Positions 1 through 64,000 of a DNA stretch of 64,000 bases are shown here, piece after piece. Each line of letters opens with the position of its first letter. Within the stretch, counting starts at the first letter, position 1. Where the stretch lies: the NCBI RefSeq assembly GCF_022846255.1, contig NZ_AP025682.1. The stretch is one strand, 5' to 3'. The stretch is from Escherichia coli. Its GTDB lineage: Bacteria > Pseudomonadota > Gammaproteobacteria > Enterobacterales > Enterobacteriaceae. Both the position numbers and the translations under genes were made by a program. The notes beneath the pieces were generated by a model. The model did not search any database. It was given only the letters and a program-made list of their open reading frames with translations, and had not been told where the DNA came from.

Positions 1-19
1 TCGTCAGGAGGAGATTTAA

Positions 20-1741
20 ATGCGCGCTTTGCTACCCTATCTGGCACTGTATAAACGTCATAAATGGATGTTAAGTCTTGGTATTGTGCTGGCAATTGTC
101 ACGCTGCTCGCCAGTATCGGTCTGTTGACACTTTCCGGCTGGTTCCTCTCCGCCTCAGCGGTAGCGGGGGTTGCCGGACTGTACAGCTTCAACTATATGC
201 TACCCGCTGCGGGCGTGCGTGGCGCAGCAATCACCCGTACTGCCGGGCGCTATTTTGAACGCCTGGTAAGTCACGATGCGACTTTCCGCGTGTTGCAGCA
301 TCTGCGCATTTACACCTTCAGCAAATTACTGCCCCTCTCCCCTGCCGGACTGGCGCGCTATCGTCAGGGCGAATTACTCAACCGCGTGGTGGCGGATGTT
401 GATACGCTCGATCATCTTTACCTGCGCGTTATCTCACCGCTGGTAGGCGCTTTTGTGGTGATTATGGTGGTGACAATCGGGTTAAGTTTCCTTGATTTCA
501 CCCTCGCCTTTACGCTGGGCGGCATTATGTTACTGACGCTTTTCCTGATGCCACCACTGTTTTATCGTGCGGGAAAAAGCACCGGGCAAAATCTGACTCA
601 TCTTCGCGGGCAGTATCGCCAACAACTGACGGCCTGGCTGCAAGGGCAAGCTGAGCTGACCATTTTTGGTGCCAGCGATCGTTATCGCACGCAGTTAGAG
701 AATACCGAAATTCAGTGGCTGGAAGCGCAACGTCGTCAATCTGAACTCACCGCATTATCGCAAGCGATAATGCTGCTCATTGGCGCGTTAGCGGTGATCC
801 TGATGCTGTGGATGGCGTCTGGCGGCGTTGGCGGCAATGCTCAACCCGGCGCGTTAATTGCCCTGTTTGTCTTCTGCGCGTTAGCCGCGTTTGAAGCACT
901 GGCACCAGTAACGGGTGCATTTCAGCATCTGGGGCAAGTCATTGCCTCTGCCGTACGGATCACTGACTTAACGGATCAAAAACCGGAAGTCACCTTCCCT
1001 GATACCCAAACTCGTGTTGCCGATCGCGTTTCGCTGACGTTACGGGATGTTCAGTTCACTTATCCGGAGCAATCCCAACAGGCACTTAAAGGGATTTCTC
1101 TTCAGGTAAACGCCGGGGAACATATAGCGATTCTCGGGCGAACCGGATGCGGCAAATCAACACTGTTACAACTGCTGACCCGCGCATGGGACCCGCAACA
1201 AGGCAAGATTTTGCTTAACGATAGCCCCATAGCCAGCCTGAATGAAGCGACTCTACGACAGACCATCAGCGTTGTGCCACAGCGAGTGCATCTGTTTAGC
1301 GCCACGCTGCGTGATAATCTGTTACTCGCCTCACCTGGCAGTAGTGATGAGGCTCTGGCGGAGATCTTACGTCGCGTTGGTCTGGAGAAGCTGCTCGAGG
1401 ATGCAGGTCTCAACAGTTGGTTAGGTGAAGGCGGACGCCAGCTCTCCGGTGGTGAACTGCGCCGTCTGGCTATCGCCCGTGCGCTGTTACATGATGCGCC
1501 TCTGGTATTGCTGGATGAACCTACAGAAGGCTTAGATGCCACAACCGAAAGTCAGATCCTTGAATTGCTTGCAGAAATGATGCATGAGAAAACGGTGTTA
1601 ATGGTCACCCATCGACTTCGCGGACTCTCTCGTTTCCAACAAATAATAGTGATGGACAACGGGCAAATTATTGAGCAAGGTACTCACGCAGAACTGCTTG
1701 CCAGACAGGGGCGTTATTACCAGTTTAAGCAGGGTTTGTAA
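20..1741 (+). CDS. cydC: ABC transporter CydC (cysteine/glutathione exporter, ATP-binding/permease fusion)
   Basis: 573-aa ORF with N-terminal transmembrane region and C-terminal ABC ATPase motifs (GRTGCGKST Walker A, LSGGELRR signature); position upstream of aat/infA matches recalled K-12 order. Confidence 0.9.
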   Translation: MRALLPYLALYKRHKWMLSLGIVLAIVTLLASIGLLTLSGWFLSASAVAGVAGLYSFNYMLPAAGVRGAAITRTAGRYFERLVSHDATFRVLQHLRIYTFSKLLPLSPAGLARYRQGELLNRVVADVDTLDHLYLRVISPLVGAFVVIMVVTIGLSFLDFTLAFTLGGIMLLTLFLMPPLFYRAGKSTGQNLTHLRGQYRQQLTAWLQGQAELTIFGASDRYRTQLENTEIQWLEAQRRQSELTALSQAIMLLIGALAVILMLWMASGGVGGNAQPGALIALFVFCALAAFEALAPVTGAFQHLGQVIASAVRITDLTDQKPEVTFPDTQTRVADRVSLTLRDVQFTYPEQSQQALKGISLQVNAGEHIAILGRTGCGKSTLLQLLTRAWDPQQGKILLNDSPIASLNEATLRQTISVVPQRVHLFSATLRDNLLLASPGSSDEALAEILRRVGLEKLLEDAGLNSWLGEGGRQLSGGELRRLAIARALLHDAPLVLLDEPTEGLDATTESQILELLAEMMHEKTVLMVTHRLRGLSRFQQIIVMDNGQIIEQGTHAELLARQGRYYQFKQGL

Positions 1742-1782
1742 GCTATTATTGAACGATCCGACTTGCGTGGAGTTTTGCGGTC

Positions 1783-2487
1783 ATGCGCCTGGTTCAGCTT
1801 TCTCGCCATTCAATAGCCTTCCCTTCCCCGGAAGGCGCATTACGTGAGCCTAACGGCCTGCTGGCACTGGGGGGCGATCTTAGCCCTGCGCGCCTGTTAA
1901 TGGCTTACCAGCGTGGTATTTTTCCGTGGTTTTCTCCAGGTGACCCCATCCTCTGGTGGTCGCCCGATCCCCGCGCGGTGCTTTGGCCTGAATCACTGCA
2001 TATCAGCCGTAGTATGAAGCGATTTCATAAACGCTCGCCCTATAGTGTCACGATGAATTACGCTTTTGGTCAGGTCATTGAAGGCTGTGCCAGCGATCGC
2101 GAAGAAGGAACCTGGATCACGCGTGGCGTGGTCGAAGCCTACCATCGCCTTCACGAACTCGGTCATGCCCACTCTATTGAAGTCTGGCGTGAAGATGAGC
2201 TTGTCGGCGGTATGTACGGCGTGGCCCAGGGAACGCTATTTTGTGGCGAGTCCATGTTCAGCCGGATGGAAAATGCGTCTAAAACGGCGCTTCTGGTATT
2301 CTGTGAGGAATTTATCGGTCATGGCGGTAAGCTTATCGACTGCCAGGTCCTTAACGATCACACAGCGTCGCTTGGTGCCTGCGAAATTCCCCGCCGGGAT
2401 TACCTTAATTATCTCAATCAAATGCGCCTCGGACGATTGCCGAATAATTTCTGGGTACCACGGTGCTTGTTTTCACCACAAGAATGA
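1783..2487 (+). CDS. aat: leucyl/phenylalanyl-tRNA--protein transferase
   Basis: 234-aa ORF; size and position between cydC and infA match recalled K-12 Aat. Confidence 0.88.
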
Positions 2488-2494
2488 ATGTTTT

Positions 2495-2523
2495 CGGCAC
2501 ATTTCTCCCCAGAGTGTTATAAT
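2495..2523 (+). promoter_or_regulatory. candidate sigma70 promoter with extended -10 (TGtTATAAT at 2515-2523) upstream of infA
   Basis: sequence motif read directly; function inferred. Confidence 0.3.
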
Positions 2524-2768
2524 TGCGGTCGCAGAGTTGGTTACGCTCATTACCCCGCTGCCGATAAGGAATTTTTCGCGTCAGGTAACGCCCATCGTTT
2601 ATCTCACCGCTCCCTTATACGTTGCGCTTTTGGTGCGGCTTAGCCGTGTGTTTTCGGAGTAATGTGCCGAACCTGTTTGTTGCGATTTAGCGCGCAAATC
2701 TTTACTTATTTACAGAACTTCGGCATTATCTTGCCGGTTCAAATTACGGTAGTGATACCCCAGAGGAT

Positions 2769-2990
<222 letters not shown>

Positions 2991-3031
2991 TTGTTTTACC
3001 GCCTGATGGGCGAAGAGAAAGAACGAGTAAA

Positions 3032-3056
3032 AGGTCGGTTTAACCGGCCTTTTTTG
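3032..3056 (+). terminator. rho-independent terminator candidate downstream of infA
   Basis: hairpin AGGTCGG-TTTAA-CCGGCCT followed by TTTTT. Confidence 0.5.
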
Positions 3057-3102
3057 CGTCTGAGAGTTACGGGGAATAAATATTCCAGGATGGAGTATTG
3101 AG

Positions 3103-4152
3103 TTTGAAAACTGCCTGTACGGCAGTGAACAGCGCCCGCTTTTTTACCGCGTCAGCGCAGCGTTTCTAAGCTGCCTGTACGGCAGTGAACTCCCTGATTC
3201 AGTTGCGCTCCCCGACGAGCTGTTTCTAAGCTGCCTGTACGGCAGTGAACCGTTGGCGTTTCGCGGCAACAGGTTTTTCAATTTTCTAAGCTGCCTGTAC
3301 GGCAGTGAACGTAGTTTTGATTCCAGCGATAACTGCCTATTTATTTCTAAGCTGCCTGTACGGCAGTGAACGTAGTTTTGATTCCAGCGATAACTGCCTA
3401 TTTATTTCTAAGCTGCCTGTACGGCAGTGAACGATCAGGCCCGGCTTTCCCCACACGTTCGTATTTTCTAAGCTGCCTGTACGGCAGTGAACCGCCTGCC
3501 ATTCAACCTGCAAATAGTTTTCGATTTCTAAGCTGCCTGTACGGCAGTGAACGAACTGTGGCACGAGGTTGCAGGCGTAAGACTTTTCTAAGCTGCCTGT
3601 ACGGCAGTGAACGCCATCTTTGAATATAACGCCCCGATTGTGATTTTCTAAGCTGCCTGTACGGCAGTGAACCCCTACCGTTTTAATAAATGGGATTTGC
3701 ATTATTTCTAAGCTGCCTGTACGGCAGTGAACGCTGAGGTGTTTACAATGCGTGCCGTGCTGGTTTTCTAAGCTGCCTGTACGGCAGTGAACTCTGTTTT
3801 TCGTCAGCAGGATTAAACCAGGCATTTCTAAGCTGCCTGTACGGCAGTGAACTCTCATCAATTACGGGTTCGTTGGCTGGATCTTTTCTAAGCTGCCTGT
3901 ATGGCAGTGAACGTCTTCTGCGCATCCGTACCACTCACCAATGATTTCTAAGCTGCCTGTATGGCAGTGAACTTAATCGGTAACGTTGCTCTAATTCCCC
4001 CTCTTTTCTAAGCTGCCTGTATGGCAGTGAACCCAGCGAGAATTGAGGCTGTTTGCCGTGTGCTTTTCTAAGCTGCCTGTATGGCAGTGAACATAAACGC
4101 GCGCAGGTTGTTGAGGTGCTCGAGTTTCTAAGCTGCCTGTATGGCAGTGAAC
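3103..4152 (-). CRISPR. CRISPR array 1, type I-F repeat; 18 repeats / 17 spacers
   Basis: 28-bp unit TTTCTAAGCTGCCTGTACGGCAGTGAAC on the + strand (reverse complement of the I-F consensus GTTCACTGCCGTACAGGCAGCTTAGAAA) at 60-bp period; repeat starts 3103, 3163, 3223, 3283, 3344, 3405, 3465 ... 4125; spacers 32 bp except a duplicated 33-bp spacer; degenerate terminal repeat at 3103-3130 marks the leader-distal end. Confidence 0.97.
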
Positions 4153-4400
4153 TGGAATAATAGCAGACTATCCGATTGATTTACTGTTAAAACTTACAAA
4201 ATCGCAGATTCAAACCCTTTTTCCAGACTTCAAAACAGAAATAAACAAAATCAATGAGTTACATTTCGCCCTAAAAAAAGGGTCGATTTGGTATTTCTTC
4301 AATCTCATATTTTCTGCATAGCTTTTGATAAACAATTGACCAGAACACATACGGTCATAATCTCCGTCCCGCGAACAGCGTGTTCATTGCGTAACCAAAC
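4153..4400 (-). promoter_or_regulatory. putative CRISPR array 1 leader (AT-rich)
   Basis: AT-rich sequence abutting the conserved end of the array; the degenerate repeat is at the opposite end; promoter not mapped. Confidence 0.45.
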
Positions 4401-4423
4401 AAATCAATCTATATAAATTCTTC

Positions 4424-4452
4424 TTGACCGTTTCACTCCAACTCCCTATAGT
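4424..4452 (+). promoter_or_regulatory. candidate sigma70 promoter of tRNA-Ser (TTGACC -35, 17-bp spacer, TATAGT -10, GC-rich discriminator)
   Basis: motifs read directly, about 45 bp upstream of the tRNA 5' end. Confidence 0.5.
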
Positions 4453-4495
4453 AGCGCCCCGTTGCCACCTATGAGGTCTGGCAGCAAAACAATTT

Positions 4496-4583
4496 GGTGA
4501 GGTGTCCGAGTGGCTGAAGGAGCACGCCTGGAAAGTGTGTATACGGCAACGTATCCGGGGTTCGAATCCCCGCCTCACCGCCA
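4496..4583 (+). tRNA. serW: tRNA-Ser (anticodon GGA)
   Basis: 88-nt sequence GGTGAGGTGTCCGAGTGGCTGAAGGAGCACGCCTGGAAAGTGTGTATACGGCAACGTATCCGGGGTTCGAATCCCCGCCTCACCGCCA; long variable arm, CUGGAAA anticodon loop, encoded CCA. Confidence 0.93.
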
Positions 4584-4596
4584 TCTTTAAAGAAGA

Positions 4597-4624
4597 GCTC
4601 GTACGAAAGTACGGGCTTTTTTTT
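4597..4624 (+). terminator. rho-independent terminator downstream of tRNA-Ser
   Basis: hairpin GCTCGTAC-GAAA-GTACGGGC followed by a T8 tract. Confidence 0.55.
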
Positions 4625-4642
4625 CGCATTGATGCACCTTAA

Positions 4643-4677
4643 ATAAAAAACACGTACTTCCTCTTCGAAAGTACGTG
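4643..4677 (-). terminator. terminator candidate for the fimbrial operon (minus strand)
   Basis: perfect 8-bp inverted repeat CACGTACT/AGTACGTG; on the minus strand it is followed by TTTTTTTATTT. Confidence 0.45.
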
Positions 4678-4704
4678 AAAATCAGTGGCTGATTACCATA
4701 CCCA

Positions 4705-5718
4705 CTAGTCGTAGGATACGGCAAATATGGCTTTGCTTTGGACTTCTCCAGGCTGTAGTGCTTCCTCCTTCACGCGGACATATTTCGCGGTAATCGGGAA
4801 GGTGTACTGATTCTCAATGGCCGCCATTTTAGTTAGTTTGTTCATCAGAGTATCACCCAGCTTTAACGGTGTTGTTGCGTTACCATTATAAATCTGGAAC
4901 CCAACCCCCTTAGCACCATTAAGCGATGTGTTTTTCAGAATGGTTCCACTATCATCCCATTCACCGCGCGCAACTTTAAAAGTCACTGGATTAGTCGTGA
5001 CGTTATAAACACTGTCACAATTTAAAACCAGATCTATAGAACCTGATTTCGTGTTATTGGCAGATTGCATCTCACTTACCGTTGTTTCTGGCATTCTTAT
5101 TTCGTAAATCGGTTGCGAAAAACTACAGGTTGTGGGTTTGTGTTTGATGCTAAATTCTATATTCTGAGTGTAAGAAACATCACTATTTAGTCGCCCAGTA
5201 ACCCAACATAAAAGCCATGATATGATATTATTATTGCAAGAGTTATCTGTTAGTATGCTAATAGCGGGGCGCGGGATGGTTATCTTGTCGATATTGGTGG
5301 TTATAGTATGGTCTACTTTACTCGTTGGCCCAACATATTCTGCCTTAAGAGTGAACGGTTTGGTATTTATCACATCCTGAGTGTTATATTCTTTTGGAGA
5401 AGCACCCAAGGAGTCAGTTCCAGTAGAAACAGGAAAACTACTACTCTCAAGGTTAAATTTCATAAAAATTGATTTCCCCGAATCCGACTCTCTAAGTTCA
5501 ACGATATAATCTTTTAACGGTGTTGCATAATACATTTTATCGCTTGCTGCATTACATGTGAACGTATCGACTAAGTTTGTATGAATTACAGCCGTTACCG
5601 TATCTTGTGCCATATCCAGTTCTATCGTTTGGCTTGCTGTTGTATTAGGCCCCAAGGTACATTTAGCCTGCCCCAAAAAAGGCAAAGCCAGTAAAAACAA
5701 AAACCAATATTTCTTCAT
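4705..5718 (-). CDS. fimbrial tip adhesin-like protein (two-domain, FimH-like organisation)
   Basis: ORF 4705..5739; start trimmed to the ATG at 5718 preceded by AAAGGA; signal peptide MKKYWFLFLLALPFLGQA; C-terminal pilin-like end AIFAVSYD; last gene of a chaperone-usher operon. Confidence 0.7.
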   Translation of the reverse strand: MKKYWFLFLLALPFLGQAKCTLGPNTTASQTIELDMAQDTVTAVIHTNLVDTFTCNAASDKMYYATPLKDYIVELRESDSGKSIFMKFNLESSSFPVSTGTDSLGASPKEYNTQDVINTKPFTLKAEYVGPTSKVDHTITTNIDKITIPRPAISILTDNSCNNNIISWLLCWVTGRLNSDVSYTQNIEFSIKHKPTTCSFSQPIYEIRMPETTVSEMQSANNTKSGSIDLVLNCDSVYNVTTNPVTFKVARGEWDDSGTILKNTSLNGAKGVGFQIYNGNATTPLKLGDTLMNKLTKMAAIENQYTFPITAKYVRVKEEALQPGEVQSKAIFAVSYD

Positions 5719-5729
5719 AAACAAATCCT

Positions 5730-8222
5730 TTAACGACAAATATAAACTTTATTCTCATCAATAACGTTATCAAAGGTAATAGTGCAGAATTGTTCCTGCT
5801 GTTTATTAACCGAGACGCGAATCGACGCGGGAACATCATTGGTGCGAATAAATATCCGACTTCCCTGTCCTACTAAGCCCACATTATTGCCACTTTCATC
5901 TTCAACCTCATAACCAAACGGCAACGGAGAGCCATCAGGTCGTTGGGAGATGAAATACCAGGGCTTGCGTTTATCAGTCTCAAACTGCGTCATCACTACC
6001 GCACCACGATAAGGAACGGTGTTTTTACGGTTACCCAGTAGCGCCACATCGCTTTTACTGTCGGCAATATCCAACATCAACGTATTTTCACGATACGGCG
6101 TCAGGTTGTCATAAATAGCGTAGCCTCTGCTATCCGTGGTCAAGTAACGATATCCCTGCACCGCAGCCCCCTCCAGCCCAGGTGCTTTGACAATGGCAAA
6201 CGTATCGGAAAGTCTGGGAGCCAGTGCCACCCCGTCCGACCACGCGACGAAACCGCCTTGAATATTACCGCTAACCTGTTGATATCTTTTCGACTGGCTA
6301 TAGCTGCCACCAATAGTCGCCAATGGCGCACGCCAGGTCAGGTTTCCACCTGCTGTTGTTTCGCTGCCCTGGTGTTGATGGCTCAAGTTTGCCCCGTAGC
6401 TGAACTGATCGCGGCTCCCCGCTACACCGCTGAGGCTGGTATTATTCGACCGATAGCCGTCTTTATCAAAAGTGGTCGAGTTAGAAACAAATAAATCTCG
6501 TCGTTTTTCAGTGATTCCATCGCCCCACGAGAAGGGAATTGAGAAATATAAGTTAATGCGTCTATCTTCGCGGTTATCTTCGTCGTAGGTCTGGCTAACA
6601 GACAAGGTATAACTAAGGCGTTCCCAGGAGTTCGAATAGCTGAGTTGATAATCTTTCCCTGTCCCGCTGCGTTCCCAATAATCCCGCCATTGACCGCTGA
6701 CCGACAGATATCCCCAATTTTCCGGTAATGACTGGTTTATATTTACAGAAAAGCTGTTCTTACGACCAAAATCGTACTGATAATAGTCGGCGATATCATA
6801 AACTGAGTCATCTTCTCGATTATAACTTTTCCTGTTATTTGCCCTCACGTGATCGTTAAAAGTACGATAATCTCGAGAAGAATAACGCCAGGCCGCCAGC
6901 GAAAATTGCGTTCCACTTTGAGAGAGATATTTGTTCCACGCAATCTGATAACTTTGACCATTAAACACATCACCGTTATCTTGTTCACTGTGGGAATGGG
7001 TAAAATCAACAGATACCGCACCAATCGGTGTATTCCATCCCGTGCCGAGAACAAACGATGAGTAATTATCAGACAACTGCGTGCCAGCATAGAGAGTCAG
7101 CAAATTATTAAGGCCATACTGATAGCTTCCCTGAATAAAATCTGACTGATCGCTGGCTCCCTCAATACGGCTACGTCCGACAGCAAATTCATATTTCGAA
7201 ACGCCCGGTTGCAACATATTTGGTACCGATGAATAAGGTACACGATAACGCGACACCGAACCGTCAGCTTCTTTAACGGTAACTTCCAGATCGGCACCAC
7301 CACCTGCAAGTTGCAAATCATCAATGGCGAATGGACCTGGCGGAACTTCTTTCTGGTAAACCACAAAGCCATTTTGTTCGATAGTGACAAGTGCGTTACT
7401 TTGGGCAACACCACGCACCACAGGCGTAAAATTCTGTTTAGAGTTCGGCAACATCTGCATATCGCGCCAAAGGCGTACACCGCGAAAACGCACGGAGTCA
7501 AAAACATCAGAACCGGTATACATTTCACCAGCACGCAATGTGCCAAGAATATGTGGAATTCCGCGCTCCAGATATAACGTGTTACTCTTCCATTTACCGC
7601 TGTTATCGTCACTTTTCGTATAATTGGCATTTGAATGCAACTGCCAGCCCAGCAGATTCAAACCACTATTCAGATTTAAATAGCTACTTTTATTATCTCC
7701 TCCGTGCTTATAATTACTGTAATACTGACTGGCATAATAAGAAGTATATAATGCGTTAATCCCACGATCCCATGCCTCAGGTGGAACATATCCGCGTTCA
7801 TACTCAACAACATAGGCCTGGGGTACACTCAACTTCAGGTTAAAATGCCCAATATCATAGTCAACGCTACCTCCCTGTACTGCATCCCGAAGAGGTACGC
7901 ATTCTACGCCTTTATCAATATTAATTCCTTCAGTGAGGATACCTATTTGCTTTAACTGCTCCCAAGATAAACATGTCGCATCCGGATCATCTTTAATGTC
8001 GACATTATAGTGTCCGCGCCACTGATTATTCAGGTAAACATCCATATCATAGATACCTGGCATCGGCTTATCACTATCAATATGATAGTCAGAAATTTTT
8101 TCCCCATTTAATCCGCCAATCATAAAATGGGTGTCAAATGTTTCATCTTCCGCCCATGCAAGCGACGTTGCCAACACCGACAGGATAGCCAGCGTAATAG
8201 AATTAAGTTTAGACATAATCAA
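5730..8222 (-). CDS. fimbrial outer-membrane usher protein
   Basis: 830-aa ORF with signal peptide; size and position after the chaperone are typical of PapC/FimD-family ushers. Confidence 0.9.
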   Translation of the reverse strand: MIMSKLNSITLAILSVLATSLAWAEDETFDTHFMIGGLNGEKISDYHIDSDKPMPGIYDMDVYLNNQWRGHYNVDIKDDPDATCLSWEQLKQIGILTEGINIDKGVECVPLRDAVQGGSVDYDIGHFNLKLSVPQAYVVEYERGYVPPEAWDRGINALYTSYYASQYYSNYKHGGDNKSSYLNLNSGLNLLGWQLHSNANYTKSDDNSGKWKSNTLYLERGIPHILGTLRAGEMYTGSDVFDSVRFRGVRLWRDMQMLPNSKQNFTPVVRGVAQSNALVTIEQNGFVVYQKEVPPGPFAIDDLQLAGGGADLEVTVKEADGSVSRYRVPYSSVPNMLQPGVSKYEFAVGRSRIEGASDQSDFIQGSYQYGLNNLLTLYAGTQLSDNYSSFVLGTGWNTPIGAVSVDFTHSHSEQDNGDVFNGQSYQIAWNKYLSQSGTQFSLAAWRYSSRDYRTFNDHVRANNRKSYNREDDSVYDIADYYQYDFGRKNSFSVNINQSLPENWGYLSVSGQWRDYWERSGTGKDYQLSYSNSWERLSYTLSVSQTYDEDNREDRRINLYFSIPFSWGDGITEKRRDLFVSNSTTFDKDGYRSNNTSLSGVAGSRDQFSYGANLSHQHQGSETTAGGNLTWRAPLATIGGSYSQSKRYQQVSGNIQGGFVAWSDGVALAPRLSDTFAIVKAPGLEGAAVQGYRYLTTDSRGYAIYDNLTPYRENTLMLDIADSKSDVALLGNRKNTVPYRGAVVMTQFETDKRKPWYFISQRPDGSPLPFGYEVEDESGNNVGLVGQGSRIFIRTNDVPASIRVSVNKQQEQFCTITFDNVIDENKVYICR

Positions 8223-8230
8223 TCCCTGAT

Positions 8231-8911
8231 CTATTTGACGGTTTTTACTTTTTCACTCAAATAGTTCCCATGGTCATCAATCAGCGTAATTGTATATTGA
8301 TTGATGGCTAAGGCTGTGGTGATAGTCTTATCTGACCAGGGGGCTAATAACAACGTTTCGTGATTTATTTTTCCACTTCCCATCAACTCAGGAATAGTTA
8401 TCCAGTTTGCGGAGTTGTTTTTGATATTAATACCACCATTGGCATGCTTAATGCTCAGACGACGAAAACTTTCTTTATCTACGCCAGTAAGTCCCTCTGG
8501 GCGGTAGATAAATTTAATACGATTCTGCATGGCGAATTTTATGCCATTCTTATCTTCTAATTCGGGGCAATTAGGTGGGATGTCTAGCACATTAAGGAAG
8601 AATAGGCTTTCGCGATCTTTTGGTAGTGTATTCGCCAATTTTTTGATTTTGAGTTGTTGCCCTTCCCCCCCTTTTACGTGAGCGACCGGTGGCGTCAACA
8701 CAAACGGAACATGAATTTTTTCTGGGGGTAGACTGGTATCGCCATCATCAATCCATGACTGAACCAGGGCGCTACGATTACCTTCATTCATTAACTGAAC
8801 GGTAATCTCTTTTTTCTTTTCTGGATAAATAACACGAGTGCCGTAGATATAGACACCACTCCACGCAGGCGTGACTATGCCGGCCAGCAAGAAGGCTATT
8901 AATTTTTTCAT
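8231..8911 (-). CDS. fimbrial periplasmic chaperone (PapD/FimC family)
   Basis: 226-aa ORF with signal peptide MKKLIAFLLAGIVTPAWS; size and operon position. Confidence 0.88.
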   Translation of the reverse strand: MKKLIAFLLAGIVTPAWSGVYIYGTRVIYPEKKKEITVQLMNEGNRSALVQSWIDDGDTSLPPEKIHVPFVLTPPVAHVKGGEGQQLKIKKLANTLPKDRESLFFLNVLDIPPNCPELEDKNGIKFAMQNRIKFIYRPEGLTGVDKESFRRLSIKHANGGINIKNNSANWITIPELMGSGKINHETLLLAPWSDKTITTALAINQYTITLIDDHGNYLSEKVKTVK

Positions 8912-8964
8912 TAAACAATCCTTGTTTGAGAAATCGGCGACCGAAGCCGCCGATAAACACGATA

Positions 8965-9513
8965 TTAATCTGTCACGACAGTCATTGTCAGAGCAGAGTT
9001 AACCGGGCCAGCAGTCACCGCATCACCTGATTGCGCGTATTTCGCACTGAAATTTAGTGTATATTCATTAGAGCTGTTTTTTTCTAACTCAATACTTTTA
9101 TCACCGTCAATCTGTTGAGATTGCCCATCTGCACTCTCATAGTAGACAGCAAAACCAGCACCATTTGGGTTTGCCACAGTATTAATGGTGATATCGCTAC
9201 GATTTGCATCAAACTGACTTCTGGAAAACGTAATTCTGGGAGTCTCATCTCCTGTACATTTGACCGTCAGCGGTACAGTTGTTTTATTTGAATAACCATC
9301 ATAAATATAACCAGCGCTCTTACCATCAAATTGATCAGCACCAATATCGTTCATAGCAATAGTAGCCTGGCTATTTCCGATAAATTGACAAGTAGTTCCA
9401 ACCACATTACCGGTAATAACTAACTCACCCTGTTCACTCCCCTCCTCTGCAAAAGCCCCTGCACTCATAAAAAGAGAAGATAATACTGCAACTGCAATAA
9501 TTGAACGTTTCAT
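8965..9513 (-). CDS. fimbrial major subunit (type 1 pilin-like)
   Basis: 182-aa ORF with signal peptide ending AFA, paired Cys residues, first gene of the operon. Confidence 0.85.
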   Translation of the reverse strand: MKRSIIAVAVLSSLFMSAGAFAEEGSEQGELVITGNVVGTTCQFIGNSQATIAMNDIGADQFDGKSAGYIYDGYSNKTTVPLTVKCTGDETPRITFSRSQFDANRSDITINTVANPNGAGFAVYYESADGQSQQIDGDKSIELEKNSSNEYTLNFSAKYAQSGDAVTAGPVNSALTMTVVTD

Positions 9514-9840
9514 AGTCTATTCCTTAACTAATTTATTCCAGGTGATCAAGAGTCTTTTTCCTCTCGGAAATGAATTTCGCAAATTACATTTTCTATCGCA
9601 ATGTAAACAATTTGTTTTTGTGATTTAAATCAAATTATCAAAAGCATATAACAAACAAAAACATCTACAAAAAATATTTTCCTTGTTTACTATTCGGCAT
9701 TATTTGATGTCTTTGCAAGGTAAATTAATACGTATAATTAATTGTGGTTTTTTATTTTAAATAAACATCCGCATACTGATAAAAGTGTAGGGCATTGAAT
9801 TATTTATTCTATTTCCAGCCAGAAATAGGCTTTTCAATAG

Positions 9841-9870
9841 ACAAAAAGACCTGACAGCAAGGCCAGGTCT
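9841..9870 (-). terminator. terminator candidate downstream of cas6f (end of the cas operon)
   Basis: 7-bp stem AGACCTG/CAGGTCT; on the minus strand it is followed by TTTTTGT. Confidence 0.45.
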
Positions 9871-9892
9871 TTTATACATTACAACTTACTAA

Positions 9893-10447
9893 TCAAAACC
9901 AGGGAATAGTGGCGGTTGCGCTTAATCCGTAACTACTAAATTCCCCTTTAACCGGTTCAGTAAGCAAATCACCATGACGGATAAACAGCTTGAACTGCTG
10001 CTGACTCGACAAACTATTCATATTAAGAAAGGGTAAATCGGTCCGCTGTTCAGCCTGCGTCGCCAGTCGCTCAATCGCCTGTTCTTCAGTTAGCCAGCCT
10101 TTTTTCACTGAACGCCTTAACAGACGCTGAGGGTTACTTTTTACCTGTACACGACTTACGACTCGCCAGCCTTTAATTTCAGGTACTAGCGTGACAGGCG
10201 AACATTGGCAGTAATCAGTAAGCCCTTTACGCCACGTAGAGGCTTCAAGTTCTTGCAATGCGGGGGCACTGCCGTGCAAGCGTAAACGCGCTCCCGGCGT
10301 AACATTCACGTCCGGGAAACTCACGCCGATATCACCTTGCCCTCTTGCACCTAATGCCCGATGCAATTTGGCAAATAACGCCGCCATCAACATTTCGCTC
10401 GAAAATTCAGGATCTGGCAGAACGCGGATCTCAAGGTAGTGATCCAT
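9893..10447 (-). CDS. cas6f: Cas6f / Csy4 crRNA endoribonuclease
   Basis: ORF 9893..10489 trimmed to MDHYLEIRVLPDPEF..., the recalled Csy4 N-terminus; AGGAG RBS 7 nt upstream of the ATG at 10447. Confidence 0.92.
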   Translation of the reverse strand: MDHYLEIRVLPDPEFSSEMLMAALFAKLHRALGARGQGDIGVSFPDVNVTPGARLRLHGSAPALQELEASTWRKGLTDYCQCSPVTLVPEIKGWRVVSRVQVKSNPQRLLRRSVKKGWLTEEQAIERLATQAEQRTDLPFLNMNSLSSQQQFKLFIRHGDLLTEPVKGEFSSYGLSATATIPWF

Positions 10448-10457
10448 TGGCAGCTCC

Positions 10458-11459
10458 TTATTCCGATTTCTCACCAAAGACACCGCCACGGATCAGCACA
10501 GCCATCACGTAGCGCTGCTGATCAACGTCTGGTTTCATCCCTTTAGTCACCCAATTGTCCAGTAAGGTATAAAAGTCGAGTTTTTCTTTCGGTTGACGGC
10601 AGGCCACACCGCGACTGGTTACAGAACCGTAAGGTTCCACGGCTATAGCCCCCAATTCATCAACCTTTGGATGCCAGGTATCAATGGTACGTAAAGCATT
10701 GCCAATCTTCTGAGAGTGAATACCGGCAATGCCAGCCACCTGGTATAACACGCGACTTTTACTACTGTTGCTGTCGAGTACCAGCTCCTGCGACGGAAAA
10801 ACTTCTTGCCCGGCACCAAGACGAACCTGCGCTTCAACGGTAAGCATCACCCACTCTTTTGCGCTTAATCCTTGCTCTATAATGGCCGCCAGCTGCGTGA
10901 CCGCTGCCTGTCCCTGGTCAAATTGACGTAAAGAGAAGTCATGGCTGTTAAAAGTCCAGGAAGTGTCGTTAGCAGTAACTTTCACCTGGATCTGCTCAGC
11001 ACCAATGCGGTTGCGCCACAGAAAACGACCATTTGCCAGATTCAGCGCATAGCGAAGCGCCAGCTCTTTAAAGCCATGTTCGCTGATGTAACCTTCAATG
11101 ACCCCGGAAAGCGCCTCCTGGTAAGCCATATCATTACATACTGACGGTGTGGATAAATTACCCAGCACACGCAGCGTAAACACCACCTTTAACGTATCCG
11201 CATCTACCGGAAGCGAAGCCACATCCACCCGTTGCAGGTTAGCTTTTTGGATTTCAGCATCCAGTTTTGTGGAGTCACTGGTAATCGTATTTTTCAAGCG
11301 ATTAGAGATAGTTCCGCGAACCGCTTTCTCCTGAATCTCAATGGGTTGCCATACATTTCCTTGCCAGTTACCTGCGTACATTACCGCGTCAGATGTTGCC
11401 AGTTTGCGCTCAAATGCCAGTACCGATGCCGTTTTTATTACTACAGGAGCCTTTGCCAT
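10458..11459 (-). CDS. cas7f: Cas7f / Csy3 (Csy complex backbone)
   Basis: 333-aa ORF; size and operon position between csy2 and csy4. Confidence 0.9.
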
Positions 11460-11469
11460 AATTATGTCC

Positions 11470-12393
11470 TTATTCTAAATCGTCATATTCATTAAAAGTA
11501 AAATCATCACCAGCTGGCATTGCCGAGCAATAGTAGCCAGTGTCCGTTGTGCGGTAACGCCACATCAGCGGTTGCAAGTCAGTTATGCGATGTAATCCGC
11601 GCCATTCGCCGATGCCATATACCGCTTCGGCAAAAGCAAATGGCGTCACGGTGTCGCGCGCATTTTCAACTTCACCGGGTGCGTAAACAGGAGAAATGCG
11701 TTGGTAGCCACACATTAACGGTACCAGGAAACCAGGCATTGGCTTCGGCTGATATGTCCATTTTGCGCTGTTGTCTTCTGCCGGAGATTCGGCCTGATAT
11801 TTAACGGCAGCAAAATCAAGCCAGGCATCCAGCAATGAGATGTCGGGATGTTGTTGGTGATGTTCAGCCAGCCATTCACTGCGATCGTAAAGCGCATAGC
11901 CAGGCATTAAACGCCAGATGATTTTACGCAGTTGCTTTTCATCTTCAGGCGCATGAAAAAGCTGTGGTTCGCGCATGTCAACAATGCTGCCGCCCGCCAG
12001 TTTGTGGCTCTGGCAGAGCATTTTCAGATGGTCACACAGAGCTTTTCTGCCATATTCACCATTGGTGATTTCCCCTTCACATTCAATGAGCAAAGATACC
12101 GTCAGATGCATACGGCCCTCTTCATTGAACGAAGCGGTTTTACCTTCTCTGGTTAGTGGGTTACGGGTGAGAGCAAACTGAAAATACCGCCCAGAGCTAT
12201 ATGCCTGAATATGTTGTTCATGGCTAACTACCGCGCAACCGTCAAAACTTACGCCAAAATCATCCGCCACTTTGCGAGAAAGCGCATGAACATAGCCGAG
12301 AAAATGGGTCATCGCCGGGAATCCCCAGGTCAACCCGGAGACGGCGTTAGCGTTTTCGATACGTATATGGGGTAACAAGAGCAGATAACTCAT
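11470..12393 (-). CDS. cas5f: Cas5f / Csy2
   Basis: 307-aa ORF; 4-bp overlap with csy1; operon position. Confidence 0.88.
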
Positions 12394-13697
12394 TTCAGCG
12401 CCTCCTGCAAAACAGCTTCCATTTCACGCATCCGTTGAGCGAACAGAGACTGGCTGCGCCATTCTCTTTGCTCGACAGCGCCCACGTCGAAACTGGATTT
12501 TTTCAGGCGATAGTTGAGCCAGCGCGCAAAATCATCGGCCACCGCCCCCTGCCAGTCGTTTTTCTCCCGCTCCAGTTTGAAAACCTCATCGGACAGGCTT
12601 CGCCACGGATCCAGCCAAAGCTGCTGATGGCGAGGTAAATCTTGCGATTGCGCTGACCATCCCTGCCATTTTTCTTGCTGAAAAGCGGATGCCTGCATGA
12701 ACAGCAGATCGATCAACTCATCAATATATTTCGCCCGCGCAGTTCGGATATGAACATTATTTATGTCAACCTTCAACAGGTAAGTCATCCGGGCGATAAT
12801 GCCCGAAGCCGCCCTATTGAAATCGCCGCGTAAGGCAAAAATACTGAGCATGTTTTGTGGTGCGCGATCCAGCGTCGCCCAGGTAGGCGGCATTGACGGC
12901 AACAGCCAGACGCGCCCCCCACGCACACTATTGAGCAATGAAATATTTTGCGGTTTTGTGCCTCCGAAATGCATTTCAGCAAGATTCGGGAAACGAATAT
13001 CTGGCTGTGAGTGCCATTTACCTGCTTTGTGCGCTTCGCGAATGGCTTTCGATTCCTCACTAAAGCGCACGGCGGTTAGCTTTTCATACATCGCCTGCGC
13101 CAGTGAACTGGAAAACAGTGGGCATAAGAGGTGATAACCATCCGCAACAGGGAAATAGATTTGTTTTGCCAGTTTATGGCTGGCAGGCCGTCCAGTTGTC
13201 CATGCCTGGCTAAACCCAGCTACCCACTGCTCCAGTTGCGCTTTATCCTCTGCAAACGTACTTAATGCCTGATAATCACCACGCTTCAGGCTGGCAAGCA
13301 GTGAATCTCCGTTCACATCAGTTTGTAGCAACTTTGCGACGTCAAGTGCAGCGGCGTTACCAATCGCGTCAGTAGCGACATTCGCCAACGATGCCGTGTT
13401 TAAATAGCTTTCGTTAGCGGAGGTTTCCAGATAAAAGCTACTGGCTTTAGAATCACCATGACTGAATTTAGCGCCATGAGTGACTAATTTGATTTGCCCG
13501 GCACGCTTTGCCGCATCCGTTAACCAGTGACGAGGCAGGTAGCGTGCCTCGAGTTCCTGCCGCTCCTGAGCGATGACGCTGGCATCCTCGCCCTGTTCCA
13601 GTCGCTTTGTTGCTTCTTTTTCAAAGGCCTCGACTTTGGGTTGCCTTCGCGAAGCGATATAGTCAGTGATAAATTGTATTAGCGCCGTTTTTTCCAT
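12390..13697 (-). CDS. cas8f: Cas8f / Csy1 (large subunit)
   Basis: 435-aa ORF; AGGAG RBS upstream; operon position. Confidence 0.9.
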   Translation of the reverse strand: MEKTALIQFITDYIASRRQPKVEAFEKEATKRLEQGEDASVIAQERQELEARYLPRHWLTDAAKRAGQIKLVTHGAKFSHGDSKASSFYLETSANESYLNTASLANVATDAIGNAAALDVAKLLQTDVNGDSLLASLKRGDYQALSTFAEDKAQLEQWVAGFSQAWTTGRPASHKLAKQIYFPVADGYHLLCPLFSSSLAQAMYEKLTAVRFSEESKAIREAHKAGKWHSQPDIRFPNLAEMHFGGTKPQNISLLNSVRGGRVWLLPSMPPTWATLDRAPQNMLSIFALRGDFNRAASGIIARMTYLLKVDINNVHIRTARAKYIDELIDLLFMQASAFQQEKWQGWSAQSQDLPRHQQLWLDPWRSLSDEVFKLEREKNDWQGAVADDFARWLNYRLKKSSFDVGAVEQREWRSQSLFAQRMREMEAVLQEALK

Positions 13698-13940
13698 CTC
13701 GGCTCCTTTCGTTAATCCATCAAATTGAAGTTGCTCCCTGACTTCACTGAAAAATCTCCGTAGCCCAACCAGGCTTCAGTACAACGACGCATACAGCAAA
13801 AGGGACAACACCCGTGGTGATAATCATGGATAGCTCACCTAGAGGTATCTACGTTTTAATCTAGTAAAATCCATGCAATAACCAATAGTGATATTACCAT
13901 GCATGAAATATTTGCCACACAATGATTTAAAAACTAACAT

Positions 13941-14016
13941 TCACGCACTGCCGTTGGCAGCTTAGAAATAGAGGTATCTCCGGATACGGACTTGTAAACT
14001 GCCGTACAGGCAGCCC
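13941..14016 (+). repeat. two degenerate CRISPR repeat-like sequences in the cas3-csy1 intergenic gap, inverted relative to both arrays
   Basis: 13946-13968 CACTGCCGT-T-GGCAGCTTAGAAA (loop shortened from 5 to 3 nt); 13998-14014 ACTGCCGTACAGGCAGC (17-nt exact repeat core); consensus orientation is on the + strand, opposite to the arrays. Confidence 0.6.
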
Positions 14017-14024
14017 GCGCCCCT

Positions 14025-17000
14025 TCACGGGGCGCGGTACACACCTAACCAGGGGTGATAACGCCAGTCATCGACCACATCTTCTTCACTGACGGGTACT
14101 CTCACCTCAGCAAACTTTTCCCCAACGCTTGCTATCTCACAACCTTGCTTATCAGCTAAATTCAACAAAACGTGTTGGTAATCCATCACGCCCCAGCAAG
14201 CGACACCGCTGGCGCATCTCACCTCTTCTCGCCTGAAATTCCCTTGCGCTTTACGCTCGTTGTCGCCCGTACGGGAATAGAAACGCGCTTCGCTTTCTTC
14301 ATCATCCATATGCAGAAAAAATACCGCCTCCGGCAAAGGGGAATAACGAAATGGCGTCTGGCGCTGTATCCAGCCGTTCCAGCTTAGCGGTGCACGCCAC
14401 CATTGCGCCGCCACCACATGTTTGCTTTTACTGCTCATCAATTCGGCGGATAAACGACTATGTTCTAGCTCCGCCAGTTTGTTGGCATTATTGGCAGACA
14501 GGATCCGCGGCAAGGCGTTAATCGTCCGGTAGTCCGCGATCGGAATCAGTTCGCAAATATCGTGGCTATTCAGCAAGTGTTCTTTTGTTTCGAAACCAGG
14601 CTTACAAAATGCGGGGGCTTTTTTCTGCAATGATTTGATATTGCTACGCAAAATAACCAGATTCTCACTGGTCGGCACATTTCTACGGTGGCGCTGAATA
14701 CGTCCGGCAAATTGAATTATCGAACGCATGGAGCTTGGTTCGATAATTCCCCAATCCGCATCCCAGTCACGCCCCACTTCTATAACCGATGTCCCCAACA
14801 CCACAAACAGATGGTGCGATTCCGGACGGTTATGTAAGGCATCTGCGATATCTTCGTTGTTCCAGAAATCGAGTTCGTTATGACGGGTAAAAGCGCGGTC
14901 CAGTCGCTTCTCAATATCTGAACGCACCGCCAGCGGGTGTCGGGAGTGGTAAACACAATAATGAATACAAACATTTTCTGGTGAAGGAATGGCAATCAGG
15001 GCTTTGGTCACTGCAACCAGTGGATTGATATTCGCGAAGCGCACCAGGCCCAGCGAAACGGTTTTACCGCTTTCGTGTAGCTGGCGATGCGCCTGATGCA
15101 ACTTCAGCATTTGCGTATGCACCGTCTGGGCCACACTTTCGGTAACATCCTGGATTGCAACTGATGCAGATGAAATCGAAGCAACACGCCCGAAATGCAG
15201 CCGCTCTTTTTCAGCCAGCATTACCGCCCGCCTGGCAACAAATTTTGTATGCGCATCGCGAAAGGCCGCTCCATCGCTAATTTGCGTGGCATCAGCATCG
15301 TTTTCGTCAAACCAGGCACAGCAAATATTGACGGGCCTGCCGTTGGTACCACAAGACGCCTGCCACATTTTACGCCCGGCAAGATAAGCCGCGAACAGCG
15401 CCTGAATCAGGCCTGGCGGAAGCGTCGCCGAAGAGAGTAACACCCGCGTTCCCAGCATCCCGGCCCAGTTCATCAAACGACATACCGCATGAAGATCAGC
15501 AATATCAAAGTCGTCGGGTTCGTCGAGCACTAAATCGCTGGTTAACAGACGCAACATCGCCGGAAGCTGTTTCCCGCCACGCACACCCTCGGTCGCGGAA
15601 ATAAGATGATCAATTGTCGCGACCAGAATCGGCGCGCTCACTAACGCCTTAAGTTTGCTGTCATCCTTCAACCATTTTTCCAGCGCCCCGGTATGCAGGC
15701 TGCCTTCGTACTTAACGAACTGTTGCTCCTCTGCCGGCGACTCTTGCGAGGCACTTCCACAATCATTGTCTATTTTTTCCTGCTGCCAGAGCTGTTTAAC
15801 TGCCGCCGAACCAATTAATACCGCCAGCTCATCCTCACCGAGTCCAAGTCGACTACGCAGAGCATCGCCGGTTTGCAAAGTCAGCGTACGCAATCCCAGC
15901 GCGACGGTAAAACGGCACCCTTCCCGCTCATCGGCAAGCGCATACATAATGCGGGCGTTCGCAAAGGTTTTACCGCACCCCGTCGAGGCCATATTAACGC
16001 CGAAAAATCCCTCCTCCCGGCTTCGTTCACGTAACGCTCGCGCCACATCCGAGGCTTTATCCTGCCAGCGATATTTCGCATCTGTAGCTCGCTGGCTAAA
16101 ACCTTTATGTCGGGCAATTGCCGGAAGAGAAGCCCGTGTGCGCATCAGCTGCCGCCCAAGCAAAAACGCATGATGTGCGACGCCGACCAGGTGCTCGTCC
16201 ACCCGTTGTTTGAGTGCGCCACTTTGCCTATCGCTATTTGCCCAGACGATATAATCCGGCTCCTGCCATTTTTGCTGCGCATCGCTTGAGGAATAGTAAT
16301 GATCGGCAAGCATCAGGCAAAAACGCGCCATATGTGAGGGGAACAACTGTTCCATCAGCCCGTATGTCTTTAAACCGAGCGCGTTACTTGCCCGGCGGGA
16401 AATCTGATGTGCTTTTTCTCGCCAGCTAGCACTCTGAAGCGGTGTTCCAGCCGGAAATTGCCAGACGTGCGCAAAATCCTGTTGTAACCAGTCATCTCTG
16501 CGGTGGTTAACGGCATTCCAGTCAGCATTAAGTTGCCTTTCCAGCCAACTTTCACACCCTTTGCAAGATTGTTCCGGTTGTGGCGAAAGATTCTCCGGAA
16601 TTCGATGATGGGAAAGGATCAGCCAACCTACCGTTTTGGCTAGCGGTTGCAGCGAAGTAAATGGGCTATCTGAAAATTGAGGCGTGTCTTTTAGCAGGCG
16701 TTCCAGAATCGCAGATTCATCATCTGCCGTAAGTTCGCCAAGCTTCGCCAGCCACACATCGTCGGGCCGATCACCGACAAACGCCTGAAAGAGCCGCAGT
16801 GAGATCCATTCATGTCGGTATGGTTGATAACTGCGGGCATTCTTTTGGGTCAGGCTTTGCTGAAAGCTGCGTCCGGATTTTCCAAAATCATGAAATAACC
16901 CGGCGATGGCTGCCAGCAGCGCAATGCTTTCCGCACATTGCCAGCGGTTTTCTTCCTTGTTCACCAGGCTGGTTTGCGTTGTGCGATTTGTGGGAACGCG

Positions 17001-17258
17001 CCCCTGAGCATTAAAACGACGAATATTACCCACAATCCACATCAACTCAATTTGTCCATTCTTCTTTAGCCAGTGACATGCCACTGCGGTATTTCGCCTG
17101 GCAGTTTTGCGCAGTAAACGGCGGAGTGTATTAACGCCTTCCAGAGTAATCACTGTTTGCCATGCGGCATCACCTGTACGTTCAGCAAACTGATCAATAA
17201 TACGGCAGCTTTCCACGCGGGCGTTTTTTGTACAGCGCGAGATAATCAGAACATTCAT
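14025..17258 (-). CDS. cas3: Cas2-Cas3 fusion (Cas3f: N-terminal Cas2, HD nuclease, helicase)
   Basis: 1077-aa ORF; N-terminus MNVLIISRC...FAERTGDAAWQT resembles recalled I-F Cas2/3; HD motif LFHDFGK; 4-bp overlap with cas1. Confidence 0.95.
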   Translation of the reverse strand: MNVLIISRCTKNARVESCRIIDQFAERTGDAAWQTVITLEGVNTLRRLLRKTARRNTAVACHWLKKNGQIELMWIVGNIRRFNAQGRVPTNRTTQTSLVNKEENRWQCAESIALLAAIAGLFHDFGKSGRSFQQSLTQKNARSYQPYRHEWISLRLFQAFVGDRPDDVWLAKLGELTADDESAILERLLKDTPQFSDSPFTSLQPLAKTVGWLILSHHRIPENLSPQPEQSCKGCESWLERQLNADWNAVNHRRDDWLQQDFAHVWQFPAGTPLQSASWREKAHQISRRASNALGLKTYGLMEQLFPSHMARFCLMLADHYYSSSDAQQKWQEPDYIVWANSDRQSGALKQRVDEHLVGVAHHAFLLGRQLMRTRASLPAIARHKGFSQRATDAKYRWQDKASDVARALRERSREEGFFGVNMASTGCGKTFANARIMYALADEREGCRFTVALGLRTLTLQTGDALRSRLGLGEDELAVLIGSAAVKQLWQQEKIDNDCGSASQESPAEEQQFVKYEGSLHTGALEKWLKDDSKLKALVSAPILVATIDHLISATEGVRGGKQLPAMLRLLTSDLVLDEPDDFDIADLHAVCRLMNWAGMLGTRVLLSSATLPPGLIQALFAAYLAGRKMWQASCGTNGRPVNICCAWFDENDADATQISDGAAFRDAHTKFVARRAVMLAEKERLHFGRVASISSASVAIQDVTESVAQTVHTQMLKLHQAHRQLHESGKTVSLGLVRFANINPLVAVTKALIAIPSPENVCIHYCVYHSRHPLAVRSDIEKRLDRAFTRHNELDFWNNEDIADALHNRPESHHLFVVLGTSVIEVGRDWDADWGIIEPSSMRSIIQFAGRIQRHRRNVPTSENLVILRSNIKSLQKKAPAFCKPGFETKEHLLNSHDICELIPIADYRTINALPRILSANNANKLAELEHSRLSAELMSSKSKHVVAAQWWRAPLSWNGWIQRQTPFRYSPLPEAVFFLHMDDEESEARFYSRTGDNERKAQGNFRREEVRCASGVACWGVMDYQHVLLNLADKQGCEIASVGEKFAEVRVPVSEEDVVDDWRYHPWLGVYRAP

Positions 17259-18244
17259 TGATCAGCCTTAGCCAGTGCCTGGGCAGTTTCCTGCAAAGAG
17301 GTGATCATGACATCCAGCGCATCCGTTTGTTGAAAGATATTGATGCAGCGTAGACGAAACTCCTGGGCATCTTCACCTGCCATCGCGGCGATAAATGCTT
17401 GCGGCATCACAAGGGCATCTTTAATCAGATCGGCAAGGTCAAAAACCAGCCCGCCGCGACGTGTTTTACCGTGCATTACTGCTAAACCGTGCGGGATCCC
17501 GGTTACCCACGCCGCCACTGCTGCCAGTCCATAAGCCAGATAATTCCCTTGATCGAGGAAGCGGTTGGCCATATCAATACCACCGCCCCGTTTTGCGCGA
17601 GTGAAATCGCCATACCCCACTGTTTGACTGACCATTTTGTATAACGCTTTAGTCAATTTGGCCTCTACGAGCATAAGCTGCGTATGGTTTTCTGCCGCGT
17701 CTATTTCTTCACGAGTACGATTCAGGAGGGTATGCAGCGCATTAACATCAGGTTGAAATGCGTGTTCACGCTGCATTTTCGAGCTGGACCAGTGCTTATC
17801 GATATGTGTCAGGCGGATTAACTGAAAACGTTTCGCGGCGGCAAGTCGTTTATCTTCAGCAAACCAAAAAGAAACCCACTGCTGGAGATACTCTGTAGGG
17901 CGATATTCACTTTGTGGGCTGAGCCAGGAGACATCAACATCCACTTCATTTGCCGAATACAGCGGCGTGCCATCCGTACCACAAAAGCCCACCATCACCC
18001 CGGCATGAGCAAATTCACGCATCGCCGCCTGAGTAACGGAAGTTCCCATTCCCAACATCAATGCCGTGGTATTCGCAATGGGGATATTCCAGTAGTACGA
18101 CTCTTTACCTTCGCTGGTGACATACTCCACCCGCCCACCATTCACCTGTACCCGGCATTTTTCCAGATAATAAATATTGGCGCGTTTGGAGTGGAGAATG
18201 GTTTTGAGATCGGAAGGCGTGAGGTAATTCGAAGACATAAACAC
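17255..18244 (-). CDS. cas1: Cas1 integrase (type I-F)
   Basis: 329-aa ORF; SDLKTILHSKRANIYYLEKCRVQVNGGRVEYV resembles recalled I-F Cas1. Confidence 0.95.
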   Translation of the reverse strand: MFMSSNYLTPSDLKTILHSKRANIYYLEKCRVQVNGGRVEYVTSEGKESYYWNIPIANTTALMLGMGTSVTQAAMREFAHAGVMVGFCGTDGTPLYSANEVDVDVSWLSPQSEYRPTEYLQQWVSFWFAEDKRLAAAKRFQLIRLTHIDKHWSSSKMQREHAFQPDVNALHTLLNRTREEIDAAENHTQLMLVEAKLTKALYKMVSQTVGYGDFTRAKRGGGIDMANRFLDQGNYLAYGLAAVAAWVTGIPHGLAVMHGKTRRGGLVFDLADLIKDALVMPQAFIAAMAGEDAQEFRLRCINIFQQTDALDVMITSLQETAQALAKADQ

Positions 18245-18409
18245 ATCCTGTGATTATTTTATATTTGAAGGTATTGGGCTTAGTACAGCATTGATTTATG
18301 TGCTGAAAATTGATTTCTGTCGCAATTATTACGATTGTTATTGTATGCTGAAGCTAATGGTTTGAAGTTGAGAGCGTCATGATATGACCAAACGTCTACC
18401 ATTATCGTA

Positions 18410-19277
18410 TTGTGAAACTACCTGTACGGCAGTGAACCGCGTAGAGCTGCTGCGCAAACTCGACACTCATTTCTAAGCTGCCTGTACGGCAGTGAACCCT
18501 CGTTCATCAAGGTGCTCAAAGCTTGACATTTTCTAAGCTGCCTGTACGGCAGTGAACGCCAAGAACGCTGTTACCGCTTCCCTGTGCGCTTTCTAAGCTG
18601 TCTGTACGGCAGTGAACCCAGATTGCCGAAAACATCGCCTTTGATGAACTTTCTAAGCTGCCTGTACGGCAGTGAACGGGCGCGGTGTCGTCCAGGATTT
18701 GGAGGCAACTTTCTAAGCTGCCTGTACGGCAGTGAACAACAGGTCGTCCAGCGCATCCCACGGATCCGGTTTCTAAGCTGCCTGTACGGCAGTGAACATC
18801 GCGCACACGCAGTCTTACATTTGCCACCATTTCTAAGCTGCCTGTACGGCAGTGAACGAGTGATTATTATGGCCCAATCGGACGATGACTTTCTAAGCTG
18901 CCTGTACGGCAGTGAACCTCCACCCGTGGTAAGCAGAAAGGGCCGTAACTTTCTAAGCTGCCTGTACGGCAGTGAACTGATCTGTTGCGATACTGACAGT
19001 ATCGTTAGCTTTCTAAGCTGCCTGTACGGCAGTGAACTGTTTTTTTGACGTGTAAACCGGGCGGTTTTTTTTCTAAGCTGCCTGTACGGCAGTGAACATC
19101 TCCGTATTTACTGTCCTCCCTGCTATCCATTTCTAAGCTGCCTGTACGGCAGTGAACTGCCAGTTTCGAAAACGTGCAGCAAATGCAGTTTTCTAAGCTG
19201 CCTGTACGGCAGTGAACTACCTTAATTTGAAATGAACCTTTGCCGCATATTTCTAAGCTGCCTGTACGGCAGTGAAC
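18410..19277 (-). CRISPR. CRISPR array 2, type I-F repeat; 15 repeats / 14 spacers
   Basis: same 28-bp repeat at a strict 60-bp period (starts 18410, 18470 ... 19250); all spacers 32 bp; degenerate terminal repeat at 18410-18437 (cas1-proximal); one variant repeat at 18590-18617. Confidence 0.97.
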
Positions 19278-19425
19278 TCAAATACTACACGTTTAGCTCG
19301 TTGTTGATAAAGAAAAATCATCTCATTTTCCTGCTGCCACCCTTTTTTATTCTTACCTTCCAGCACCATTAATTATCAACAACTTACCTTCACCTCCAAA
19401 AATAGGGTTTTCACCGTTCCCCCCT
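19278..19425 (-). promoter_or_regulatory. putative CRISPR array 2 leader
   Basis: AT-rich sequence next to the conserved end of the array, between the array and the clpA terminator; promoter not mapped. Confidence 0.4.
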
Positions 19426-19464
19426 ACAAACAAAAAGTCCGTAACCTCTTTCGAGATTACGGAC
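19426..19464 (-). terminator. rho-independent terminator of clpA
   Basis: 8-bp stem GTCCGTAA/TTACGGAC; on the minus strand it is followed by a T-rich tract. Confidence 0.6.
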
Positions 19465-19489
19465 TTCACCAACCTACCTAACAATTAGA

Positions 19490-21766
19490 TTAATGCGCTG
19501 CTTCCGCCTTGTGCTTTTGTGCACTCTGGAATCCGTAAGTCAGCTCATTTTTATCTTTATCCAGCGCAACCGTCACCTGACCGCCGTCCACCAGCGAACC
19601 AAACAACAGTTCGTTGGCGAGCGGTTTTTTCAGGTTGTCCTGGATGACACGCGCCATCGGACGTGCGCCCATTGCCCGGTCGTAACCTTTCTCGGCCAGC
19701 CAGTTACGCGCTTCCTGGCTCACTTCCAGAGAAACACCTTTCTGATCCAGCTGAACCTGCAACTCGACGATGAATTTATCCACTACCTGATGGATCACGT
19801 CGGTGGAGAGATGATCGAACCAGATAATGTTGTCGAGACGGTTACGAAACTCCGGCGTAAAGATCTTCTTGATCTCTTCCATCGCATCAGTGCTGTTGTC
19901 CTGGTGGATAAGACCAATCGATTTACGCTCAGTTTCTCGTACCCCAGCGTTGGTGGTCATCACCAATACCACGTTACGGAAGTCCGCTTTGCGTCCGTTG
20001 TTATCGGTCAGCGTACCGTTGTCCATCACCTGCAACAGAATATTGAACACGTCCGGATGCGCTTTCTCGATTTCGTCCAGCAGCAGTACCGCGTGCGGAT
20101 GCTTGATGACCGCATCGGTCAGCAGCCCCCCCTGATCAAAACCAACGTATCCCGGAGGCGCACCAATCAGACGGCTGACGGTATGGCGTTCCATATACTC
20201 GGACATATCAAAGCGCAGAAGCTCAATGCCCAAAGCTTTCGAAAGCTGTACCGTCACCTCTGTTTTCCCGACCCCGGTAGGACCGGCAAACAGGAACGAA
20301 CCGACCGGTTTATGTTCGTGACCTAAACCTGCACGCGCCATCTTAATGGCTTCAGTCAGCGCCTCAATGGCTTTATCCTGACCGAAGACCAGCATTTTCA
20401 GGCGATCGCCGAGGTTTTTCAGGGTATCGCGGTCACTCTGCGAAACACTCTTCTCTGGAATGCGCGCAATACGGGCCACCACGGACTCAATATCCGCCAC
20501 ATTAACGGTTTTCTTGCGTTTGCTTACCGGCATCAGGCGTGCGCGAGCGCCCGCTTCGTCGATAACGTCAATGGCTTTATCCGGCAGATGACGATCGTTA
20601 ATGTATTTCACCGCCAGCTCTACCGCTGCACGCACCGCTTTTGCGGTATAACGCACGTCGTGGTGCGCTTCATACTTCGGTTTCAGGCCATTGATGATCT
20701 GTACGGTTTCTTCTATCGACGGTTCAGTAATATCAATTTTCTGGAAGCGACGCGCCAGAGCACGGTCTTTCTCGAAAATGTTGCTGAACTCCTGATAGGT
20801 TGTCGAACCAATTACGCGGATTTTACCGCTGGAGAGCAACGGTTTAATCAGGTTAGCCGCATCGACCTGGCCACCAGACGCTGCACCCGCACCGATAATG
20901 GTGTGGATCTCATCAATAAACAGGATGCTGTTAGTGTCCTGCTCCAACTGCTTGAGCAACGCTTTAAAACGTTTTTCAAAGTCGCCGCGATATTTTGTGC
21001 CCGCTAACAGAGAACCGATATCGAGAGAGTAAATCGTACAGTCAGCCATCACTTCCGGCACATCGCCCTGAACAATTCGCCAGGCAAGCCCCTCCGCAAT
21101 CGCGGTTTTACCGACACCAGACTCCCCCACCAGCAGCGGGTTGTTTTTACGGCGACGGCAGAGAACCTGAATAGCACGCTCCAGCTCCTTCTCACGACCA
21201 ATCAGTGGGTCGATTCCGCCCACTCGCGCAAGCTGATTCAGGTTCGTCGTGAAATTCTCCATACGTTCCTCCCCACCAGCTTGTTCTTCGCTGTTTGGCT
21301 GGCTGCCAGGATCAGAAGACTGTGTCGGCTCGTCTTTACGCGTGCCATGAGAGATAAAGTTCACCACATCGAGACGGCTGACTTCATGTTTGCGCAACAG
21401 ATATGCCGCCTGCGACTCCTGTTCGCTAAAGATAGCGACCAGAACGTTTGCACCGGTAACCTCATTGCGACCGGAGGACTGGACATGGAAGACCGCACGT
21501 TGCAGTACACGCTGAAAACTCAGCGTCGGCTGTGTGTCGCGCTCCTCTTCACTGGCAGGCAGAACGGGTGTGGTTTGTTCAATAAAGGCTTCCAGTTCCT
21601 GACGGAGCGCAACCAAATCCACAGAACACGCTTCCAGCGCCTCCCGGGCAGATGGGTTACTGAGCAGCGCCAGTAACAAGTGCTCGACGGTCATAAACTC
21701 ATGACGGTGCTCGCGCGCTCTGGCGAAAGCCATATTTAAACTGAGTTCCAGTTCTTGATTGAGCAT
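19490..21766 (-). CDS. clpA: ATP-dependent Clp protease ATP-binding subunit ClpA
   Basis: ORF 19490..21781 trimmed to [24 protein letters not shown]...; two AAA+ modules. Confidence 0.95.
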
Positions 21767-21796
21767 AGGCACCTCCCCCAATTTTTATGCCTGCAT

Positions 21797-22117
21797 TCAG
21801 GCTTTTTCTAGCGTACACAGCAATGGATGCTCATTCTCCCTCGCGTACTTGTTCACCATCGCCACTTTGGTTTCTGCAACCTCAGCGGTAAAGACTCCGC
21901 AAATGGCCTTCCCCTGGTAGTGAACAGCGAGCATCAATTGCGTTGCACGTTCTACATCATAAGAAAAGAATTTTTGTAACACGTCAATAACAAACTCCAT
22001 CGGAGTATAATCATCATTGACTAATATCACTTTATACATAGATGGCGGTTTTAGCGCGTCGCGAACTTTTTCTTCCGCCAGTTGATCAAAGTCCAGCCAG
22101 TCGTTCGTTTTACCCAT
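21797..22117 (-). CDS. clpS: ClpS adaptor protein
   Basis: 106-aa [50 protein letters not shown]... Confidence 0.95.
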
Positions 22118-22439
22118 TGTCAGTTATCATCTTCGGTTACGGTTATCGGCAGAACGCCCTGCCGCTGACAAGAGCTTATTTGCCTGACCAATCTACTCCA
22201 CATGATAGATAACTATCATCTATCGTTGGCATCAGCGACATCTGTCACATTCCTGTCAATAGCGTTAACTGCTTCAAATTTTTGATTCATACCTGCCCCC
22301 TGGCCCCTGTCAAATGCTTGACGGCTCGCCCTAATTCTCTAAATTGTATTTCTAGAGTTGGCGAGGTTTTGAACAGCCCCCTCTCTGACCCCGGTTTATT
22401 CCATCTTACTTGTATAAGATTTGCGAAGGATGTCGAAGC

Positions 22440-22664
22440 ATGGAAAAGGGTACTGTTAAGTGGTTCAACAATGCCAAAGGGTTTGGTTTCATCTGCCCTG
22501 AAGGCGGCGGCGAAGATATTTTCGCTCATTATTCCACCATTCAGATGGATGGTTACAGAACGCTAAAAGCTGGACAATCCGTTCAGTTTGATGTCCACCA
22601 GGGGCCAAAAGGCAATCACGCCAGTGTTATTGTGCCCGTCGAAGTAGAAGCGGCAGTCGCGTAG
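22440..22664 (+). CDS. cspD: cold-shock-like protein CspD
   Basis: ORF trimmed to MEKGTVKWFNNAKGFGFICPEGGGEDIFAHYSTIQMDGYRTLKAGQSVQF... (74 aa). Confidence 0.92.
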   Translation: MEKGTVKWFNNAKGFGFICPEGGGEDIFAHYSTIQMDGYRTLKAGQSVQFDVHQGPKGNHASVIVPVEVEAAVA

Positions 22665-22701
22665 CTCTTCTGTCTCATTGTGTACATCCTAAAGGCAAAA
22701 T

Positions 22702-22727
22702 GCCAGCCCGATCGGCTGGCATTTTTA
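22702..22727. terminator. bidirectional terminator between cspD and macB
   Basis: hairpin GCCAGCC-CGATC-GGCTGGC flanked by T-tracts on both strands. Confidence 0.5.
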
Positions 22728-22738
22728 TCCCAAACAAA

Positions 22739-24685
22739 TTACTCTCGTGCCAGAGCATCTACTGGATCCAGTCGTGCCGCATTTCGTGCGGGTAACCAGC
22801 CAAATAAAATCCCGGTGACCGTCGAGCAAAGAAACGCCAGCAGCAGTGCCAACGGTGAAAAACCAATCTCCCAGCCGGGTAAGAAAAGCTGCAAGGTGAA
22901 AGCAATTAACAGTGACAGTGTTATTCCCAACGCGCCACCAACCAGGCAAACCAGTACGGCTTCGATCAAAAACTGTTGCAAAACATCGCTTGCTCGCGCA
23001 CCTACAGCCATGCGAATGCCAATTTCCCGCGTCCGCTCGGTCACTGACACCAGCATAATATTCATTACACCAATACCGCCCACCACCAGCGAAATCACCG
23101 CAACCAGCGTCAGAAACAGTTGTAAAGTACGTGTGGTCTTTTCAACGGTTTTCAAGACGCCATCCATGTTCCAGGTAAAGAAATCCTTCTTACCGTGGCG
23201 CAGTGAAAGTAAACGCGTGAGTTGCTGTTCCGCCTCAGCGCTGTCAAAGCCTTCTTTCACCCTGACAGTAATGGAGTTCAGCCACGACTGCCCCATAACT
23301 CGCCCGGACATCGTGCTGTATGGCAGCCAGACACGCAGCACTTTACTGCTACCAAACATCGACTGTTTTTCTTCCGCCACACCAATGACTCTGGCGGGCA
23401 TATTGCCGACCAGAATCACCTCGCCAACCACATCTGCTTTATGGGGGAAAAGCTGGCGGCGAGTATTACTGTCGAGAACCACGACCTGCGCACGACCGTT
23501 CAGCTGCTCCTGATTAAAGGTGTTCCCTTCACTGAAGGTCATGCCATAGACATTAAAATAATCGCCGCTCACGCCATTGGCACTGGCAGCCACATCAACA
23601 TTGTTATAACGCAGGCGCAGGTTTTGCGAGACGGCGGGCGTGGCAGAGGCAACCCACGGTTGTTTTTGGATGGCGATTAAGTCGTCGTACTTCAGCGCCT
23701 GCTGATATTGCGGATCGTCATCGCCAAAATCTTTCCCGGGATAGACATCAATAGTATTCGTACCAATAGAACGAATATCCGCCAGCACCATTTGTTTAGC
23801 GGCGTCGCCCACCACGACAATGGAAACCACCGACGCAATACCGATAATAATCCCCAGCATGGTCAGTAAAGTACGCATTTTATTCGCTGCCAGCGCCCGC
23901 CATGCCATCGTCAGCGCCTCGTTAAAACCGCTGACAAACTGCCGCCAGCCAGACGCCGTGTTGACAACAGGTTCCGTTCCGCCAGTAGCATTCACTTTTT
24001 CAACGGCGGGAGGATTGCGCACAATTTCGCCGTCGCGAATTTCGATCACCCGCTCGGCCTGAGCAGCAACCTGCGGATCGTGGGTGACGATAATCACCGT
24101 ATGCCCGCGATCGCGCAGCTGATGCAGGATCGCCATCACCTCTTCGCCAGAATGGCTGTCCAGTGCGCCGGTCGGTTCATCGGCAAGAATTACCTGACCG
24201 CCGTTCATCAATGCCCGCGCGATACTGACGCGCTGTTGCTGGCCACCCGAAAGCTGTGCCGGGTAATACTCTGTACGGTCTTCCAGCCCCAGTCGTTGCA
24301 GTAACTCCTGGGCGCGAAGCAGCCGCTGTTTCCGCTCAAGACCGGCATAGACGGCGGGTACTTCAACGTTCTGCTCGGCGGTTAAATGCGAAAGCAAATG
24401 GTAACGCTGGAAAATAAAGCCGAAATGCTCGCGGCGCAGTTGCGCCAGCGCATCGGCGTCCAGCGTGGCAACATCCTGACCGGCGACGCGATAGGTGCCG
24501 CTGGTGGCCTTATCCAGGCAGCCGAGAATATTCATCAGGGTCGATTTACCGGAACCCGAAGCGCCGACAATCGCCACCATCTCACCGGCATAAATATCGA
24601 GGCTGATGCCCTTCAGCACCTCAACCTGCTCATCACCGGCAGGATAGCTGCGACGAATATCCTTTAATTCGAGCAAGGGCGTCAT
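22739..24685 (-). CDS. macB: macrolide export ABC transporter MacB (ATPase/permease)
   Basis: 648-aa ORF with N-terminal ABC ATPase (GASGSGKST) and C-terminal FtsX-like permease. Confidence 0.95.
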
Positions 24686-25797
24686 TGCGCAGCTCCTGGT
24701 TTGGCCTCACCAATCACCACTTCATCGCCCGCTTCCAGCCCTTTGACAATCTCAACATCGGTATCGTTACGTGCGCCAATCGTCACTTCACGCTCGCGTG
24801 TTTCACCATTACGCAACAATTTGACTTTATAACGATTATCGCCAACCGGATCGCCTAACGCCGACAGAGGGATCGTCAGCACATTTTTCACATCGGTGAG
24901 CTGAATATGCACTTGCGCGGTCATATCCAGCCGCAGTAAACCATTGGGGTTGGGTACTTCAAAACGGGCGTAATAGAAAATAGCGTCGTTAATCTTTTCC
25001 GGCGTCGGTAGCACATCCTTGATTTGCCCCTCGTAGCGCGTCAGTGGATCGCCAAGCACCGTAAACCAGGCTTTTTGCCCCGGCTTCAGGTGGATTACAT
25101 CCGCTTCAGAAACCTGCGCTTTTACCAGCATGGTGCTCATATCTGCCAGCGTCAGAATGTTCGGTGCTTGTTGTGCGGCAATCACCGTCTGGCCTTGCAG
25201 AGTGGTGATTTGCGTGACTTCCCCGGCCATCGGGGCAACGATGCGGGTGTAATCGAGATTGGTTTTAGCCGTATCGAGAGAGGCCTGATTGCGCTTGATT
25301 TGCGCGTCAATGGTGCCAATTTGCGCCTGTTTCACAGCCATCTCCGTCGCGGCGTTATCGAGATCCTGCTGTGAAACCGCTTGCGTTTGTGCAAGACGTT
25401 GCTGACGGGAATACGTCACCCGCGCCAGTTTCAGCTCCGCTTCCGCCTGCTGCCGCTGCGCGCGTAGCTCCATCAGCGTTGCTTCCACCTCCTTGATCTG
25501 GTTTTCAGCCTGTTCAGGATCAATAACCCCTAAAAGCTGGTCTTTTTTTACTTTATCGCCAATCGCCACCGACAGCGTTTTCAACTGACCGCTGACCTGC
25601 GCGCCCACGTCAACCTTACGCAGCGCGTCCAGCTTTCCGGTCGCCAGCACGCTTTGCTGTAAATCACCGGGGCGCACAATCAGCGTCTGATAAGTCGGCA
25701 CCGGTGCGTTAAGAATTCTCCATAACGTAATCAGCCCGGCGATGACTAACACCATCGCAATAACGTAACGCTTCTTCACGGTTTTCCGCTTTTTCAT
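24682..25797 (-). CDS. macA: macrolide efflux periplasmic adaptor MacA
   Basis: ORF 24682..25824 trimmed to [18 protein letters not shown]...; 4-bp overlap with macB. Confidence 0.9.
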
Positions 25798-25911
25798 AAA
25801 TATTCTGAATACTCCATATGCCAATCCGGGTCATTAACTTCAACGAAATATCAACAAAATCCTAAAATTTACGTTAGTAATCACACTATTGATGTTTGGT
25901 TAAGATACGCA

Positions 25912-26904
25912 ATGGTGAAATCGACGTCATGTATAACCATTGATTTAATGAATATGTCGCAGCTAACTGAACGGACCTTTACGCCATCTGAATCTCTCAG
26001 CAGCCTGTCACTTTTTCTTAGTCTGGCACGTGGACAGTGTCGGCCGGGTAAATTCTGGCATCGCCGTAGTTTTCGCCAGAAATTTTTGCTGCGCTCGTTG
26101 ATTATGCCGCGTTTAAGCGTTGAGTGGATGAACGAACTTTCCCACTGGCCTAATCTCAATGTGTTGTTAACGCGCCAGCCGCGACTGCCTGTGCGTCTGC
26201 ATCGCCCTTACCTTGCGGCGAATCTTAGCCGTAAGCAATTGCTGGAGGCGTTACGTTACCATTATGCGTTACTCCGCGGGTGTATGTCGGCGGAAGAATT
26301 CAGCTTATATTTGAATACCCCCGGGCTGCAACTGGCGAAGCTGGAAGGCAAAAACGGCGAGCAGTTCACACTTGAGCTGACCATGATGATCTCAATGGAT
26401 AAAGAAGGTGACAGCACAATCCTGTTTCGCAACAGCGAAGGTATTCCTCTGGCAGAGATCACGTTTACCCTGTGTGAATATCAGGGGAAAAGAACAATGT
26501 TTATTGGCGGACTGCAAGGCGCAAAATGGGAAATCCCACATCAGGAAATCCAGAATGCGACGAAAGCCTGCCACGGGCTATTTCCCAAACGCCTCGTGAT
26601 GGAAGCGGCCTGTCTGTTTGCCCAACGTTTGCAGGTAGAGCAGATTATTGCCGTCAGCAATGAAACGCATATTTACCGCAGCCTGCGTTATCGTGATAAA
26701 GAAGGCAAGATCCATGCCGATTACAACGCGTTCTGGGAGTCGGTTGGCGGCGTATGTGATGCTGAACGTCATTACCGCCTTCCAGCACAGATAGCACGAA
26801 AAGAGATTGCCGAAATCGCCAGTAAAAAACGGGCTGAATACCGTCGGCGCTATGAGATGCTCGACGCTATTCAGCCACAAATGGCCACGATGTTTCGCGG
26901 TTAA
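25912..26904 (+). CDS. ybjX: DUF535/VirK-like protein YbjX
   Basis: 330-aa ORF in the recalled K-12 position between macA and ybjD; start not verified (alternative MSQLTERTF...). Confidence 0.75.
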   Translation: MVKSTSCITIDLMNMSQLTERTFTPSESLSSLSLFLSLARGQCRPGKFWHRRSFRQKFLLRSLIMPRLSVEWMNELSHWPNLNVLLTRQPRLPVRLHRPYLAANLSRKQLLEALRYHYALLRGCMSAEEFSLYLNTPGLQLAKLEGKNGEQFTLELTMMISMDKEGDSTILFRNSEGIPLAEITFTLCEYQGKRTMFIGGLQGAKWEIPHQEIQNATKACHGLFPKRLVMEAACLFAQRLQVEQIIAVSNETHIYRSLRYRDKEGKIHADYNAFWESVGGVCDAERHYRLPAQIARKEIAEIASKKRAEYRRRYEMLDAIQPQMATMFRG

Positions 26905-28559
26905 TCCGCGCGACCGCGCGCCAGCCACAGCACGCGTGAGAACATTTTTTTCAGCAGCGTCGGTACGGAATCCACACCACGACGTCCGGCCTCCATTGCC
27001 ACTTCAATGGCAAGATCGGGTTTGGAAGAGCGATGGATCGCTTTCGAGATAATTTTGCGCAGATTCATCGGTACATTTTCCGGGATTTGCGCCACGCGGT
27101 GGAACACATCGGAAAATCCCTGGCGATACATAAAATGTTCCATATCCAGCGCCGGTAACGCCGTTAAATGTTCTCGTTCGGCTTCCCGATCATTATTCAA
27201 CAGGCTGCGTACCGTAGCGGCATATTTCTTCCCTGCTTCATCGCCATCGACCAGTACATGCCATTCAATCCCCATTCGCCGGGCAAATTTAACCAGTGGC
27301 TTTAGCCCGGACTGGGCAAACTCAATGACCTTGATCCCTTCGGCATCAAAATGATGTCCGCACTGACGCGCCAGTTCATTGATAACCCAGGTTTCCGTTT
27401 CCCCTTCCACCAGCAGCCAACAGCGGGCAAACAGCGATGACGGACGGTTAAAACGAATGTGAAAGGAGATGCGTCGGCTATCTTCGGTACTCAAGCCACT
27501 CGGTCCCAGACGCCAGGCGGCAACGCGAGAGGACTCACGTACCAGTCGGCAAACATGCTCTACCGGCGTTAACGAAAGCAACTCTCCCGAGTTGGTAGTA
27601 GCGATGCGCTGCAATGGCAGAAGGTTCAACAGATGCCAGGCAACTGAAAGCATAATGGGGTGCAAACGGGTTTCTGGATCTTCGATCAGCAACAATGGAC
27701 GGGCGTCTTTATCCAGCCGCAATGTGCCTTTTGCCTGCAATAAAGTAGCAAACAGACCGAGCAAAATAACCCGATACGAGCGCCCACCAGGTCGGTCAAT
27801 CATCCGGTTGATGATATCCAGATAGCGCCAGCTTCGTTGCTCATTGCTGGCTCGCCGCCGCATTAAACGATATCGCGCCTGTCCGGCCCCCTGCTCAGAG
27901 AAATAATGCTCAAGCAGCTGTACCATTGCGGAAAGTCCCTGACGAATCTGTCCATCAGAGAGATTTTGCGGATGTGAGGACAACTCACGGGCGAGGAAAT
28001 CGAGCTGGCGCGCGGTGACTTCCACATTAGGGACATTTGGCACCGTGCCATTACGAATACGGCGCATAAAACGGGCATCACGCAAGCGCAGCACCGGCAT
28101 TAAACGCACCAGATGGCGTGCCTGATCGTTAATATCCTCGACATCAATCGGATGTCCGTCTTTATCGAGAAAACTGCGGAGTGTCATCACGCTGCCGTCT
28201 TCCGCACTCTCCCCTTCCAGACGATAAAAAATACGGTGATAGCCATCGGTGCATGGCGTCCAGCACGCTTCCAGTGGCCGATAGCGGCGTACCCGATGTC
28301 GGCCTGGCAGCGATTCGCGGAAGGTCAAAATAATATGCAGATGATGTTCCCGTCCGTTGATATCTCCCGGCGGGAACCAGAAATCGTCGCGCTCAAAATG
28401 GTAGAGATCTGATTCTGGCGATAGCAGCAGGGTTAAGGCGTCCAGCAAGCTGGATTTACCCCACGCGTTCTCCCCAATCAGGACGTTGTTTTGTTCCAGC
28501 ATCAACGACAAACGGTTGATACCGCGAAAACCCACAATTTCAACGCGCTCAAGAATCAT
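26901..28559 (-). CDS. ybjD: OLD-family ATP-dependent endonuclease-like protein YbjD
   Basis: 552-aa ORF; N-terminal AAA/ABC-type ATPase (GENAWGKSSLLDAL), C-terminal Toprim-like region. Confidence 0.85.
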   Translation of the reverse strand: MILERVEIVGFRGINRLSLMLEQNNVLIGENAWGKSSLLDALTLLLSPESDLYHFERDDFWFPPGDINGREHHLHIILTFRESLPGRHRVRRYRPLEACWTPCTDGYHRIFYRLEGESAEDGSVMTLRSFLDKDGHPIDVEDINDQARHLVRLMPVLRLRDARFMRRIRNGTVPNVPNVEVTARQLDFLARELSSHPQNLSDGQIRQGLSAMVQLLEHYFSEQGAGQARYRLMRRRASNEQRSWRYLDIINRMIDRPGGRSYRVILLGLFATLLQAKGTLRLDKDARPLLLIEDPETRLHPIMLSVAWHLLNLLPLQRIATTNSGELLSLTPVEHVCRLVRESSRVAAWRLGPSGLSTEDSRRISFHIRFNRPSSLFARCWLLVEGETETWVINELARQCGHHFDAEGIKVIEFAQSGLKPLVKFARRMGIEWHVLVDGDEAGKKYAATVRSLLNNDREAEREHLTALPALDMEHFMYRQGFSDVFHRVAQIPENVPMNLRKIISKAIHRSSKPDLAIEVAMEAGRRGVDSVPTLLKKMFSRVLWLARGRAD

Positions 28560-28984
28560 ATCCCCTCCAGAAATATGTGACTTATCCTTTACGCTGGCAG
28601 TATAACGGGAAAGGCCATGCTAATACGTGATGACATCACATTTAAGCATGGCAAATGTCTGAAAAATGAGCGAATAATCGCGTTATACTCCCTCTTGCTG
28701 ATAAGCCTGCAAAAACAACAAAATCAAATAATTAGCATGATAAATTATTTTTTATTACGCCTAAAGGATTAAATCTTTTGCTTGCACTACACTGTCAATC
28801 AGACAAATGACTATATGGGGCAACCCGCTGTTGCCCTAAATCAAATTTACTGGATTTATTTATCTGGTGAATGACTCGCCTTCGTTTTTAAAATAGCCGC
28901 GCATTATTTCCGTCGTCACTTTTTTACGACGACCCTATAAAACGACCATATTTTTCACAGGGTCAATTTTTAATTGAGGTGGAT

Positions 28985-29680
28985 ATGTTCAGAAAATTAG
29001 CAGCTGAATGTTTTGGTACTTTCTGGCTTGTTTTTGGTGGCTGTGGTAGTGCCGTACTGGCCGCAGGCTTCCCGGAATTAGGCATTGGTTTTGCCGGCGT
29101 GGCGCTGGCATTCGGTCTGACCGTTCTGACGATGGCCTTTGCTGTTGGTCATATTTCTGGTGGTCATTTTAACCCGGCGGTCACTATTGGTTTATGGGCT
29201 GGCGGACGTTTCCCGGCAAAAGAAGTCGTTGGCTACGTAATTGCCCAGGTTGTCGGCGGTATTGTTGCGGCGGCGCTGCTGTATTTAATTGCCAGTGGTA
29301 AAACGGGTTTTGACGCGGCAGCCAGCGGTTTTGCTTCTAACGGTTATGGCGAGCATTCGCCAGGCGGTTATTCCATGCTTTCCGCGCTGGTAGTTGAACT
29401 GGTATTGAGTGCAGGTTTCCTGCTGGTGATCCACGGCGCAACCGACAAATTCGCTCCTGCTGGTTTTGCGCCGATCGCTATTGGTCTGGCCTTAACCCTG
29501 ATTCACTTAATCAGTATTCCGGTGACTAACACTTCTGTTAACCCGGCGCGCAGCACCGCGGTTGCTATCTTCCAGGGCGGCTGGGCGTTAGAACAACTGT
29601 GGTTCTTCTGGGTGGTGCCAATTGTCGGCGGTATTATCGGTGGTCTGATTTACCGGACCCTGCTGGAAAAACGTAATTAA
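28985..29680 (+). CDS. aqpZ: aquaporin Z
   Basis: ORF trimmed to [24 protein letters not shown]...; two NPA motifs (NPAVT, NPARS). Confidence 0.95.
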
Positions 29681-29998
29681 TTAGCATTGGCATTTTATCT
29701 GCCCTGGTTGTTTTATCTTCGACGTTACAAACCGCACGGGTGTTGGTGGCGTCAAAATCGCTGAAGCGTTCCCCGAAGGCCGGGGCAGCCCACATGGATG
29801 TGGGCTGAGGGCGCGTCTTACAGGGACGTTACCTCGCGCCCGACCCGGTAGCCGAAGGGGATAAGCTGAAGGTACCGCGCAGCGGCGATTTTGTTCGCCA
29901 GAGCCCGGGGGTGCAGGGGGCGGCGGCGACTGGCCGCCCCCTGCGCGCTCCCTGCGCCAGTGGCTTTATATGGCATTGCACATGAAAGGAGCGCAACA

Positions 29999-30037
29999 AT
30001 GCTAAACACTCATATAGAATTAAAAATCCCCCTCTGA
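29999..30037 (+). other. 12-codon mini-ORF (MLNTHIELKIPL) with a strong RBS inside a GC-rich structured intergenic element
   Basis: AAAGGAG 7 nt upstream of ATG; coding status unproven. Confidence 0.15.
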
Positions 30038-30137
30038 TGCATAACATTTCCTTTTAATTGCAACTTTACTCGTCCTTCCGCTTTCAGTAGTGTGTCATCG
30101 CGCATTTCGACTTCATCTTTGCAAGGACTGGGTTTTC

Positions 30138-31037
30138 ATGTTTTCTGGGCTGTTAATCATTCTGGTTCCCCTGATTTTGGGTTACCTCATTCCGCTTCGC
30201 CAAAAAGCTGCATTAAAAGTTATTAATCAGCTATTAAGTTGGATGGTTTACCTCATTCTCTTTTTTATGGGTATCAGTCTGGCGTTTCTCGATAACCTCG
30301 CCAGTAACCTGTTGGCGATTCTGCATTATTCTGCTGTCAGTATTACCGTTATTTTACTGTGTAATATTGCCGCCCTGATGTGGCTGGAGCGCGGTCTGCC
30401 GTGGCGCAACTACCACCAGCAAGAAAAACTCCCATCGCGTATTGCGATGGCGCTGGAGTCGCTAAAACTGTGCGGCGTAGTAGTGATTGGTTTTGCCATT
30501 GGCCTGAGTGGACTGGCTTTCTTACAACACGCGACCGAAGCCAGTGAATACACCTTAATTCTGCTACTTTTCCTCGTCGGTATTCAGTTGCGCAATAATG
30601 GCATGACCTTAAAGCAGATTGTCCTTAATCGCCGGGGAATGATTGTCGCCGTGGTGGTGGTTGCCAGTTCATTAATTGGTGGTTTAATTAACGCCTTTAT
30701 TCTTGATCTTCCCATCAATACCGCGCTGGCAATGGCCTCCGGTTTCGGCTGGTATTCTCTTTCCGGTATTTTATTGACCGAATCTTTTGGTCCTGTAATC
30801 GGGAGCGCGGCGTTTTTTAATGATCTGGCCCGTGAGCTGATTGCTATTATGTTAATCCCTGGGCTGATTCGCCGTAGCCGCTCTACTGCACTGGGCTTAT
30901 GCGGTGCGACGTCGATGGATTTCACCCTGCCCGTTCTTCAACGTACAGGCGGGCTGGATATGGTCCCGGCGGCGATTGTTCACGGTTTTATTCTTAGTCT
31001 GTTAGTGCCGATTCTCATCGCCTTTTTCTCTGCATAA
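30138..31037 (+). CDS. lysO: lysine exporter LysO (YbjE)
   Basis: ORF 30090..31037 trimmed to MFSGLLIILVPLILGYLIPL... (299 aa). Confidence 0.88.
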   Translation: MFSGLLIILVPLILGYLIPLRQKAALKVINQLLSWMVYLILFFMGISLAFLDNLASNLLAILHYSAVSITVILLCNIAALMWLERGLPWRNYHQQEKLPSRIAMALESLKLCGVVVIGFAIGLSGLAFLQHATEASEYTLILLLFLVGIQLRNNGMTLKQIVLNRRGMIVAVVVVASSLIGGLINAFILDLPINTALAMASGFGWYSLSGILLTESFGPVIGSAAFFNDLARELIAIMLIPGLIRRSRSTALGLCGATSMDFTLPVLQRTGGLDMVPAAIVHGFILSLLVPILIAFFSA

Positions 31038-31180
31038 TACCTCTCTGGCGGTAGATCTCTGCCGCCAAAATTGCGCTAAATCAATCTCCCTTAAAGTTGC
31101 ATTAAAAATCTCTTTTATCCCCGCGTTAAGCGTCTTAACCTTAAACATGTATATTAAATATAACTTTAAAAGGTGTGATC

Positions 31181-32833
31181 ATGTTTTGTGTGCAATGTGA
31201 ACAAACTATCCGTACTCCGGCAGGAAACGGCTGCTCATACGCGCAGGGGATGTGTGGTAAAACGGCGGAAACCTCTGACCTTCAGGATTTACTCATCGCG
31301 ACGCTGCAAGGGCTTTCGGCCTGGGCAGTGAAAGCACGTGAATACGGCATCATCAACCACGATGTAGACAGCTTTGCGCCACGTGCCTTTTTCTCAACCC
31401 TGACCAACGTTAACTTCGATTCTCCGCGTATTGTCGGCTACGCTCGTGAAGCGATTGCCCTGCGCGAGGCGCTGAAAGCACAGTGCCTGGCTGTAGATGC
31501 CAACGCCCGCGTCGATAACCCGATGGCTGACCTGCAACTGGTGAGTGACGATCTCGGCGAGCTGCAACGTCAGGCGGCGGAATTTACTCCCAATAAAGAT
31601 AAAGCGGCGATTGGCGAAAACATTCTCGGCCTGCGTCTGCTCTGCCTGTATGGCCTGAAAGGTGCGGCGGCCTATATGGAACACGCACACGTTCTCGGTC
31701 AATACGACAACGATATTTATGCACAGTACCATAAAATCATGGCGTGGCTGGGGACCTGGCCTGCCGATATGAACGCGCTTCTTGAGTGTTCAATGGAAAT
31801 CGGCCAGATGAACTTCAAAGTGATGAGCATTCTGGATGCAGGCGAAACCAGTAAATACGGTCACCCGACGCCAACCCAGGTCAACGTCAAAGCGACGGCA
31901 GGTAAATGCATTCTGATTTCCGGTCACGATCTCAAAGATCTCTACAACCTGCTGGAACAGACCGAAGGCACGGGCGTTAATGTCTACACCCACGGTGAAA
32001 TGCTGCCTGCGCATGGCTACCCGGAGCTGCGTAAATTCAAGCATCTGGTCGGTAACTACGGCAGCGGCTGGCAGAATCAGCAAGTGGAGTTCGCTCGTTT
32101 CCCTGGCCCCATCGTGATGACCTCGAACTGCATCATCGACCCAACCGTAGGCGCTTATGACGATCGTATCTGGACCCGCAGCATCGTTGGCTGGCCGGGT
32201 GTGCGTCATCTGGATGGCGAAGATTTCTCTGCGGTCATCGCCCAGGCGCAACAGATGGCGGGCTTCCCGTACAGCGAAATTCCGCACCTGATCACCGTGG
32301 GCTTTGGTCGCCAGACACTGCTTGGCGCAGCCGATACGCTGATTGATCTGGTGAGCCGTGAAAAACTGCGTCATATCTTCCTGCTTGGCGGCTGTGACGG
32401 CGCACGCGGCGAGCGTCACTACTTCACCGATTTCGCCACCAGCGTGCCGGATGACTGCCTGATCCTGACCCTCGCTTGCGGTAAATATCGCTTTAATAAA
32501 CTTGAGTTTGGCGATATCGAAGGTCTGCCGCGTCTGGTAGATGCTGGTCAGTGTAACGATGCTTACTCAGCAATTATTCTGGCGGTAACGCTGGCAGAGA
32601 AACTGGGCTGCGGAGTCAACGATCTGCCGCTGTCGCTGGTGCTCTCCTGGTTTGAACAGAAAGCGATTGTCATTCTGCTGACGCTGCTTTCTCTGGGTGT
32701 GAAAAATATCGTCACCGGCCCGACTGCACCTGGTTTCCTGACACCAGACCTGCTGGCGGTGCTGAACGAGAAATTCGGCCTGCGTTCTATCACCACTGTT
32801 GAAGAAGACATGAAGCAACTGTTGAGCGCGTAA
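31181..32833 (+). CDS. hcp: hydroxylamine reductase / hybrid-cluster protein Hcp
   Basis: ORF trimmed to [27 protein letters not shown]... (550 aa). Confidence 0.96.
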
Positions 32834-32844
32834 GGAGTTTGTCG

Positions 32845-33813
32845 ATGACGATGCCAACGAATCAATGCCCGTGGCGGATGCAGGTTCATCACATTACGCA
32901 AGAAACGCCGGATGTGTGGACGATTTCCCTGATTTGCCACGATTACTACCCATATCGCGCCGGGCAATATGCACTGGTCAGCGTGCGTAACTCAGCGGAA
33001 ACGCTGCGTGCTTACACCATTTCCTCCACGCCAGGCGTGAGTGAATACATTACCCTGACTGTGCGGCGGATTGATGACGGTGTCGGCTCCCAGTGGCTGA
33101 CGCGCGATGTAAAACGCGGTGATTATCTCTGGCTTTCGGACGCGATGGGGGAATTTACCTGCGACGATAAAGCAGAAGATAAATTCCTGTTGCTGGCGGC
33201 AGGCTGCGGCGTTACGCCGATTATGTCGATGCGTCGCTGGCTGGCGAAGAACCGTCCACAGGCCGATGTGCAGGTGATCTACAACGTGCGTACGCCGCAG
33301 GATGTGATTTTCGCCGATGAGTGGCGTAACTATCCGGTAACGCTGGTGGCGGAAAATAACGTTACCGAAGGCTTTATCGCTGGTCGTCTCACTCGCGAAC
33401 TGCTGGCAGGTGTCCCTGATTTAGCCTCACGTACCGTGATGACCTGTGGCCCTGCTCCATATATGGATTGGGTAGAGCAGGAAGTGAAAACGCTCGGCGT
33501 GACGCGTTTCTTTAAAGAGAAATTCTTCACCCCAGTAGCGGAAGCGGCGACCAGCGGTCTGAAATTCACCAAACTGCAACCGGCACGAGAATTTTACGCT
33601 CCGGTTGGCACCACGCTACTGGAGGCGCTGGAAAGCAATAACGTTCCGGTTGTCGCCGCCTGCCGTGCGGGTGTTTGCGGCTGCTGTAAGACGAAAGTGA
33701 TTTCCGGTGAATATACGGTGAGCAGCACAATGACGCTGACCGACGCCGAAATCGCTGAAGGTTACGTACTGGCCTGCTCCTGCCATCCGCAGGGGGATTT
33801 GGTTCTCGCATAA
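32845..33813 (+). CDS. hcr: NADH oxidoreductase for Hcp (Hcr)
   Basis: ORF trimmed to MTMPTNQCPWRMQVHH...; AAGGAG RBS; C-terminal 2Fe-2S Cys cluster. Confidence 0.95.
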   Translation: MTMPTNQCPWRMQVHHITQETPDVWTISLICHDYYPYRAGQYALVSVRNSAETLRAYTISSTPGVSEYITLTVRRIDDGVGSQWLTRDVKRGDYLWLSDAMGEFTCDDKAEDKFLLLAAGCGVTPIMSMRRWLAKNRPQADVQVIYNVRTPQDVIFADEWRNYPVTLVAENNVTEGFIAGRLTRELLAGVPDLASRTVMTCGPAPYMDWVEQEVKTLGVTRFFKEKFFTPVAEAATSGLKFTKLQPAREFYAPVGTTLLEALESNNVPVVAACRAGVCGCCKTKVISGEYTVSSTMTLTDAEIAEGYVLACSCHPQGDLVLA

Positions 33814-33822
33814 TCGCCTGAT

Positions 33823-33853
33823 GCCCGATGATATTCCTTTCATCGGGCTATTT
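33823..33853 (+). terminator. rho-independent terminator downstream of hcr
   Basis: 9-bp stem GCCCGATGA/TCATCGGGC followed by TATTT. Confidence 0.5.
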
Positions 33854-33945
33854 AACCGTTAGTGCCTCCTTTTTCTCCCATCCCTTCCCCCTCCGTCAGA
33901 TGAACTAAACTTGTTACCGTTATCACATTCAGGAGATGGAGAACC

Positions 33946-35664
33946 ATGAAACAAACGGTTGCAGCTTATATCGCCAAAACACTCGAATCGGCAGGCGTGA
34001 AACGCATCTGGGGAGTCACGGGCGACTCTCTGAACGGTCTTAGTGACAGTCTTAATCGCATGGGCACCATCGAGTGGATGTCCACCCGGCATGAAGAAGT
34101 GGCGGCGTTTGCCGCTGGCGCTGAAGCACAACTTAGCGGAGAACTGGCGGTCTGTGCCGGATCGTGCGGCCCCGGCAACCTGCACTTAATCAACGGCCTG
34201 TTCGATTGCCACCGCAATCACGTTCCGGTACTGGCGATTGCCGCTCATATTCCCTCCAGCGAAATTGGCAGCGGCTATTTCCAGGAAACCCACCCACAAG
34301 AGCTATTCCGCGAATGTAGTCACTATTGCGAGCTGGTTTCCAGCCCGGAGCAGATCCCACAAGTGCTGGCAATTGCTATGCGCAAAGCAGTGCTAAACCG
34401 TGGCGTTTCCGTTGTCGTGTTACCGGGCGACGTGGCGTTAAAACCTGCACCAGAAGGGGCAACTACCCACTGGTATCATGCGCCACAGCCAGTCGTGACG
34501 CCGGAAGAAGAAGAGTTACGCAAACTGGCGCAACTGCTGCGTTACTCCAGCAATATCGCCCTGATGTGCGGCAGTGGCTGCGCGGGGGCGCATAAAGAGT
34601 TAGTTGAGTTTGCCGGGAAAATTAAAGCGCCTATTGTTCATGCCCTGCGCGGTAAAGAGCATGTCGAATACGATAATCCATATGATGTCGGAATGACGGG
34701 ATTAATCGGCTTCTCGTCAGGTTTCCATACCATGATGAATGCCGATACGTTAGTGCTGCTCGGCACGCAATTTCCCTACCGCGCGTTCTACCCGACCGAT
34801 GCCAAAATTATTCAGATTGATATCAACCCAGCCAGCATCGGCGCGCATAGCAAGGTAGATATGGCGCTGGTCGGCGATATCAAATCAACCCTGCGGGCAT
34901 TGCTGCCACTGGTGGAAGAAAAAACCGATCGCAAGTTTCTGGATAAAGCGCTGGAAGATTACCGCGACGCCCGCAAAGGGCTGGATGATTTAGCTAAACC
35001 GAGCGAGAAAGCCATTCACCCGCAATATCTGGCGCAGCAAATTAGTCATTTTGCCGCCGATGACGCCATCTTTACCTGTGACGTTGGTACGCCAACGGTG
35101 TGGGCGGCACGTTATCTGAAAATGAACGGCAAGCGTCGTCTGTTAGGTTCGTTTAACCACGGTTCGATGGCTAACGCCATGCCGCAGGCGCTGGGTGCGC
35201 AGGCAACCGAGCCGGAACGTCAGGTGGTCGCCATGTGCGGCGATGGCGGTTTCAGTATGTTGATGGGCGATTTCCTCTCAGTAATGCAGATGAAATTGCC
35301 AGTGAAAATTATCGTCTTTAATAACAGCGTGCTGGGCTTTGTGGCGATGGAGATGAAAGCTGGAGGCTACCTGACAGACGGTACTGAGCTGCACGACACC
35401 AACTTTGCCCGCATTGCCGAAGCGTGCGGAATTACGGGTATTCGCGTGGAAAAAGCCTCTGAAGTCGATGAAGCCCTGCAACGCGCCTTTTCCATCGACG
35501 GTCCGGTGTTGGTGGATGTGGTAGTAGCCAAAGAAGAGTTAGCCATTCCACCGCAGATCAAACTTGAACAGGCCAAAGGATTTAGCTTGTATATGTTGCG
35601 CGCAATCATCAGCGGACGCGGTGATGAAGTGATCGAACTGGCGAAAACGAACTGGCTAAGGTAA
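33946..35664 (+). CDS. poxB: pyruvate oxidase (ubiquinone) PoxB
   Basis: 572-aa [35 protein letters not shown]...; TPP-enzyme architecture. Confidence 0.96.
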
Positions 35665-35700
35665 AAAGGGTGGCATTTCCCGTCATAATAAGGACATGCC

Positions 35701-36702
35701 ATGATTGATTTACGCAGTGATACCGTTACCCGACCGAGCCGCGCCATGCTCGAAGCAATGATGGCCGCCCCGGTTGGGGACGACGTTTACGGAGACGACC
35801 CTACCGTTAATGCTCTGCAGGACTATGCGGCAGAGCTTTCCGGTAAAGAAGCCGCCATTTTTCTGCCGACCGGCACCCAGGCTAACCTGGTCGCTCTGCT
35901 CAGTCACTGCGAACGCGGCGAAGAGTATATTGTCGGTCAGGCCGCACACAACTATCTGTTTGAAGCCGGTGGCGCAGCGGTGCTGGGCAGTATTCAACCG
36001 CAACCCATCGACGCGGCTGCCGACGGCACGCTACCGCTGGATAAAGTGGCGATGAAAATCAAACCCGACGATATCCATTTCGCCCGCACCAAATTACTCA
36101 GTCTGGAAAACACTCACAACGGCAAAGTGCTGCCGCGTGAATACCTCAAAGAAGCATGGGAATTTACCCGCGAGCGCAATCTGGCGCTGCATGTGGACGG
36201 TGCGCGCATCTTTAATGCCGTGGTGGCTTACGGCTGCGAACTGAAAGAGATCACACAATATTGTGATTCGTTCACCATTTGCCTGTCGAAAGGTCTTGGG
36301 ACGCCAGTCGGTTCATTACTCGTCGGTAATCGTGATTACATTAAACGTGCCATTCGCTGGCGGAAAATGACCGGTGGCGGGATGCGCCAGTCCGGCATTC
36401 TGGCTGCCGCCGGGCTGTATGCCCTGAAAAATAACGTCGCGCGCTTACAGGAAGACCACGACAACGCCGCCTGGATGGCGGAGCAGTTGCGTGAAGCAGG
36501 CGCGGATGTGATGCGTCAGGACACCAATATGCTGTTTGTTCGCGTCGGGGAAGAAAATGCTGCCGCGTTAGGCGAATACATGAAAGCGAGAAACGTGTTG
36601 ATTAACGCCTCGCCGATTGTCCGCCTGGTGACCCATCTTGACGTCTCGCGTGCACAACTGGCGGAAGTCGCCGCCCACTGGCGCGCATTCCTGGCGCGTT
36701 AA
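35701..36702 (+). CDS. ltaE: low-specificity L-threonine aldolase
   Basis: 333-aa [43 protein letters not shown]... Confidence 0.95.
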
Positions 36703-36712
36703 GGAGGGAGAC

Positions 36713-38143
36713 GTGCCGCAACGCATTTTAGTTCTCGGTGCCAGTGGCTACATTGGTCAGCATCTGGTGCACACACTCAGCCAGCAAGGGCATCAGATCC
36801 TGGCGGCGGCACGTCACGTCGACAGACTTGCAAAACTGCAACTGGCTAATGTCAGTTGCCATAAAGTCGATCTCAACTGGCCGGATAACCTTCCGGCCCT
36901 GTTGCAGAATATTGATACTGTCTATTTTCTGGTGCACAGCATGGGCGAAGGCGGTGATTTTATCGCTCAGGAGCGCCAGGTGGCTCTCAACGTCCGCGAT
37001 GCGCTACGCGAAGTGCCAGTTAAACAATTAATCTTTCTCAGTTCGTTGCAGGCTCCGCCACATGAGCAGTCTGACCATCTGCGCGCCCGTCAGGCTACGG
37101 CGGATATTCTTCGTGAAGCGGGTGTCCCGGTGACCGAATTGCGTGCCGGAATAATCGTTGGTGCAGGTTCAGCGGCGTTCGAAGTCATGCGCGATATGGT
37201 CTACAACCTGCCAGTGTTAACGCCGCCACGCTGGGTTCGTTCACGCACCACGCCCATCGCGCTGGAAAACTTGCTGCACTATCTGGTGGCGCTGTTAGAT
37301 CATCCGGCCAGCGAACATCGCATCTTCGAAGCCGCCGGACCAGAAGTGCTCAGTTATCAGCAACAGTTTGAACATTTTATGGCGGTGAGCGGTAAGCGCC
37401 GCTGGTTGCTCCCCATCCCCTTTCCCACCCGCTGGATTTCGGTGTGGTTTCTCAATGTGATTACTTCCGTACCGCCCACCACCGCCAAAGCGTTGATTCA
37501 GGGGCTGAAACACGATCTGCTGGCGGATGACACCGCGCTACGTGCGCTCATCCCACAACGGCTGATCGCTTTCGATGACGCGGTACGTAGCACGTTGAAA
37601 GAGGAAGAAAAACTGGTCAACTCCAGCGACTGGGGCTACGACGCGCAGGCTTTTGCCCGCTGGCGACCGGAGTACGGTTATTTTGCCAAACAGGCGGGGT
37701 TTACCGTTAAAACGTCTGCTAGCCTTCAGGCGCTATGGCGGGTGGTCAATCAAATCGGCGGTAAAGAGCGTTATTTCTTTGGCAATATTTTGTGGCAAAC
37801 CCGGGCGTTGATGGACCGCGCGATCGGGCATAAGCTGGCGAAAGGCCGCCCGGAACGTGAATATTTGCAGACCGGAGATGCGGTGGATAGCTGGAAAGTG
37901 ATTGTCGTTGAACCGCAAAAACAACTTACGCTGTTATTTGGCATGAAAGCGCCGGGGCTGGGACGACTGTGTTTTACCCTGGAAGATAAAGGTGACTGTC
38001 GTACTATCGATGTTCGCGCATTCTGGCATCCGCACGGTATGCCGGGGCTGTTTTACTGGTTATTGATGATCCCCGCGCATCTGTTTATTTTTCGCGGAAT
38101 GGCAAAACAAATCGCCAGACTGGCAGAACAAAGCACAGATTAA
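36713..38143 (+). CDS. ybjT: NAD(P)-binding Rossmann-fold protein YbjT
   Basis: ORF 36638..38143 trimmed to the GTG at 36713 ([16 protein letters not shown]) preceded by AAGGAGGG; gives 476 aa. Confidence 0.8.
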
Positions 38144-38241
38144 TCGACAAAACCTGCGTTATTCTTTCATGTTTCCCATTGCATCATGGGGGAAATCACG
38201 GAAGAATGCGCACGTTATTTTCTCAACAACAGTGGATTGAT

Positions 38242-39255
38242 ATGAAGGTACTGGTTACCGGCGCCACCAGCGGCTTAGGTCGAAACGCGGTAGAGTTTTT
38301 ATGCCAGAAAGGCATCAGCGTGCGAGCGACCGGTCGCAACGAGGCAATGGGTAAATTGCTGGAAAAAATGGGCGCAGAGTTTGTTCCGGCGGATCTGACC
38401 GAGCTGGTCTCATCACAAGCTAAAGTGATGCTCGCGGGCATTGATACGCTGTGGCACTGCTCCAGCTTTACCTCGCCCTGGGGGACACAACAGGCTTTCG
38501 ATCTGGCTAACGTTCGCGCCACTCGCCGCCTGGGTGAATGGGCTGTCGCCTGGGGTGTGCGTAACTTTATTCATATCTCTTCCCCCTCCCTGTACTTCGA
38601 TTATCACCACCATCGCGATATTAAAGAAGATTTTCGCCCTCACCGCTTCGCCAACGAGTTTGCCCGCAGCAAAGCAGCCAGCGAAGAGGTGATCAATATG
38701 CTTTCGCAGGCGAATCCACAAACGCGCTTTACTATTCTGCGCCCACAAAGTCTGTTCGGACCGCACGATAAAGTCTTTATCCCCCGTCTGGCGCATATGA
38801 TGCACCACTATGGCAGCATTCTGTTACCGCATGGCGGCAGTGCGCTGGTGGATATGACCTACTATGAAAATGCCGTGCACGCCATGTGGCTGGCAAGCCA
38901 GGAAGCCTGCGATAAGCTACCTTCCGGGCGTGTGTACAACATCACCAATGGCGAGCATCGCACACTGCGCAGCATCGTGCAGAAGCTGATCGACGAGTTG
39001 AATATTGACTGTCGTATTCGTTCCGTCCCCTACCCGATGCTGGATATGATCGCCCGCAGCATGGAGCGTTTAGGTCGCAAGTCAGCTAAAGAGCCGCCGC
39101 TAACCCACTACGGCGTCTCCAAGTTGAATTTTGACTTTACGCTGGATATTACGCGCGCGCAGGAAGAGCTAGGTTATCAGCCAGTCCTTACCCTGGATGA
39201 AGGTATCGAGAAAACTGCCGCCTGGCTACGCGACCACGGAAAACTGCCGCGCTAA
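38242..39255 (+). CDS. ybjS: NAD-dependent epimerase/dehydratase-family protein YbjS
   Basis: ORF trimmed to [20 protein letters not shown]... (337 aa). Confidence 0.85.
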
Positions 39256-40082
39256 TCCTGCCCGTATTTCTCCAGCAACGCTTCGGCAATCGCCTGAGTT
39301 TCTGCATCCGCTTCGCCGTTATATAACGTCGGGCGGAAATGCATCTGGAACGCCATAATCACGCGCCGCTGCTCGCGCGGTGTCATATCAGGTTTTACGT
39401 CATAACCGTAGCGCGCCAAAAGCTCCAGTAATGATGCGGTATCTACCGGTGTGTGCGGCGCGCGCCCGGCAAGGTAAAAGTTCACCCGCTGCGCATCCGG
39501 CCAGGCACCAATCCCCTGCTGCGCCAGTTGTTGCCAGGGGAATAACGGCCCCGGATCGTCTTTGCGCTGCGGCGCAATATCCGCATGTGCCACTACGTTT
39601 TCCGGCTTGATGTGATAACGGACAATAATATCTTTCGCCAGCGGAATAAGCGCCTGAATCTGTGCCTGTTCAAACGGGGCAAAATATTTCACTCCGGCTG
39701 ATTTCTGCCAGCCACGGTTTTCCAGCTCAATGCCAATAGAGGTGTCGTTAAGACGCGTTGCCCCGCGCCAGGCGCTAATTCCCGCATGCCAGGCCAGTTC
39801 CTGTTCCGGCACCAGTTGCCAGATGCGCGGTTTACCGTTGTATCGCGGTGGTACCGCAGGGACCAGATAATGCGAGCTGACCTGCTTATCGGTCAGTGTC
39901 GCCAGCGAGCTATCAAAATCATCTGCGGTGTAGTGGATCACCAGCACTTTAATGCGCGGATACGCCGCCTGCGCCTGGCGTCGGGTATCAAGCTGATATC
40001 CCTCTTTCTCGACAATGCCTTTTTCGCCTGTGCACCCTGCCAGTAACAGAGCGGCAGCGACCAGCCAGAAGACTCTTCTCAT
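39252..40082 (-). CDS. amiD: N-acetylmuramoyl-L-alanine amidase AmiD (lipoprotein)
   Basis: 276-aa ORF with lipobox LLAGC. Confidence 0.9.
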
Positions 40083-40402
40083 CGACGCGTTTTCACCGCC
40101 GTACCGCTGACGCTAACCATCAGCATACTGCCGTTTTGCCCGACCGTTTCGTAGTCGATATCAATACCGACGACGGCATCAGCCCCCAGCGCTCGCGCCT
40201 GGGAGCCGAGCTCCTCAAAGGCAATCTCCCGCGCTTTACGCAGTTCTTTTTCGTAGGCACCGGAGCGTCCGCCAACGATATCGCGGATACCGGCAAAGAA
40301 ATCACGGAAAATATTCGCGCCTAAAATCGCTTCGCCAGTCACCACACCGCAATATTCAACGATGGTCTGGCCTTCCAGAGTTGGGGTTGTAGAAAATTGC
40401 AT
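40079..40402 (-). CDS. ybjQ: UPF0145-family protein YbjQ
   Basis: 107-aa ORF; 4-bp overlap with amiD. Confidence 0.88.
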
Positions 40403-40527
40403 GATCGATCTCCTTGTTTGCTAAGCCTTCGATCTTCAAAGCATTATCGGACTGATACGCTATTATTGAAAGGATATCATTATTATCGTAGAACGCTTTC
40501 AAGGTGTTCGCTTATAAGGAAATCATC

Positions 40528-41043
40528 ATGCGCTATAGCAAATTGACCATGCTTATCCCTTGCGCACTGCTACTCAGTGCCTGTACCACCGTCACGCCAG
40601 CTTATAAAGATAACGGCCCCCGCACCGGTTCCTGTGTCCAGGGGGGGCCTGATAGCGTGGCTCAACAGTTCTATGACTACCGCATTCAACATCGCGGCAA
40701 TGACATTACCGCTCTGCGCCCCTATTTGAGTGACAAACTGGCAACCCTACTTAGCGATGCCAGCCGCGATAATAGTCATCGTGAATTGTTAAGCAGCGAT
40801 CCGTTCTCCAGTCGAACCACCTTGCCAGACAGCGCCCACGTTGCCAGTGCATCTACTATCCCTAATCGTGATGCCCGTAACATTCCATTGCGCGTGGATC
40901 TCAAGCAGGGTGACCAGGGCTGGCAGGATGAAGTGTTAATGATTCAGGAAGGCCAGTGTTGGGTCATCGACGATGTGCGCTACTTAGGCGGTAGCGTTCA
41001 TGCCACGGCGGGTACGCTCCGTCAGTCCATCGAGAATCGCTAA
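40528..41043 (+). CDS. ybjP: lipoprotein YbjP
   Basis: ORF trimmed to MRYSKLTMLIPCALLLSAC... (lipobox). Confidence 0.85.
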   Translation: MRYSKLTMLIPCALLLSACTTVTPAYKDNGPRTGSCVQGGPDSVAQQFYDYRIQHRGNDITALRPYLSDKLATLLSDASRDNSHRELLSSDPFSSRTTLPDSAHVASASTIPNRDARNIPLRVDLKQGDQGWQDEVLMIQEGQCWVIDDVRYLGGSVHATAGTLRQSIENR

Positions 41044-41260
41044 CGTCTTGATCAACCAATAAACCCCGTAAATTGTCCGGCATTTCGTGAGGAATGCCGA
41101 CATTTATGCTCGCCGACCACCGCCCCCGTTATTTTGTGCTATGTTTATTGAATAATGCGCTTTGCTTTTAACTTTTAAAGCAGAAATATTGCATAATTAT
41201 TCTGTCAAAGGTACTATCTTCGACCTCAATAGCTATCAGACTGCCAGTATACGAGTGTCA

Positions 41261-41989
41261 ATGAGTATTCAATTAAACGGCATTAATTGCTTCTACGGCG
41301 CGCATCAGGCGCTGTTCGATATCACGCTGGATTGCCCACAGGGCGAAACGCTGGTGTTACTTGGCCCCAGCGGCGCGGGTAAAAGCTCGCTGCTGCGTGT
41401 ACTCAATCTGCTTGAGATGCCGCGCTCCGGTACGCTCAACATTGCAGGCAACCATTTCGATTTCACCAAAACCCCCTCTGACAAAGCGATTCGCGATTTG
41501 CGTCGTAACGTTGGCATGGTGTTTCAGCAATACAACCTGTGGCCGCATCTGACCGTGCAGCAAAACCTGATTGAAGCGCCCTGTCGTGTACTGGGGTTGA
41601 GTAAAGATCAGGCGCTGGCCCGTGCAGAAAAACTGCTGGAACGTCTGCGTCTCAAACCTTATAGCGATCGTTACCCGCTGCATCTTTCTGGTGGTCAGCA
41701 GCAGCGTGTTGCTATTGCCCGTGCGTTGATGATGGAACCGCAGGTACTGCTGTTCGATGAACCGACCGCCGCACTGGACCCCGAAATTACGGCACAAATC
41801 GTCAGCATCATTCGTGAGCTGGCAGAAACGAATATTACCCAGGTGATCGTCACCCACGAAGTTGAAGTGGCGCGTAAAACCGCCAGCCGAGTGGTGTATA
41901 TGGAAAACGGTCATATCGTAGAACAAGGCGACGCGAGCTGCTTTACCGAGCCGCAAACCGAAGCATTTAAAAACTATCTCTCTCACTAA
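41261..41989 (+). CDS. artP: arginine ABC transporter ATP-binding protein ArtP
   Basis: ORF 41162..41989 trimmed to [23 protein letters not shown]... (242 aa); Walker [10 protein letters not shown]. Confidence 0.95.
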
Positions 41990-42006
41990 GATTCGGGATA
42001 ACAACA

Positions 42007-42738
42007 ATGAAAAAAGTTCTGATTGCCGCGTTAATTGCAGGTTTTAGTCTTTCCGCCACAGCAGCCGAAACCATTCGTTTTGCCACCGAAGCCTCCTATC
42101 CTCCGTTTGAATCGATTGATGCAAACAACCAGATCGTTGGTTTTGATGTCGACCTGGCGCAGGCATTGTGTAAAGAGATTGATGCAACCTGCACTTTCTC
42201 TAACCAGGCGTTTGACAGCCTGATCCCAAGCCTGAAATTCCGTCGCGTAGAAGCAGTGATGGCGGGCATGGATATCACTCCGGAGCGTGAAAAGCAGGTG
42301 CTGTTTACCACCCCGTACTATGACAACTCTGCCCTGTTTGTGGGTCAGCAAGGCAAATACACCAGTGTTGATCAGCTGAAAGGCAAAAAAGTCGGCGTTC
42401 AGAACGGGACGACACACCAGAAGTTCATTATGGATAAGCATCCGGAAATCACTACCGTGCCATATGACAGTTACCAGAACGCAAAACTGGATCTGCAAAA
42501 CGGTCGTATCGACAGCGTATTTGGTGACACCGCAGTGGTAACCGAATGGCTGAAAGATAACCCGAAACTGGCGGCAGTGGGCGATAAAGTGACCGATAAA
42601 GATTACTTCGGTACTGGCCTCGGCATCGCAGTACGCCAGGGCAACACTGAACTGCAGCAGAAACTCAACACTGCGCTGGAAAAAGTGAAGAAAGATGGCA
42701 CTTACGAAACCATCTACAACAAATGGTTCCAGAAGTAA
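42007..42738 (+). CDS. artI: arginine-binding periplasmic protein ArtI
   Basis: 243-aa ORF with signal peptide. Confidence 0.95.
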   Translation: MKKVLIAALIAGFSLSATAAETIRFATEASYPPFESIDANNQIVGFDVDLAQALCKEIDATCTFSNQAFDSLIPSLKFRRVEAVMAGMDITPEREKQVLFTTPYYDNSALFVGQQGKYTSVDQLKGKKVGVQNGTTHQKFIMDKHPEITTVPYDSYQNAKLDLQNGRIDSVFGDTAVVTEWLKDNPKLAAVGDKVTDKDYFGTGLGIAVRQGNTELQQKLNTALEKVKKDGTYETIYNKWFQK

Positions 42739-42744
42739 TTCCTG

Positions 42745-43461
42745 ATGAATGAATTTTTTCCTTTAGCAAGCGCCGCCGGGATGACCGTCGGCCTTGCCGT
42801 TTGTGCATTGATTGTCGGGCTGGCGCTGGCGATGTTCTTTGCGGTATGGGAGTCTGCGAAATGGCGTCCTGTCGCGTGGGCAGGTTCAGCGCTGGTAACC
42901 ATTCTGCGTGGCCTGCCAGAAATTCTGGTGGTGCTGTTTATCTATTTTGGCTCCTCGCAGCTGCTGCTGACGCTTTCGGATGGCTTCACTATCAATCTTG
43001 GGTTCGTGCAGATCCCGGTGCAGATGGACATTGAGAACTTCGACGTTAGCCCGTTCCTTTGTGGTGTCATCGCACTGTCACTGCTGTATGCCGCCTATGC
43101 CTCGCAAACGCTGCGTGGTGCATTAAAAGCGGTGCCGGTGGGTCAGTGGGAATCCGGTCAGGCGCTGGGGCTGTCGAAATCGGCTATCTTTTTCCGTCTG
43201 GTGATGCCGCAGATGTGGCGTCATGCGCTGCCGGGTCTCGGTAACCAGTGGCTGGTGCTGCTGAAAGATACCGCGCTGGTCAGTTTGATTAGTGTGAATG
43301 ATTTAATGCTACAAACCAAAAGCATCGCTACCCGTACACAGGAACCGTTTACCTGGTACATTGTGGCGGCGGTGATTTACCTGGTGATCACCCTGCTCAG
43401 TCAGTACATTCTCAAACGCATTGACCTGCGCGCGACACGTTTTGAGCGGAGGCCCAGCTAA
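42745..43461 (+). CDS. artQ: arginine ABC transporter permease ArtQ
   Basis: 238-aa membrane ORF. Confidence 0.95.
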
Positions 43462-44129
43462 TGTTTGAGTATTTACCCGAACTGATGAAAGGGCTGCACA
43501 CCAGCCTGACGCTAACCGTTGCCTCGCTGATTGTGGCACTGATTCTGGCATTGATTTTTACCATCATCCTGACGCTGAAAACGCCGGTGCTGGTGTGGCT
43601 GGTGCGGGGCTATATCACGCTGTTTACCGGTACGCCGCTGCTGGTGCAGATCTTCCTGATTTATTACGGACCGGGCCAGTTCCCAATGTTGCAGGAGTAT
43701 CCGGCACTGTGGCATTTGTTGTCAGAACCGTGGTTATGTGCGCTGATTGCGTTGTCGCTGAACAGTGCGGCGTACACCACGCAGCTGTTTTACGGTGCGA
43801 TTCGCGCGATCCCGGAAGGTCAATGGCAGTCCTGTAGCGCCCTGGGAATGAGCAAAAAAGATACGCTGGCGATCCTGCTACCGTACGCGTTTAAACGCTC
43901 GCTCTCTTCTTATTCCAACGAAGTGGTGCTGGTGTTCAAAAGTACCTCTCTGGCTTACACCATTACGCTCATGGAAGTGATGGGATACAGCCAGTTGTTG
44001 TACGGACGCACCTACGATGTCATGGTGTTCGGTGCGGCAGGGATTATTTACCTGGTCGTCAACGGCCTGCTGACGCTGATGATGCGTCTGATCGAGCGTA
44101 AAGCACTGGCATTCGAACGGCGGAATTAA
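43461..44129 (+). CDS. artM: arginine ABC transporter permease ArtM
   Basis: 222-aa membrane ORF. Confidence 0.95.
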   Translation: MFEYLPELMKGLHTSLTLTVASLIVALILALIFTIILTLKTPVLVWLVRGYITLFTGTPLLVQIFLIYYGPGQFPMLQEYPALWHLLSEPWLCALIALSLNSAAYTTQLFYGAIRAIPEGQWQSCSALGMSKKDTLAILLPYAFKRSLSSYSNEVVLVFKSTSLAYTITLMEVMGYSQLLYGRTYDVMVFGAAGIIYLVVNGLLTLMMRLIERKALAFERRN

Positions 44130-44139
44130 TGTAGCTGCA

Positions 44140-44182
44140 TGCTGATGCCGGATGCGGCGTGAACGCCTTATCCGGCCTACAT
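44140..44182. repeat. REP (repetitive extragenic palindromic) element
   Basis: GCCGGATGCGGCGTGAACGCCTTATCCGGCCTAC matches the canonical E. coli REP consensus. Confidence 0.75.
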
Positions 44183-44205
44183 AGTGCATAAATTCTTATT
44201 ATGAA

Positions 44206-44240
44206 GACGGACAACCCACTAAGTTGTCCGTCTTTTTTTA
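44206..44240 (+). terminator. rho-independent terminator after the artPIQM operon
   Basis: hairpin GACGGACAAC-CCACTAA-GTTGTCCGTC followed by a T7 tract. Confidence 0.65.
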
Positions 44241-44354
44241 TTTCATACAAATTATTTACTCATATTTATTGCATATAAATTCACTTGATGGCATTGTTAT
44301 CCCATGCCGCAGACACGGCCAAAAATCATAAGATTGACAGACGGGAGTTCCATC

Positions 44355-45086
44355 ATGAAAAAGTTAGTTCTTGCCGCATTACTTACTTCCTTTACTTTCG
44401 GTGCTTCTGCCGCAGAGAAAATCAATTTTGGCGTTTCAGCCACCTATCCACCCTTTGAATCTATAGGTGCTAATAATGAGATTGTCGGCTTTGATATCGA
44501 CCTGGCAAAAGCCTTGTGCAAACAAATGCAGGCAGAATGTACTTTTACTAATCACGCGTTCGACAGCCTGATCCCGTCACTGAAATTCAGAAAATATGAC
44601 GCCGTAATCTCCGGAATGGATATCACGCCGGAGCGTAGCAAACAGGTATCGTTTACCACGCCCTACTATGAAAACTCAGCCGTCGTGATTGCCAAAAAAG
44701 ATACCTACAAAACGTTTGCCGATCTGAAAGGCAAACGTATTGGGATGGAAAACGGCACCACGCACCAGAAATATATTCAGGATCAGCACCCGGAAGTGAA
44801 AACTGTCTCCTATGACAGTTATCAGAATGCCTTTATCGATCTGAAAAATGGCCGTATTGATGGCGTATTTGGTGACACCGCAGTGGTAAACGAATGGCTG
44901 AAAACCAATCCGCAACTGGGCGTTGCTACTGAAAAAGTGACCGATCCGCAATACTTCGGCACCGGCCTGGGTATCGCTGTACGTCCGGATAACAAAGCTC
45001 TGCTGGAAAAACTGAATAACGCGCTGGCAGCAATTAAAGCTGACGGTACATATCAGAAAATCAATGACCAGTGGTTCCCACAGTAA
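44355..45086 (+). CDS. artJ: arginine-binding periplasmic protein ArtJ
   Basis: ORF trimmed to MKKLVLAALLTSFTFGASA... (243 aa). Confidence 0.95.
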   Translation: MKKLVLAALLTSFTFGASAAEKINFGVSATYPPFESIGANNEIVGFDIDLAKALCKQMQAECTFTNHAFDSLIPSLKFRKYDAVISGMDITPERSKQVSFTTPYYENSAVVIAKKDTYKTFADLKGKRIGMENGTTHQKYIQDQHPEVKTVSYDSYQNAFIDLKNGRIDGVFGDTAVVNEWLKTNPQLGVATEKVTDPQYFGTGLGIAVRPDNKALLEKLNNALAAIKADGTYQKINDQWFPQ

Positions 45087-45092
45087 GATTCA

Positions 45093-45116
45093 GAAAGCCG
45101 CACCTGCGGCTTTTTT
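45093..45116. terminator. bidirectional terminator between convergent artJ and rlmC
   Basis: hairpin AAGCCGCA-CC-TGCGGCTT followed by a T6 tract. Confidence 0.5.
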
Positions 45117-46242
45117 ATTGCTTCACCAGCAGCGTCAGCACTTCATAGTGCGCGGTGTGCGGGAACATATCAAAAAGCTGTACCCGTTCGATGCGATAAC
45201 CAGGCAGTTCGCGGATATCTTTCGCCATAGTTTGGGCGTTACAGCTGGAGTAGATAATAAAACGCGGTGCCATCGTTGAGAGATAATCACACAGCGGTTT
45301 ACCGATGCCGCGGCGCGGCGGGTTAACCAGCACCAGCTCCGGCACTTCCCCCTGAGCGGTGGCAAACTGCGTAGAGTCCAGCGCCTGAAATTGCAAACGC
45401 GTTAAGCCCAGTTCAGCGGCTGACTGCTTCGCACAGGCAATGGCCTCTGGTGCAATTTCGATCCCGGTTAACTGCATGTCAGGCGTCGCGCAGTGTAAAC
45501 CAAAGCCACCCACACCGCAGAACAGATCCCACATATGTTTAACCGGCAGCTGTCGTACCCAGTCGCGCGCGGTGGCGTACAGCTGGCTGGCGACCGCCGG
45601 ATTAGTCTGGAAGAAACTTTGCGGACGGATCCACAGCGGTACGTCATTAAAACGCTCTGCCAGTGCCTGTTGTTCGGTCAGGTAGATCTCCGTCTCCCCT
45701 TCCATAATCGCCATATGTACCGGCTGAATATTGACGGTAATAACTTTCAGCTGCGGTAATTGTTCCTGTAACCACGGCAGCGCCTTACGCAGTTGCGCCA
45801 GTTTGGTATCAGAACGCAGTACAAAACGCAGCATCATGCCGCCATCGCTCTGGCTTTCAGTCAGCAGAATGTATTTCAGTTCACCACGTTTACGCGCCAC
45901 GTTGTAAGGCGTTAAACCCGCACGGGCGATAAACGGTTTTAGCGCCGCAAAAACGGGCGCAAATGAGGCTGGATAAAGCGGGCAGTCACAAAGGTCTTCC
46001 GGTGTACCATCCCGATGCAGCATACCGAGCAGTGGTTTTTCAACGCTACCACTCACCACCATTTTGGCTTTATTACGAAACCCTTGTTCCGGGCCTGACA
46101 CCGGCGCACACCATTCCTCAACCGGAAAATCGGCGAGCAGATTTTTAAGATCGACGGTTTTAGCGGAGAGTTGCTCTGGAATCGGCTGCGTTATCCACTG
46201 ACAGGAACGACAGCGACCCGCGTCGTAAAGTGCGCACTGCAT
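45115..46242 (-). CDS. rlmC: 23S rRNA (uracil747-C5)-methyltransferase RlmC
   Basis: 375-aa ORF with N-terminal Cys cluster ([13 protein letters not shown]) and SAM-methyltransferase fold. Confidence 0.93.
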
Positions 46243-46282
46243 ACATTGACCTTCACATCATCAGGGGCGACGATTATACACA

Positions 46283-46771
46283 TTATTGCAACTGGAAGAA
46301 CCGCCGACTGGTCGAGGGAACGAACAGCAGCATCAGGATGAGCATATCCGGCAGCTTCTGCAGCATCAGGCTATGGAAGATTTCACGTTTTGATTCACCG
46401 GGAATGCTGAACAGCTCCGGATAACCATACCCCAGCGAGGCCGCCCACAAGTAACTTGCGGCTGTGATTTGTGTCAACAGATACAGCCAGCGCGCCCAGC
46501 GACGCCCTTTCACCAGTGAAAACGCACACCAGATCTCAATGAAAACCAGCACCAGACTGCTCAAAAAGACCAGCGTTAAACTCCAGGTTTGTACGCTGCG
46601 ATGAATGAACTCGCCAATACCGCGCACGCCCAGCGTATTGAAAATCATCAGCACGTCGAGGCCACGGATCATAATAATGGCGAGCGCCGCCACCTGCACC
46701 AGCGCAGGCACATTCAGGCGAGCATGAGATGAAGATGTTTTCTTAAAAAATCCCAACGTTTCGTCTTCCAT
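46283..46771 (-). CDS. ybjO: inner-membrane protein YbjO
   Basis: 162-aa hydrophobic ORF in the recalled K-12 position. Confidence 0.85.
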   Translation of the reverse strand: MEDETLGFFKKTSSSHARLNVPALVQVAALAIIMIRGLDVLMIFNTLGVRGIGEFIHRSVQTWSLTLVFLSSLVLVFIEIWCAFSLVKGRRWARWLYLLTQITAASYLWAASLGYGYPELFSIPGESKREIFHSLMLQKLPDMLILMLLFVPSTSRRFFQLQ

Positions 46772-46830
46772 GAAAACAATGCCGCGACATGCGCGGCATT
46801 ATGTAGCCAGGTTGGCAAATTTTAGTGTCT

Positions 46831-47676
46831 TCAGCCACGTCTTGCACGCTGGATGTCGCGTATCCGCTGTTTTTCTGCGCGCGCCATCAGATACCAGGCG
46901 ATAAATCCGACAATTCCGACCGCGCCGAGGATCAATGTTGCCAGGGCGTTGATTTCCGGATTCACCCCCATCCGCACGCTGGAAAAGACCAGCATCGGTA
47001 AAGTGGTGGCTCCCGGCCCGGAAACAAAGCTGGCGATCACCAGATCATCAAGCGACAAAGTAAAAGCCAGTAACCAGCCAGAAATGATCGCGGGCATGAT
47101 CATCGGTAGCGTAATGACAAAAAACACTTTCAGCGGCGTCGCACCGAGATCCATCGCGGCTTCTTCTATCGAGCGATCCAGTTCCCGCAGACGCGACGAA
47201 ATAACGACTGCCACATAAGCCGTACAGAAAGTGACATGCGCCAGCCAGATGGTGAGCATACCGCGGTCCGCAGGCCAGCCAATAGCATGAGCAAGCGCGA
47301 CGAATAACAACAACAGCGACAAACCCGTGATGACATCTGGCATCACCAGCGGCGCGGTGATCATAAAGGCAAAACCATTTGATCCGCGAAACCTGCCAAA
47401 ACGCACCAACACCACCGCCGCAATCGTCCCGAGGATCGCCGCTGCCGTTGCCGCACAGGCTGCAATTGTCAGACTTAAACCAACCGCACTCATCATCGCG
47501 TCATCGCGCAATAATTCGCCATACCAGCGCGTTGACCAGCCGGCCCACACCGTCACCAGTTTCGAGCTGTTGAATGAATAGATAACCAGCATCAGCATTG
47601 GCGCGTAGAGAAAGGTGAAGCCCAGCAGCAAAATCACAATCCGCCAGGGCGAACGAACAACCGGTAAATTATTCAT
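46831..47676 (-). CDS. potI: putrescine ABC transporter permease PotI
   Basis: ORF trimmed to MNNLPVVRSPWRIVILLLGF... (281 aa); 4-bp overlap with potH. Confidence 0.9.
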   Translation of the reverse strand: MNNLPVVRSPWRIVILLLGFTFLYAPMLMLVIYSFNSSKLVTVWAGWSTRWYGELLRDDAMMSAVGLSLTIAACAATAAAILGTIAAVVLVRFGRFRGSNGFAFMITAPLVMPDVITGLSLLLLFVALAHAIGWPADRGMLTIWLAHVTFCTAYVAVVISSRLRELDRSIEEAAMDLGATPLKVFFVITLPMIMPAIISGWLLAFTLSLDDLVIASFVSGPGATTLPMLVFSSVRMGVNPEINALATLILGAVGIVGFIAWYLMARAEKQRIRDIQRARRG

Positions 47677-48626
47677 CCGTGTTCTCCCACGCTTTTTTGC
47701 TGGTGTTTGTGAAACCACATTATCGGCACAATTAGCAGCAGCAACATGATGATCGCTACCGCCGAGGCTACCGGCCAGTCGCGGTTGTTAAAGAACTCCT
47801 GCCACAGCACGCGCCCGATCATGATGCTGTCCGGGCCACCGAGCAGTTCCGGGATCACAAACTCGCCCACAGCAGGGATAAACACCAGCATCGATCCGGC
47901 AATAATCCCCCCTTTGGTGAGTGGCATGATCACGGTAAAGAACGTTTTCAGCGGTCGTGCACCGAGATCCAGTGCCGCTTCTACCAGCGAATAATCAATA
48001 CGAATCAACGCGGTGTAAATCGGCAGCACCATAAACGGCACGTAGGCGTAAACAATGCCAATATAAACCGCAAAGTTGGTATGCAGAATGGTCAGCGGTT
48101 GATCGATAACCCCCAGCCACAGCAGAAAATTATTCAGCACACCGTTGTTTTTTAATATTCCCATCCAGGCGTAGACACGAATCAGAAACGAGGTCCACGA
48201 CGGCAGGATCACCAGTAGTAATAAGATATTACGGGTCGAAGGCTTACTGTGCGCCACCGCCCACGCCAGCGGATAGCCGATCAGTAAACAGCAAATAGTC
48301 GAAATCGCCGCCACCTGTAACGACTGGAGATAAGCATCAAAATAGAGCGGATCGTCGGTCAGTTGCAGAAAATTACCGAGATTAAGAGTGATAGAAAGTT
48401 GCCCGTCAGCCCACTCCATCAATTCGGTATAAGGTGGAATAGCGCGCGCCATCTCCGCCAGGCTTATTTTAAAGACGATCAGAAATGGCAGCAGAAACAG
48501 CAAGATCAACCAGATATATGGCAACGCAATGACCAGTTTGCGCCCATGCTTCATTTGCAGCTGCGACAACCACAGCTTAAATCCGCCCGGCGGTTTCGAC
48601 TGGGCAGCAGGTTCAAGTGTACTCAT
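47673..48626 (-). CDS. potH: putrescine ABC transporter permease PotH
   Basis: 317-aa membrane ORF. Confidence 0.93.
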   Translation of the reverse strand: MSTLEPAAQSKPPGGFKLWLSQLQMKHGRKLVIALPYIWLILLFLLPFLIVFKISLAEMARAIPPYTELMEWADGQLSITLNLGNFLQLTDDPLYFDAYLQSLQVAAISTICCLLIGYPLAWAVAHSKPSTRNILLLLVILPSWTSFLIRVYAWMGILKNNGVLNNFLLWLGVIDQPLTILHTNFAVYIGIVYAYVPFMVLPIYTALIRIDYSLVEAALDLGARPLKTFFTVIMPLTKGGIIAGSMLVFIPAVGEFVIPELLGGPDSIMIGRVLWQEFFNNRDWPVASAVAIIMLLLLIVPIMWFHKHQQKSVGEHG

Positions 48627-48635
48627 CTTTGCTCC

Positions 48636-49769
48636 TTAAACCGTCAGCACCACACAGCTGTCCACTTCCCAGCACAAACGTACTTCGTCGCCCCAGGTCG
48701 GTAACCCTTTACGATGACGATGGGCGTTTTGTAGCTGGGCGCTGATCATCTGCCCACTTTTCAGACGAACGTGATACACCGAAAGATCGCCGAGATAGGC
48801 AATGTGTATCACCTCCCCCACCGCGAAGTTACAACCATTGGCGGGCGGCTCTTCGCAAAGCATGATTTTTTCCGGACGCAGCGCTACGTGTACCGGCACG
48901 TTATCAACCACTGAAGCATCTGCATCGACTTTCAGTGGGTGCACCAGTCCCGGCGAATAAAGCACCAGACCATCTTCCTGACGCTCTTTGAGTACACCTT
49001 CAAAGACATTAACCGAACCGATAAATTCAGCGCTATAGCGGGTGGTCGGATGCTCGTAGATCTCTTCCGGTTCGCCAATCTGGACAAATTTCCCACGATT
49101 CATAATGGCGATACGCCCCGCCATGGTCATCGCCTCTTCCTGATCGTGGGTGACCATCACACAAGTCACACCGACACGCTCCAGAATATCCACCACTTCA
49201 AGCTGCATCCGGTCACGCAGCTTTTTATCCAGCGCGCCCATCGGCTCATCGAGCAGTAATAGTTTCGGGCGCTTGGCAAGGCTTCTGGCCAGGGCCACAC
49301 GCTGACGCTGACCACCGGAAAGCTGATGCGGTTTGCGTTTGGCGAACTCCTGCATATGCACCAGCCCAAGCATCTCATTGACCCGGCTGGCAATTTCCGC
49401 TTTCGGTAGTTTGTCCTGTTTCAGGCCAAAAGCGATGTTCTGTTCCACGGTCATATGCGGAAACAGCGCGTAAGACTGAAACATCATATTGATGGGGCGC
49501 AGGTAAGGCGGCACCTGTGACAAATCGACGCCATCGAGCATAATCTGCCCGGCAGAAGGTTGTTCAAAACCTGCCAGCATACGCAGCAGCGTGGACTTGC
49601 CACAGCCGGATGCGCCCAGCAGCGCGAAGATTTCACCTTTGTAGATGGTCAGGCTGACATCATCCACCGCATGTTGACCATCGTAGGATTTGGTCAGGTT
49701 ACGGATTTCTAATAGCGGCGTCAGCGCCTTACGGGTTTTCGCCTGCGGGCGAGGGATAGCGTCATTCAC
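48636..49769 (-). CDS. potG: putrescine ABC transporter ATP-binding protein PotG
   Basis: ORF 48636..49850 trimmed to the GTG at 49769 (VNDAIPRPQAKTRK...), 377 aa; Walker A GASGCGKST. Confidence 0.9.
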   Translation of the reverse strand: MNDAIPRPQAKTRKALTPLLEIRNLTKSYDGQHAVDDVSLTIYKGEIFALLGASGCGKSTLLRMLAGFEQPSAGQIMLDGVDLSQVPPYLRPINMMFQSYALFPHMTVEQNIAFGLKQDKLPKAEIASRVNEMLGLVHMQEFAKRKPHQLSGGQRQRVALARSLAKRPKLLLLDEPMGALDKKLRDRMQLEVVDILERVGVTCVMVTHDQEEAMTMAGRIAIMNRGKFVQIGEPEEIYEHPTTRYSAEFIGSVNVFEGVLKERQEDGLVLYSPGLVHPLKVDADASVVDNVPVHVALRPEKIMLCEEPPANGCNFAVGEVIHIAYLGDLSVYHVRLKSGQMISAQLQNAHRHRKGLPTWGDEVRLCWEVDSCVVLTV

Positions 49770-49863
49770 GGCTGCTCTCCGGCATTGAATGTGTGCAAGC
49801 GCACCATGATGGTGCGAATTGCCGGCGGGTGTGGTGCGCCCGTCCGGCATCTACGGCTGCGGA

Positions 49864-50976
49864 TTATTTTCCGCTCTTCACTTTGGTCCACGCGCGGGTG
49901 CGCACACGGTCGATTTTCGGGTCCTGCACTTTCAGAGTGAACAGCTTCGCACGAACATCCGCAGGCGGATAAATACCCGGGTTATCACGGACTTCCGCAC
50001 TCACCAGCGGCGTGGCTGCTTTATTGGCGTTAGCATAGAACACATGGTCAGAGATATGTGCCACCACATCAGGACGCAGCAGGTAATTCAGGAACTGATA
50101 GGCTTCGTCTTTGTTTTTGGCATCCGCAGGCATGGCGAATACATCAAAGAACGCCATCGCCCCTTCTTTTGGAATCGAGAACGAGACATTCACGCCATTC
50201 TTCGCTTCCTTCGCGCGGTTTGACGCCTGCCAGACATCGCCCGCCCAGCCAATAGCGACACAGATGTCACCATTCGCCAGATCATTGATGTATTGGGATG
50301 AATGGAAATAACGAATGTTCGGGCGCAGCTTTAACAGCAGATCGGTAGCCGGTCCGGTGTAATCATCCGCTTTAGTGCTGTTAGGATCTTTGCCGAGATA
50401 ATTCAGCACGGTAGCAAACACTTCTTCTGGCGCATCGAGGAAAGAGACACCGCAGCTTTTCAGTTTTTCCAGATTTTCAGGTTTGAGGATCAAGTCCCAG
50501 CTATCGACGGGCGCGTTTTCGCCCAGCACCGCTTTAACTTTATCGACGTTATAGCCAATCCCGGTCGTCGCCCACATATAGGGCATAGCAAATTTATTGT
50601 CGGGATCGTGTTTGGCGACCAACTTCAGCAGCTCCGGATCGAGATTCTTCCACTCCGGCAATTTGCTTTTATCCAGCGGCTGGAAAACTCCCGCTGTCAG
50701 CTGGCGCTCAAGAAAGCTTGCTGACGGCACCACCAGATCAAAGCCGGTGCTCCCCGCCATTAATTTGCCTTCCAGTACTTCGTTAGAATCGAAAACATCG
50801 TAGACGACTTTAATACCGGTTTCTTTTTCAAAGTTGGCCACCGTGTCCGGGGCGATATAATCAGACCAGTTATAAATGTGGAGTGTTTTTTGTTCAGCCG
50901 CGAGCGTGCTGACAGAGACGGCCATCAGAGCCCCCGCAACCAGACCCGATAGCCATTTTTTATTTAAGGCGGTCAT
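49864..50976 (-). CDS. potF: putrescine-binding periplasmic protein PotF
   Basis: ORF 49864..51120 trimmed to MTALNKKWLSGLVAGALMAVSVSTLAA... (370 aa); RBS present. Confidence 0.92.
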   Translation of the reverse strand: MTALNKKWLSGLVAGALMAVSVSTLAAEQKTLHIYNWSDYIAPDTVANFEKETGIKVVYDVFDSNEVLEGKLMAGSTGFDLVVPSASFLERQLTAGVFQPLDKSKLPEWKNLDPELLKLVAKHDPDNKFAMPYMWATTGIGYNVDKVKAVLGENAPVDSWDLILKPENLEKLKSCGVSFLDAPEEVFATVLNYLGKDPNSTKADDYTGPATDLLLKLRPNIRYFHSSQYINDLANGDICVAIGWAGDVWQASNRAKEAKNGVNVSFSIPKEGAMAFFDVFAMPADAKNKDEAYQFLNYLLRPDVVAHISDHVFYANANKAATPLVSAEVRDNPGIYPPADVRAKLFTLKVQDPKIDRVRTRAWTKVKSGK

Positions 50977-51034
50977 ATCTCTTTCCTTCTGAAAATTCGT
51001 TAACAAACGAACAAAAGTTGTCACACTGAAAGAT

Positions 51035-51051
51035 ATGCAATAAACGTGCAT
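51035..51051 (-). promoter_or_regulatory. candidate sigma54 (-24/-12) promoter for potFGHI
   Basis: minus strand reads aTGCACG-TTTA-TTGCAt, a partial match to TGGCACG-N4-TTGCW; potFGHI recalled as Ntr-regulated. Confidence 0.3.
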
Positions 51052-51325
51052 ATTTTTATCGGCGCGGTGTAAGAAAAGAGAACTCTCTCCCGGCCTGCAC
51101 TGCTCACTATATAAAAGCATCGCAAGAATAACTTTAGCCAGGGTTTGAGACTATAGCTCGGATTAAAAAACGGTATTTAACAAATTTTTATGCGTATTTG
51201 CTCTATGTGATAAAGCCAAATCGGCACAAGAGAAGTGAATTAATCTTTAATAAAAGGTTAAAAACAGCGGATAATTTTGCGGCACGCAGTCACTGCGGCA
51301 GCGACTGCGTGCTCGAAAGGAGTTA

Positions 51326-51802
51326 TCAGTGGAGGAAATAGTTTTCGGTAACGTTATTTTGCCCTTCATCGTCAGTCGGTAACAGCAGTTGATGGGCATT
51401 AGCTTCAAGAATGACCATCGAAATCTGCTCTTCGCTCTGACGCACGAACCATGCAAACTGCTCATAGGTTACGCCCTGCATAACGGATAAAGACTGGCAA
51501 ACCACCAGCTTTGGCAGATTATCATCCTGCATATCAAGAAATGCTTTCACGGTCAGCGAACTGGCATTGATGGCTGATAAATCCGCCGCCAGCGGCAATA
51601 CAGCTGAAGGTCGGACTTCCGCCATGGCAGAAAACAGGATCGTGTTATCGATCAGATCGATTTTAGCATCAAAGACACCGTCGAAATTCTGCATATGGGG
51701 CAGATGCAGAGCCTGACAGTTATCACATTCAAAAAAACTCATCCCCAGGTCATCGAGCCATTGACGCAACGTATCCAGACCAGGAACGACCAGCGATGTC
51801 AT
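51326..51802 (-). CDS. ybjN: YbjN-family protein (putative sensory transduction regulator)
   Basis: ORF trimmed to MTSLVVPGLDTLRQWLDDL... (158 aa). Confidence 0.85.
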   Translation of the reverse strand: MTSLVVPGLDTLRQWLDDLGMSFFECDNCQALHLPHMQNFDGVFDAKIDLIDNTILFSAMAEVRPSAVLPLAADLSAINASSLTVKAFLDMQDDNLPKLVVCQSLSVMQGVTYEQFAWFVRQSEEQISMVILEANAHQLLLPTDDEGQNNVTENYFLH

Positions 51803-51889
51803 AATTTTGTACAACCTCTTCCGATAAAAAGACCGGCACAGCTTACGCAAAAAGCGCAGGCAAAACCATGATCAGTAATGTGATTGCGA

Positions 51890-52792
51890 CTAACCACCCG
51901 TTTTCAGGCAATATTCTGTCGTAGCGTGGCGTTCGATCCAGCGGATCATTTTACCCGCGATGTCGATACCGGTGGTTTTTTCTATTCCTTCCAGCCCTGG
52001 CGACGCATTCACTTCCATCACCAACGGCCCGCGATTAGCACGCAGAATATCCACACCAGCAACGTCCAGCGCCATCGTTCGCGCGGCTTTTATCGCGATT
52101 TCACGCTCCTGTGGTGTGATACTGGCGACGCTTGCCGCGCCGCCACGATGCAAATTGGAACGAAAATCGCCCTCTTTCGCTCGCCGTTCAATCGCAGCGA
52201 CTACTTCATCGCCAACAACCAGACAGCGGATATCGCACCCTTGCGCCTCTTTGATATATTCCTGCACCAGAATATGCGCGTTCAGACCGCGGAAAGCGTC
52301 AATCACGCTTTCGGCCGCCTGACGCGTCTCCGCCAGCACGACACCAATTCCCTGCGTGCCTTCAACCAGCTTGACCACCAGCGGCGCACCACCGACCATG
52401 TCGATTAAATCGCTGGTATCATCCGGCGAATGCGCAATGCCCGTGACAGGCAGGTCGATGCCCTGACGCGCCAGCAGTTGCATGGAACGCAATTTGTCAC
52501 GCGCCCGGGCAATGGCGACCGACTCATTGAGCGGATAGCTCCCCAGCATCTCGAACTGGCGCAGTGCCGCCGTCCCATAAAAGGTAATGGCGGTGCCAAT
52601 ACGCGGGATCACTGCGTCAAAATGGGGTAACTTGCGGCCTTTGTAGTGAATAGAAGACGCCGCAGGATTTATGTTCATGTAGCAAGAAAGCGGATCAAGA
52701 ATTTCAACCAGGTGACCACGCTGTATAGCGGCTTCACGCAGCCGCTTACACGAATAGAGCGTTCCATCCCGGGACAATATGGCAATTTTCAC
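51890..52792 (-). CDS. rimK: ribosomal protein S6 glutamate ligase RimK
   Basis: 300-aa ORF with ATP-grasp fold. Confidence 0.95.
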
Positions 52793-52852
52793 CCTGCACC
52801 TCTCTGTCAGACCTGGTCAAAAGCCCGCGTATCATACATCGACGTGGCAGTT

Positions 52853-53575
52853 TTAGCGCGTCGCCCAACCCTGTTTGTGCAAATAATCCAGAATAAATGG
52901 GCGGCTTTCTTTAATGATTGTTCGGCGGATATGATCGCTCCAGGTATCCCGGCGATTATTGCTGCCACGGGTGAGGTAATATTCCGCCAGTTGCTCGTCA
53001 TACTGCGCCAGTGCGTCTTTATCCAGCGGTTGATAGCTGTTTTCATGCACCAAAATGGAGGCTGGTAAACGCGGCTTAAGATCCGGATTATCCGCAGGCC
53101 AGCCAAGGCACAGCCCAAACAGCGGCAGAACATGCTGCGGTAATTTCAGCAGTTCCGTCACCGCTTCAATATTATTGCGCAGGCCGCCGATATATACCCC
53201 GCCCAATCCCAGCGATTCCGCTGCGGTTAATGCATTCTGCGCCATCATTGCCGTATCAACGACACCGAGCAACAGTTGTTCCGCCAGGCCGAGCTGAGCA
53301 TCCGGACAGATCTGTAAATGGCGGTTAAAGTCGGCACAGAACACCCAAAACTCCGCCGCTTGCGCTACGTGTTTTTGCCTGCCGGTCAGCGTTACCAGTT
53401 CTTCACGTAACGCTTTGTCGGTAATGCGAATAATGCTACTGCACTGCAAAAAACTGGAACTGGACGTCGCACGGGCGCTGTTAATAATCGCCTCACGCTG
53501 CGCTTCGGAAATGGGTTCATCAGTGAAATGGCGAATGGAGCGATGGCCACAAATAAGTTCAATGGTTGGCGTCAT
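52853..53575 (-). CDS. nfsA: oxygen-insensitive NADPH nitroreductase NfsA
   Basis: 240-aa ORF MTPTIELICGHRSIRHFTDEPISEAQREAIINSARA... Confidence 0.95.
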   Translation of the reverse strand: MTPTIELICGHRSIRHFTDEPISEAQREAIINSARATSSSSFLQCSSIIRITDKALREELVTLTGRQKHVAQAAEFWVFCADFNRHLQICPDAQLGLAEQLLLGVVDTAMMAQNALTAAESLGLGGVYIGGLRNNIEAVTELLKLPQHVLPLFGLCLGWPADNPDLKPRLPASILVHENSYQPLDKDALAQYDEQLAEYYLTRGSNNRRDTWSDHIRRTIIKESRPFILDYLHKQGWATR

Positions 53576-53846
53576 TATCTTTTTCTCTTTCTGAACGTGA
53601 ATATTGCGGTGGATGGTTCATCAGCTGTGGGGCAAGACGTTTTGCCACCTGAAGAATAACCACCACCGCAGCGGGAATCATGAGCAAAACACCGAGAAAA
53701 ATCATCAGAATCTGCACTTCTGGCCGAGAAAATGGCTCAGGTAGCGACAGGGAGTCGCTTACCGACAGCAGCGCCACCGCCAGCAACATCATTCCGATAA
53801 ATTCCAGTATCAACACGCTTTTAGGCAATTTACCGATCGCGCGCAT
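53559..53846 (-). CDS. ybjC: small membrane protein YbjC
   Basis: 95-aa hydrophobic ORF overlapping the nfsA start. Confidence 0.85.
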   Translation of the reverse strand: MRAIGKLPKSVLILEFIGMMLLAVALLSVSDSLSLPEPFSRPEVQILMIFLGVLLMIPAAVVVILQVAKRLAPQLMNHPPQYSRSEREKDNDANH

Positions 53847-54005
53847 ACGCTTCCCTCTGCAAAGTGAGCCTTCAGTCTAAAACTTTTCACTGTATTGTGT
53901 TTAACAGTTATAGCTTTTAGCAATTAATGCAACAGGTTAAACCTACTTTCAGCGAATACATTTTAGCGTGATCATTACAGGTATAAATCTATGAGGAGAG
54001 AAATA

Positions 54006-54263
54006 ATGCAAACCGTTATTTTTGGTCGTCCGGGTTGCCCTTACTGTGTGCGTGCAAAAGATCTGGCTGAGAAATTGAGCAATGAACGCGATGATTTCCA
54101 GTATCAGTATGTAGATATTCGTGCGGAAGGGATCACTAAAGAAGATCTACAACAAAAGGCAGGAAAACCCGTAGAAACCGTGCCGCAGATTTTTGTCGAT
54201 CAGCAACATATCGGCGGCTATACCGATTTTGCTGCATGGGTGAAAGAGAATCTGGACGCCTGA
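54006..54263 (+). CDS. grxA: glutaredoxin 1
   Basis: ORF trimmed to MQTVIFGRPGCPYCVRAKDLAEKL... (85 aa); CPYC active site. Confidence 0.95.
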   Translation: MQTVIFGRPGCPYCVRAKDLAEKLSNERDDFQYQYVDIRAEGITKEDLQQKAGKPVETVPQIFVDQQHIGGYTDFAAWVKENLDA

Positions 54264-54274
54264 TCGTCTGACAA

Positions 54275-54298
54275 GCCCTCGCGTTGAGGGCTTTATTG
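54275..54298. terminator. terminator between convergent grxA and ybjM
   Basis: hairpin GCCCTC-GCGTT-GAGGGC followed by TTTATTGATTTTTT. Confidence 0.5.
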
Positions 54299-54670
54299 AT
54301 TTTTTCTGTGCTGTGGTTTAAACAAACTACTGATAAATAAGAAACACAATGCCCCCAGCGCACACCAGAACACCGCACTTAATAACCATGCCAGCTCTTG
54401 CCAGAATGAGCGCGTCGGTGAAAAAAACAGCCGCATAATGAGCATCGAACAGGGTGCCGCCAGCATTGCGCCAAACAGAGGTTTCAGGACTTCTCTACGA
54501 TGTGAAAAGAAGCTGGCAACTGCACCAGGAAGAATGAAAAATAGCAAACCGATTTCAGGATGCCCGGCAGCCCGAAAAGCGCCTTTCATGTGCGTCGCCA
54601 GAAAAAGACACACCACAATGAAGAGGACAAAACAGCAGATTGCCCCCGCCCAACGTTGTTTATGTTTCAC
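54293..54670 (-). CDS. ybjM: inner-membrane protein YbjM
   Basis: 125-aa hydrophobic ORF. Confidence 0.85.
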   Translation of the reverse strand: MKHKQRWAGAICCFVLFIVVCLFLATHMKGAFRAAGHPEIGLLFFILPGAVASFFSHRREVLKPLFGAMLAAPCSMLIMRLFFSPTRSFWQELAWLLSAVFWCALGALCFLFISSLFKPQHRKNQ

Positions 54671-54939
54671 TCGTTCCTCCTGACACTGCGTCTATCGAAC
54701 ACATTTTTCGCCAGTGTGGCGTTCAGTAAGATAAAGCCGCTTCGCATTCCATGCTAATATAGGCCAACGCAATTCATATAGCCGTTGATACCTAATGTGA
54801 TTACACTAGTAAAATATATTGTTACTTTACTATCGTTTAGGTGCGCTGAATGAATCTGCGCCCTGAATTCTGGTAAAAAACATTATCGTAAATTACCATT
54901 TCTTTCAACAGCTTACTAGTAAACAAGAAGTTAGCCTCC

Positions 54940-56625
54940 GTGAATATAAACGTCGCCGAATTGTTAAATGGGAATTACATTCTGTTATTATTTGTGGTCC
55001 TCGCGCTTGGGCTATGTCTCGGGAAATTACGACTTGGTTCGATCCAACTGGGTAATTCCATTGGCGTTTTAGTCGTATCGCTGTTATTAGGCCAACAACA
55101 TTTCAGCATTAACACCGACGCGCTTAATCTTGGCTTTATGCTGTTTATTTTCTGCGTCGGGGTCGAAGCCGGACCGAACTTTTTTTCCATTTTTTTTCGC
55201 GATGGGAAAAATTACCTAATGTTAGCACTGGTGATGGTTGGCAGTGCGCTGGTGATCGCCTTAGGGTTAGGTAAGCTGTTTGGCTGGGATATTGGCCTGA
55301 CGGCCGGTATGTTAGCTGGCTCTATGACGTCGACACCGGTTCTGGTCGGTGCTGGCGATACACTGCGTCATTCCGGCATGGAAAGCAGGCAGCTCTCACT
55401 GGCACTGGATAATCTGAGCCTCGGGTATGCCTTAACCTATTTAATCGGTCTGGTGAGTTTGATTGTTGGTGCGCGTTACTTGCCGAAATTGCAGCATCAG
55501 GACTTACAGACCAGCGCCCAGCAAATCGCCCGCGAACGTGGCCTGGACACTGATGCCAACCGTAAGGTTTATTTACCGGTGATCCGCGCCTACCGCGTCG
55601 GCCCGGAGCTGGTGGCCTGGACCGACGGCAAAAATCTGCGTGAACTGGGTATTTATCGACAAACTGGCTGCTACATTGAACGTATTCGACGTAACGGGAT
55701 TCTGGCAAATCCAGACGGTGATGCTGTGCTACAAATGGGCGATGAAATAGCGTTGGTAGGCTATCCCGACGCCCACGCACGACTCGATCCCAGCTTCCGT
55801 AACGGCAAAGAAGTTTTCGATCGCGACCTTCTCGATATGCGTATCGTCACTGAAGAAGTGGTCGTTAAAAACCATAACGCTGTAGGTAAACGTCTCGCAC
55901 AACTGAAGTTGACCGATCACGGTTGCTTCCTTAACCGCGTCATTCGTAGCCAGATTGAGATGCCGATAGATGACAACGTCGTGCTTAACAAAGGTGACGT
56001 TTTACAAGTCAGCGGCGATGCCCGCCGCGTAAAAACCATCGCCGATCGCATCGGCTTTATCTCGATTCACAGCCAGGTCACTGACCTGCTGGCATTCTGC
56101 GCCTTCTTTGTTATTGGGCTGATGATCGGGATGATCACCTTCCAGTTCAGCACATTCAGTTTCGGCATGGGGAACGCTGCCGGGTTGTTATTCGCCGGAA
56201 TTATGCTGGGCTTTATGCGTGCTAACCACCCGACCTTCGGTTACATTCCGCAAGGTGCATTAAGCATGGTGAAAGAGTTCGGCTTGATGGTGTTTATGGC
56301 AGGCGTTGGTCTGAGCGCCGGTAGCGGTATTAATAACGGCCTGGGCGCGATTGGCGGTCAAATGTTGATTGCCGGATTGATTGTCAGTCTGGTGCCCGTG
56401 GTTATCTGTTTCTTGTTCGGTGCTTATGTATTGCGAATGAACCGCGCACTGTTGTTCGGCGCAATGATGGGCGCACGCACCTGCGCGCCGGCAATGGAGA
56501 TCATCAGTGATACAGCTCGCAGTAACATCCCGGCGCTGGGCTATGCGGGCACCTATGCAATCGCCAACGTCCTGCTGACGCTGGCAGGGACAATCATCGT
56601 CATGGTATGGCCAGGATTAGGATAA
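54940..56625 (+). CDS. ybjL: putative transport protein YbjL (AAE-family architecture with TrkA-C domains)
   Basis: 561-aa ORF with GTG start; [25 protein letters not shown]... Confidence 0.9.
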
Positions 56626-56668
56626 AACTGAAGTTGCCCTGAAAATGAAATTTTTTTGCACAACCGCA

Positions 56669-56695
56669 GAACTTTTCCGCAGGGCATCAGTCTTA
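56669..56695 (+). promoter_or_regulatory. sigmaE-type promoter of rybB (GAACTT -35, 16-bp spacer, TCTTA -10)
   Basis: motifs read directly, immediately upstream of the RybB 5' end; RybB recalled as a sigmaE-regulon sRNA. Confidence 0.6.
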
Positions 56696-56701
56696 ATTAG
56701 T

Positions 56702-56780
56702 GCCACTGCTTTTCTTTGATGTCCCCATTTTGTGGAGCCCATCAACCCCGCCATTTCGGTTCAAGGTTGATGGGTTTTTT
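56702..56780 (+). ncRNA. rybB: Hfq-dependent sRNA RybB
   Basis: GCCACTGCTTTTCTTTGATGTCCCCATTTTGTGGAGCCCATCAACCCCGCCATTTCGGTTCAAGGTTGATGGGTTTTTT matches the recalled RybB sequence, including seed and terminator hairpin; lies between ybjL and rcdA as in K-12. Confidence 0.85.
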
Positions 56781-56799
56781 GTTGCCTGAAATTTATCTA

Positions 56800-57336
56800 C
56801 TACCCAGCAATCCTCTCAACCATCCTCAAAATCTCCTCGCGTGATAGCGGCTTACGGTCGGTGACAAAATGCAGCGTCATCCCCTCAATAAACGCATCAA
56901 GCGCGCGGGCGGTTCCGGGTTCAAACCATTGTTCGAGCGTTTGCTGACTGCGCTGCATCCAGTTTTGCATTACCGTTTTTAATAGCGGTTTTCGGCTAGC
57001 CAGCGCGTAGAGCTGGTACATCAGCTCCATGTTATCCGGCGTTGCAACCTGTGAGCTGTAAATCATATCGGTGATAGCCTGGCATGCGCCCGGAGCATCA
57101 CTAACATCGCTAAAAAATGCCTGATATTGCCGGGACATGATCTCAGTAAAACGGCTGAACGCCTCCAGCAACAACTCATCTATTCCTGAAAAGTAGTAGG
57201 TCATCGATCCCAACGGTACCCCGGCAAGGGTAGCAATTTTGCGGTGTGTAACAGCATGTATTCCATAAAGTTTCACCGCCTCCAGCGTGGCCTGGATAAT
57301 TTTTTCTCGCCGTTGCGGATCGTTAGCGCGACGCAT
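56800..57336 (-). CDS. rcdA: TetR-family transcriptional regulator RcdA (YbjK)
   Basis: ORF trimmed to [35 protein letters not shown]... (178 aa). Confidence 0.9.
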
Positions 57337-57419
57337 GTCATTTCCTCTCTCTGCAATTGTGTACAAATGTACACAACCTTGCTAATGTTGTCTTCCCTCT
57401 TCTTATTTTGACGTGATCT

Positions 57420-58628
57420 ATGACCGTAAATTCTTCACGTAATGCATTGAAACGCCGAACCTGGGCGCTGTTTATGTTCTTCTTTTTGCCGGGCCTGTTA
57501 ATGGCGTCCTGGGCAACCCGTACGCCTGCTATCCGCGATATTCTTTCTGTCTCGATCGCTGAAATGGGTGGAGTCCTCTTTGGTCTGTCGATCGGTTCAA
57601 TGAGCGGTATTCTCTGCTCGGCGTGGTTAGTGAAACGCTTTGGGACGCGTAATGTCATCCTTGTGACGATGTCCTGCGCATTGATTGGGATGATGATACT
57701 AAGTCTGGCACTCTGGCTGACATCGCCCCTGCTCTTCGCGGTTGGTCTCGGCGTCTTTGGGGCAAGTTTTGGTTCTGCGGAAGTGGCGATAAACGTTGAA
57801 GGTGCTGCCGTTGAGCGAGAAATGAATAAGACGGTTTTGCCGATGATGCACGGTTTTTATAGCCTGGGCACGCTGGCAGGCGCTGGTGTCGGGATGGCAC
57901 TGACGGCCTTTGGCGTTCCGGCAACGGTGCACATTTTATTGGCGGCGCTGGTAGGCATCGCGCCTATTTATATCGCCATTCAGGCAATCCCTGACGGTAC
58001 GGGCAAAAATGCTGCCGATGGCACCCAGCATGGCGAAAAAGGCGTTCCTTTTTATCGCGATATCCAGTTGCTGTTGATTGGTGTTGTAGTGCTGGCGATG
58101 GCCTTTGCCGAAGGTTCTGCCAACGACTGGTTACCCTTATTAATGGTTGATGGTCACGGTTTTAGCCCTACTTCCGGCTCGCTGATTTATGCCGGTTTTA
58201 CCCTGGGGATGACCGTTGGACGCTTTACCGGCGGTTGGTTCATTGACCGTTACAGTCGCGTTGCCGTGGTTCGGGCCAGTGCACTAATGGGGGCGTTGGG
58301 TATTGGGCTGATTATTTTTGTCGATAGCGCCTGGGTTGCTGGGGTGTCTGTTGTACTTTGGGGACTGGGTGCCTCGCTGGGCTTCCCGCTGACCATTTCT
58401 GCCGCCAGCGATACCGGCCCCGATGCACCAACCCGCGTCAGTGTGGTAGCAACGACCGGTTATCTGGCTTTCCTCGTCGGGCCGCCGCTGCTGGGCTATC
58501 TCGGCGAACATTATGGATTACGTAGTGCAATGCTGGTTGTACTGGCGCTGGTTATTCTCGCGGCTATTGTCGCGAAAGCCGTCGCCAAACCCGATACCAA
58601 AACGCAGACGGCGATGGAGAATAGTTGA
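57420..58628 (+). CDS. ybjJ: MFS transporter YbjJ
   Basis: 402-aa ORF with about 12 predicted TM segments. Confidence 0.88.
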
Positions 58629-59443
58629 TGAGCATTAAATTAATTGCGGTAGACATGGATGGTACTTTCTTAAGCGATCAAAAAACCTATAACCGTGAGC
58701 GGTTTATGGCTCAGTATCAGCAAATGAAAGCACAAGGCATTCGCTTTGTGGTCGCCAGCGGGAATCAATATTATCAGTTGATCTCTTTCTTTCCTGAAAT
58801 TGCTAATGAAATTGCCTTTGTGGCTGAAAACGGCGGCTGGGTAGTGAGCGAAGGCAAAGATGTTTTTAATGGCGAGCTGTCGAAGGATGCGTTTACTACT
58901 GTCGTGGAACATTTGCTGACGCGCCCGGAAGTGGAAATTATTGCCTGCGGAAAAAATAGCGCCTATACACTCAAAAAATATGACGATGCCATGAAAACGG
59001 TGGCGGAAATGTATTATCACCGTCTGGAATACGTCGATAACTTTGACAACTTAGAAGATATCTTCTTTAAGTTTGGTCTGAATCTTTCCGATGAACTGAT
59101 TCCACAAGTACAAAAAGCATTACATGAGGCCATCGGCGATATTATGGTGCCGGTCCACACCGGCAACGGCAGCATCGATCTGATTATCCCCGGCGTACAT
59201 AAAGCCAATGGCCTTCGCCAACTGCAGAAATTATGGGGAATAGACGACAGCGAAGTGGTGGTCTTTGGCGATGGCGGTAACGATATTGAGATGCTGCGTC
59301 AGGCAGGCTTTAGTTTTGCAATGGAAAATGCCGGCAGCGCGGTCGTCGCAGCGGCAAAATACCGGGCAGGCTCCAATAACCGTGAAGGCGTACTGGATGT
59401 GATCGATAAAGTGCTTAAACACGAAGCGCCATTTAACCAATAA
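58628..59443 (+). CDS. ybjI: HAD-family phosphatase YbjI (Cof-like)
   Basis: ORF trimmed to [17 protein letters not shown]... (DxDGT HAD motif). Confidence 0.9.
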   Translation: MSIKLIAVDMDGTFLSDQKTYNRERFMAQYQQMKAQGIRFVVASGNQYYQLISFFPEIANEIAFVAENGGWVVSEGKDVFNGELSKDAFTTVVEHLLTRPEVEIIACGKNSAYTLKKYDDAMKTVAEMYYHRLEYVDNFDNLEDIFFKFGLNLSDELIPQVQKALHEAIGDIMVPVHTGNGSIDLIIPGVHKANGLRQLQKLWGIDDSEVVVFGDGGNDIEMLRQAGFSFAMENAGSAVVAAAKYRAGSNNREGVLDVIDKVLKHEAPFNQ

Positions 59444-59533
59444 AACGGCAGCACGCCCGGCAACACAATGCCTGAATGAAGATTGCATAATTCGCGGAAA
59501 TTAACCCGCTGCATTATTTCAGGCGAAATGATT

Positions 59534-59812
59534 ATGAAAAATTGTCTACTGTTGGGCGCGCTTTTAATGGGCTTTACTGGTGTGGCGATGGCGCAAAGTG
59601 TCACCGTCGATGTGCCGAGTGGATACAAAGTGGTTGTGGTTCCTGATTCAGTCAGCGTTCCACAAGCGGTCAGCGTCGCGACTGTGCCGCAAACCGTCTA
59701 TGTGGCTCCTGCACCAGCTCCGGCTTACCGCCCGCATCCTTATGTTCGCCATCTTGCCAGCGTAGGTGAAGGGATGGTTATCGAACACCAGATTGACGAC
59801 CATCACCATTAA
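59534..59812 (+). CDS. ybjH: small secreted protein YbjH
   Basis: ORF trimmed to MKNCLLLGALLMGFTGVAMA... (signal peptide). Confidence 0.8.
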   Translation: MKNCLLLGALLMGFTGVAMAQSVTVDVPSGYKVVVVPDSVSVPQAVSVATVPQTVYVAPAPAPAYRPHPYVRHLASVGEGMVIEHQIDDHHH

Positions 59813-59819
59813 TTCGAGA

Positions 59820-59855
59820 ATGCCTGATCGCACAAAGCAATCAGGCATTTTTTTA
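59820..59855. terminator. bidirectional terminator between convergent ybjH and mdfA
   Basis: hairpin ATGCCTGAT-(loop)-ATCAGGCAT followed by a T7 tract. Confidence 0.55.
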
Positions 59856-61085
59856 CCCTTCGTGAGAATTTCCCATCTGTTTATCTTTTAAAAAGATAAC
59901 CATCAGCGACAGCCACAAAATGCCGTTGACAAGGTTGAAGAGATTAAACAGTCCGTTGCCCCCGTTCAGCCAGGCATGTTTGCTGATTTCAATACCGACG
60001 GTAAAGATCAGCATTTGCAGCATCCCCATCGCCGCAGAAACCGTACCTTTACTCATATCGCTGGCAAACAGGGTTAATCGCACCAGTCCCGCATTCGCCA
60101 GACCAATACCGAAAGCATAAATACTTAACCCGGCGGTCATCCATAAATACGCGTGCGATGAGATAACCGTTGCCGCAGCAGCGACCAACAGACCAATCAT
60201 AATCGGCCAGCCGCCCATAATAATCAGCGAACGTACGGTGCGGCGCGAGGTCAGACGCGCTAACAGCAAGTTACCCGCAATTAACGCCCCAAAAATAGGC
60301 ACTTGCAGCAAGCCATATTCATAGCTGCTCAACTGCTCACCGGTAATAATGATAATCGGCGACTGGGCGATCCACGCCAACAACGGCAGGCTAACGAATC
60401 CCAGCGCCAGCGCCCCCGCCACAAAGCGGCCGTTCTTCAGCACCAGCTTATAGTCACGACCGAGTTCTTTCAGCGACAGTTTCTCGCCTATACGCGTGGC
60501 GGTTTCAGGCATAGCTCGTTGCAGACCGAAAAAGGAGATCGCTGCCAATGCGGCAAACAAGACAAACATCCCTTCCCAGGGCAGCACATGGATCCACGCC
60601 GCGCCCACCAGCGGACCAAGTAGTGGAGCAATCAGCGCCACGTTCGCCATTAGCGCGGTGATCTTGATACAAACGGCCTCTTCGAAGGATTCCTGAATTG
60701 CGGCGTATCCCACAGCGCCAATGAAGCAGAGGCTTATGCCCTGCAAGAAGCGCAACAGGGTGAATTGTTCAATGTTTTGCGCCAGTAATATTGCCAGACA
60801 GGTGACGATAAACCACACCACTCCCGCCAACATCACCGGACGGCGGCCAATACGATCCGACAACGGCCCCAGGAGCCATTGTAAAAACATCCCGCCCGCC
60901 AGATACGCAGTCATCGAAGTAGGAACCCAATCAATGCCCGCCTGATATTGTTCCACCACGACCAACATACCGGGTTGAATCATATCGTTGCCGATATAGG
61001 TTGAAAATTCGTAAAGCACCAGACAGAGAGGGAAAAGTAACGCCTGACGTCCAAGCCTGGCACCGGAAGCTAATTTATTTTGCAT
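59853..61085 (-). CDS. mdfA: MFS multidrug efflux transporter MdfA (Cmr)
   Basis: ORF trimmed to [40 protein letters not shown]... (410 aa). Confidence 0.95.
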
Positions 61086-61369
61086 GCAATTTCTTCGCCA
61101 ATAATAATCGCGCAAAGTTTAATAAAAGCGCAGCTAACGAGAAAGCGAATTTTGTAGCTGAAACCACGGTTAAGCACATTCTTACATTATTGCGAGTATA
61201 GCTACGCTTTCTTTAAGTTTTATTTAACCTTTGCCCGTTACAATCACCTACCGTAAACAGGGCGCTTGAGGGAAATAAGACGATGCCGCTTTACCCAGTT
61301 TAACCTGCACTTTATTCTCAACGACTTGCCTGTATTGGCTCCCTTTTAATCACTTTGCGTCGGGAAGTT

Positions 61370-61966
61370 ATGCTGGAAAATTTGAATCTCTCTCTATTCT
61401 CTCTTATTAACGCAACGCCAGACTCTGCGCCGTGGATGATCTCGTTGGCGATTTTTATTGCTAAAGATTTGATTACCGTGGTGCCGTTGCTGGCCGCAGT
61501 ACTTTGGTTGTGGGGGCTTACAGCACAACGGCAACTGGTGATAAAAATCGCTATCGCGCTGGCGGTCAGCCTGTTTGTGTCCTGGACGATGGGACATCTT
61601 TTTCCGCACGACCGACCCTTTGTCGAAAATATCGGCTATAACTTCCTGCATCATGCGGCGGATGACTCATTCCCGAGCGATCACGGTACGGTGATTTTCA
61701 CCTTTGCACTGGCATTTTTATGCTGGCATCGCCTGTGGTCCGGCTCACTTTTAATGGTGCTGGCCGTCGTCATTGCCTGGTCGCGCGTTTATCTTGGCGT
61801 CCACTGGCCGCTGGATATGCTCGGTGGATTGCTGGCAGGTATGATTGGCTGCCTTAGCGCCCAGATTATCTGGCAAGCGATGGGGCATAAACTCTATCAA
61901 CGTCTGCAATCGTGGTATCGCTTCTGTTTTGCATTACCGATCCGCAAAGGCTGGGTGCGTGACTGA
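61370..61966 (+). CDS. ybjG: undecaprenyl-diphosphate phosphatase YbjG (PAP2 family)
   Basis: ORF trimmed to MLENLNLSLFSLINATPDSAPWM...; PAP2 motifs (PSDHG, SRVYLGVHWPLD). Confidence 0.9.
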   Translation: MLENLNLSLFSLINATPDSAPWMISLAIFIAKDLITVVPLLAAVLWLWGLTAQRQLVIKIAIALAVSLFVSWTMGHLFPHDRPFVENIGYNFLHHAADDSFPSDHGTVIFTFALAFLCWHRLWSGSLLMVLAVVIAWSRVYLGVHWPLDMLGGLLAGMIGCLSAQIIWQAMGHKLYQRLQSWYRFCFALPIRKGWVRD

Positions 61967-62023
61967 TCTCTGCTAAAAAGTGTAGTATTGAGCGGCTCGC
62001 TTCAATAACTATTCAGAGGGATT

Positions 62024-62782
62024 ATGGAAACACGTCGCGAAGAGCGTATCGGGCAGCTGCTGCAAGAATTAAAACGCAGTGATAAGTTACATCTTAAAGA
62101 CGCCGCCGCCCTGCTTGGGGTTTCGGAGATGACGATTCGTCGCGATCTGAACAACCACAGTGCGCCCGTCGTTTTGCTCGGCGGCTATATTGTTCTGGAA
62201 CCACGCAGCGCCAGCCATTACCTGTTAAGCGATCAAAAATCCCGCCTGGTGGAAGAAAAACGCCGGGCGGCAAAACTGGCTGCGACGCTGGTAGAACCCG
62301 ATCAGACCCTCTTTTTTGACTGTGGCACCACCACGCCGTGGATTATTGAAGCAATTGATAATGAAATCCCTTTTACCGCCGTTTGTTATTCGCTAAATAC
62401 CTTTCTGGCGCTGAAAGAGAAACCCCATTGCCGCGCGTTTCTTTGCGGTGGTGAATTTCACGCCAGCAACGCCATTTTCAAACCCATCGATTTTCAGCAA
62501 ACGCTGAATAATTTTTGCCCGGATATCGCTTTTTATTCCGCTGCGGGCGTGCATGTCAGTAAAGGCGCTACCTGCTTTAATCTTGAAGAGTTGCCGGTAA
62601 AACACTGGGCCATGTCGATGGCGCAAAAGCATGTGCTGGTTGTCGACCACAGTAAATTTGGCAAGGTGCGTCCGGCGCGCATGGGTGACCTGAAACGCTT
62701 TGATATTGTTGTGAGCGATTGTTGCCCGGAAGATGAGTATGTGAAGTACGCGCAGACGCAGCGTATTAAGTTGATGTATTAA
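62024..62782 (+). CDS. deoR: deoxyribose operon repressor DeoR
   Basis: 252-aa ORF METRREERIGQLLQELKRSDKLHLKDAAALLGVSEMTIRRDL... (HTH plus sugar-binding domain). Confidence 0.95.
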   Translation: METRREERIGQLLQELKRSDKLHLKDAAALLGVSEMTIRRDLNNHSAPVVLLGGYIVLEPRSASHYLLSDQKSRLVEEKRRAAKLAATLVEPDQTLFFDCGTTTPWIIEAIDNEIPFTAVCYSLNTFLALKEKPHCRAFLCGGEFHASNAIFKPIDFQQTLNNFCPDIAFYSAAGVHVSKGATCFNLEELPVKHWAMSMAQKHVLVVDHSKFGKVRPARMGDLKRFDIVVSDCCPEDEYVKYAQTQRIKLMY

Positions 62783-62788
62783 TGACGT

Positions 62789-62823
62789 ATAACCGGATGA
62801 CGTTTCGCGCCATCCGGTTATCA
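62789..62823. other. intergenic hairpin (REP-like palindrome) between convergent deoR and dacC
   Basis: AACCGGATG-(loop)-CATCCGGTT; no clear T-tract on either strand. Confidence 0.3.
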
Positions 62824-62828
62824 GAAGA

Positions 62829-64000
62829 TTAAGAGAACCAGCTGCCGAACCACTGATGGAATTTCATCATCACGAAATCCCACATCCGACCAAAGAATCC
62901 GCCCTCTTCCACATTTTCCATCACGATCAGCGGACGCTGCTCAATGGATTTACCGTTAAGCTGGAAATCAATGGTGCCGACAACCTGACCTTTTTTCAGC
63001 GGTGCGGTAAGCTGCGGTTCCATTAACGTATAACTCGCCTTCAGGTTTTTCAGCTGCCCACGCGGTATGGTCACTGAGCCCGCTTCGCCTGCCCCGAGAT
63101 TCACTTCGCTCTTATCACCAAACCAGACGCGCTGAGTCACAAATGTGGCATCAGGTTTAATTGGCGTCACGGTTTCAAAGAAGCGGAAACCCCAGGTCAA
63201 TAATTTCTCAGACTCATTAAAACGGATACGGTCAGTTTTCGCCCCCAGCACTACGGAGATTAAACGCATATCGCCCTGGGTAGCCGAAGCAACCAGATTA
63301 TATCCCGCGCCTGCCGTGGTTCCTGTCTTCATGCCATCAACATTCAGATTGCTGCTCCACAGCAGACGATTACGGTTAGGCTGACGAATTTTGTTGAAGG
63401 TGAACTCTTTCTCTTTATGAATGGCGTACTCTTCCGGCACATCGTGGATCAATGCTTTACCCAGCAATGCCATATCGCGCGCGGTACTGAACTGCCCCGG
63501 CGCATCCAGGCCGTGCACCGTCTGGAAGGTAGTGTTGGTCAGACCCAGTTTTTTGGCATAACCATTCATCAAACCAATAAATGACTCCTGGCTCCCGGCA
63601 ACGTAATCAGCCAGCGCAATACAGGCGTCATTACCGGACTGGATAATCACACCTTTGTTCAAGTCTGCCACCGAAACCTGATCGCCCGGTTTGAGGAACA
63701 TTACCGATGAACCACGCAGTGCCGGATTTCCCGTCGCCCAGGCATCTTTACCGACCGTCACCATATCGGTGAGTTTAATCTTATCGGCCTTAAGCGCCTG
63801 CCCAACCACATAGCTGGTCATGATTTTAGTCAGGCTCGCGGGATCCAGTTTCTCATCCGCATTGCCTTCTGCCAGCACTTTACCGCTGGCGTAATCCATT
63901 AAAATCCATGCACGCGCATCCACGCTCGGCGCTTCAACGGTTTGTTCCGCCGCGAATGCCGTTGGGGCAAAAAGGAATAAAAATGCAGAACCCGCTGCAA
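62829..64000 (-). CDS. dacC: D-alanyl-D-alanine carboxypeptidase DacC (PBP6); 5' end runs past the window edge
   Basis: C-terminal portion through the stop at 62829; in-frame minus-strand reading continues to position 64000 and encodes ...[24 protein letters not shown]..., a signal-peptide region; the start codon is outside the window. Confidence 0.9.

Follow-up and report, generated by a model that had tools for sequence, protein, structure and literature searches.

A complete CRISPR-Cas locus of type I-F in Escherichia coli, with an inverted mini-array that most likely represses its own effector genes

In CRISPR-Cas systems of type I-F, Cas6f cuts after the repeat hairpin, giving 60-nt crRNAs; the Csy complex, composed of crRNA, Cas8f, Cas5f and Cas7f, finds CC-flanked protospacers and recruits Cas2-3, and new spacers are inserted at the leader end by Cas1 and Cas2-3. 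Systems of this type are known in E. coli (CRISPR-III, with arrays CRISPR4.1 and CRISPR4.2, as in strain LF82; PMC3506596, PMC3903273), and the locus described here shares with them the clpA-infA site, the gene order and the 28-nt repeat. The LF82 system is, by experiment, constitutively active, and no transcript was found across its cas2/3-csy1 gap (PMC3506596); IS insertions are almost absent from cas-F genes (PMC3903273). Outside Escherichia, a regulatory mini-array, CreR, has been described in Pseudomonas aeruginosa YL84: an architecture identical to that reported below represses there the Cascade promoter without cleavage (10.1101/2023.03.03.530964). The spacers of bacterial CreA/CreR elements typically measure 23–27 nt (10.1101/2024.10.29.618823).

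The analyzed window, a stretch of 64,000 nucleotides from E. coli (GCF_022846255.1, NZ_AP025682.1), contains a type I-F locus that is complete and apparently working; some E. coli are already known to carry loci of this kind. As in LF82, two arrays, each with its leader, are present, the cas2/3-csy1 gap is about 330 bp long and the PAM is CC (GG); the gap sequence is about 82% identical to that of LF82. The locus differs from the known E. coli I-F loci by the presence of a fimbrial operon between serW and cas6f, and by spacer sets which are almost entirely different. All features are listed in Table 1.

Table 1. Features of the I-F locus and of its surroundings, in window coordinates
Feature	Position	Strand	Remarks
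CRISPR array A (infA side)	3103-4152	-	18 repeats of 28 nt, 17 spacers
Array A leader, AT-rich	4153-4330 (extent approximate)	-	
Chaperone-usher fimbrial operon	4626-9815	-	four genes, between serW terminator and cas6f
cas6f/csy4	9893-10447	-	184 aa; His29 present; I-F HMM match
cas7f/csy3	10458-11459	-	I-F HMM match
cas5f/csy2	11470-12393	-	I-F HMM match
cas8f/csy1	12390-13697	-	I-F HMM match
Predicted long hairpin in csy leader	13730-13809	-	
27-codon ORF MIITTGVVPFAVCVVVLKPGWATEIFQ	13744-13827	-	SD AGGTGA 13835-13840
Mini-array guide target	13838-13864	+	CC PAM, 11-nt seed match, 25-nt footprint
Promoter-like TTGCCA-17-TAACAT, directed at mini-array	13912-13940	+	
Inverted mini-array	13940-14021	+	psiR1, psiS, psiR2
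cas2-cas3 fusion	14025-17258	-	1077 aa; HD, Walker A, DEPD, motif VI present
cas1f	17255-18244	-	I-F HMM match
CRISPR array B (clpA side)	18410-19277	-	15 repeats, 14 spacers
Array B leader, AT-rich	19278-19455 (extent approximate)	-	

A preliminary description of this DNA had claimed a complete locus of subtype I-F, with the corresponding gene order. Both claims were borne out: six intact ORFs are found on the minus strand in the places where it had put them, and a profile search assigns all of them, end to end, to I-F Cas families by equivalog HMMs. Cas1f matches TIGR03637 with 547 bits; the Cas2-3 fusion matches TIGR02562 with 1219 bits, covering profile positions 1-1110 of 1110, and its alignment to the solved Cas2/3 proteins begins at residue 1; the csy genes score far over the cut-offs of TIGR02564, TIGR02565, TIGR02566 and TIGR02563, with full-length coverage. 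The order of the effector genes (cas8f, cas5f, cas7f, cas6f) is that of type I-F1, and the true start of cas6f is the ATG at 10447, rather than a GTG at 10489. The 4-bp overlaps, also claimed, are real, both at cas1/cas2-3 (17255-17258) and at cas8f/cas5f (12390-12393); the tight junctions do not extend to the whole set, as the cas genes are not arranged in one tight operon, but are interrupted by a gap of 327 bp that separates cas2-3 from cas8f. The inverted mini-array, its target and the conserved leader, all located in this gap, had escaped the preliminary description.

The mini-array is composed of two repeats, both degenerate, which flank a spacer of 25 nt. On the plus strand, the first repeat (psiR1, 13940-13968) includes a hairpin, with a loop of 3 nt instead of 5 nt, and an intact 8-nt handle, CTTAGAAA; the spacer follows (psiS, 13969-13993), and the second repeat (psiR2, 13994-14021) has an intact hairpin in its first 20 nt, its last 8 nt being degenerate. 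Neither repeat attains the Rfam gathering score: exactly the hairpins and the handle needed by Cas6f/Csy are kept, and the sequence is degenerate elsewhere. The promoter-like hexamers directed at the mini-array, TTGCCA and TAACAT, are kept with their spacing of 17 in LF82 and TCM_B_2, while the sequence between them varies.

The first 11 nt of psiS find a match at a CC-flanked site, located 129 bp away and 140 nt upstream of cas8f; the combination of CC and seed occurs only once within the 64-kb window. On the plus strand, the PAM is at 13838-13839 and the seed match at 13840-13850, with the footprint extending to 13864. The PAM falls within the SD that precedes a short ORF, and the footprint covers a -10-like TAGATT (minus strand, 13863-13858). 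The target site would thus fall in the csy operon's promoter or leader, the overlap with a promoter being suggested by the -10-like boxes only: a promoter scan found no site on the minus strand, and the csy promoter is placed by consensus alone, with the -10-like hexamers read by eye.

Spacer and target co-vary among six Escherichia alleles, with a compensatory change at position 5; independent changes occurred three times, always at position 6, the flipped-out base. The element is kept in every Escherichia allele examined, and all of the 238 I-F-positive complete E. coli genomes which match the gap sequence retain the gap at a coverage of at least 97%. When 80 species-level I-F loci were analyzed, mini-array handles were found in the same place and orientation in 34; for 21 of these 34, from other taxa, a perfect CC target of their own seed is present, versus 0.02 expected. 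The gap element is a member of the known CreR/CreA class of regulatory mini-arrays. In the literature searched, no paper on such a mini-array for Escherichia was found. The possibility of a phage-borne mimic of the mini-array ('Cracr') was also considered, and discarded: the 12 matches of CTTAGAAATAGANNTATCT in IMG/VR are attributed to chance, none being preceded by a repeat hairpin.

The best explanation of these data, to which we assign a rough probability of 0.8, is an intact I-F system with a divergent mini-array that represses the csy effector genes of the system itself; such self-repression is the most likely role of the mini-array. Both arrays would be transcribed from their own leaders, on the minus strand, and the mini-array would produce, from 13961-14013, a crRNA-like RNA of about 53 nt, consisting of the 8-nt handle, the 25-nt spacer and a 20-nt hairpin, which may be loaded into the same Csy complex as crRNAs. 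By spacer positions 1-11 and 13-14, the guide would pair with its target in the csy promoter or leader. The pairing is presumably too short to license cutting by Cas2-3, and the bound complex would therefore block the transcription of cas8f-cas5f-cas7f-cas6f, together with the preceding leader, containing the short ORF and the hairpin. The outcome would be a negative feedback, where a shortage of Csy complexes, their titration by other crRNAs or their inhibition leads to more effector synthesis. Repression is expected to be partial at most, because LF82 expresses csy1 'constitutively' (PMC3506596).

In a different reading, the gap would hold not a pure autoregulator but an addiction module of CreTA type, where the leader RNA, repressed by Csy, is toxic when de-repressed. 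This is possible, but rather unlikely, and we are equally doubtful about its corollary, that cells with lost or inhibited Csy proteins would stop growing. The layout is indeed that of creTA of Acinetobacter WCHA45, where creA, a CC target, a divergent SD with a mini-ORF and a hairpin are found (PMC10097628): here, the 27-codon ORF, with its ATG at 13827 and the SD at 13840-13835, lies 3' of the target, divergent from the mini-array, and is accompanied by a hairpin, where GUUGUCCCUUUUGCUG pairs with CAGUGAAGUCAGGGAGCAAC in a predicted 16-bp helix. An SD and a start codon are present in all six Escherichia alleles, by different sequences in E1V33 and LF82, and conservation is higher in the leader than in the coding sequence of cas8f. 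An addiction module would also fit with the rarity of IS insertions in cas-F genes (PMC3903273) and with the all-or-none occurrence of the cas block, complete in 238 of 240 E. coli genomes. However, leader and cas8f are transcribed together, and csy expression may be all that the conservation of the leader serves. The ORF bears no likeness to known CreT or CreP, contains no tandem proline or rare arginine codons and has no match in Pfam, NCBIfam or PADLOC. Its frame and length differ between alleles (27 aa here, 37 aa in LF82), so no peptide is conserved; this idea was dropped, despite 8 of 13 changes falling in third positions (hand count), a bias which had pointed to a coding constraint, because LF82 reads the 3' half in another frame. 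As to the hairpin, nearly invariant among the six alleles, no compensatory (double) changes were found, and the covariation controls are uninformative because the leader sequence is almost invariant; the folding of the whole leader is not better than that of shuffled sequences.

Upstream of cas8f, Leclercia, Cedecea, Enterobacter sp. and Stenoxybacter have a family of 49-aa ORFs, named by no library; membership of the Escherichia ORF was rejected, as the family HMM does not detect it.

Only tentatively, and with the odds against it, may one think of a previously undescribed CreTA-like guard in Escherichia I-F loci, whose Csy-repressed leader RNA would represent a new type of CRISPR-repressed toxin. 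If this were true, the guard would kill or arrest cells losing Csy function or meeting anti-CRISPRs, and would explain why in E. coli cas-F genes are all-or-none, and hardly ever disrupted by IS.

A search for the repeat core gives 34 matches, versus 0 expected, and the repeats classify as Rfam CRISPR-DR4 (minus strand; 50.1 bits, for a gathering score of 35), with 31 repeats passing. The predicted hairpin of the 28-nt repeat, with a 5-bp stem and a 5-nt loop for Cas6f, is that of type I-F1. The two arrays have the same orientation, as had been claimed, with the crRNA sense on the minus strand; both had been located within 9893-19277, where array B indeed lies, while the infA-side array is about 5.7 kb outside. 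The terminal repeats, at 3103 in array A and at 18410 in array B, are degenerate. Spacers are 32 nt long, except for a 33-nt one, duplicated, in array A. Four protospacers were identified, and a 5'-CC PAM is present in 4 of 4: those on IncN plasmids, in a Mu-like prophage and in a lambdoid prophage match at 32/32 positions, that in phage CharmingMan at 30/32. The protospacer on IncN plasmids, in an SprT-like gene, is that of spacer 6 of array A.

Its intact sequence notwithstanding, the locus may be silent in this strain, or inactive, as is the case for I-E in K-12: the displacement of array A, 5.7 kb from cas6f because of the fimbrial insertion, could be seen as an indication in this sense. 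This is distinctly unlikely, since the catalytic motifs of Cas6f, Cas2-3 and Cas1 are kept, when aligned to solved I-F proteins; of 30 distinct spacers, only one occurs in the arrays of 5426 complete genomes; a loop variant of the repeat (GTTCACTGCCATACAGGCAG...) is shared by the five leader-proximal repeats of array A, having propagated through its newest units; protospacers with the correct PAM are found on present-day plasmids and phages; and the LF82 allele is constitutively active (PMC3506596). The status of 'fully functional', proposed by the preliminary description, is one that we infer from sequence only, on the basis of catalytic motifs, PAM-flanked protospacers, spacers nearly all of which are peculiar to this strain, and the published activity of LF82.

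Finally, it is hardly credible that the gap repeats are what is left, after decay and loss of function, of an old inverted array, with a coincidental seed match: both repeats are degenerate and score below the Rfam gathering score, but the parts with a function are exactly those that degeneracy has spared, the element persists in all alleles examined and in all gap-matching E. coli genomes, its changes are compensatory at position 5 and free only at position 6, its promoter hexamers are conserved, with a variable spacer between them, and 21 of 34 analogous elements have their own target.

Of 5426 complete E. coli genomes, 238-240, LF82 included, carry the I-F locus. In K-12 the clpA-infA interval is 684 bp long, lacks cas genes and retains no more than a two-repeat remnant; the preliminary description had said as much, and had rightly called the locus accessory relative to K-12. 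The cas allele is divergent, being 94% identical to the nearest of the 5426 genomes, for flanks at 98-99%. A non-coli Escherichia host was rejected, on the basis of the identity to E. coli of clpA-clpS (99.3%) and of a 24-kb flank (98.2%). Array A is separated from cas6f by serW (tRNA-Ser) and by the 5.2-kb fimbrial operon, which encodes an adhesin-like protein (344 aa), an usher (830 aa), a chaperone (226 aa) and a YehD-like major subunit (182 aa). The operon is not part of the CRISPR-Cas system, but splits the locus. It is missing at serW/cas6f in typical I-F-positive E. coli, and is found between the same genes in E. whittamii and Escherichia sp. E1V33; att-type repeats, sought around the insertion, were not found.

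The I-F system is in itself nothing new, being a divergent allele of the one already studied in LF82. What is useful is the presence, in the cas2/3-csy1 gap of every I-F-positive E. coli (LF82, UTI89 and NU14 among them), of an unannotated crRNA-like gene, with a putative regulatory role. Of these I-F-positive strains, UTI89 and NU14 are pathogens, and LF82 is an experimental model. If it works as in Pseudomonas, the mini-array adjusts the Csy level through feedback, and a response to anti-CRISPRs would be expected, which is relevant to using or fighting native E. coli I-F systems in CRISPR antimicrobials, phage therapy and plasmid curing. The logic of CreR and CreTA may also be conveniently tested, by genetics, in the E. 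coli gap.

Among known systems, CreTA of WCHA45 (PMC10097628), CreTA1/2 of P. aeruginosa (10.64898/2026.06.02.729485) and CrePA of A. baylyi ADP1 (10.1101/2024.01.05.574328) sit at the same place between genes, and feature, as here, a creA-like guide, a CC target and, downstream of it, an SD, a short ORF and a hairpin; in CreTA1 of P. aeruginosa, as predicted here, the csy operon has the same promoter. The ORF differs, having 27 codons here (37 in LF82), versus 5 or 11 codons, or a 103-aa KilAC protein, in CreTA/CrePA, and lacking both tandem proline or rare codons and sequence similarity. In many other taxa the PAM of the mini-array target directly abuts a TTGAC -35 box; here, unlike in known CreR, the PAM is within the SD of the short ORF, and a -10-like box is covered by the footprint, together with the start of the leader. 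A close parallel is the CreR mini-array of P. aeruginosa YL84 (10.1101/2023.03.03.530964; reviewed in PMC12737573). Its spacer and target are unrelated in sequence to those of the putative regulator described here; in both cases, nevertheless, the mini-array is located between cas3 and cas8f, opposite to cas3, consists of two degenerate repeats and a shortened spacer, and has a seed matching a CC-flanked site upstream of cas8f, with mismatches tolerated at position 6.

What this analysis adds is a mini-array, lying in the gap between cas2-3 and cas8f: an unannotated representative of CreR/CreA, a known class of crRNA-like regulatory guides. The type I-F system that surrounds it is ordinary: its preliminary description as a known subtype was correct, the allele found here being a divergent one. 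Features are collected in the table.

Localization of the features discussed in the text, with strand and main characteristics
Feature	Position	Strand	Characteristics
array A (infA side)	3103-4152	minus	18 repeats
fimbrial operon	about 4626-9815		four genes, chaperone-usher; between serW terminator and cas6f
cas6f	9893-10447	minus	intact ORF
cas7f	10458-11459	minus	intact ORF
cas5f	11470-12393	minus	intact ORF
cas8f	12390-13697	minus	intact ORF
short ORF (MIITTGVVPFAVCVVVLKPGWATEIFQ)	ATG 13827, stop at 13744	minus	27 codons; SD AGGTGA; downstream of target
promoter-like TTGCCA-17-TAACAT	13912-13940	plus	from promoter scan
psiR1	13940-13968	plus	CTGCC/GGCAG stem, 3-nt loop, intact 8-nt handle CTTAGAAA
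mini-array spacer TAGAGGTATCTCCGGATACGGACTT	13969-13993	plus	25 nt
psiR2	13994-14021	plus	first 20 nt (GTAAACTGCCGTACAGGCAG) with hairpin; last 8 nt unrelated to repeat
cas2-3	14025-17258	minus	intact ORF
cas1	17255-18244	minus	intact ORF
array B (clpA side)	18410-19277	minus	15 repeats

The six cas ORFs had been described as intact on the minus strand, and are found so, with the junctions claimed: the 4-bp overlaps of cas1 with cas2-3 and of cas8f with cas5f are present in the sequence. Their assignment to the I-F Cas families also holds: all six match the NCBIfam type I-F equivalogs (Csy4, Csy3, Csy2, Csy1, Cas3f, Cas1f) end to end, far over the curated cut-off (1219 bits for Cas3f, 547 bits for Cas1f), and the PADLOC Cas6f, Cas7f, Cas5f, Cas8f, Cas2-3f and Cas1f models give the same assignments. 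When aligned to solved I-F proteins, Cas6f shows its true start at ATG 10447, for a length of 184 aa, and contains His29; Cas2-3 retains the HD motif, Walker A (STGcGKT), DEPD and motif VI, and Cas1 the H...D..D metal-site motif.

The sequence contains 34 copies of the repeat core (0 expected). As proposed, the repeat classifies as I-F: on the minus strand, 31 repeats exceed the gathering score of Rfam CRISPR-DR4, so that crRNA direction is that of the cas genes. Two same-orientation arrays had been placed at 9893-19277: their common orientation stands and array B is inside these coordinates, while array A is outside and, because of the interposed fimbrial operon, not adjacent to the cas genes. 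In both arrays, the degenerate repeat is the one farthest from the AT-rich leader. Spacers are 32 nt long throughout, with the sole exception of one of 33 nt; in array A, an identical 33-nt spacer is present in tandem duplicate (3311-3343 and 3372-3404). The five leader-proximal repeats of array A (3885-4152) have in common a G-to-A hairpin-loop variant (CTGCCATACAGGCAG), a pattern consistent with mutation of the first repeat, then copied through five later acquisitions. All four protospacers found are preceded by 5'-CC (chance probability about 1.5e-5, by our own arithmetic): three match at 32/32, namely array A spacer 6 with a SprT-like gene carried by 91 conjugative plasmids (IncN in the case inspected), array A spacer 13 with a gene of a lambdoid prophage, and array B spacer 4 with a gene of a Mu-like prophage, while the most recent array B spacer matches phage CharmingMan at 30/32. 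Only one spacer is shared with the arrays of 5426 complete E. coli genomes.

The locus is accessory relative to K-12, as anticipated: the clpA-infA interval, 16.5 kb in the window, measures 684 bp in K-12, with serW and a two-repeat remnant. In MG1655 (comparison sequence L101, 4254-4341) two I-F repeats and one spacer lie between clpA and serW, and no I-F repeats were found in the serW-infA stretch. The cas block is carried by 240 of the 5426 genomes, and is complete in 238 of them, the usual order being infA, array, serW, 112 bp, cas6f...cas1, array, clpA. The flanks are those of E. coli (clpA-clpS 99.3% identity, 24-kb flank 98.2%). The cas block (9392-18400), with 94.2% identity to the nearest E. 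coli among the complete genomes, is far more divergent than the core flanks (19490-48000; 98-99%), and the nearest relatives of its Cas8f are from Escherichia sp. E1V33 (96%) and then E. whittamii (92%), both of which also feature the fimbrial operon next to cas6f. This divergence and the shared adjacency suggest that the whole segment is an old or imported allele. Only 31 of the complete E. coli genomes have copies (94% identity) of the fimbrial operon with the 3' part of tRNA-Ser (window 4527-9830). In these, the segment is bounded by IS1 (e.g. L084 pE189-1 and L085 ETEC1718, two of the sequences compared), and lies either within a defence island of the chromosome or on a P1-like phage-plasmid about 98 kb in size; it appears to derive, by capture, from a serW-linked site on a chromosome, resembling that of the window. 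The RybB small RNA gene is located at 56705-56783 on the plus strand (Rfam RF00110, 105 bits).

The 327-bp gap between cas2-3 and cas8f contains one repeat-like match, in inverted orientation. The parts retained by the mini-array are, as judged from sequence, exactly those required for Cas6f cleavage and Csy assembly, and the predicted RNA is 8 + 25 + 20 = 53 nt long. The gap sequence is kept at a coverage of at least 97% in all 238 E. coli genomes matching it, with no feature annotated there by RefSeq. A GC-rich hairpin (14014-14035, CCCGCGCCCC...GGGGCGCGG), the loop of which includes the stop codon of cas2-3, immediately adjoins psiR2, and is not present in the other Escherichia alleles examined.

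The first 11 bases of the spacer have a single further occurrence in the window, at 13840-13850, with CC directly before; spacer positions 13-14 match the target too. Guide and target co-vary in six Escherichia alleles: positions 5-6 read GG in both spacer and target in the window and in E. whittamii; elsewhere spacer and target read, respectively, TG and TA (E. coli TCM_B_2 type), GA and GG (SCPM-O-B-8794), GG and GT (E1V33), GG and GA (LF82). Position 5 is altered in both partners in one lineage, and the remaining differences are confined to position 6, which is flipped out of the duplex by Cas7; no changes at further seed positions or PAM bases are found in the six alleles.

The same arrangement recurs across taxa. 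Within a set of 80 species-level I-F loci, fetched via Cas8f, the region upstream of cas8f yields 34 mini-array handles, all inverted as in the window. For 21 of the 34, a perfect site, formed by CC and the handle's own seed (position 6 free), is present, against 0.02 expected from shuffled seeds. All 21 sites share the same strand; they are located between mini-array and cas8f, except that of locus L069, which is inside cas8f. Where the cassette is absent, just 9-55 bp separate cas3 from cas8f.

In the cas sense, the 25-nt footprint reads CTAGATTAAAACGTAGATACCTCTA, followed by GG. It contains a -10-like TAGATT (13863-13858), aligned in LF82 with TAATAT, despite differing surroundings; another -10-like box, TGgTAATAT (13899-13891), is found upstream. 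From these boxes we infer a csy promoter near the footprint; a promoter scan of the gap found none on the minus strand. Since the footprint covers a -10-like box, and the short ORF SD includes the PAM GG, binding should occlude the promoter or stop early elongation. Cas6f would process the mini-array RNA, which would then load into the Csy complex and direct it to the target; the resulting repression of the csy operon would act as a negative feedback on the effector. In many non-Escherichia I-F loci (L019, L022, L052, L055, L060, L062 and others) TTGAC or TTGACA directly follows the target PAM, in cas sense: there the bound Csy complex would be immediately next to the -35 box of the promoter of cas8f.

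The short ORF ends 46 nt before cas8f; it has no match to any family in Pfam, NCBIfam or PADLOC, and contains no tandem rare or proline codons. Five of the alleles keep it intact; that of LF82, with a 1-nt insertion and another start, encodes 37 aa with a changed C-terminus. From mid-ORF to cas8f, nucleotides are almost invariant among the Escherichia alleles which, given the frame and start change in LF82, indicates selection on RNA or DNA, not on the peptide. A 16-bp helix (13809-13794 with 13749-13730) is predicted by RNAalifold; in this near-invariant alignment, it shows one-sided pair-preserving changes only, and zero compensatory ones. A toxin role for the csy leader or its short ORF is possible, and we regard it as unlikely. 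Other loci (L019, L021, L022, L023, L025, L032) have, upstream of cas8f, ORFs of a common family, about 49 aa long, with a hydrophobic, Cys-containing N-terminus, then a V/I-K-P motif, and ...SIFTFNFK at the C-terminus. In five Enterobacterales loci, all with mini-array and target, about 20 nt separate the end of the ORF from cas8f; the distance is about 70 nt for a shorter match from Stenoxybacter (HMM E 1.8e-6). The family has no name in the libraries searched (Pfam, NCBIfam, PADLOC).

No description of the Escherichia mini-array was found in the literature searched. In E. coli LF82, the 330-bp gap was noted by Almendros et al., who found no transcript across it and demonstrated constitutive expression and interference (PMC3506596). 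The gap architecture is that of the I-F1 regulatory mini-arrays of Shmakov et al. (10.1101/2023.03.03.530964), which in P. aeruginosa YL84 give Csy-dependent repression and no cleavage. Spacers of bacterial CreA and CreR are usually 23-27 nt long (10.1101/2024.10.29.618823); by the naming in use, CreR regulates cas genes, while CreA represses a toxin (PMC12737573). The layout of the window (guide gene, CC target, SD and short ORF divergent from the guide, predicted hairpin) is the same as in Acinetobacter creTA (PMC10097628). The putative promoter would be common with the csy operon, likewise to that of P. aeruginosa CreTA1 (10.64898/2026.06.02.729485).

Follow-up and report, generated by a model that had tools for sequence, protein, structure and literature searches.

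Self-regulating mini-CRISPR switches are already known in Pseudomonas and Acinetobacter. In the type I-F1 system of P. aeruginosa, a regulatory mini-array has been described in strain YL84 (Shmakov et al., 2023) and later as CreA1/CreA2 together with CreT1/CreT2 (Wang et al., 2026, preprint). Repression by this mini-array has been shown experimentally and requires the Csy complex, not Cas3. In A. baylyi ADP1, creA represses a protein-coding gene located downstream of a CC-flanked target (2024 preprint). In Salmonella enterica, CreR autorepresses the effector cas operon, and competing crRNAs or anti-CRISPRs relieve this repression (Liu et al., 2023).

Here we analyze a 64-kb stretch of E. coli DNA (hereafter the window) that carries a type I-F locus. 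The E. coli type I-F system is a working model of I-F immunity and, to our knowledge, its regulation has been little studied. Judging from the sequence, we estimate a probability of about three in four that the gap between csy1 and cas3f contains both a gene encoding a regulatory, crRNA-like RNA of the CreR/CreA class and the DNA target of that RNA. Most likely, the guide of this mini-array would steer the cell's own type I-F complex to a PAM-flanked site upstream of the csy genes. The locus was compared with a set of 31 Escherichia loci representing nine haplotypes (E. coli, E. whittamii, Escherichia sp. E1V33 and metagenomes).

A mini-array between csy1 and cas3f

The gap (13698-14024, 327 bp) is bordered by csy1 (12390-13697, minus strand) on one side and by cas3f (14025-17258, minus strand) on the other. 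The csy1-csy2-csy3-cas6f operon (9893-13697, minus strand; NCBIfam equivalog matches to Csy1, Csy2, Csy3 and Cas6f/Csy4) codes for the complex that the RNA would guide and is presumed to be the regulated unit as well. RefSeq annotates nothing in the gap. As the original prediction had stated, it contains two inverted repeat-derived sequences: they are read on the plus strand only, opposite to the two CRISPR arrays (3103-4152 and 18418-19277, both on the minus strand and both with the repeat GTTCACTGCCGTACAGGCAGCTTAGAAA). Among the 34 copies of CTGCCGTACAGGCAG in the window, the one at 13999-14013 is the only copy on the plus strand.

The first degenerate repeat, psiR1 (13943-13968, plus strand), matches the Rfam family CRISPR-DR4 with 22.7 bits. 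Its segment 13946-13968 (CACTGCCGTTGGCAGCTTAGAAA) corresponds to repeat positions 4-28 with one mismatch and a loop shortened by 2 nt, one more than had been predicted. A stem-loop, CTGCC-GTT-GGCAG (13948-13960), is followed by an intact 8-nt 5' handle, CTTAGAAA (13961-13968), and Cas6f would be expected to cut after 13960. psiR1 is followed by psiS, the 25-nt spacer-like guide TAGAGGTATCTCCGGATACGGACTT (13969-13993, plus strand). A spacer-like segment had been predicted correctly at this place, though not its length, as a normal spacer measures 32 nt; the guides of bacterial I-F CreA/CreR RNAs span 23-27 nt, a range that includes psiS. The second degenerate repeat, psiR2 (13994-14021, plus strand; CRISPR-DR4, 20 bits), agrees in GTAAACTGCCGTACAGGCAGC (13994-14014) with 19 of the repeat's first 21 positions, which make up the 3' handle hairpin, and contains the predicted 17-nt exact core at 13998-14014 (repeat positions 5-21). 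Positions 22-28 of psiR2 bear no relation to the repeat. A Cas6f cut after 14013 would give a 53-nt RNA (13961-14013).

Two repeat-like sequences are thus found around one spacer-like sequence, within the cas locus and separate from the arrays. The handles are split between them: the 5' handle lies in psiR1, and the 3' handle hairpin lies in psiR2 without a next 5' handle. CreR and CreA show the identical asymmetry, with the 5' handle in psiR1 and the 3' handle in psiR2. Both CRISPR-DR4 scores are under the gathering score of 35, which is expected because the repeats are degenerate; Rfam yielded nothing else in the gap and no match at all in the csy leader. An ordinary or decaying CRISPR array does not fit the degenerate and asymmetric repeats, the 25-nt spacer and the recurrence of one and the same spacer in the 31 loci. 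The flanking arrays vary between strains, whereas the mini-array never acquires spacers. Some GenBank records from a clade of 201 E. coli genomes list a 104-aa hypothetical protein here, which we rejected as an antisense translation of the mini-array; in the window, this frame is interrupted by stops.

An all-GC hairpin lies across the cas3 stop codon (14015-14037). It had been placed correctly at the cas3 3' end, with 7 bp at 14017-14036, and its real size is 9 bp. This hairpin is present in the window and in one further locus (L002) and missing from the remaining haplotypes; it is also present in Pseudocitrobacter, although the locus there has neither gap nor mini-array. On both grounds we rejected it as a part of the mini-array module.

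The repeats might act through structure only, by attracting Cas6f as a decoy or sponge, by offering it cleavage sites in antisense cas3-csy read-through RNA, or as a terminator or insulator between cas1-cas3 and csy1-4. The CTGCC/GGCAG stem is self-reverse-complementary, so that the same stems would form in minus-strand read-through RNA; three to four stacked hairpins stand right after the cas3 stop, and the plus strand of 13941-14040 folds far better than shuffled sequences (z = -4.6). Nevertheless, we consider a structural role very improbable. The handle asymmetry of psiR1 and psiR2 makes sense only for plus-strand transcription, the GC hairpin is missing in most haplotypes, and neither strand of the cas3-csy1 region showed a terminator-like site. 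The decoy and terminator readings, both raised in the original prediction, also leave unexplained the PAM-flanked seed match, its co-variation and the plus-strand promoter described below; a solitary repeat or Cas6f decoy (Racr-like) does not fit the PAM-anchored, co-varying target. The original prediction was right in placing the boundary between the cas1-cas3 and csy1-4 expression units in this region.

The guide matches a PAM-flanked target upstream of csy1

An 11-mer, TAGAGGTATCT, occurs at 13840 and again at 13969, where it begins at psiS position 1. The recurrence of this motif had been noted, and we find it as described; what had been overlooked is this exact start position, the CC before the 13840 copy and the resulting guide-target pairing, which is the core of the element. 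CC (13838-13839, plus strand) is the type I-F PAM, stands directly 5' of the target and is invariant in 31/31 loci; it is also the I-F PAM at the targets of published I-F mini-arrays. The protospacer-like target (13840-13853, plus strand) equals psiS at positions 1-11, mismatches it at position 12 and matches it again at positions 13-14. The 5' part of psiS therefore partially matches a nearby CC-flanked site, with 11 contiguous nucleotides and 12 of 14 positions in the guide-target match, and the CC-preceded target is found 141 nt upstream of the csy1 start codon. A CC-anchored run of at least 11 nt elsewhere in the gap was obtained in 2 of 200,000 shuffles, and CC followed by the 11-nt match is unique to this site within the window. 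The invariant 3' half of psiS has no other target in the window.

Type I complexes leave positions 6 and 12 unpaired. Variation among the 31 loci (nine haplotypes) follows this rule position by position. No change affects the PAM or, in guide and target alike, positions 1-4 and 7-11, and guide and target differ at positions 6 and 12 only: position 6 varies freely and independently (G or A in the guide; G, A or T in the target), and at position 12 the two never match. At position 5, guide and target share either G or T, the change from G to T having occurred in guide and target together in a clade of 37 E. coli genomes. Published I-F mini-arrays likewise tolerate mismatches at positions 6 and 12. 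With positions 6 and 12 free and position 5 compensated, natural variation in the element confirms the type I pairing rule with unusual clarity.

Predicted promoters and the csy leader

Scanning 13500-14300 for promoters returned TTGCCA-17-TAACAT (13912-13940, plus strand) as the sole promoter-like site. This predicted sigma-70 promoter of the mini-array ends its -10 element 7 nt ahead of the psiR1 stem, and it is the top-scoring site at the identical aligned position in 8/8 haplotypes scored. On the minus strand, a position-weight scan gives two candidate csy/leader promoters, TTGGTT-16-TAGATT (13885-13858), with 7 nt between the end of its -10 and the target, and GTGGCA-16-TAATAT (13918-13891), whose -10 ends 40 nt before the target and whose -35 is back-to-back with the -35 of the plus-strand promoter. 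Both predictions are weak, scoring 8.4-8.5 versus 12.1 for the plus-strand promoter, and the target would lie 0 to about 45 nt downstream of them. CreR and CreA targets are located in or beside the promoter of the effector cas operon and of a toxin gene, respectively. Here, with a minus-strand promoter that is weakly predicted and is missed by the stricter scan, the target may lie at the promoter or up to about 45 nt within the transcript.

Downstream of the target on the minus strand is a short hydrophobic open reading frame of 27 codons, ORF-A (MIITTGVVPFAVCVVVLKPGWATEIFQ, 13827-13744; 13744-13840 with its Shine-Dalgarno sequence). The 27 codons are retained in six haplotypes from three Escherichia species. 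The last part of ORF-A (13744-13767, 24 nt) has no variable sites, and the leader's 3' part (13698-13743, minus strand), in which the csy1 Shine-Dalgarno sequence lies, is conserved with seven variable sites. The leader RNA folds no better than shuffled sequences (z = 0.27), and no terminator was found between ORF-A and csy1.

Conservation across Escherichia

The repeat-like fragments, which the original prediction had proposed to seek in homologous I-F loci, are present in 31/31 Escherichia loci compared. The element was found in 238/238 complete E. coli genomes carrying csy1, and it occurs in other Escherichia species too. Within the mini-array, 35 nt (psiS 12-25 and psiR2 1-21) contain no variable site in the nine haplotypes, while 47-57% of sites are variable in the flanks just beyond. 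Within psiS, only positions 5 and 6 vary among the 31 loci. The psiR1 loop differs between haplotypes (GTT, ATT, ATC or CTTGA), and the psiR1 stem and handle are unchanged.

A metagenome scan with the psiR1-psiS junction pattern returned 10 loci. Four of these are true homologues, of which three belong to the type of the 37-genome E. coli clade and one adds a new haplotype. We rejected the six remaining loci as ordinary I-F arrays or chance matches. Additionally, Desulfamplus magnetovallimortis has an analogous mini-array upstream of csy1, with a CC-flanked target matching at 18/20 positions. A search for phage copies (Cracr-like) with a 15-base pattern gave 120 matches, none of them in a repeat context.

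These data bear on whether the element is the vestige of an inverted array, a decayed piece with no present function. Degenerate repeats under the Rfam gathering score, the short 25-nt spacer and a leader-like region for spacer acquisition that is not evident would all fit such a remnant. A remnant would nonetheless have to account for 35 invariant nucleotides amid flanks variable at about half of their sites, a conserved and correctly placed predicted promoter, a PAM-anchored 11-nt match seen in about 1 in 100,000 shuffles, one compensatory seed change with the remaining differences restricted to unpaired positions 6 and 12, and the occurrence of the element in each of the 238 E. coli I-F loci as well as in further Escherichia species. 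We thus regard a remnant as extremely improbable. The prediction of an inverted, repeat-derived mini-array holds; the term vestigial is unsupported because 35 nt are invariant, the promoter position is kept, and guide and target co-vary.

Alternatively, psiS could be a genuine immune spacer in a tiny second array targeting a mobile element, and 21 nt of psiS are indeed identical to two identical IMG/VR viral contigs. The viral site, however, lacks a CC PAM, its contig is GC-rich and does not resemble enterobacterial phages, and a rough estimate with an assumed collection size gives about 0.1 such matches expected by chance. psiS has 25 nt rather than 32, it shows zero spacer turnover across the 31 loci, and the psiR1-psiS junction was not found in phage (0 matches to the junction pattern in IMG/VR). 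ARAGORN and Rfam identified neither a tRNA nor a tmRNA at the matching sequence. The viral match is probably due to chance, and we give an immune function next to no credence.

Proposed mechanism

In the guide RNA reading that we favor, the plus-strand promoter at 13912-13940 would transcribe psiR1-psiS-psiR2 away from csy1 and convergently with the cas3 3' end. Cas6f would cleave at the base of both repeat hairpins, and the released 53-nt RNA, consisting of CUUAGAAA, the 25-nt psiS and GUAAACUGCCGUACAGGCAG, would enter a Csy complex with one Csy3 fewer than usual. This complex would read the CC at 13838-13839 and pair with the minus strand at positions 1-5, 7-11 and 13-14. The pairing is probably too short for cleavage by Cas2-3, so the complex would remain bound where the divergent transcript begins and would block or repress it; this transcript would run through the small ORF and then into csy1-csy2-csy3-cas6f. 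We infer repression without Cas3 cleavage because the complementarity is short and because guide and target coexist stably in 31 loci. The outcome would be a negative feedback in which free Csy complex represses its own operon, lifted when array crRNAs titrate the Csy proteins or when anti-CRISPRs inactivate them.

Several observations count against the guide model. The contiguous pairing is 11 nt here, shorter than the 17-19 nt reported for Acinetobacter CreA RNAs, the short psiR1 loop of 3 nt might hamper cutting by Cas6f, and the minus-strand promoter that the complex would block is weakly predicted. Moreover, the model does not explain the invariance of psiS 15-25, which is unpaired with the target. 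A universally conserved guide with a co-varying self-target nevertheless suggests a specific way, easy to test, in which Csy could autoregulate in Escherichia, and the mini-array may also offer a natural read-out of anti-CRISPR activity.

A possible toxin in the leader

The guide RNA could additionally be a CreA-like antitoxin, with ORF-A or its leader RNA as the putative toxin. This toxin would be derepressed upon Csy loss or inhibition, making cells dependent on intact csy genes. Such a reading, which we hold to be unlikely, would add to the autoregulation model and leave it standing, since ORF-A and csy1-4 seem to share a transcript; in P. aeruginosa CreTA1, too, the toxin and the cas genes share one promoter. 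ORF-A is divergent from the mini-array and follows right after the PAM and target with a Shine-Dalgarno sequence, the creT layout of Acinetobacter and P. aeruginosa. This Shine-Dalgarno sequence, AGGTGA (13840-13835), overlaps the PAM and target position 1 and is partly forced by them, as CCT is AGG on the other strand.

Replacements in ORF-A are conservative, which favors a peptide, while the skew of variable sites by codon position (about 5, 1 and 7) is not significant with 13 sites. The invariance of the last 24 nt and the conservation of the leader beyond argue for constraint at the RNA or DNA level rather than on coding. CreT is characterized by a Shine-Dalgarno sequence, a mini-ORF with tandem rare or proline codons and a stabilizing GC hairpin. 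ORF-A, with 27 codons, has no tandem rare or proline codons and is followed by neither a GC hairpin nor a terminator before csy1, unlike known CreT RNAs. Searches of ORF-A and of the alternative frame against NCBIfam, PADLOC and PHROGs gave nothing significant, and the peptide has no family match.

The state of the csy genes provides a further comparison. In the 201-genome clade of the E. coli complete genomes sampled, ORF-A is frameshifted and its ATG is lost, a derived state, although a 37-codon frame is still open there from a GTG at the same place. csy1 or csy2 pseudogenes were found in 5/12 loci sampled from the frameshifted clade (three independent lesions) versus 1/19 loci with intact ORF-A (Fisher's exact test, one-sided p ~0.02, not corrected for clonal relatedness). 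The comparative evidence for a toxin is weak, and a counter-example is a metagenomic locus (L140) in which mini-array and ORF-A are intact, yet csy2 has a mid-gene nonsense codon (E152*). If the toxin reading were true, the ORF-A frameshift would have freed the 201-genome clade (e.g., APEC O1, NC101) from addiction and permitted its repeated csy1/csy2 decay. If ORF-A is toxic, a peptide-type toxin would join the CreTA family and could help explain csy decay in one E. coli clade and not the other. It seems quite unlikely that the locus is a new kind of CRISPR-repressed toxin-antitoxin, in which the toxin, either a hydrophobic peptide of 27 residues similar to type I toxins or the ultra-conserved leader RNA around it, would be co-transcribed with csy1-4 from a promoter repressed by Csy with its crRNA-like RNA.

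Comparison with known systems

Among the closest counterparts is the mini-array of P. aeruginosa. Like it, the Escherichia element lies in the gap between cas2-3 and csy1, is oriented for transcription opposite to cas3, has two repeat-like sequences around a short guide (20 or 26 nt in P. aeruginosa), and has a CC-PAM target just upstream of the csy operon with mismatches tolerated at positions 6 and 12. It differs in its guide and target sequences and in its distribution, being present in every E. coli I-F locus and in about 15-26% of loci in P. aeruginosa. The P. aeruginosa element has a 15-nt mini-ORF (ATG-Pro-Pro-stop) with a GC hairpin after it, in contrast to the 27-codon hydrophobic ORF found here, and its repression was shown by experiment, whereas that by the Escherichia element is predicted from sequence.

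In Acinetobacter sp. WCHA45, CreTA (Wang et al., 2023) likewise has psiR1-psiS-psiR2 in the cas3-csy1 intergenic region (~400 bp there), a CC-flanked partial target and, downstream of it, a small ORF that follows a Shine-Dalgarno sequence and is divergent from creA. Its psiS of 20 nt has 17 paired positions, compared with 12 of 14 here, and its creT contains a 33-bp mini-ORF and works as a bactericidal RNA, whereas the toxin is only putative here and L140 is a counter-example. The A. baylyi ADP1 CrePA (2024 preprint) shares with our locus a creA mini-CRISPR in the cas3-csy1 gap and a CC-flanked target. CreP is a 103-aa KilAC-domain protein; the longest ORFs in our gap have at most 36 aa and no family matches, and with a KilAC protein of ~100 aa absent between cas3 and csy1 we do not assign the element to CrePA.

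The S. enterica CreR (Liu et al., 2023) is similar in being a stand-alone crRNA-like RNA with a PAM-flanked partial match and no proven toxin; it differs in subtype (I-E), PAM (AAG) and its 15 contiguous matching nucleotides. Racr and Cracr phage mimics are also repeat-derived small RNAs, which engage Cas6f and Csy proteins; these are encoded on phages or plasmids and act against the host system, while the Escherichia element is chromosomal and inside the cas operon. The mechanism itself has already been published between 2021 and 2026, and the Escherichia element, as a further instance, matches the published I-F mini-array/CreR/CreA class (Shmakov et al., 2023; Liu et al., 2023; Wang et al., 2023; Wang et al., 2026).

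A degenerate mini-array between cas3f and csy1

The window holds a complete type I-F system, all on the - strand, and its six cas genes all match NCBIfam equivalogs: cas1f (17255-18244), cas3f (14025-17258), csy1 (12390-13697), csy2 (11470-12393), csy3 (10458-11459) and cas6f/csy4 (9893-10489). The repeat GTTCACTGCCGTACAGGCAGCTTAGAAA of the two CRISPR arrays (3103-4152 and 18418-19277) likewise reads on the - strand, and each array is closed by a degenerate terminal repeat (3103-3130; 18418-18432). In the first, downstream array, a G-to-A repeat variant (CTGCCATACAGGCAG) is common to five successive repeats at one end (3885-4152), and a 61-nt unit is found in 2.5 copies of 100% identity (3283-3433; Tandem Repeats Finder); one 33-nt spacer is therefore present twice in succession. 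Spacing at 3283-3405 is 61 nt, not 60. In the upstream array the same program reports a 180-nt period, i.e., three repeat-spacer units, with 78% identity (18950-19277), which hints that spacers three units apart are partly similar.

Between cas3f and csy1, a gap of 327 bp (13698-14024) contains two repeat-derived sequences opposite in orientation to the arrays, as stated in the original prediction, and both are present on the + strand. The first (13946-13968, +; CACTGCCGTTGGCAGCTTAGAAA) differs from repeat positions 4-28 by a loop 2 nt shorter and by one mismatch. The second (13998-14014, +) reproduces repeat positions 5-21 exactly and is the sole + strand copy among the 34 copies of the repeat core in the window. 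The Rfam I-F repeat model CRISPR-DR4 gives the two copies 22.7 and 20 bits on the + strand, short of its threshold of 35. Alignment to the repeat defines a first degenerate repeat, psiR1 (13943-13968, +), ending 3' in an intact 8-nt 5' handle (CTTAGAAA), and a second, psiR2 (13994-14021, +), in which 19 of the first 21 repeat positions (GTAAACTGCCGTACAGGCAGC) are retained and the 5'-handle part is gone. Between them lies a 25-nt spacer-like guide, psiS (13969-13993, +). Because the bounds of psiR1 and psiR2 are set by this alignment, psiS starts exactly with the 11-mer TAGAGGTATCT, which does recur at 13840 and 13969 as first noticed. A palindrome, GTATC-TCCG-GATAC, is found inside psiS (13974-13987). 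Directly upstream of psiR1 is a predicted promoter (TTGCCA-17-TAACAT; 13912-13940, +), the sole promoter-like site that the scan detected in the region.

The guide matches a PAM-flanked target and both are conserved

The 11-mer copy at 13840 has a type I-F PAM, CC (13838-13839), immediately 5'. This target (13840-13853, +) matches psiS over 11 contiguous positions, is mismatched at position 12 and matches again at positions 13-14. A CC-anchored run of at least 11 was obtained in the remainder of the gap in 2 of 200,000 shuffles, and no second CC-anchored site of this kind exists elsewhere in the 64-kb window.

Among 5426 complete E. coli genomes, the gap sequence was found in 238 and csy1 in the same 238, so every E. 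coli I-F locus of the set carries the element. A species-level genome scan added Escherichia whittamii, Escherichia sp. E1V33 and one more E. coli, and a metagenome scan one further haplotype, giving a comparison set of 31 loci and 9 haplotypes. Throughout this set neither the CC PAM nor positions 1-4 and 7-11 of the seed vary, in guide or target. Position 6 varies (G/A in the guide, G/A/T in the target), the two sides changing independently, and position 12 is mismatched in every case. Elsewhere in the seed there is one change only, G to T at position 5, shared by guide and target in a clade of 37 E. coli genomes. Type I complexes flip out every sixth nucleotide. The variation at positions 6 and 12, together with the matched change at position 5, fits pairing of psiS with the target by a type I complex, and this natural variation shows the position-6/12 rule cleanly. 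Conservation and guide-target co-variation exclude the vestigial, decayed mini-array that had been proposed, since a functionless remnant in decay would lack the observed seed and position-6/12 pattern.

The repeat parts are likewise retained. The psiR1 loop is variable (GTT, ATT, ATC, CTTGA), but all loci retain the stem and the 5' handle; psiS 12-25 and psiR2 1-21 have zero variable sites in the 9 haplotypes, with sequence just outside 47-57% variable. In each haplotype scored, the + strand promoter is the top-scoring site and keeps its position. This conserved promoter and the PAM-anchored target are left unexplained by a Cas6f decoy or a terminator, two readings also suggested at first, and equally by an antisense Cas6f cleavage site. 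The GC hairpin is indeed present and straddles the cas3 stop codon, with a stem of 9 bp (14015-14037) where 7 bp had been described; it is not conserved among haplotypes.

A genuine immune spacer is also unlikely: psiS is 25 nt long and without turnover, and no phage copy of the element was found in IMG/VR. Two identical GC-rich viral contigs from IMG/VR (L162, 8730-8750; L163, 791-811) contain 21 nt identical to psiS (TAGAGGTATCTCCGGATACGG). No CC PAM flanks this match. A sequence that looks like the 3' end of a tRNA (GGTTCGATCCCC...CCA) follows it closely, and neither ARAGORN nor Rfam detected an RNA gene there. The match is probably due to chance, about 0.1 hits being expected by a rough estimate with an assumed collection size.

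Beyond Escherichia, a distant I-F locus in Desulfamplus magnetovallimortis (Csy1 42% identical) has the same layout with a different guide: about 113 nt upstream of csy1 there is a CC-flanked target to which its 20-nt psiS is matched at 18 of 20 positions. The psiR2 of this locus (GTAAACTGCCGTACAGGCAG) equals that of Escherichia, including the deviation GTAAAC (repeat: GTTCAC). The Pseudocitrobacter faecalis I-F locus has neither the gap nor the mini-array.

Compared with E. coli genomes, the locus at 12390-14024 is a mosaic. The csy1 of the window is closer to a clade of 201 E. coli genomes (93.7% identity) than to the 37-genome clade (80-90%), and its gap is closer to the 37-genome clade (about 90%) than to the 201-genome clade (about 83%). 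These opposed identities imply recombination near the csy1 start. The window haplotype was found in no complete E. coli genome, although the window is a piece of E. coli chromosome, as its clpA (19490-21781) shares 99.2% identity with E. coli genomes.

Autorepression of the Csy complex as the most likely mechanism

I-F1 'mini-arrays' lying between cas3 and cas8f and transcribed opposite to cas3 have been described whose spacers match, through the seed, a CC-flanked site at the cas8f promoter, with tolerance of mismatches at positions 6/12 (Shmakov et al., 2023). In P. aeruginosa, the mini-array RNA with the Csy complex, without Cas3, was shown to repress the promoter (Shmakov et al., 2023). 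Such RNAs have been named CreR, and their autorepression was shown to be lifted by competing crRNAs or anti-CRISPRs (Liu et al., 2023). Guides of bacterial I-F CreA/CreR are 23-27 nt long. By its anatomy the Escherichia element matches this published class, and from this correspondence we infer its transcription, processing, binding and repression.

Judged from sequence, guide RNA-directed autorepression of Csy is the most likely mechanism. A psiR1-psiS-psiR2 precursor would be transcribed from the + strand promoter and cleaved by Cas6f after 13960 and after 14013, yielding a 53-nt RNA carried by a Csy complex one Csy3 subunit short. This complex would bind the PAM and target (13838-13853); we propose that Cas2-3 would not be licensed to cut because pairing is limited to 12 of 14 positions. 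The bound complex would block the - strand transcript leading into csy1-4, placing Csy production under negative feedback. The - strand promoter is the weakest link of this mechanism: there are two moderate candidates, with -10 elements ending 7 and 40 nt upstream of the target, and a stricter scan returned nothing on the - strand of the region. The autoregulation model also leaves unaccounted for the invariance of psiS 12-25 (13980-13993), the half without target pairing, which exceeds seed conservation in the 9 haplotypes; no second target for this half was found in the window.

A small open reading frame in the csy1 leader

The cas3-csy1 gap of I-F loci in Acinetobacter and P. aeruginosa additionally contains a small toxin gene with a Shine-Dalgarno sequence; this gene follows shortly downstream of the target and is divergent from the guide gene. 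In Escherichia this place is occupied by ORF-A, a hydrophobic frame of 27 codons (13827-13744, -; product MIITTGVVPFAVCVVVLKPGWATEIFQ) whose Shine-Dalgarno AGGTGA overlaps the PAM. No terminator was detected between ORF-A and csy1, so ORF-A would be co-transcribed with the csy operon.

We consider it rather improbable that ORF-A is a CreTA-like toxin, a role that would add to autoregulation and not replace it. The frame is retained in six haplotypes and three species, with variable sites mainly at third codon positions and conservative replacements, but no variation occurs in its final 24 nt or in the leader beyond, unlike what coding sequence would show. It matches no protein family, and two features of known CreT RNAs, tandem rare or proline codons and a hairpin, are absent from it. 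The 201-genome clade has a derived frameshift and has lost the ATG, and 5 of 12 sampled loci there have csy1 or csy2 pseudogenes, from three independent lesions, against 1 of 19 loci with intact ORF-A (Fisher's exact test, one-sided p about 0.02, uncorrected for clonality). That one lesion, csy2 E152* in a metagenomic contig (L140), is a direct counter-example, and a 37-codon frame is still open in the frameshifted clade.

Cas pseudogenes have arisen independently in E. coli I-F loci (L002, L003, L004, L146, L148, L157, besides L140), mainly in the 201-genome clade. Apart from csy2 E152*, the lesions are a frameshift in csy2, another in cas1, and stops at csy1 codon 358 and at csy2 codon 72, the last of these in three strains including APEC O1.

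The last 7 codons and stop of ORF-A (13744-13767, -) have 0 variable sites, compared with 18 variable columns in the first 20 codons, a contrast that points to an element in the csy leader acting at the level of RNA or DNA. Folding of the leader RNA is no better than that of shuffles (z = 0.27).

Annotation and relation to known elements

The gap is without annotation in RefSeq, and in several RefSeq records the locus-tag numbering skips one value between csy1 and cas3f, which we tentatively take to mean a withdrawn gene call. In loci of the 201-genome clade (e.g., L146, L147), gene calls from GenBank and metagenomes span the gap with a 'hypothetical protein' of 104 aa (or 37 or 54 aa; proteins P0001, P0003), which one source names 'YbhN family membrane protein'. 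We reject the 104-aa protein as a gene: its frame is antisense to the mini-array and leader, and stop codons break it in the window.

No description of the Escherichia I-F instance was found in the texts of the literature searched, though supplementary tables may list it. The adjacent ORF-A and the invariance of the non-pairing half of psiS merit experiment. The kind of element is already known from the I-F1 mini-arrays and CreR RNAs, of which the Escherichia I-F case, universal in E. coli I-F loci, is a further member.

Follow-up and report, generated by a model that had tools for sequence, protein, structure and literature searches.

A conserved trailer with a predicted activator-dependent promoter separates the clpA-proximal CRISPR array from cas1 in an Escherichia coli type I-F1 locus

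The arrays CRISPR4.1 and CRISPR4.2 of Escherichia coli flank the cas-F genes between clpA and infA (PMC3903273, PMC3506596). Expression of cas1 has been reported in strain LF82, and co-transcription of the array with cas1 lay outside the scope of those studies (PMC3506596, PMC4509574). In the I-F system of PA14 (CRISPR1 - cas1 ... csy4 - CRISPR2) the cas genes are also flanked by two arrays, with repeats reported in one orientation (PMC3634792, PMC6700203); the gene numbering suggests that these arrays are directed like the cas genes. The PA14 cas1 promoter, Pcas1, requires a Vfr box, works in lacZ fusions and is regulated by Vfr and quorum sensing (PMC9563714). The cas1 promoter of Pectobacterium atrosepticum is a class II promoter activated by CRP-cAMP, with a box TGTGA-N6-CCAAA centred at -41.5 (PMC4499141), and a CRP box has been predicted upstream of cas1 in Shewanella (PMC12887000). 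In Pectobacterium cas1-csy4 form one operon, whereas no RT-PCR product spanning the cas2/3-csy1 spacer was obtained in E. coli LF82 (PMC3506596). Finally, CRISPR transcripts of Salmonella and Vibrio are subject to termination by Rho, according to a study of Rho and BoxA-Nus that covers only leaders running from cas2 to the array and does not mention I-F (PMC7665894), and Rho also acts on the CRISPR leader transcript and the I-F arrays of PA14 (PMC6700203).

We analysed a window of 64,000 nucleotides, which the clpA-clpS-cspD-macB segment (99.2% identical to E. coli) identifies as E. coli chromosome. A complete type I-F1 CRISPR-Cas locus was found on its minus strand, between infA (2772-2990) and clpA. 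Reading from clpA, this strand carries a terminator, a leader, Array 2, a trailer, cas1, cas2-3, csy1-3 and csy4/cas6f (Table 1). The Cas_Csy4 domain (cas6f/csy4) was recognised by Pfam, csy1-3 were assigned by ORF order and by lengths matching the annotated E. coli locus, and the I-F1 gene set is complete. The start of cas2-3 shares 4 nt with the end of cas1, which puts both genes in the same transcription unit. The repeats, the gene set and the clpA-infA site place the locus in type I-F1 (E. coli CRISPR-III), and in this canonical locus Array 2 corresponds to CRISPR4.1, the array next to clpA.

Table 1. Coordinates of the features of the type I-F1 locus in the window.
Feature	Position	Strand	Description and basis
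clpA	19490..21781	minus	gene upstream of the Array 2 leader; Pfam Clp/AAA domains
clpA intrinsic terminator	19427..19467	minus	15-bp hairpin, then TTTTTGTTTG; terminator scan
Array 2 leader	19278..19426 (~150 nt)	minus	adjoins the clpA terminator
Leader motif ACCCTATTTTT	19408-19398	minus	
Leader IHF-consensus site TAAGTTGTTGATA	19386-19374	minus	
Leader motif AAAAAAGGGT	19348-19339	minus	
Array 2 (E. coli CRISPR4.1)	18410..19277	minus	15 repeats, 14 spacers of 32 nt
Degenerate terminal repeat GTTCACTGCCGTACAGGTAGTTTCACAA	18410..18437 (read 18437-18410)	minus	22 bits with Rfam DR4, under the gathering score
Trailer / cas1 upstream region	18239..18409 (171 nt)	minus	no intrinsic terminator; C>G; unstructured; conserved above synonymous sites
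CRP-box-like site TGCGA-CAGAAA-TCAAT	18309..18324 (read 18324-18309)	minus	conservation and approximate CRP matrix
Candidate extended -10 TGcTGTACT	18282..18290 (read 18290-18282)	minus	18 nt downstream of the CRP-like box
cas1 (cas1f)	17255..18238	minus	327 aa from ATG at 18238; Pfam Cas_Cas1
cas2-3 fusion	14025..17258	minus	Pfam Cas3_I-F_Cas2 and Cas3 C-terminal domains; ORF list
Array 1	4152-3103		infA side, beyond csy4/cas6f

The E. coli CRISPR-III loci of LF82, ED1a and UTI89 (CRISPR4.1 - cas1-cas2/3-csy1-4 - CRISPR4.2) share with our locus the site, the repeat and the gene order, as well as the clpA-adjacent leader and the degenerate form of the terminal repeat, and their 171-nt trailer is homologous. 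The arrangement of an array before cas1 in the same direction has thus already been described for E. coli (PMC3903273, PMC3506596). In contrast to those loci, the I-F module of the window is a divergent allele on a 99% E. coli backbone, with a Cas1 that is 95-96% identical in amino acids. A search of 5,426 complete E. coli genomes detected the junction formed by the terminal repeat, the trailer and the cas1 start in 240, with identities of 90-95% and none above 95% at the nucleotide level, and the E. coli annotation at this junction reads CRISPR | cas1f | clpA. A further difference is the insertion, between tRNA-Ser (4496-4583) and cas6f, of an operon for chaperone-usher fimbriae (4705-9513), which separates cas6f from the tRNA-Ser/CRISPR4.2 side.

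Array 2 comprises 14 canonical 28-nt repeats GTTCACTGCCGTACAGGCAGCTTAGAAA, exact or near-exact and with a 60-nt period, and one degenerate terminal repeat. Its polarity toward cas1 is well supported by four independent lines of evidence. First, Rfam CRISPR-DR4 (RF01317) matched only the minus strand, with scores of 40-50 bits for the 14 repeats, above the gathering score of 35. Second, the degenerate repeat, which retains its stem thanks to a G-U pair and is conserved in Escherichia alleles, lies at the cas1-proximal end. Third, the opposite flank (examined over 19433-19278) contains three motifs, ACCCTnTTTTT, the IHF-consensus TAAsTnnTTGATw and AAAAAGGGT, that are common to the I-F leaders of E. 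coli, E. whittamii, Pseudocitrobacter, Rahnella, Erwinia and Salinisphaera and to the leader of Array 1; both arrays adjoin a leader and both leaders carry these I-F motifs. Fourth, natural interference in E. coli LF82 came from the leader-proximal spacer of CRISPR4.1 (PMC3506596), and CRISPR4.1 is the array on the clpA side, since it is the leader of CRISPR4.2 that lies beside the cas-F genes (PMC3903273). The initial annotation had placed Array 2 upstream of cas1 and co-directional with it, transcribed from a clpA-proximal leader, and these results bear it out: array and gene lie on the same minus strand. The clpA terminator insulates the leader from clpA transcription.

The initial annotation had further set this layout against many I-F loci in which the array would sit downstream of csy4 instead. 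That contrast is misleading, as the present locus has both arrays and an upstream co-directional array is common. Among 22 I-F loci from reference genomes, fetched with the Cas1 of the window, 10 had an array upstream of cas1, in all 10 cases co-directional with the gene. The gap was about 130-330 nt in eight of the 10 (E. coli, E. whittamii, Pseudocitrobacter, two Rahnella, Salinisphaera, Psychrobacter and relatives of this allele) and 1.2-2.4 kb in the other two, both Erwinia. The remaining 12 loci had no array upstream of cas1 in the DNA examined, which for a few comprised only 0.1-0.3 kb of upstream flank; expression of cas1 does not, therefore, generally depend on an upstream array. An array upstream of cas1 is a standard variant of the I-F architecture.

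The gap between array and gene had been given as 165 nt, which holds for a GTG at 18244 as the start of cas1. The ATG at 18238 is the likelier start, because it is preceded by an AGGA Shine-Dalgarno sequence (18249-18246) and agrees with the annotation of E. coli orthologues, where cas1f is 984 nt long, and it gives a gap of 171 nt (18239-18409). The statement that this gap has no obvious hairpin followed by a T-tract was confirmed by two scans. A consensus scan found no terminator-like site on the minus strand over 18239-18470, and a permissive energy-based scan (hairpin dG <= -4 kcal/mol and at least 4 T in 8) found no terminator in the gap of the window and only marginal, loosely folded candidates in eight related loci. 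The gap RNA folded no better than shuffled sequences (z -0.55 and -0.57). A canonical terminator is detectable with the same scan, which recovered that of clpA at the boundary with the leader.

Taken alone, the missing terminator is weak evidence for read-through and says little about Rho-dependent termination. Shuffled sequence yields about 2 hits per 1.9 kb on both strands, that is about 0.1 per 171 nt on one strand, so that a random stretch of this length lacks a hit about nine times in ten and the absence is the chance expectation. The trailer of Array 1 has no such terminator either. Nor does a negative scan predict read-through, because the cas2-3/csy1 spacer has no canonical terminator by the same scan and yet was not crossed in LF82.

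The cas2-3/csy1 spacer of the window, 330 bp long, holds a conserved mini-array on the plus strand. Its first repeat-like element (13940-13968) keeps the CTTAGAAA handle intact, and it is followed by a 25-nt spacer (13969-13993) and by a second repeat-like element (13994-14021) whose stem-loop is perfect; positions 13912-13940, immediately upstream, hold a promoter-like site. Upstream of csy1, at 13840, lies a CC-flanked site that the mini-array spacer matches over 14 nt, position 12 being the sole mismatch; in another E. coli allele the mismatches are at positions 6 and 12. Neither of these positions pairs in I-F complexes. E. coli and E. whittamii carry the same spacer sequence, and analogous elements were found in Rahnella. 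The element agrees with published descriptions of regulatory mini-arrays from I-F1 loci (PMC10120712).

We compared the trailer with the four-fold degenerate sites of cas1 in three relatives, and its identity was higher in each: 0.88 versus 0.69 for E. coli E69 (p=2e-5), 0.95 versus 0.86 for E. coli 503025 (p=0.003) and 0.55 versus 0.41 for Pseudocitrobacter (p=0.007). This excess over synonymous sites points to purifying selection on the gap. Within it, the half-sites TGCGA and TCAAT of a CRP-box-like site were invariant in seven Escherichia alleles, with a variable N6 between them (CAGAAA, TGGAAA, TGAAAA). The candidate extended -10 element (TGnTGTACT) was also invariant in the seven alleles save at the n position, and the region from this element to the Shine-Dalgarno sequence was largely so. 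The Pseudocitrobacter trailer is mostly unalignable and has a poor left half-site (CACGA), but it keeps the TCAAT half-site, the 18-nt spacing, an extended -10 element TGgTTTATT (TGn-TnTAyT) and the AATAATCACAGGATGTG 5' UTR. The spacing puts the centre of the CRP-like box at -41.5 relative to a transcription start predicted near 18275.

The core of the box agrees with the CRP consensus (TGTGA-N6-TCACA) at 7 of 10 positions, a match expected about once per 300 nt by chance when flanks, spacing and conservation are ignored. With its A/T flanks the box scored 11.1 bits on a CRP matrix that is our own approximation of the published logo, and 15 positions in 128 kb scored as well, which corresponds to 0.02 per 171 nt. 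On this approximate matrix the score of the core falls between those of the validated Pectobacterium CRP box and the PA14 Vfr box. The Pectobacterium box also has an imperfect right half-site (compare TGCGA-N6-TCAAT here), and its centre at -41.5 is identical to the geometry predicted here; unlike here, that box lies about 200 bp upstream of cas1 and the arrays are downstream of csy4. The PA14 box (gctca-N6-tcaca) is unlike the present one, and the trailer sequences are not homologous.

The best sigma-70 matrix score in the gap was 8.1, below the 90th percentile of random 265-nt windows of the sequence, and a promoter scan predicted no minus-strand promoter in the gap. We rejected the idea that a strong constitutive sigma-70 promoter lies in either the gap or the leader, as no score rose above background. 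The lack of such a promoter is expected for an activator-dependent promoter but is also compatible with no promoter at all. From the conservation and the geometry, we infer promoter activity and dependence on CRP: the gap most likely carries the conserved promoter of cas1 itself, of class II activator-dependent design.

The same conservation could have another origin. The TGCGA-N6-TCAAT site might be bound by a repressor, a different dimeric factor or some other regulator that is not CRP; alternatively, the conservation might reflect the 5' UTR or H-NS-type silencing instead of a class II promoter. The limited agreement of the core with the CRP consensus would fit this explanation, as would the high A+T content of the trailer (62-69%), which is like that of H-NS-bound regions, and the extension of the conservation through the 5' UTR, where AATAATCACAGGATGTG is invariant even in Pseudocitrobacter. 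However, the pattern of conserved half-sites around a variable spacer, in exact class II geometry with an extended -10 element, speaks against it, and cas1 is under CRP or Vfr control in three other I-F systems, in Shewanella by a predicted box only (PMC4499141, PMC9563714, PMC12887000). We are thus doubtful of this alternative and keep the CRP-type promoter as our working interpretation of the trailer.

Other possible contents of the gap and its surroundings were considered and rejected. Hidden decayed repeat-spacer units were not apparent, as the best repeat match was 15/28, with a random median of 14 and a 95th percentile of 16. A known structured RNA was not found either: Rfam at E<=1 returned only CRISPR repeats, in agreement with the fold z-scores given above. 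The sole ORF of the gap (40 aa, 18280-18402) has no Shine-Dalgarno sequence and its ATG is GTG in most E. coli alleles; about 3 synonymous versus 7-8 non-synonymous differences indicate near-neutral change, with no sign of coding constraint. Autoregulation of the cas1 promoter guided by a crRNA (CreR type) was also rejected, since none of the 31 spacers, nor the spacer of the mini-array, had at least 6 seed matches next to a CC PAM within 18200-18470 and 19278-19489. The last spacer differs between alleles.

Rho loads on RNA that is untranslated, unstructured, C-rich and G-poor. Rho-dependent termination was absent from the reasoning of the initial annotation, and the trailer resembles a Rho loading site in its composition: it is untranslated, unstructured and C-rich/G-poor over about 80 nt or more. 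In 78-nt windows the C/G ratio was 1.7-3.1 from 18414 to 18155, compared with values of 0.65-1.4 for the array and 0.12-0.5 for the leader, and over these 260 nt it was 1.97, within the top 0.3% of 260-nt windows in the sequence. Given this resemblance, hairpins alone do not decide whether transcripts end between 18245 and 18410. In the I-E systems of Salmonella and Vibrio, too, Rho has access to an array transcript that is long and untranslated (PMC7665894).

If Rho acted efficiently here, array transcripts would all end in the trailer or in the first codons of cas1, and cas1 would be transcribed only from its own promoter. Such complete insulation would agree with the extreme C/G ratio in both window sizes and with the unstructured, untranslated state of the trailer. 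On the other hand, C>G composition alone is a poor predictor of Rho sites, and ribosomes loading at the cas1 Shine-Dalgarno sequence, 171 nt downstream of the array, could rescue the polymerases. We consider complete insulation possible but rather questionable, and we favour, with modest confidence, a partial form of it in which cas1 is transcribed mainly from its own activator-dependent promoter in the trailer and read-through from the array is minor.

According to this preferred interpretation, Array 2 would be transcribed from its leader toward cas1, and the trailer would act as the regulatory region of cas1-cas2/3 and not as an inert spacer. The CRP-like box, centred 41.5 nt upstream of the predicted start, would drive cas1-cas2/3 together with the extended -10 element. 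The resulting 5' UTR, of only about 37 nt, would allow quick translation and would shield the message from Rho. Polymerases finishing the array would meet no intrinsic terminator, which makes some read-through into cas1 physically possible. Cas6f would cut at the terminal repeat and separate the pre-crRNA from the RNA downstream, and the remaining 171 nt of naked, untranslated, unstructured, C-rich/G-poor RNA would offer a good target for Rho before cas1 or just inside it. Since the trailer RNA would be a good Rho substrate, we expect read-through to be minor beside a dedicated promoter; the action of Rho and the relative share of the two routes are what we infer from the layout, the conservation and the precedents in other systems.

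The initial annotation had proposed that pre-crRNA transcription could read through into cas1 and so couple the expression of the array to that of the adaptation genes. Part of this stands, as the polarity is right and no intrinsic terminator would stop the polymerase. The coupling itself is weakened by the conserved promoter-like module, by the rut-like trailer and by the LF82 result for the cas2/3-csy1 spacer. Read-through to cas1 is possible, and it is neither needed nor demonstrated. In its strong form, read-through from Array 2 would supply a substantial share of the cas1-cas2/3 mRNA and couple crRNA production to the adaptation genes, with the Cas6f cut at the terminal repeat freeing the cas1 message. 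The gaps of the window and of its relatives, which lack both intrinsic terminators and, in the window, a strong sigma-70 promoter, are consistent with this, as is the survey, where every upstream array points toward cas1 and none is opposed; the low constitutive expression of cas1 in LF82 would also fit leaky transcription (PMC3506596, PMC4509574). Against it stand the conserved promoter-like module, the purifying selection acting on the gap, the C>G untranslated trailer, and the fact that a missing terminator is expected by chance and is shared by Array 1. Independent cas1 promoters are known, moreover, in Pectobacterium, which has no upstream array, and in PA14, where the upstream-array layout is deduced (PMC4499141, PMC9563714).

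Nor could an element for antitermination be established in the leader. A boxA/Nus element was rejected for lack of support: the best 12-mer, TTTCTTTATCAA (19315-19304), agrees with boxA (GCTCTTTAACAA-like) at 9 of 12 positions, and the E. coli alleles agree at 7 of 12 in an ungapped manual count. Overall, we regard a substantial contribution of read-through as unlikely, and slightly more so its specific version in which meaningful read-through is combined with a Cas6f cut that releases a cas1 mRNA with a 5'-hydroxyl end, while Rho on the C-rich trailer sets the amount passed. In the searchable literature we found no description of such coupling for I-F systems, and no report for or against co-transcription from array to cas1.

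Transcription of cas1 mainly from the trailer thus remains our preferred interpretation, and its practical yield is modest: a concrete prediction, open to test, of the promoter of the E. coli I-F adaptation operon, comprising the box at 18324-18309, the -10 element at 18290-18282 and the start near 18275. This prediction is new, and it is of a kind known from other I-F systems. Were the version with the Cas6f cut true, the dosage of the adaptation genes would track array transcription together with the activities of Rho and Cas6f. If read-through were both real and substantial, the terminal repeat would double as an mRNA processing site, and the capacity for spacer acquisition (Cas1-Cas2/3) would be tied to crRNA production in a widespread I-F layout.

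The I-F module of the window was a divergent allele, whereas the backbone beside it was 99.2% identical to E. coli. The window Cas1 shared 95–96% amino-acid identity with its nearest Escherichia counterparts, and the nucleotide identity of the junction (terminal repeat of Array 2, trailer and cas1 start) did not exceed 95% across 5,426 complete E. coli genomes. A divergent module on an E. coli backbone suggests either module exchange or an unsampled lineage.

The region between tRNA-Ser(gga) and cas6f also differed from the reference arrangement: in reference I-F E. coli about 110 bp separate these two genes, while the window carried an inserted yehD-like chaperone-usher fimbrial operon of about 5 kb, assigned according to the Pfam domains Fimbrial, Usher and PapD. 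A 94% identical operon was found beside an annotated tRNA, in most cases tRNA-Ser, on E. coli plasmids of about 100 kb and in ETEC chromosomes; at least 80% of the operon was covered in only 31 genomes. Array 1 contained a G-to-A variant in its five leader-proximal repeats (GTTCACTGCCATACAGG...), as well as two 61-nt periods, because one 33-nt spacer was duplicated in tandem.

Features of the window other than the Array 2/cas1 junction, in window coordinates.
Feature	Position	Strand
Array 1	3103-4152	
Array 1 duplicated spacer, two copies	3404-3372; 3343-3311	
tRNA-Ser(gga)	4496-4583	plus
tRNA-Ser(gga) and fimbrial operon together	4496-9513	
Divergent I-F module	9893-19277	
Mini-array region	13838-14021	plus
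Mini-array target	13840-13853	
Mini-array promoter-like site	13912-13940	plus
Mini-array first repeat-like element	13940-13968	plus
Mini-array spacer, 25 nt	13969-13993	plus
Mini-array second repeat-like element	13994-14021	plus
Hairpin at cas2-3 stop codon	14016-14037	minus
Leader promoter-like pair	19310-19282	
C-poor, G-rich leader, sense strand	19480-19300	minus
Backbone	19490-23500	

The Array 2 leader contained a weak promoter-like pair, TTATCA-17-TAGTAT, with 5 nt between the end of its -10 element and the first repeat. A pair at the equivalent position was present in five divergent leaders of other I-F loci (L001, L003, L004, L010 and L020) and in the Array 1 leader, and the scores were at background level. 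This recurring position hints at a possible pre-crRNA start at the first repeat or inside it. The leader sense strand was extremely C-poor and G-rich (3–10 C against 20–28 G per 78 nt; C/G 0.12–0.5), the reverse of the trailer between Array 2 and cas1. Rho would be less likely to load onto leader RNA with this base bias.

The loop of a G+C-rich hairpin, CGCGCCCC-GTGA-AGGGGCGCG, held the cas2-3 stop codon; directly 3' of it lay an antisense copy of the second repeat hairpin of a mini-array, followed by TTTAC. This hairpin, uncalled by the terminator scan, may be a non-canonical terminator. The mini-array itself was degenerate, occupied the cas2-3/csy1 intergenic region and ran antisense to the cas genes, in agreement with the autoregulatory mini-arrays of I-F1 described by Shmakov et al. 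2023 (PMC10120712). Its spacer, kept in E. coli and E. whittamii, matched a CC-PAM-flanked target upstream of csy1 with position 12 as the sole mismatch; in one E. coli allele the target was mismatched at exactly positions 6 and 12. The mini-array could act as a roadblock, which could account for the absence of transcripts across the cas2-3/csy1 spacer in E. coli strain LF82 (PMC3506596).

What the first reader, a model, noticed from the sequence alone, without database searches (positions are those of the whole stretch)
18590..18617. Single stem-disrupting repeat variant in array 2
The repeat at 18590-18617 reads TTTCTAAGCTGTCTGTACGGCAGTGAAC (C to T). In crRNA sense this changes GGCAG to GACAG in the 3' half of the Cas6f hairpin stem, creating a C-A mismatch. 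It may impair processing of the flanking crRNAs.
Basis: seen in the sequence. Interest (0 to 1): 0.2.

Follow-up and report, generated by a model that had tools for sequence, protein, structure and literature searches.

The report
One mutated repeat, E. coli CRISPR
One old repeat in an E. coli type I-F CRISPR array has a single-base change that breaks a base pair of the RNA hairpin recognised by the processing enzyme Cas6f; this is ordinary decay at the old end of an array and at most weakens two of its 14 guide RNAs.

Summary
The repeat at 18590-18617 has T instead of C at 18601. It is the only stem-breaking variant among the 33 repeats of the window's two arrays.

The window is the E. coli infA-clpA locus with a complete type I-F CRISPR-Cas system.

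- **Folding:** the hairpin falls from -8.6 to -1.4 kcal/mol.
- **Rfam:** the CRISPR-DR4 score falls from 50.1 to 40.4 bits.

The variant is repeat 12 of 15 counted from the leader, near the old end. The two crRNAs at risk are:
- spacer 11, which matches a Mu-like prophage gene exactly and has the correct GG PAM;
- spacer 12.

The same G17A repeat occurs elsewhere. It is in cas-less orphan arrays of 30 of 5,426 complete E. coli genomes, and at trailer-proximal positions in a Serratia and a Neisseriaceae array. Another stem-breaking variant, A19C, sits in the penultimate repeat of three other E. coli I-F arrays.

I read this as a neutral point mutation in an old repeat. Reduced Cas6f processing is likely but was not measured. 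Interest is low.

The parts
18590..18617 (-). Variant CRISPR repeat R12 (12th of 15 from the leader); crRNA sense GTTCACTGCCGTACAGACAGCTTAGAAA (G17A)
   Evidence: Rfam CRISPR-DR4 40.4 bits against 50.1 for the canonical repeats
18601..18601 (-). The variant base: T on the + strand (consensus C), which is A17 in the crRNA and faces C9 of the stem
   Evidence: script assertion
18410..19277 (-). Array 2, probably CRISPR4.1 in the E. coli nomenclature: 15 repeats and 14 spacers, transcribed right to left; terminal degenerate repeat at 18410-18437
   Evidence: locus nomenclature from PMC3903273
19278..19433 (-). AT-rich leader of array 2, between the clpA terminator (19467-19434) and the first repeat
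   Evidence: terminator; homologous leader next to the orphan arrays in L001/L002. No consensus promoter was found
18618..18649 (-). Spacer 11; its crRNA would carry the variant hairpin as its 3' end and Cas6f binding site. It matches a Mu-like prophage gene (DUF3164) exactly, with a GG PAM
18558..18589 (-). Spacer 12; its crRNA needs cleavage in the variant repeat to free its 5' handle. No protospacer was found
9893..10447 (-). cas6f (csy4), 184 aa from the Met at 10447; the endoribonuclease that recognises the repeat hairpin
   Evidence: Pfam Cas_Csy4 4e-65; PDB Cas6f/Csy4 hits 1e-60 to 1e-48, with the catalytic His and the R-V-Q motif aligned; 98% identical to E. coli Cas6f
10458..18238 (-). 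Rest of the I-F operon: cas7f/csy3 10458-11459, cas5f/csy2 11470-12393, cas8f/csy1 12390-13697, cas2-3 14025-17258, cas1 17255-18238
   Evidence: the same order and lengths are annotated in E. coli loci
3103..4152 (-). Array 1 of the same system (probably CRISPR4.2): 18 repeats, none stem-breaking; the five leader-proximal repeats carry the loop variant G11A

Best explanation
This is a spontaneous, essentially neutral point mutation in an old, trailer-proximal repeat of the clpA-side array of an E. coli type I-F CRISPR-Cas locus. The change is C to T on the + strand, which is G17A in the crRNA.

Shown: the change converts the C9-G17 pair, the fourth of five stem pairs, into a C·A mismatch and removes most of the hairpin's predicted stability.

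Inferred: Cas6f binds and cuts this repeat less well. The crRNA of spacer 11 takes its 3' hairpin and Cas6f cap from this repeat. The crRNA of spacer 12 has its 5' handle released by cleavage in this repeat. Both would be under-produced, or left as a fused two-spacer precursor. The other 12 guides of the array would be unaffected.

Inferred: the mutation persists as a singleton for two reasons. Only the leader-proximal repeat is copied when spacers are added. Selection on old spacers is weak.
For: - **Sequence and strand:**
- **Folding:** canonical repeat -8.6 kcal/mol with stem-pair probabilities of at least 0.985. In the variant the best mismatch-containing hairpin is -1.4 kcal/mol, the MFE is -2.2 in a different fold, and stem-pair probabilities are at most 0.15.
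- **Rfam:** the CRISPR-DR4 score drops by 9.7 bits.
- **Cas6f requirements:** it needs the stem's helical geometry (review PMC5965381) and stays bound to the hairpin to nucleate the complex (PMC3497052).
- **System state:** the system is complete and Cas6f is intact. The E. coli I-F system is constitutively active in strain LF82 (PMC3506596).
- **Position:** repeat 12 of 15 from the leader.
- **Same allele elsewhere, also near the trailer:** repeat 9 of 11 in a Serratia array and 6 of 7 in a Neisseriaceae array.
- **Another stem-breaking variant:** A19C sits in the penultimate repeat of array 2 in three other E. coli strains.
- **Contrast:** in array 1 a loop variant (G11A) that arose at the leader end was copied into a block of five repeats. 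The G17A repeat is a singleton, as expected for a mutation in an internal repeat.
Against: - No RNA data exist, so the effect on processing is prediction only.
- The basal three stem pairs and the bases next to the cleavage site are unchanged, and about 15% of the variant ensemble still forms them.
- Cas6f binds its substrate at about 50 pM (my recollection of Sternberg 2012; the paper is not in the library). It may therefore clamp a weakened stem shut, and a protonated A+·C wobble could fit the helix.
- The primary specificity papers could not be read.
- The base call could not be checked in a second assembly.
Confidence: 0.7

Rival explanations
1. The variant is real but functionally silent. 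Cas6f still binds and cleaves the G17A repeat at close to the normal rate in vivo, because its affinity is very high and the C·A position can be accommodated, for example as an A+·C wobble. All 14 crRNAs would then be made.
For: - The bases next to the cleavage site and the three basal pairs are intact.
- About 15% of the free RNA ensemble keeps those pairs, which costs only about 1.2 kcal/mol as a folding pre-equilibrium.
- The variant still passes the Rfam gathering score (40.4 against a threshold of 35).
- The same allele occurs inside otherwise uniform arrays in Serratia and Neisseriaceae.
Against: - Predicted loss of about 7 kcal/mol, and the canonical hairpin is no longer the MFE structure.
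- Cas6f recognition is described as highly sensitive to helical geometry (PMC5965381).
- Every occurrence found is either trailer-proximal or in a cas-less orphan array, where function is not required. The variant was never seen propagated at the leader end of an array in a locus that has cas genes.
Confidence: 0.22
2. The T at 18601 is a sequencing or assembly error and the repeat is canonical.
For: It is a single base in a highly repetitive region. No second assembly with the same spacers was found to confirm it.
Against: - It is a substitution, not a homopolymer indel.
- The identical allele exists in 30 independent complete E. coli genomes and in 2 other genera, so it is a biologically occurring variant.
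- Internal variant repeats are common in E. coli I-F arrays (8 of 125).
Confidence: 0.05
3. The mutation was selected because it disables spacer 11. The host would then tolerate a Mu-like prophage carrying the matching protospacer, which would be escape from CRISPR autoimmunity through a mutated flanking repeat.
For: - Spacer 11 matches a Mu-like prophage gene 32 of 32 in two E. coli genomes, with a correct GG PAM.
- It is exactly the spacer whose crRNA depends on the variant hairpin.
- Degenerate repeats next to self-targeting spacers have been reported (Stern et al. 2010; my recollection, the paper is not held).
Against: - No protospacer for any of the 31 spacers lies in the 64-kb window, and the rest of the genome is not available.
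- The prophage is rare (2 of 5,426 genomes).
- The same allele arises in unrelated arrays with other spacers, which fits random decay.
Confidence: 0.03

Closest known systems
E. coli CRISPR-III locus (arrays CRISPR4.1 and CRISPR4.2 with the cas-F operon between infA and clpA; Almendros et al. 2012, PMC3506596; Almendros et al. 2014, PMC3903273)
   Same: Same chromosomal site, same gene order (cas1, cas2-3, csy1-3, cas6f), same 28-nt repeat with a 60-nt period, same GG PAM. Cas6f is 98% identical.
   Different: - The spacers next to the variant repeat (spacers 11 and 12) are shared with none of 5,426 complete genomes; no genome aligned to array 2 beyond its repeats.
- The terminal repeat of array 2 differs from the six loci inspected.
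- A 5.3-kb fimbrial operon lies between tRNA-Ser and cas6f.
- The G17A repeat sits at position 12.
Pseudomonas aeruginosa Csy4 (Cas6f) and its repeat hairpin (PDB 2XLI, 2XLJ/2XLK, 4AL5)
   Same: The protein is homologous (E about 1e-48), with the catalytic His and the R-V-Q recognition motif aligned. The stem is the same 5 bp, CUGCC/GGCAG, with a 5-nt loop and cleavage after G20 (cleavage site from established knowledge).
   Different: The loop is GUACA rather than GUAUA, and the 3' handle is CUUAGAAA rather than CUAAGAAA. The repeat in question has A at position 17, giving a C·A mismatch that is absent from the canonical repeat.
Degenerate trailer-end repeats of CRISPR arrays (general phenomenon, e.g. 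review PMC3497052)
   Same: The variant is near the old end (12 of 15). Parallel cases are all trailer-proximal: A19C in the penultimate repeat of three E. coli arrays, and G17A at 9 of 11 in Serratia and 6 of 7 in Neisseriaceae.
   Different: It is not the terminal repeat; two canonical repeats lie beyond it. The true terminal repeat (18410-18437) keeps the hairpin through a G·U wobble.
Cas-less orphan CRISPR4.1-2 arrays of E. coli
   Same: The 28-nt G17A repeat is identical, at the homologous site beside the same leader and clpA, in 30 of 5,426 genomes.
   Different: In the two orphan loci read (L001, L002) the variant is the leader-proximal repeat of a 3-repeat remnant, also appears in the terminal repeat, and no Cas6f gene is present. 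In the window it is an internal repeat of an array next to intact cas genes.

Membership tests
Type I-F CRISPR-Cas system | Signature genes: cas1, the cas2-cas3 fusion, csy1/cas8f, csy2/cas5f, csy3/cas7f and csy4/cas6f in one operon | tested here: met
   Pfam hits for all six, including Cas3_I-F_Cas2 (9e-36), Csy1 (4e-125), Csy2 (2e-102), Csy3 (8e-145) and Csy4 (4e-65)
Type I-F CRISPR-Cas system | 28-nt partly palindromic repeat of the CRISPR-4 / Rfam CRISPR-DR4 type with about 32-nt spacers | tested here: met
   14 repeats of array 2 pass the CRISPR-DR4 gathering score; spacers are 32 nt, with two of 33 nt in array 1
Type I-F CRISPR-Cas system | GG PAM at the leader-proximal end of protospacers | tested here: met
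   Met for the one spacer with a known target: spacer 11's protospacer in E. coli A35 is followed by GG on the leader-proximal side. PAM rule from PMC3506596
Cas6f (Csy4) substrate hairpin | 5-bp stem C6-G20, U7-A19, G8-C18, C9-G17, C10-G16 closing a 5-nt loop | tested here: not met
   Position 17 is A, giving C9·A17. The canonical hairpin is not the MFE structure and its pairs have probability of at most 0.15. The other 32 repeats of the window do meet it
Cas6f (Csy4) substrate hairpin | Sequence determinants at the base of the stem and the cleavage site (A19, G20, then C21) | tested here: met
   The variant repeat keeps ...CAG|CUUAGAAA unchanged. The role of these bases is my recollection of Haurwitz 2010, which is not held in the library
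Cas6f (Csy4) substrate hairpin | Binding and cleavage by Cas6f after G20 | not testable with these tools
   Needs an in vitro cleavage assay or small-RNA-seq
Cas6f endoribonuclease | Full-length protein with the catalytic His and the major-groove recognition residues | tested here: met
   184 aa aligned end to end with PDB Cas6f/Csy4 chains. The His of ...KLHRAL... and the R-V-Q motif align with the corresponding P. aeruginosa Csy4 residues (His29 and R102-V103-Q104 by my numbering of that protein); 98% identical to annotated E. coli Cas6f

The most novel reading that the evidence does not exclude
The G17A change is not drift but a selected 'off switch' for one guide. By crippling the hairpin that caps the crRNA of spacer 11, the strain silences a guide against a Mu-like transposable phage with a perfect 32/32 match and correct PAM. 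It could then carry that prophage without CRISPR autoimmunity while keeping the rest of the system intact.
Probability: 0.03. Interest if true: 0.35.

Novelty: already known. Interest (0 to 1): 0.1.

Why it matters
It matters little on its own. At most the strain loses two old guides of the 31 spacers (30 distinct) in its two arrays.

It has minor value as a natural test substrate. A single C·A mismatch at the fourth stem pair leaves intact every base I recall Cas6f reading directly, so it would show how much of Cas6f's selectivity comes from helix geometry alone. The allele recurs in the G17A hits inspected: two of the 30 cas-less E. coli orphan arrays, Serratia and Neisseriaceae. It is therefore also a usable marker when typing E. 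coli CRISPR4 arrays.

Tried and rejected
- **Folding in context:** I folded the variant within a 148-nt stretch (R11-S11-R12-S12-R13). The global MFE pairs distant repeats with each other, an artefact of thermodynamic folding of multi-repeat RNA, so I used the isolated-repeat results only.
- **Primary Cas6f specificity papers:** Sternberg 2012, Haurwitz 2010 and Haurwitz 2012 are not held. Searches for hairpin-mutant data found nothing on position 17. Stern 2010 on self-targeting is not held either.
- **An independent copy of the same array, to check the base call:** none in 5,426 complete E. coli genomes and none in metagenome contigs.
- **Apparent spacer similarity with the orphan arrays:** megablast extended 19 nt into spacer 12 at 87-89% identity. 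On inspection this is an 8-mer plus scattered matches with gaps, next to a different spacer, so I treat it as a chance extension.
- **Protospacers for array 2:** none in the phage collection; no self-targets in the window.
- **Promoter in the leader:** no consensus sigma-70 promoter found, so the transcription start is not located.

Full report
**What is there.** The window carries the E. coli infA-clpA region; the clpA/clpS stretch is up to 99.0% identical (best match) to complete E. coli genomes. In window order it contains:
- infA;
- array 1 (3103-4152, 18 repeats);
- tRNA-Ser(GGA) at 4496-4583;
- a chaperone-usher fimbrial operon (4705-9513, minus strand);
- a complete type I-F cas operon on the minus strand: cas6f 9893-10447, cas7f, cas5f, cas8f, cas2-3, and cas1 ending at 18238;
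- array 2 (18410-19277, 15 repeats);
- an AT-rich leader;
- the clpA terminator and clpA.

This is the locus described in E. coli as CRISPR-III, with arrays CRISPR4.1 and CRISPR4.2 (PMC3903273; PMC3506596).

**The observation.** The repeat at 18590-18617 reads TTTCTAAGCTGTCTGTACGGCAGTGAAC, with T at 18601 where the other 13 full repeats of array 2 have C. Across both arrays, 33 repeats in all, it is the only variant that breaks a stem pair. The others are:
- five repeats of array 1 with a loop change (G11A);
- two terminal repeats that are degenerate mainly in the 3' handle. Both still fold: array 2's terminal repeat carries C18U, giving a G·U wobble, and array 1's keeps its stem unchanged.

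**Strand and anatomy.** Four lines of evidence place the crRNA on the minus strand with the leader on the right.
- All Rfam CRISPR-DR4 matches are on the minus strand.
- The degenerate terminal repeats are at the left ends of both arrays.
- The block of five G11A repeats in array 1 abuts the right end, as expected if new repeats are copied from the leader-proximal one.
- Spacer 11's protospacer has GG on its right side, which is where the E. coli I-F PAM lies relative to the leader (PMC3506596).

In crRNA sense the variant is GTTCACTGCCGTACAGACAGCTTAGAAA, that is G17A.

**Predicted effect on the RNA.**

| Measure | Canonical repeat | Variant repeat |
|---|---|---|
| Hairpin energy | -8.6 kcal/mol (5-bp stem) | -1.4 kcal/mol (best hairpin keeping the register) |
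| MFE structure | the canonical hairpin | a different fold, -2.2 kcal/mol |
| Stem-pair probabilities | at least 0.985 | at most 0.15 |
| Energy against shuffled sequences | z = -2.25 | z = +0.39 |
| Rfam CRISPR-DR4 score | 50.1 bits | 40.4 bits |

Cas6f itself is intact. It is 184 aa, 98% identical to annotated E. coli Cas6f, and aligns end to end with solved Csy4 structures with the catalytic His and the R-V-Q recognition motif conserved.

**Which guides are affected (inference from the known I-F pathway).** A mature I-F crRNA has three parts: the last 8 nt of the upstream repeat, the spacer, and the first 20 nt (the hairpin) of the downstream repeat. Cas6f stays bound to that hairpin (PMC3497052; PMC5965381). 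Counting from the leader, the variant is R12.
- The crRNA of spacer 11 (18618-18649) would end in the mismatched hairpin.
- The crRNA of spacer 12 (18558-18589) needs cleavage in R12 to free its 5' handle.
- If Cas6f fails at R12, the product is a fused unit of about 120 nt.
- The other 12 guides are untouched.

Spacer 11 is a genuine immune memory. It matches, 32 of 32, a DUF3164 gene in a Mu-like prophage (DDE transposase, gp16, Mor) in two E. coli genomes, with the correct PAM.

**How ordinary is it?**
- In six other E. coli I-F loci (137 repeats), 8 of 125 non-terminal repeats deviate from the consensus. One of these variants, A19C plus C21T, also breaks the stem (U7·C19). It sits in the penultimate repeat of array 2 in three strains.
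- The exact G17A 28-mer occurs once in each of 30 of 5,426 complete E. coli genomes. In the two I inspected it is the leader-proximal repeat of a three-repeat orphan array with no cas genes, and the same base is also changed in that array's terminal repeat.
- Among about 100,000 species-representative genomes, the allele (allowing the usual loop and handle variants) occurs in two arrays: Serratia sp. AKBS12, repeat 9 of 11, and a Neisseriaceae bacterium, repeat 6 of 7. Both are trailer-proximal.

So this is a rare but recurrent allele, found where function is not required or only weakly selected. This is the well-known pattern of repeat decay toward the old end of arrays.

**Verdict on mechanism.** Most likely (about 0.7) this is a neutral point mutation that reduces Cas6f processing at one old repeat. 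It may instead be tolerated by Cas6f (about 0.2). The recognition bases A19 and G20 and the three basal pairs are unchanged, roughly 15% of the free RNA still forms those pairs, and Cas6f's affinity is very high (my recollection of Sternberg 2012, not retrievable here). A base-calling error is unlikely (about 0.05) but could not be excluded, because no second assembly shares these spacers. A selected inactivation of a self-targeting spacer is possible only in principle (about 0.03). No target lies in the window and the rest of the genome is unavailable.

**Novelty and score.** This is a known kind of feature in a known system at a known locus, with no new mechanism. Interest is 0.1.

Noticed in passing
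window 3885-4152: The five leader-proximal repeats of array 1 all carry the same loop change: TGTATGG on the + strand, G11A in the crRNA, so the loop is AUACA instead of GUACA. The hairpin is still predicted (-7.8 kcal/mol). A contiguous block at the leader end fits a mutation in the first repeat that was copied at four later spacer acquisitions. The array therefore stayed active after the mutation, and the variant is tolerated by the adaptation machinery.
   Followed up: partly
window 3311-3343 and 3372-3404: The same 33-nt spacer occurs twice in tandem in array 1, giving two 61-nt periods among 60-nt ones. This is a repeat-spacer unit duplication, or the same spacer acquired twice.
   Followed up: no
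window 4580-9890: A yehD-like chaperone-usher fimbrial operon (two fimbrial subunits, a chaperone and an usher) lies between tRNA-Ser and cas6f. In the six other E. coli I-F loci inspected, cas6f follows the tRNA directly. Similar operons (about 94% identity, at least 80% coverage) occur in 35 genomes; the listed hits lie next to a tRNA (tRNA-Ser in most), on plasmids of about 100-120 kb and on chromosomes. This suggests a mobile module inserted at the tRNA.
   Followed up: partly
L001 3881-4028 and L002 3881-4028 (E. coli 05-3629 and M18): These cas-less strains keep a three-repeat orphan array beside the clpA-side leader. Its first repeat is the identical G17A variant, its terminal repeat has the same base change, and the middle repeat is canonical. 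That T-C-T pattern is not explained by simple leader-end copying. 30 of 5,426 genomes carry the exact variant 28-mer.
   Followed up: partly
L001 3640-3700 and 3820-3880: The 3' end of tRNA-Ser plus its terminator is duplicated about 180 bp apart in the cas-less strains, like an att-site scar, at the place where the window has the fimbrial operon and the cas-F genes.
   Followed up: no
L004 18222, L006 18222, L008 18222: Three other E. coli strains share a penultimate repeat in the clpA-side array with A19C plus C21T (GGCCGT). This breaks the U7-A19 pair and changes a base that I recall Cas6f reading directly. It is another conserved, presumably dead, old repeat.
   Followed up: partly
L004 14892-17009; L007 11219-12142; L009 13776-17009: Several E. 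coli I-F loci are decaying: a truncated cas3f with csy1 and csy2 missing (SZQ1), an internal stop in csy2 (MS8345), and an internal stop in cas3f (GPEC1186). The window's operon has intact ORFs for all six genes.
   Followed up: no
L010 6517-7447 (Neisseriaceae bacterium ESL0693): Two adjacent I-F arrays have different loops (GCATA and GTATA). In the second array the five newest repeats all have C18U (a G·U wobble in the stem), while the two oldest are GACAG (G17A) and canonical GGCAG. A wobble variant has therefore become the propagated form in that array.
   Followed up: no
window 18410-18437: The terminal repeat of array 2 (crRNA sense GTTCACTGCCGTACAGGTAGTTTCACAA) differs from the terminal repeat shared by the six other E. 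coli loci (…GGCAGTATTCACA). Spacers 11 and 12 match no complete E. coli genome as spacers, and no genome aligned to array 2 beyond its repeats. This array seems to belong to a spacer lineage not represented among 5,426 complete genomes.
   Followed up: partly

Follow-up and report, generated by a model that had tools for sequence, protein, structure and literature searches.

The ybjD gene of Escherichia coli encodes an intact, genuine stand-alone member of the OLD family and is a vertically inherited core gene of the Enterobacterales. Our main reading, to which we assign a probability of about 0.8, is that YbjD is a stand-alone OLD protein working as an ATP-gated two-metal nuclease, with a nuclease-dependent native role in surveillance or maintenance rather than in mobile phage defence. 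The gene is uncharacterized, and the family to which it belongs is now at the heart of research on phage defence; comparison across genomes sharpens the question of its function but does not answer it. The OLD interpretation of ybjD is already published. New here are the genome counts, the synteny, the negative search of phage records, the omega estimate and the invariance of the metal ligands, K513 and the H-loop Asn.

An intact gene on the minus strand

The analysed window is a stretch of 64,000 nucleotides of E. coli DNA. According to the ORF list and its translation, an uninterrupted ORF of 552 codons plus a stop fills exactly positions 26901-28559 on the minus strand, confirming the 552-aa gene that the first-pass annotation had placed there; the plus-strand frame across the same interval is riddled with stops. 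The start codon is the ATG at 28559-28557, and the alignment of all YbjD orthologs begins at residue 1. The gene is ybjD. Of 5426 complete E. coli genomes, 5424 (99.96%) carry it, with 95-99% nucleotide identity and the annotation "ATP-dependent endonuclease". Both the gene and its neighbours aqpZ and ybjX are those of E. coli K-12 ybjD (b0876, proposed name OldB), from which the copy in the window differs by strain-level nucleotides only. Its 552-aa product is on record (P0001) as the representative of 5302 sequences clustered at 90% identity.

Phylogenetic footprinting across 8 genera revealed a sole invariant block, CG[T/C]TATACT, in the ybjD upstream alignment. We infer from it a putative promoter element, the TATACT hexamer; no conserved -35 was found in the same 8-genus alignment, and a simple sigma-70 consensus scan of 26500-29100 called zero promoters, TATACT included. 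SOS control was considered and rejected: the ybjD-aqpZ intergenic region holds no LexA-box-like site (CTGT-N8-ACAG, at most one mismatch), and such matches occur at chance level window-wide. An Rfam search of the flanks (25500-30200) returned no family above threshold, the best match being a sub-threshold TwoAYGGAY (27.6 bits vs 43, E 0.33) downstream of aqpZ.

Table 1. Features of the ybjD locus in window coordinates.
Feature	Position	Strand	Basis or conservation
ybjD (oldB) CDS, 552 aa + stop	26901..28559	-	ORF list, translation, genome annotation, Pfam
TTAA, 4-bp tail-to-tail overlap of ybjD/ybjX stop codons	26901..26904		window sequence
Toprim nuclease domain + C-terminal four-helix region, residues 378-552	26901..27428	-	
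K513, start of C-terminal helix	27021..27023	-	K513-P514 invariant in 64 family members, 79 orthologs
D472-M-E474, DxE motif	27138..27146	-	D472 63/64, E474 64/64
Toprim D438-G-D440, metal A ligands	27240..27248	-	invariant in 79 orthologs; Ts equivalents D431/D433
Toprim glutamates E385-G-E387-T-E389	27393..27407	-	invariant in 64 family members, 79 orthologs
ABC-type ATPase region, residues 1-377	27429..28559	-	
H-loop position T321-T-N323-S324	27588..27599	-	Asn replaces catalytic His of other OLD proteins
Walker B + D-loop L289-L-L-I-E293-D294-P-E296-T-R-L-H300-P301	27657..27695	-	invariant in 79 orthologs
Walker A / P-loop G29-E-N-A-W-G-K35-S36	28452..28475	-	invariant in 79 Enterobacterales orthologs
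Ribosome-binding site GGAGGGG	28562..28568	-	sequence; GGAGG core kept in 8 genera
Candidate -10 hexamer TATACT, inside CG[T/C]TATACT	28599..28604	-	upstream alignment, 8 genera

YbjD has the domain architecture of OLD proteins

Pfam assigns residues 1-375 to DUF2813 (E 2.1e-160) and residues 376-440 to OLD-like_TOPRIM (E 3.8e-16), and the N-terminal P-loop is also matched by AAA_15, AAA_21 and SMC_N. The PADLOC profiles for GajA and Old match YbjD with E-values of up to 7e-80 and 2e-24, respectively, while the best-scoring stretch for the AriA profile is the N-terminal P-loop (residues 1-51, 9e-13). No NCBIfam model reached its cutoff; those for MADS3, RecF, PtuA and the retron Eco8 effector resembled YbjD in the N-terminal P-loop only, the last of them scoring 20.5 bits against a cutoff of 250. 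The overall fold of the predicted model resembles solved OLD proteins. Inside the ATPase region the model has a helical insertion (about residues 161-285, with low confidence at 162-176 and 223-243), which is presumed to be a dimerization domain. The first-pass annotation had proposed an OLD-family protein with an ABC/AAA-type ATPase N-terminus and a Toprim-like C-terminus, to be checked against OLD, Gabija-GajA and PARIS profiles. The Pfam and PADLOC searches recovered the ATPase-Toprim architecture far above chance, the fold agrees with it, and family membership is upheld by profile, motif and fold.

Residue invariance was scored in 64 diverse family members and 79 Enterobacterales orthologs (Table 1). 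The Walker A K35 aligns to K34 of Thermus scotoductus (Ts) OLD, a Class 1 protein (PDB 6P74) with about 20% identity to YbjD; in the wider family this position is K in 57 of 64 members and R in 6. E293 and H300 are the equivalents of Ts OLD E276 and H283 (profile alignment and PMC7049728). The H-loop differs: N323 aligns to Ts OLD H310, to the His of the GajA "STHS" motif and to H332 in the P2 Old "STHS". This Asn is invariant in the 79 Enterobacterales orthologs; among the 64 wider-family members it is N in 38, Q in 10, H in 10, Y in 5 and A in 1. The ABC signature motif of YbjD is degenerate.

On the nuclease side, E385 is a metal A and E389 a metal B ligand, with equivalents at E377/D381 in Ts OLD and E400/E404 in Burkholderia pseudomallei (Bp) OLD (mapping of PMC7049728). 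D438 is kept in 63 and D440 in all 64 of the wider family. Motif spacing and likeness to P2 Old D541/E543 (PMC7049728) suggest that D472 and E474 are metal B ligands, and K513 is the probable counterpart of Bp OLD K562 and P2 Old K550 (from PMC6755086, PMC7049728). Sequence comparison thus gives YbjD the full two-metal ligand set, E385/D438/D440 and E389/D472/E474, plus K513. Ts OLD is reported to be without the C-terminal helical domain and has Arg for the catalytic Lys (PMC7049728), whereas YbjD has four C-terminal helices and the invariant K513. Phage P2 Old, the archetype of Class 1, is likewise a single-gene ATPase-Toprim protein with a DxE metal B motif, and shares 28% identity with YbjD over residues 252-440.

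ybjD stands alone

The neighbours of ybjD in E. coli are aqpZ, lysO, ybjX and macAB. The locus had been described as next to efflux and aquaporin genes, which is true of aqpZ, the divergent upstream neighbour, but not of macAB, since the convergent ybjX intervenes. PMC12288877 lists the ybjD-ybjX pair among convergent excludons, and the overlap of the two stop codons is kept in 44 of the 57 Enterobacterales loci with ybjX. We rejected ybjX as an obligatory partner: about 23 of 80 loci lack it yet still carry ybjD, and YbjX is far less conserved (44-66% outside Escherichia). Transcription of ybjX is under PhoP control.

Partners were looked for in 80 Enterobacterales loci, and in E. coli, Salmonella, Citrobacter, Yersinia, Vibrio, Salinivibrio and distant relatives. 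Among the E. coli neighbours there is neither a UvrD-like helicase nor a reverse transcriptase nor a Toprim gene of its own, and in the more than 90 loci examined no helicase was annotated or detected beside ybjD or its relatives. Distant relatives sit amid housekeeping genes with no partner gene. Relatives matching chiefly the C-terminal half of YbjD were suspected to be of Gabija type; their sampled contexts hold no helicase. In one, the flanking genes are a PhdYeFM/PIN pair and a family-B polymerase; in another, a glycosidase lies alongside. In the absence of a partner gene, ybjD is a Class 1 OLD gene by the published context definition, as the first-pass annotation had suggested and as the neighbours in E. 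coli and the 80 Enterobacterales loci bear out. YbjD was the seed of the OLD classification of Schiltz et al. 2019 (PMC6755086), which has E. coli under Class 1.

The known partnered systems do not match the locus. For Gabija, YbjD supplies the OLD-type GajA protein, but GajB, a helicase similar to UvrD/PcrA/Rep, is missing; compared with GajA and Class 2 proteins (B. cereus GajA, 8U7I; Bp OLD C-terminal region, 6NK8), the YbjD family as sampled has no adjacent GajB. For PARIS (AriA/AriB, Class 4), ATPase and Toprim are fused in a single ORF rather than split between genes, and the similarity to AriA is not full-length. For the retron-associated OLD proteins (Class 3), there is neither a reverse transcriptase neighbour nor, at 25500-30200, an Rfam match above threshold that would point to an msr/msd ncRNA.

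ybjD evolves as a core gene

Phage P2 old is found in 17 of the 5426 E. coli genomes, nearly all of which carry ybjD. Across the order, YbjD identity follows phylogeny, declining from 97% to 64%, and the gene stays in a single slot, hcp-lysO-(aqpZ)-ybjD-(ybjX)-macAB, which is unchanged from Escherichia as far as Yersinia, Serratia and Hafnia. The ORF is intact in 78 of 80 loci, and an omega of ~0.015 against E. albertii indicates strong purifying selection; both rule out a pseudogene or decay. This selection peaks in the Toprim core and in the part of the ATPase next to it, the adjoining lobe; the Toprim core has dN = 0 against both E. albertii and Citrobacter, and the nuclease site is the most constrained part of the protein. 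Beyond the Enterobacterales, YbjD/DUF2813 relatives occur in Vibrionales, Aeromonadales, Alteromonadales and some Betaproteobacteria.

No phage-borne ortholog was found in 50,697 phage records. Carriage by mobile elements was likewise rejected: full-length matches in the plasmid database proved to be mislabelled chromosomes, chromids or chromosome fragments, the fragments also with ybjX. ybjD therefore does not have the patchy, mobile or island distribution of defence genes; instead it shows order-wide synteny among housekeeping genes. GajA, in contrast, is patchy and often on mobile elements, and P2 Old is prophage-borne. That OLD proteins recur in anti-phage systems, as first noted for this gene, is true of the family; it does not make ybjD a defence gene, the population genetics being those of a core housekeeping gene.

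Published phenotypes and a model for YbjD

A phage challenge is available from a micropublication, Atahualpa et al. 2026 (PMC13261556), in which ybjD was renamed oldB. There, ybjD was expressed at native level and non-essential, the Keio deletion being without reported phenotype, and deletion gave no phenotype against 68 BASEL phages. Phage phenotypes appeared only under arabinose-induced expression: weak restriction of Bas18 and Bas20, and smaller plaques of Bas64-68. These required the ATPase region, but neither the Toprim domain nor the Walker A K35; the K35A mutant was more toxic; and the effects were RecBC-independent, with no lethality in recBC cells (PMC13261556). P2 Old, in contrast, kills recBC cells and depends on residues of both its ATPase and its nuclease, the H-loop His among them (PMC7049728). 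In the literature searched, no biochemical activity of YbjD is reported, and papers in which ybjD figures as an insertion site or in a table give no functional information.

We propose that YbjD dimerizes via its helical insertion, that the ATPase, through its nucleotide state, acts as a gate on the Toprim active site, and that this site would cut nucleic acid by two-metal catalysis. ATP is probably in the main a regulatory ligand, bound and slowly turned over, as in GajA, which keeps nucleotide binding and whose ATPase domain regulates the Toprim domain in published work. By analogy to other ABC ATPases, slow turnover is made probable by the invariant Asn in place of the H-loop His and by the degenerate signature motif. 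The ATP-free protein would then be the active or toxic state, which is consistent with the greater toxicity of K35A (PMC13261556). Candidate substrates are DNA, nicked or cleaved, or tRNA as for P2 Old. The native role would be a fixed, chromosomal and nuclease-dependent surveillance or maintenance of nucleic acids, perhaps something other than classical phage defence. Phenotypes without need for Toprim or K35 are a misfit with a simple ATP-gated nuclease model; in our reading, however, a Toprim-independent overexpression phenotype says nothing of the native role. Housekeeping-like evolution and a constrained nuclease, set beside published phenotypes that need neither nuclease nor ATP binding, suggest that assays so far have probably missed the native function.

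Alternative readings of the native role

The strongest alternative, which we hold at somewhat less than an even chance, is that YbjD is a classical single-gene Class 1 anti-phage system which, as it happens, is fixed in enterics. Like the OLD protein of Vibrio cholerae (Vc OLD) or P2 Old, it would nick phage DNA or cleave tRNA abortively, upon triggers from phages outside the tested panel. OLD members act in Gabija, retrons, PARIS, P2 Old and Vc OLD, the PADLOC matches to GajA and Old are strong, the nuclease site is intact and invariant, and overexpressed YbjD lowers Bas18/Bas20 plaquing and shrinks Bas64-68 plaques (PMC13261556). Moreover, core-gene status is compatible with a defence function. 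Nevertheless, at native level the deletion left all 68 BASEL phages unchanged, the overexpression effect dispenses with Toprim and K35 (PMC13261556), and near-universal presence, order-wide synteny, the low omega, the missing phage-borne ortholog and a place outside defence islands are the opposite of the patchy P2 old.

More tentatively, YbjD may be a housekeeping enzyme that maintains the genome or RNA. It would be to bacteria what the OLD protein Cran1 is to archaea, acting on chromosomal DNA structures or stable RNAs, and its anti-phage effect on overexpression would be a by-product of excess ATPase-domain protein. Cran1 of the Sulfolobales (PMC12796447), a syntenic, lineage-conserved OLD protein with intact catalytic motifs that is apparently not antiviral, is the nearest precedent for a non-defence YbjD. 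It is likened here by description, belongs to a different clade, and is essential and cell-cycle-linked, whereas ybjD is dispensable, with no reported phenotype of its Keio deletion (PMC13261556). The upstream region without a LexA box and the 80 enteric loci without a conserved link to repair genes also speak against a maintenance enzyme. That the YbjD/DUF2813 clade as a whole forms a housekeeping OLD nuclease, ATP-gated and with an Asn H-loop, directed at a cellular DNA structure or stable RNA and not primarily immune, is conceivable, if on balance doubtful. If the housekeeping reading is true, OLD proteins serve the bacterial cell in core functions too, and YbjD is a bacterial counterpart of Cran1.

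An orphaned Gabija GajA that lost GajB, either using a chromosomal SF1 helicase in trans or decaying as a remnant, is unlikely: no helicase adjoins ybjD in the loci examined, the Class 1 Ts OLD profile scores slightly better than GajA (1e-21 vs 1.6e-19), and decay is excluded by the omega and the intact ORFs.

Annotation pipelines should treat the gene with caution, as GajA profiles strongly match this core gene. Conversely, true Gabija nucleases that lie on islands, SGI1 for one, bear the label "ybjD".

ybjD is an intact and already known OLD-family gene

ybjD (b0876) is a single uninterrupted open reading frame of 552 codons plus stop. Its boundaries, taken from the ORF list and the translation, are exactly those of the first-pass annotation, which had given no strand; the plus-strand frame over the same interval is not open and contains many stops. 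GGAGGGG lies just upstream of the ATG, and orthologs of 80 species align from residue 1 onward. The gene is matched at 95-99% nucleotide identity in 5424 of 5426 complete E. coli genomes, where it is labelled 'ybjD: ATP-dependent endonuclease'.

An ATPase N-terminus and a Toprim C-terminus had been proposed, and profile searches recovered both. Pfam placed DUF2813 at residues 1-375 (2.1e-160) and OLD-like_TOPRIM at residues 376-440 (3.8e-16), with several P-loop/SMC_N models matching the first 50 residues. The suggested search against OLD, GajA and PARIS profiles, run with PADLOC, gave GajA matches up to 7e-80 and an Old match at 2e-24; the top-scoring stretch of the AriA (PARIS) match was the N-terminal P-loop. 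No NCBIfam model scored above cutoff. In the fold comparison, SMC, Rad50, RecF and RecN heads ranked further down. The feature is real and its interpretation is supported, yet already known: YbjD was the query defining the OLD homolog set of Schiltz et al. 2019 (PMC6755086), in which E. coli appears under Class 1, and Atahualpa et al. 2026 (PMC13261556) proposed the name oldB.

Features of ybjD, its flanks and related loci
Feature	Sequence	Position	Strand
ybjD ORF	window	26901-28559	minus
Shared ybjD/ybjX stop palindrome, TTAA	window	26901-26904	
ybjD start codon, ATG	window	28559-28557	minus
GGAGGGG	window	28562-28568	
CG[T/C]TATACT block	window	28599-28607	minus
Inverted repeat	window	28900-28940	minus (as read)
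TwoAYGGAY match	window	29752-29891	plus
Apparently disrupted ybjD	L076	5001-6658	
Long OLD protein locus	L009	5001-8567	
P0184 locus	L007	162-4882	

The nuclease site is complete

Equivalent residues were assigned from a family profile alignment to the Class 1 protein of Thermus scotoductus (Ts OLD), using the residues defined in Schiltz et al. 2020 (PMC7049728).

Catalytic residues of YbjD and their equivalents
Motif	YbjD	Equivalent
Walker A	K35	Ts K34
Walker B	E293	Ts E276
D-loop	H300	Ts H283
Metal A	E385, D438, D440	Ts E377, D431, D433
Metal B	E389; D472, E474 (putative)	DxE motif as in P2 Old
Catalytic Lys	K513 (putative)	Bp K562 / P2 K550

All 64 family members compared, at 27-54% identity, share E385, E387, E389, D440, E474 and K513-P514, and D438 and D472 are each kept in 63 of them. 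Across 79 Enterobacterales sequences every listed nuclease and ATPase motif residue is invariant, bar one D472N, and conservation is highest in the ATPase C-terminal lobe and the Toprim core. The one clear deviation is Asn323, which occupies the position of the H-loop His (Ts H310, P2 H332, the His of GajA 'STHS'); it is invariant in the same 79 sequences, and 54 of the 64 wider family members have N, Q, Y or A there. The signature-motif region of E. coli YbjD is degenerate (GGRSYR vs the family consensus GSGAQR). The OLD-family fold is intact, with a complete two-metal nuclease site and ATP-binding motifs present, and is under strong selection.

ybjD evolves like a housekeeping gene

Of the complete E. 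coli genomes, 99.96% carry ybjD, against 17 of 5426 for the prophage gene P2 old. With one genome taken per species, the best 80 relatives were all Enterobacterales, and identity to E. coli YbjD declines smoothly with phylogenetic distance: E. albertii stands at 97%, Citrobacter at 91%, Klebsiella and Enterobacter at about 85%, Mangrovibacter at 75%, and Pectobacterium, Serratia, Brenneria and Hafnia at 64-68%. The slot is constant, hcp-lysO-(aqpZ)-ybjD-(ybjX)-macAB-cspD, with aqpZ, ybjX and macAB variably present. Against E. albertii, omega is 0.015 (Nei-Gojobori; dS 0.80, unsaturated), and the Toprim core (residues 378-445) shows no nonsynonymous change relative to E. albertii or Citrobacter. 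No ortholog occurs among 50,697 phage records, and plasmid carriage was rejected, the full-length matches in the plasmid collection being mislabelled chromosomes, chromids or chromosomal fragments. Relatives at 39-56% identity in Proteus, Aeromonas, Vibrio, Motilimonas and the betaproteobacterium Chitinilyticum are likewise lone genes amid housekeeping genes. ybjD thus evolves like a housekeeping gene rather than a defence cassette.

The reading frame is intact in 78 of 80 loci; of the two exceptions, one is cut by a contig end and the other probably has a frameshift or reflects an assembly error. The latter, in Citrobacter amalonaticus AUH_CA_2023_1, is the only apparent disruption among the 79 loci without a contig-end cut; its match is split (residues 110-524), and it is probably not a real pseudogene.

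Gene context places ybjD in Class 1

ybjD sits in an unremarkable stretch of E. coli chromosome, with this gene order along the window: clpA, clpS, cspD, macB, macA, ybjX, ybjD, aqpZ, lysO, hcp, hcr, poxB, ltaE. Efflux and aquaporin genes had been described as adjacent; aqpZ is the divergent upstream neighbour, but macAB lies one gene farther, beyond the convergent ybjX. None of the genes beside ybjD encodes a UvrD-like helicase, a reverse transcriptase or a separate Toprim domain in E. coli, Salmonella, Citrobacter, the 80 Enterobacterales genomes, Yersinia, Vibrio, Salinivibrio or more distant relatives, and ybjD failed each partner-gene test that defines a Gabija, PARIS or retron system. 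In the flanks, no Rfam match to a structured RNA passed its threshold. ybjX was rejected as an obligatory partner because about 23 of the 80 loci lack it. By the published gene-context definition, a gene without a partner is a Class 1 OLD, and the stand-alone Class 1 assignment of the first-pass annotation is borne out across the loci examined.

Judged from the model, the structural class of YbjD is less clear-cut than its gene-context class. The model has four helices following the Toprim core and fits closely onto the C-terminal region of Class 2 proteins, and the alignments of GajA profiles extend to the extreme C-terminus. By profile score, however, Ts OLD is marginally the best solved relative. 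That YbjD is an orphan GajA is a minor rival reading. On Salmonella genomic island 1 (SGI1; ORFs S023/S024), 'ybjD' names the endonuclease of a Gabija-like uvrD-ybjD helicase-endonuclease pair (PMC9035990). Both the shared name and the GajA profile matches can lead annotators to mistake the core gene and mobile Gabija nucleases for one another.

Mechanism and native role

YbjD would dimerize via its helical insertion, as Ts OLD does, and would use its Toprim site to cleave nucleic acid. Given the loss of the H-loop His and the degenerate signature motif, the ATPase may act mainly as a nucleotide-sensing switch, less as a fast motor. Such a switch would agree with the toxicity of K35A, which exceeds that of wild-type YbjD (PMC13261556), and with regulatory nucleotide binding in GajA (PMC12796447).

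The phage challenge of a deletion mutant that had been proposed is already published: the gene is expressed, and its Keio deletion leaves susceptibility to 68 BASEL phages unchanged (PMC13261556). In the same study arabinose-induced YbjD lowered plaquing of Bas18 and Bas20 and reduced Bas64-68 plaque size, effects that survive Toprim deletion or K35 mutation and are lost without the ATPase region; recBC cells, which P2 Old kills, survive YbjD. The nuclease is under the strongest selection, yet the overexpression phenotypes are nuclease-independent, and they therefore probably do not probe native function. The residual interest is the native role of this core, order-wide OLD nuclease. Classical defence, immunity against an invader outside the panels tried, has a probability of roughly 0.4. 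A cellular maintenance task is only slightly less likely, and for it Cran1 of Sulfolobales offers the precedent of a non-defence OLD protein (PMC12796447); other or mixed roles account for the remainder.

Flanking regulatory sequence

The 419-bp ybjD-aqpZ spacer contains no LexA-box-like site and, in a simple scan, no consensus sigma-70 promoter. In an alignment of eight genera, CG[T/C]TATACT, ending 39 nt upstream of the ATG, is the sole invariant block, and GGAGG is also conserved. TATACT could plausibly serve as a -10 element, though no -35 is conserved alongside it; four of the eight genera have CTATACT, which we take to resemble the -10 preferred by sigma-S. Nearer aqpZ, an inverted repeat (GTCGTCGT-AAAAAAGT-GACGACG) may form a regulatory hairpin for aqpZ. 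Just 3' of aqpZ, a sub-threshold Rfam TwoAYGGAY match (27.6 bits vs gathering 43, E 0.33) probably reflects chance similarity or a repetitive extragenic element.

ybjD and ybjX overlap tail-to-tail by 4 bp at their stop codons, an arrangement retained in 44 of the 57 Enterobacterales loci with ybjX, despite YbjX protein conservation of only 44-66% outside Escherichia. A published list of E. coli excludons includes the two genes as a convergent one (PMC12288877).

Unusual distant relatives

Six DUF2813/OLD-Toprim proteins (P0149, P0162, P0165, P0175, P0166, P0206) reach 800-1900 aa, with big insertions within the ATPase and C-terminal extensions of 400-1100 aa without Pfam matches. These may represent giant variants of OLD whose insertions resemble coiled coils; the P0162 gene stands alone amid housekeeping genes. 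In loci L007 and L008 the gene of another YbjD relative, P0184, is flanked on the same strand by a PhdYeFM/PIN toxin-antitoxin pair and, 46 bp 3' of it, by the start of a gene for a family-B DNA polymerase, which may represent an OLD-polymerase association.
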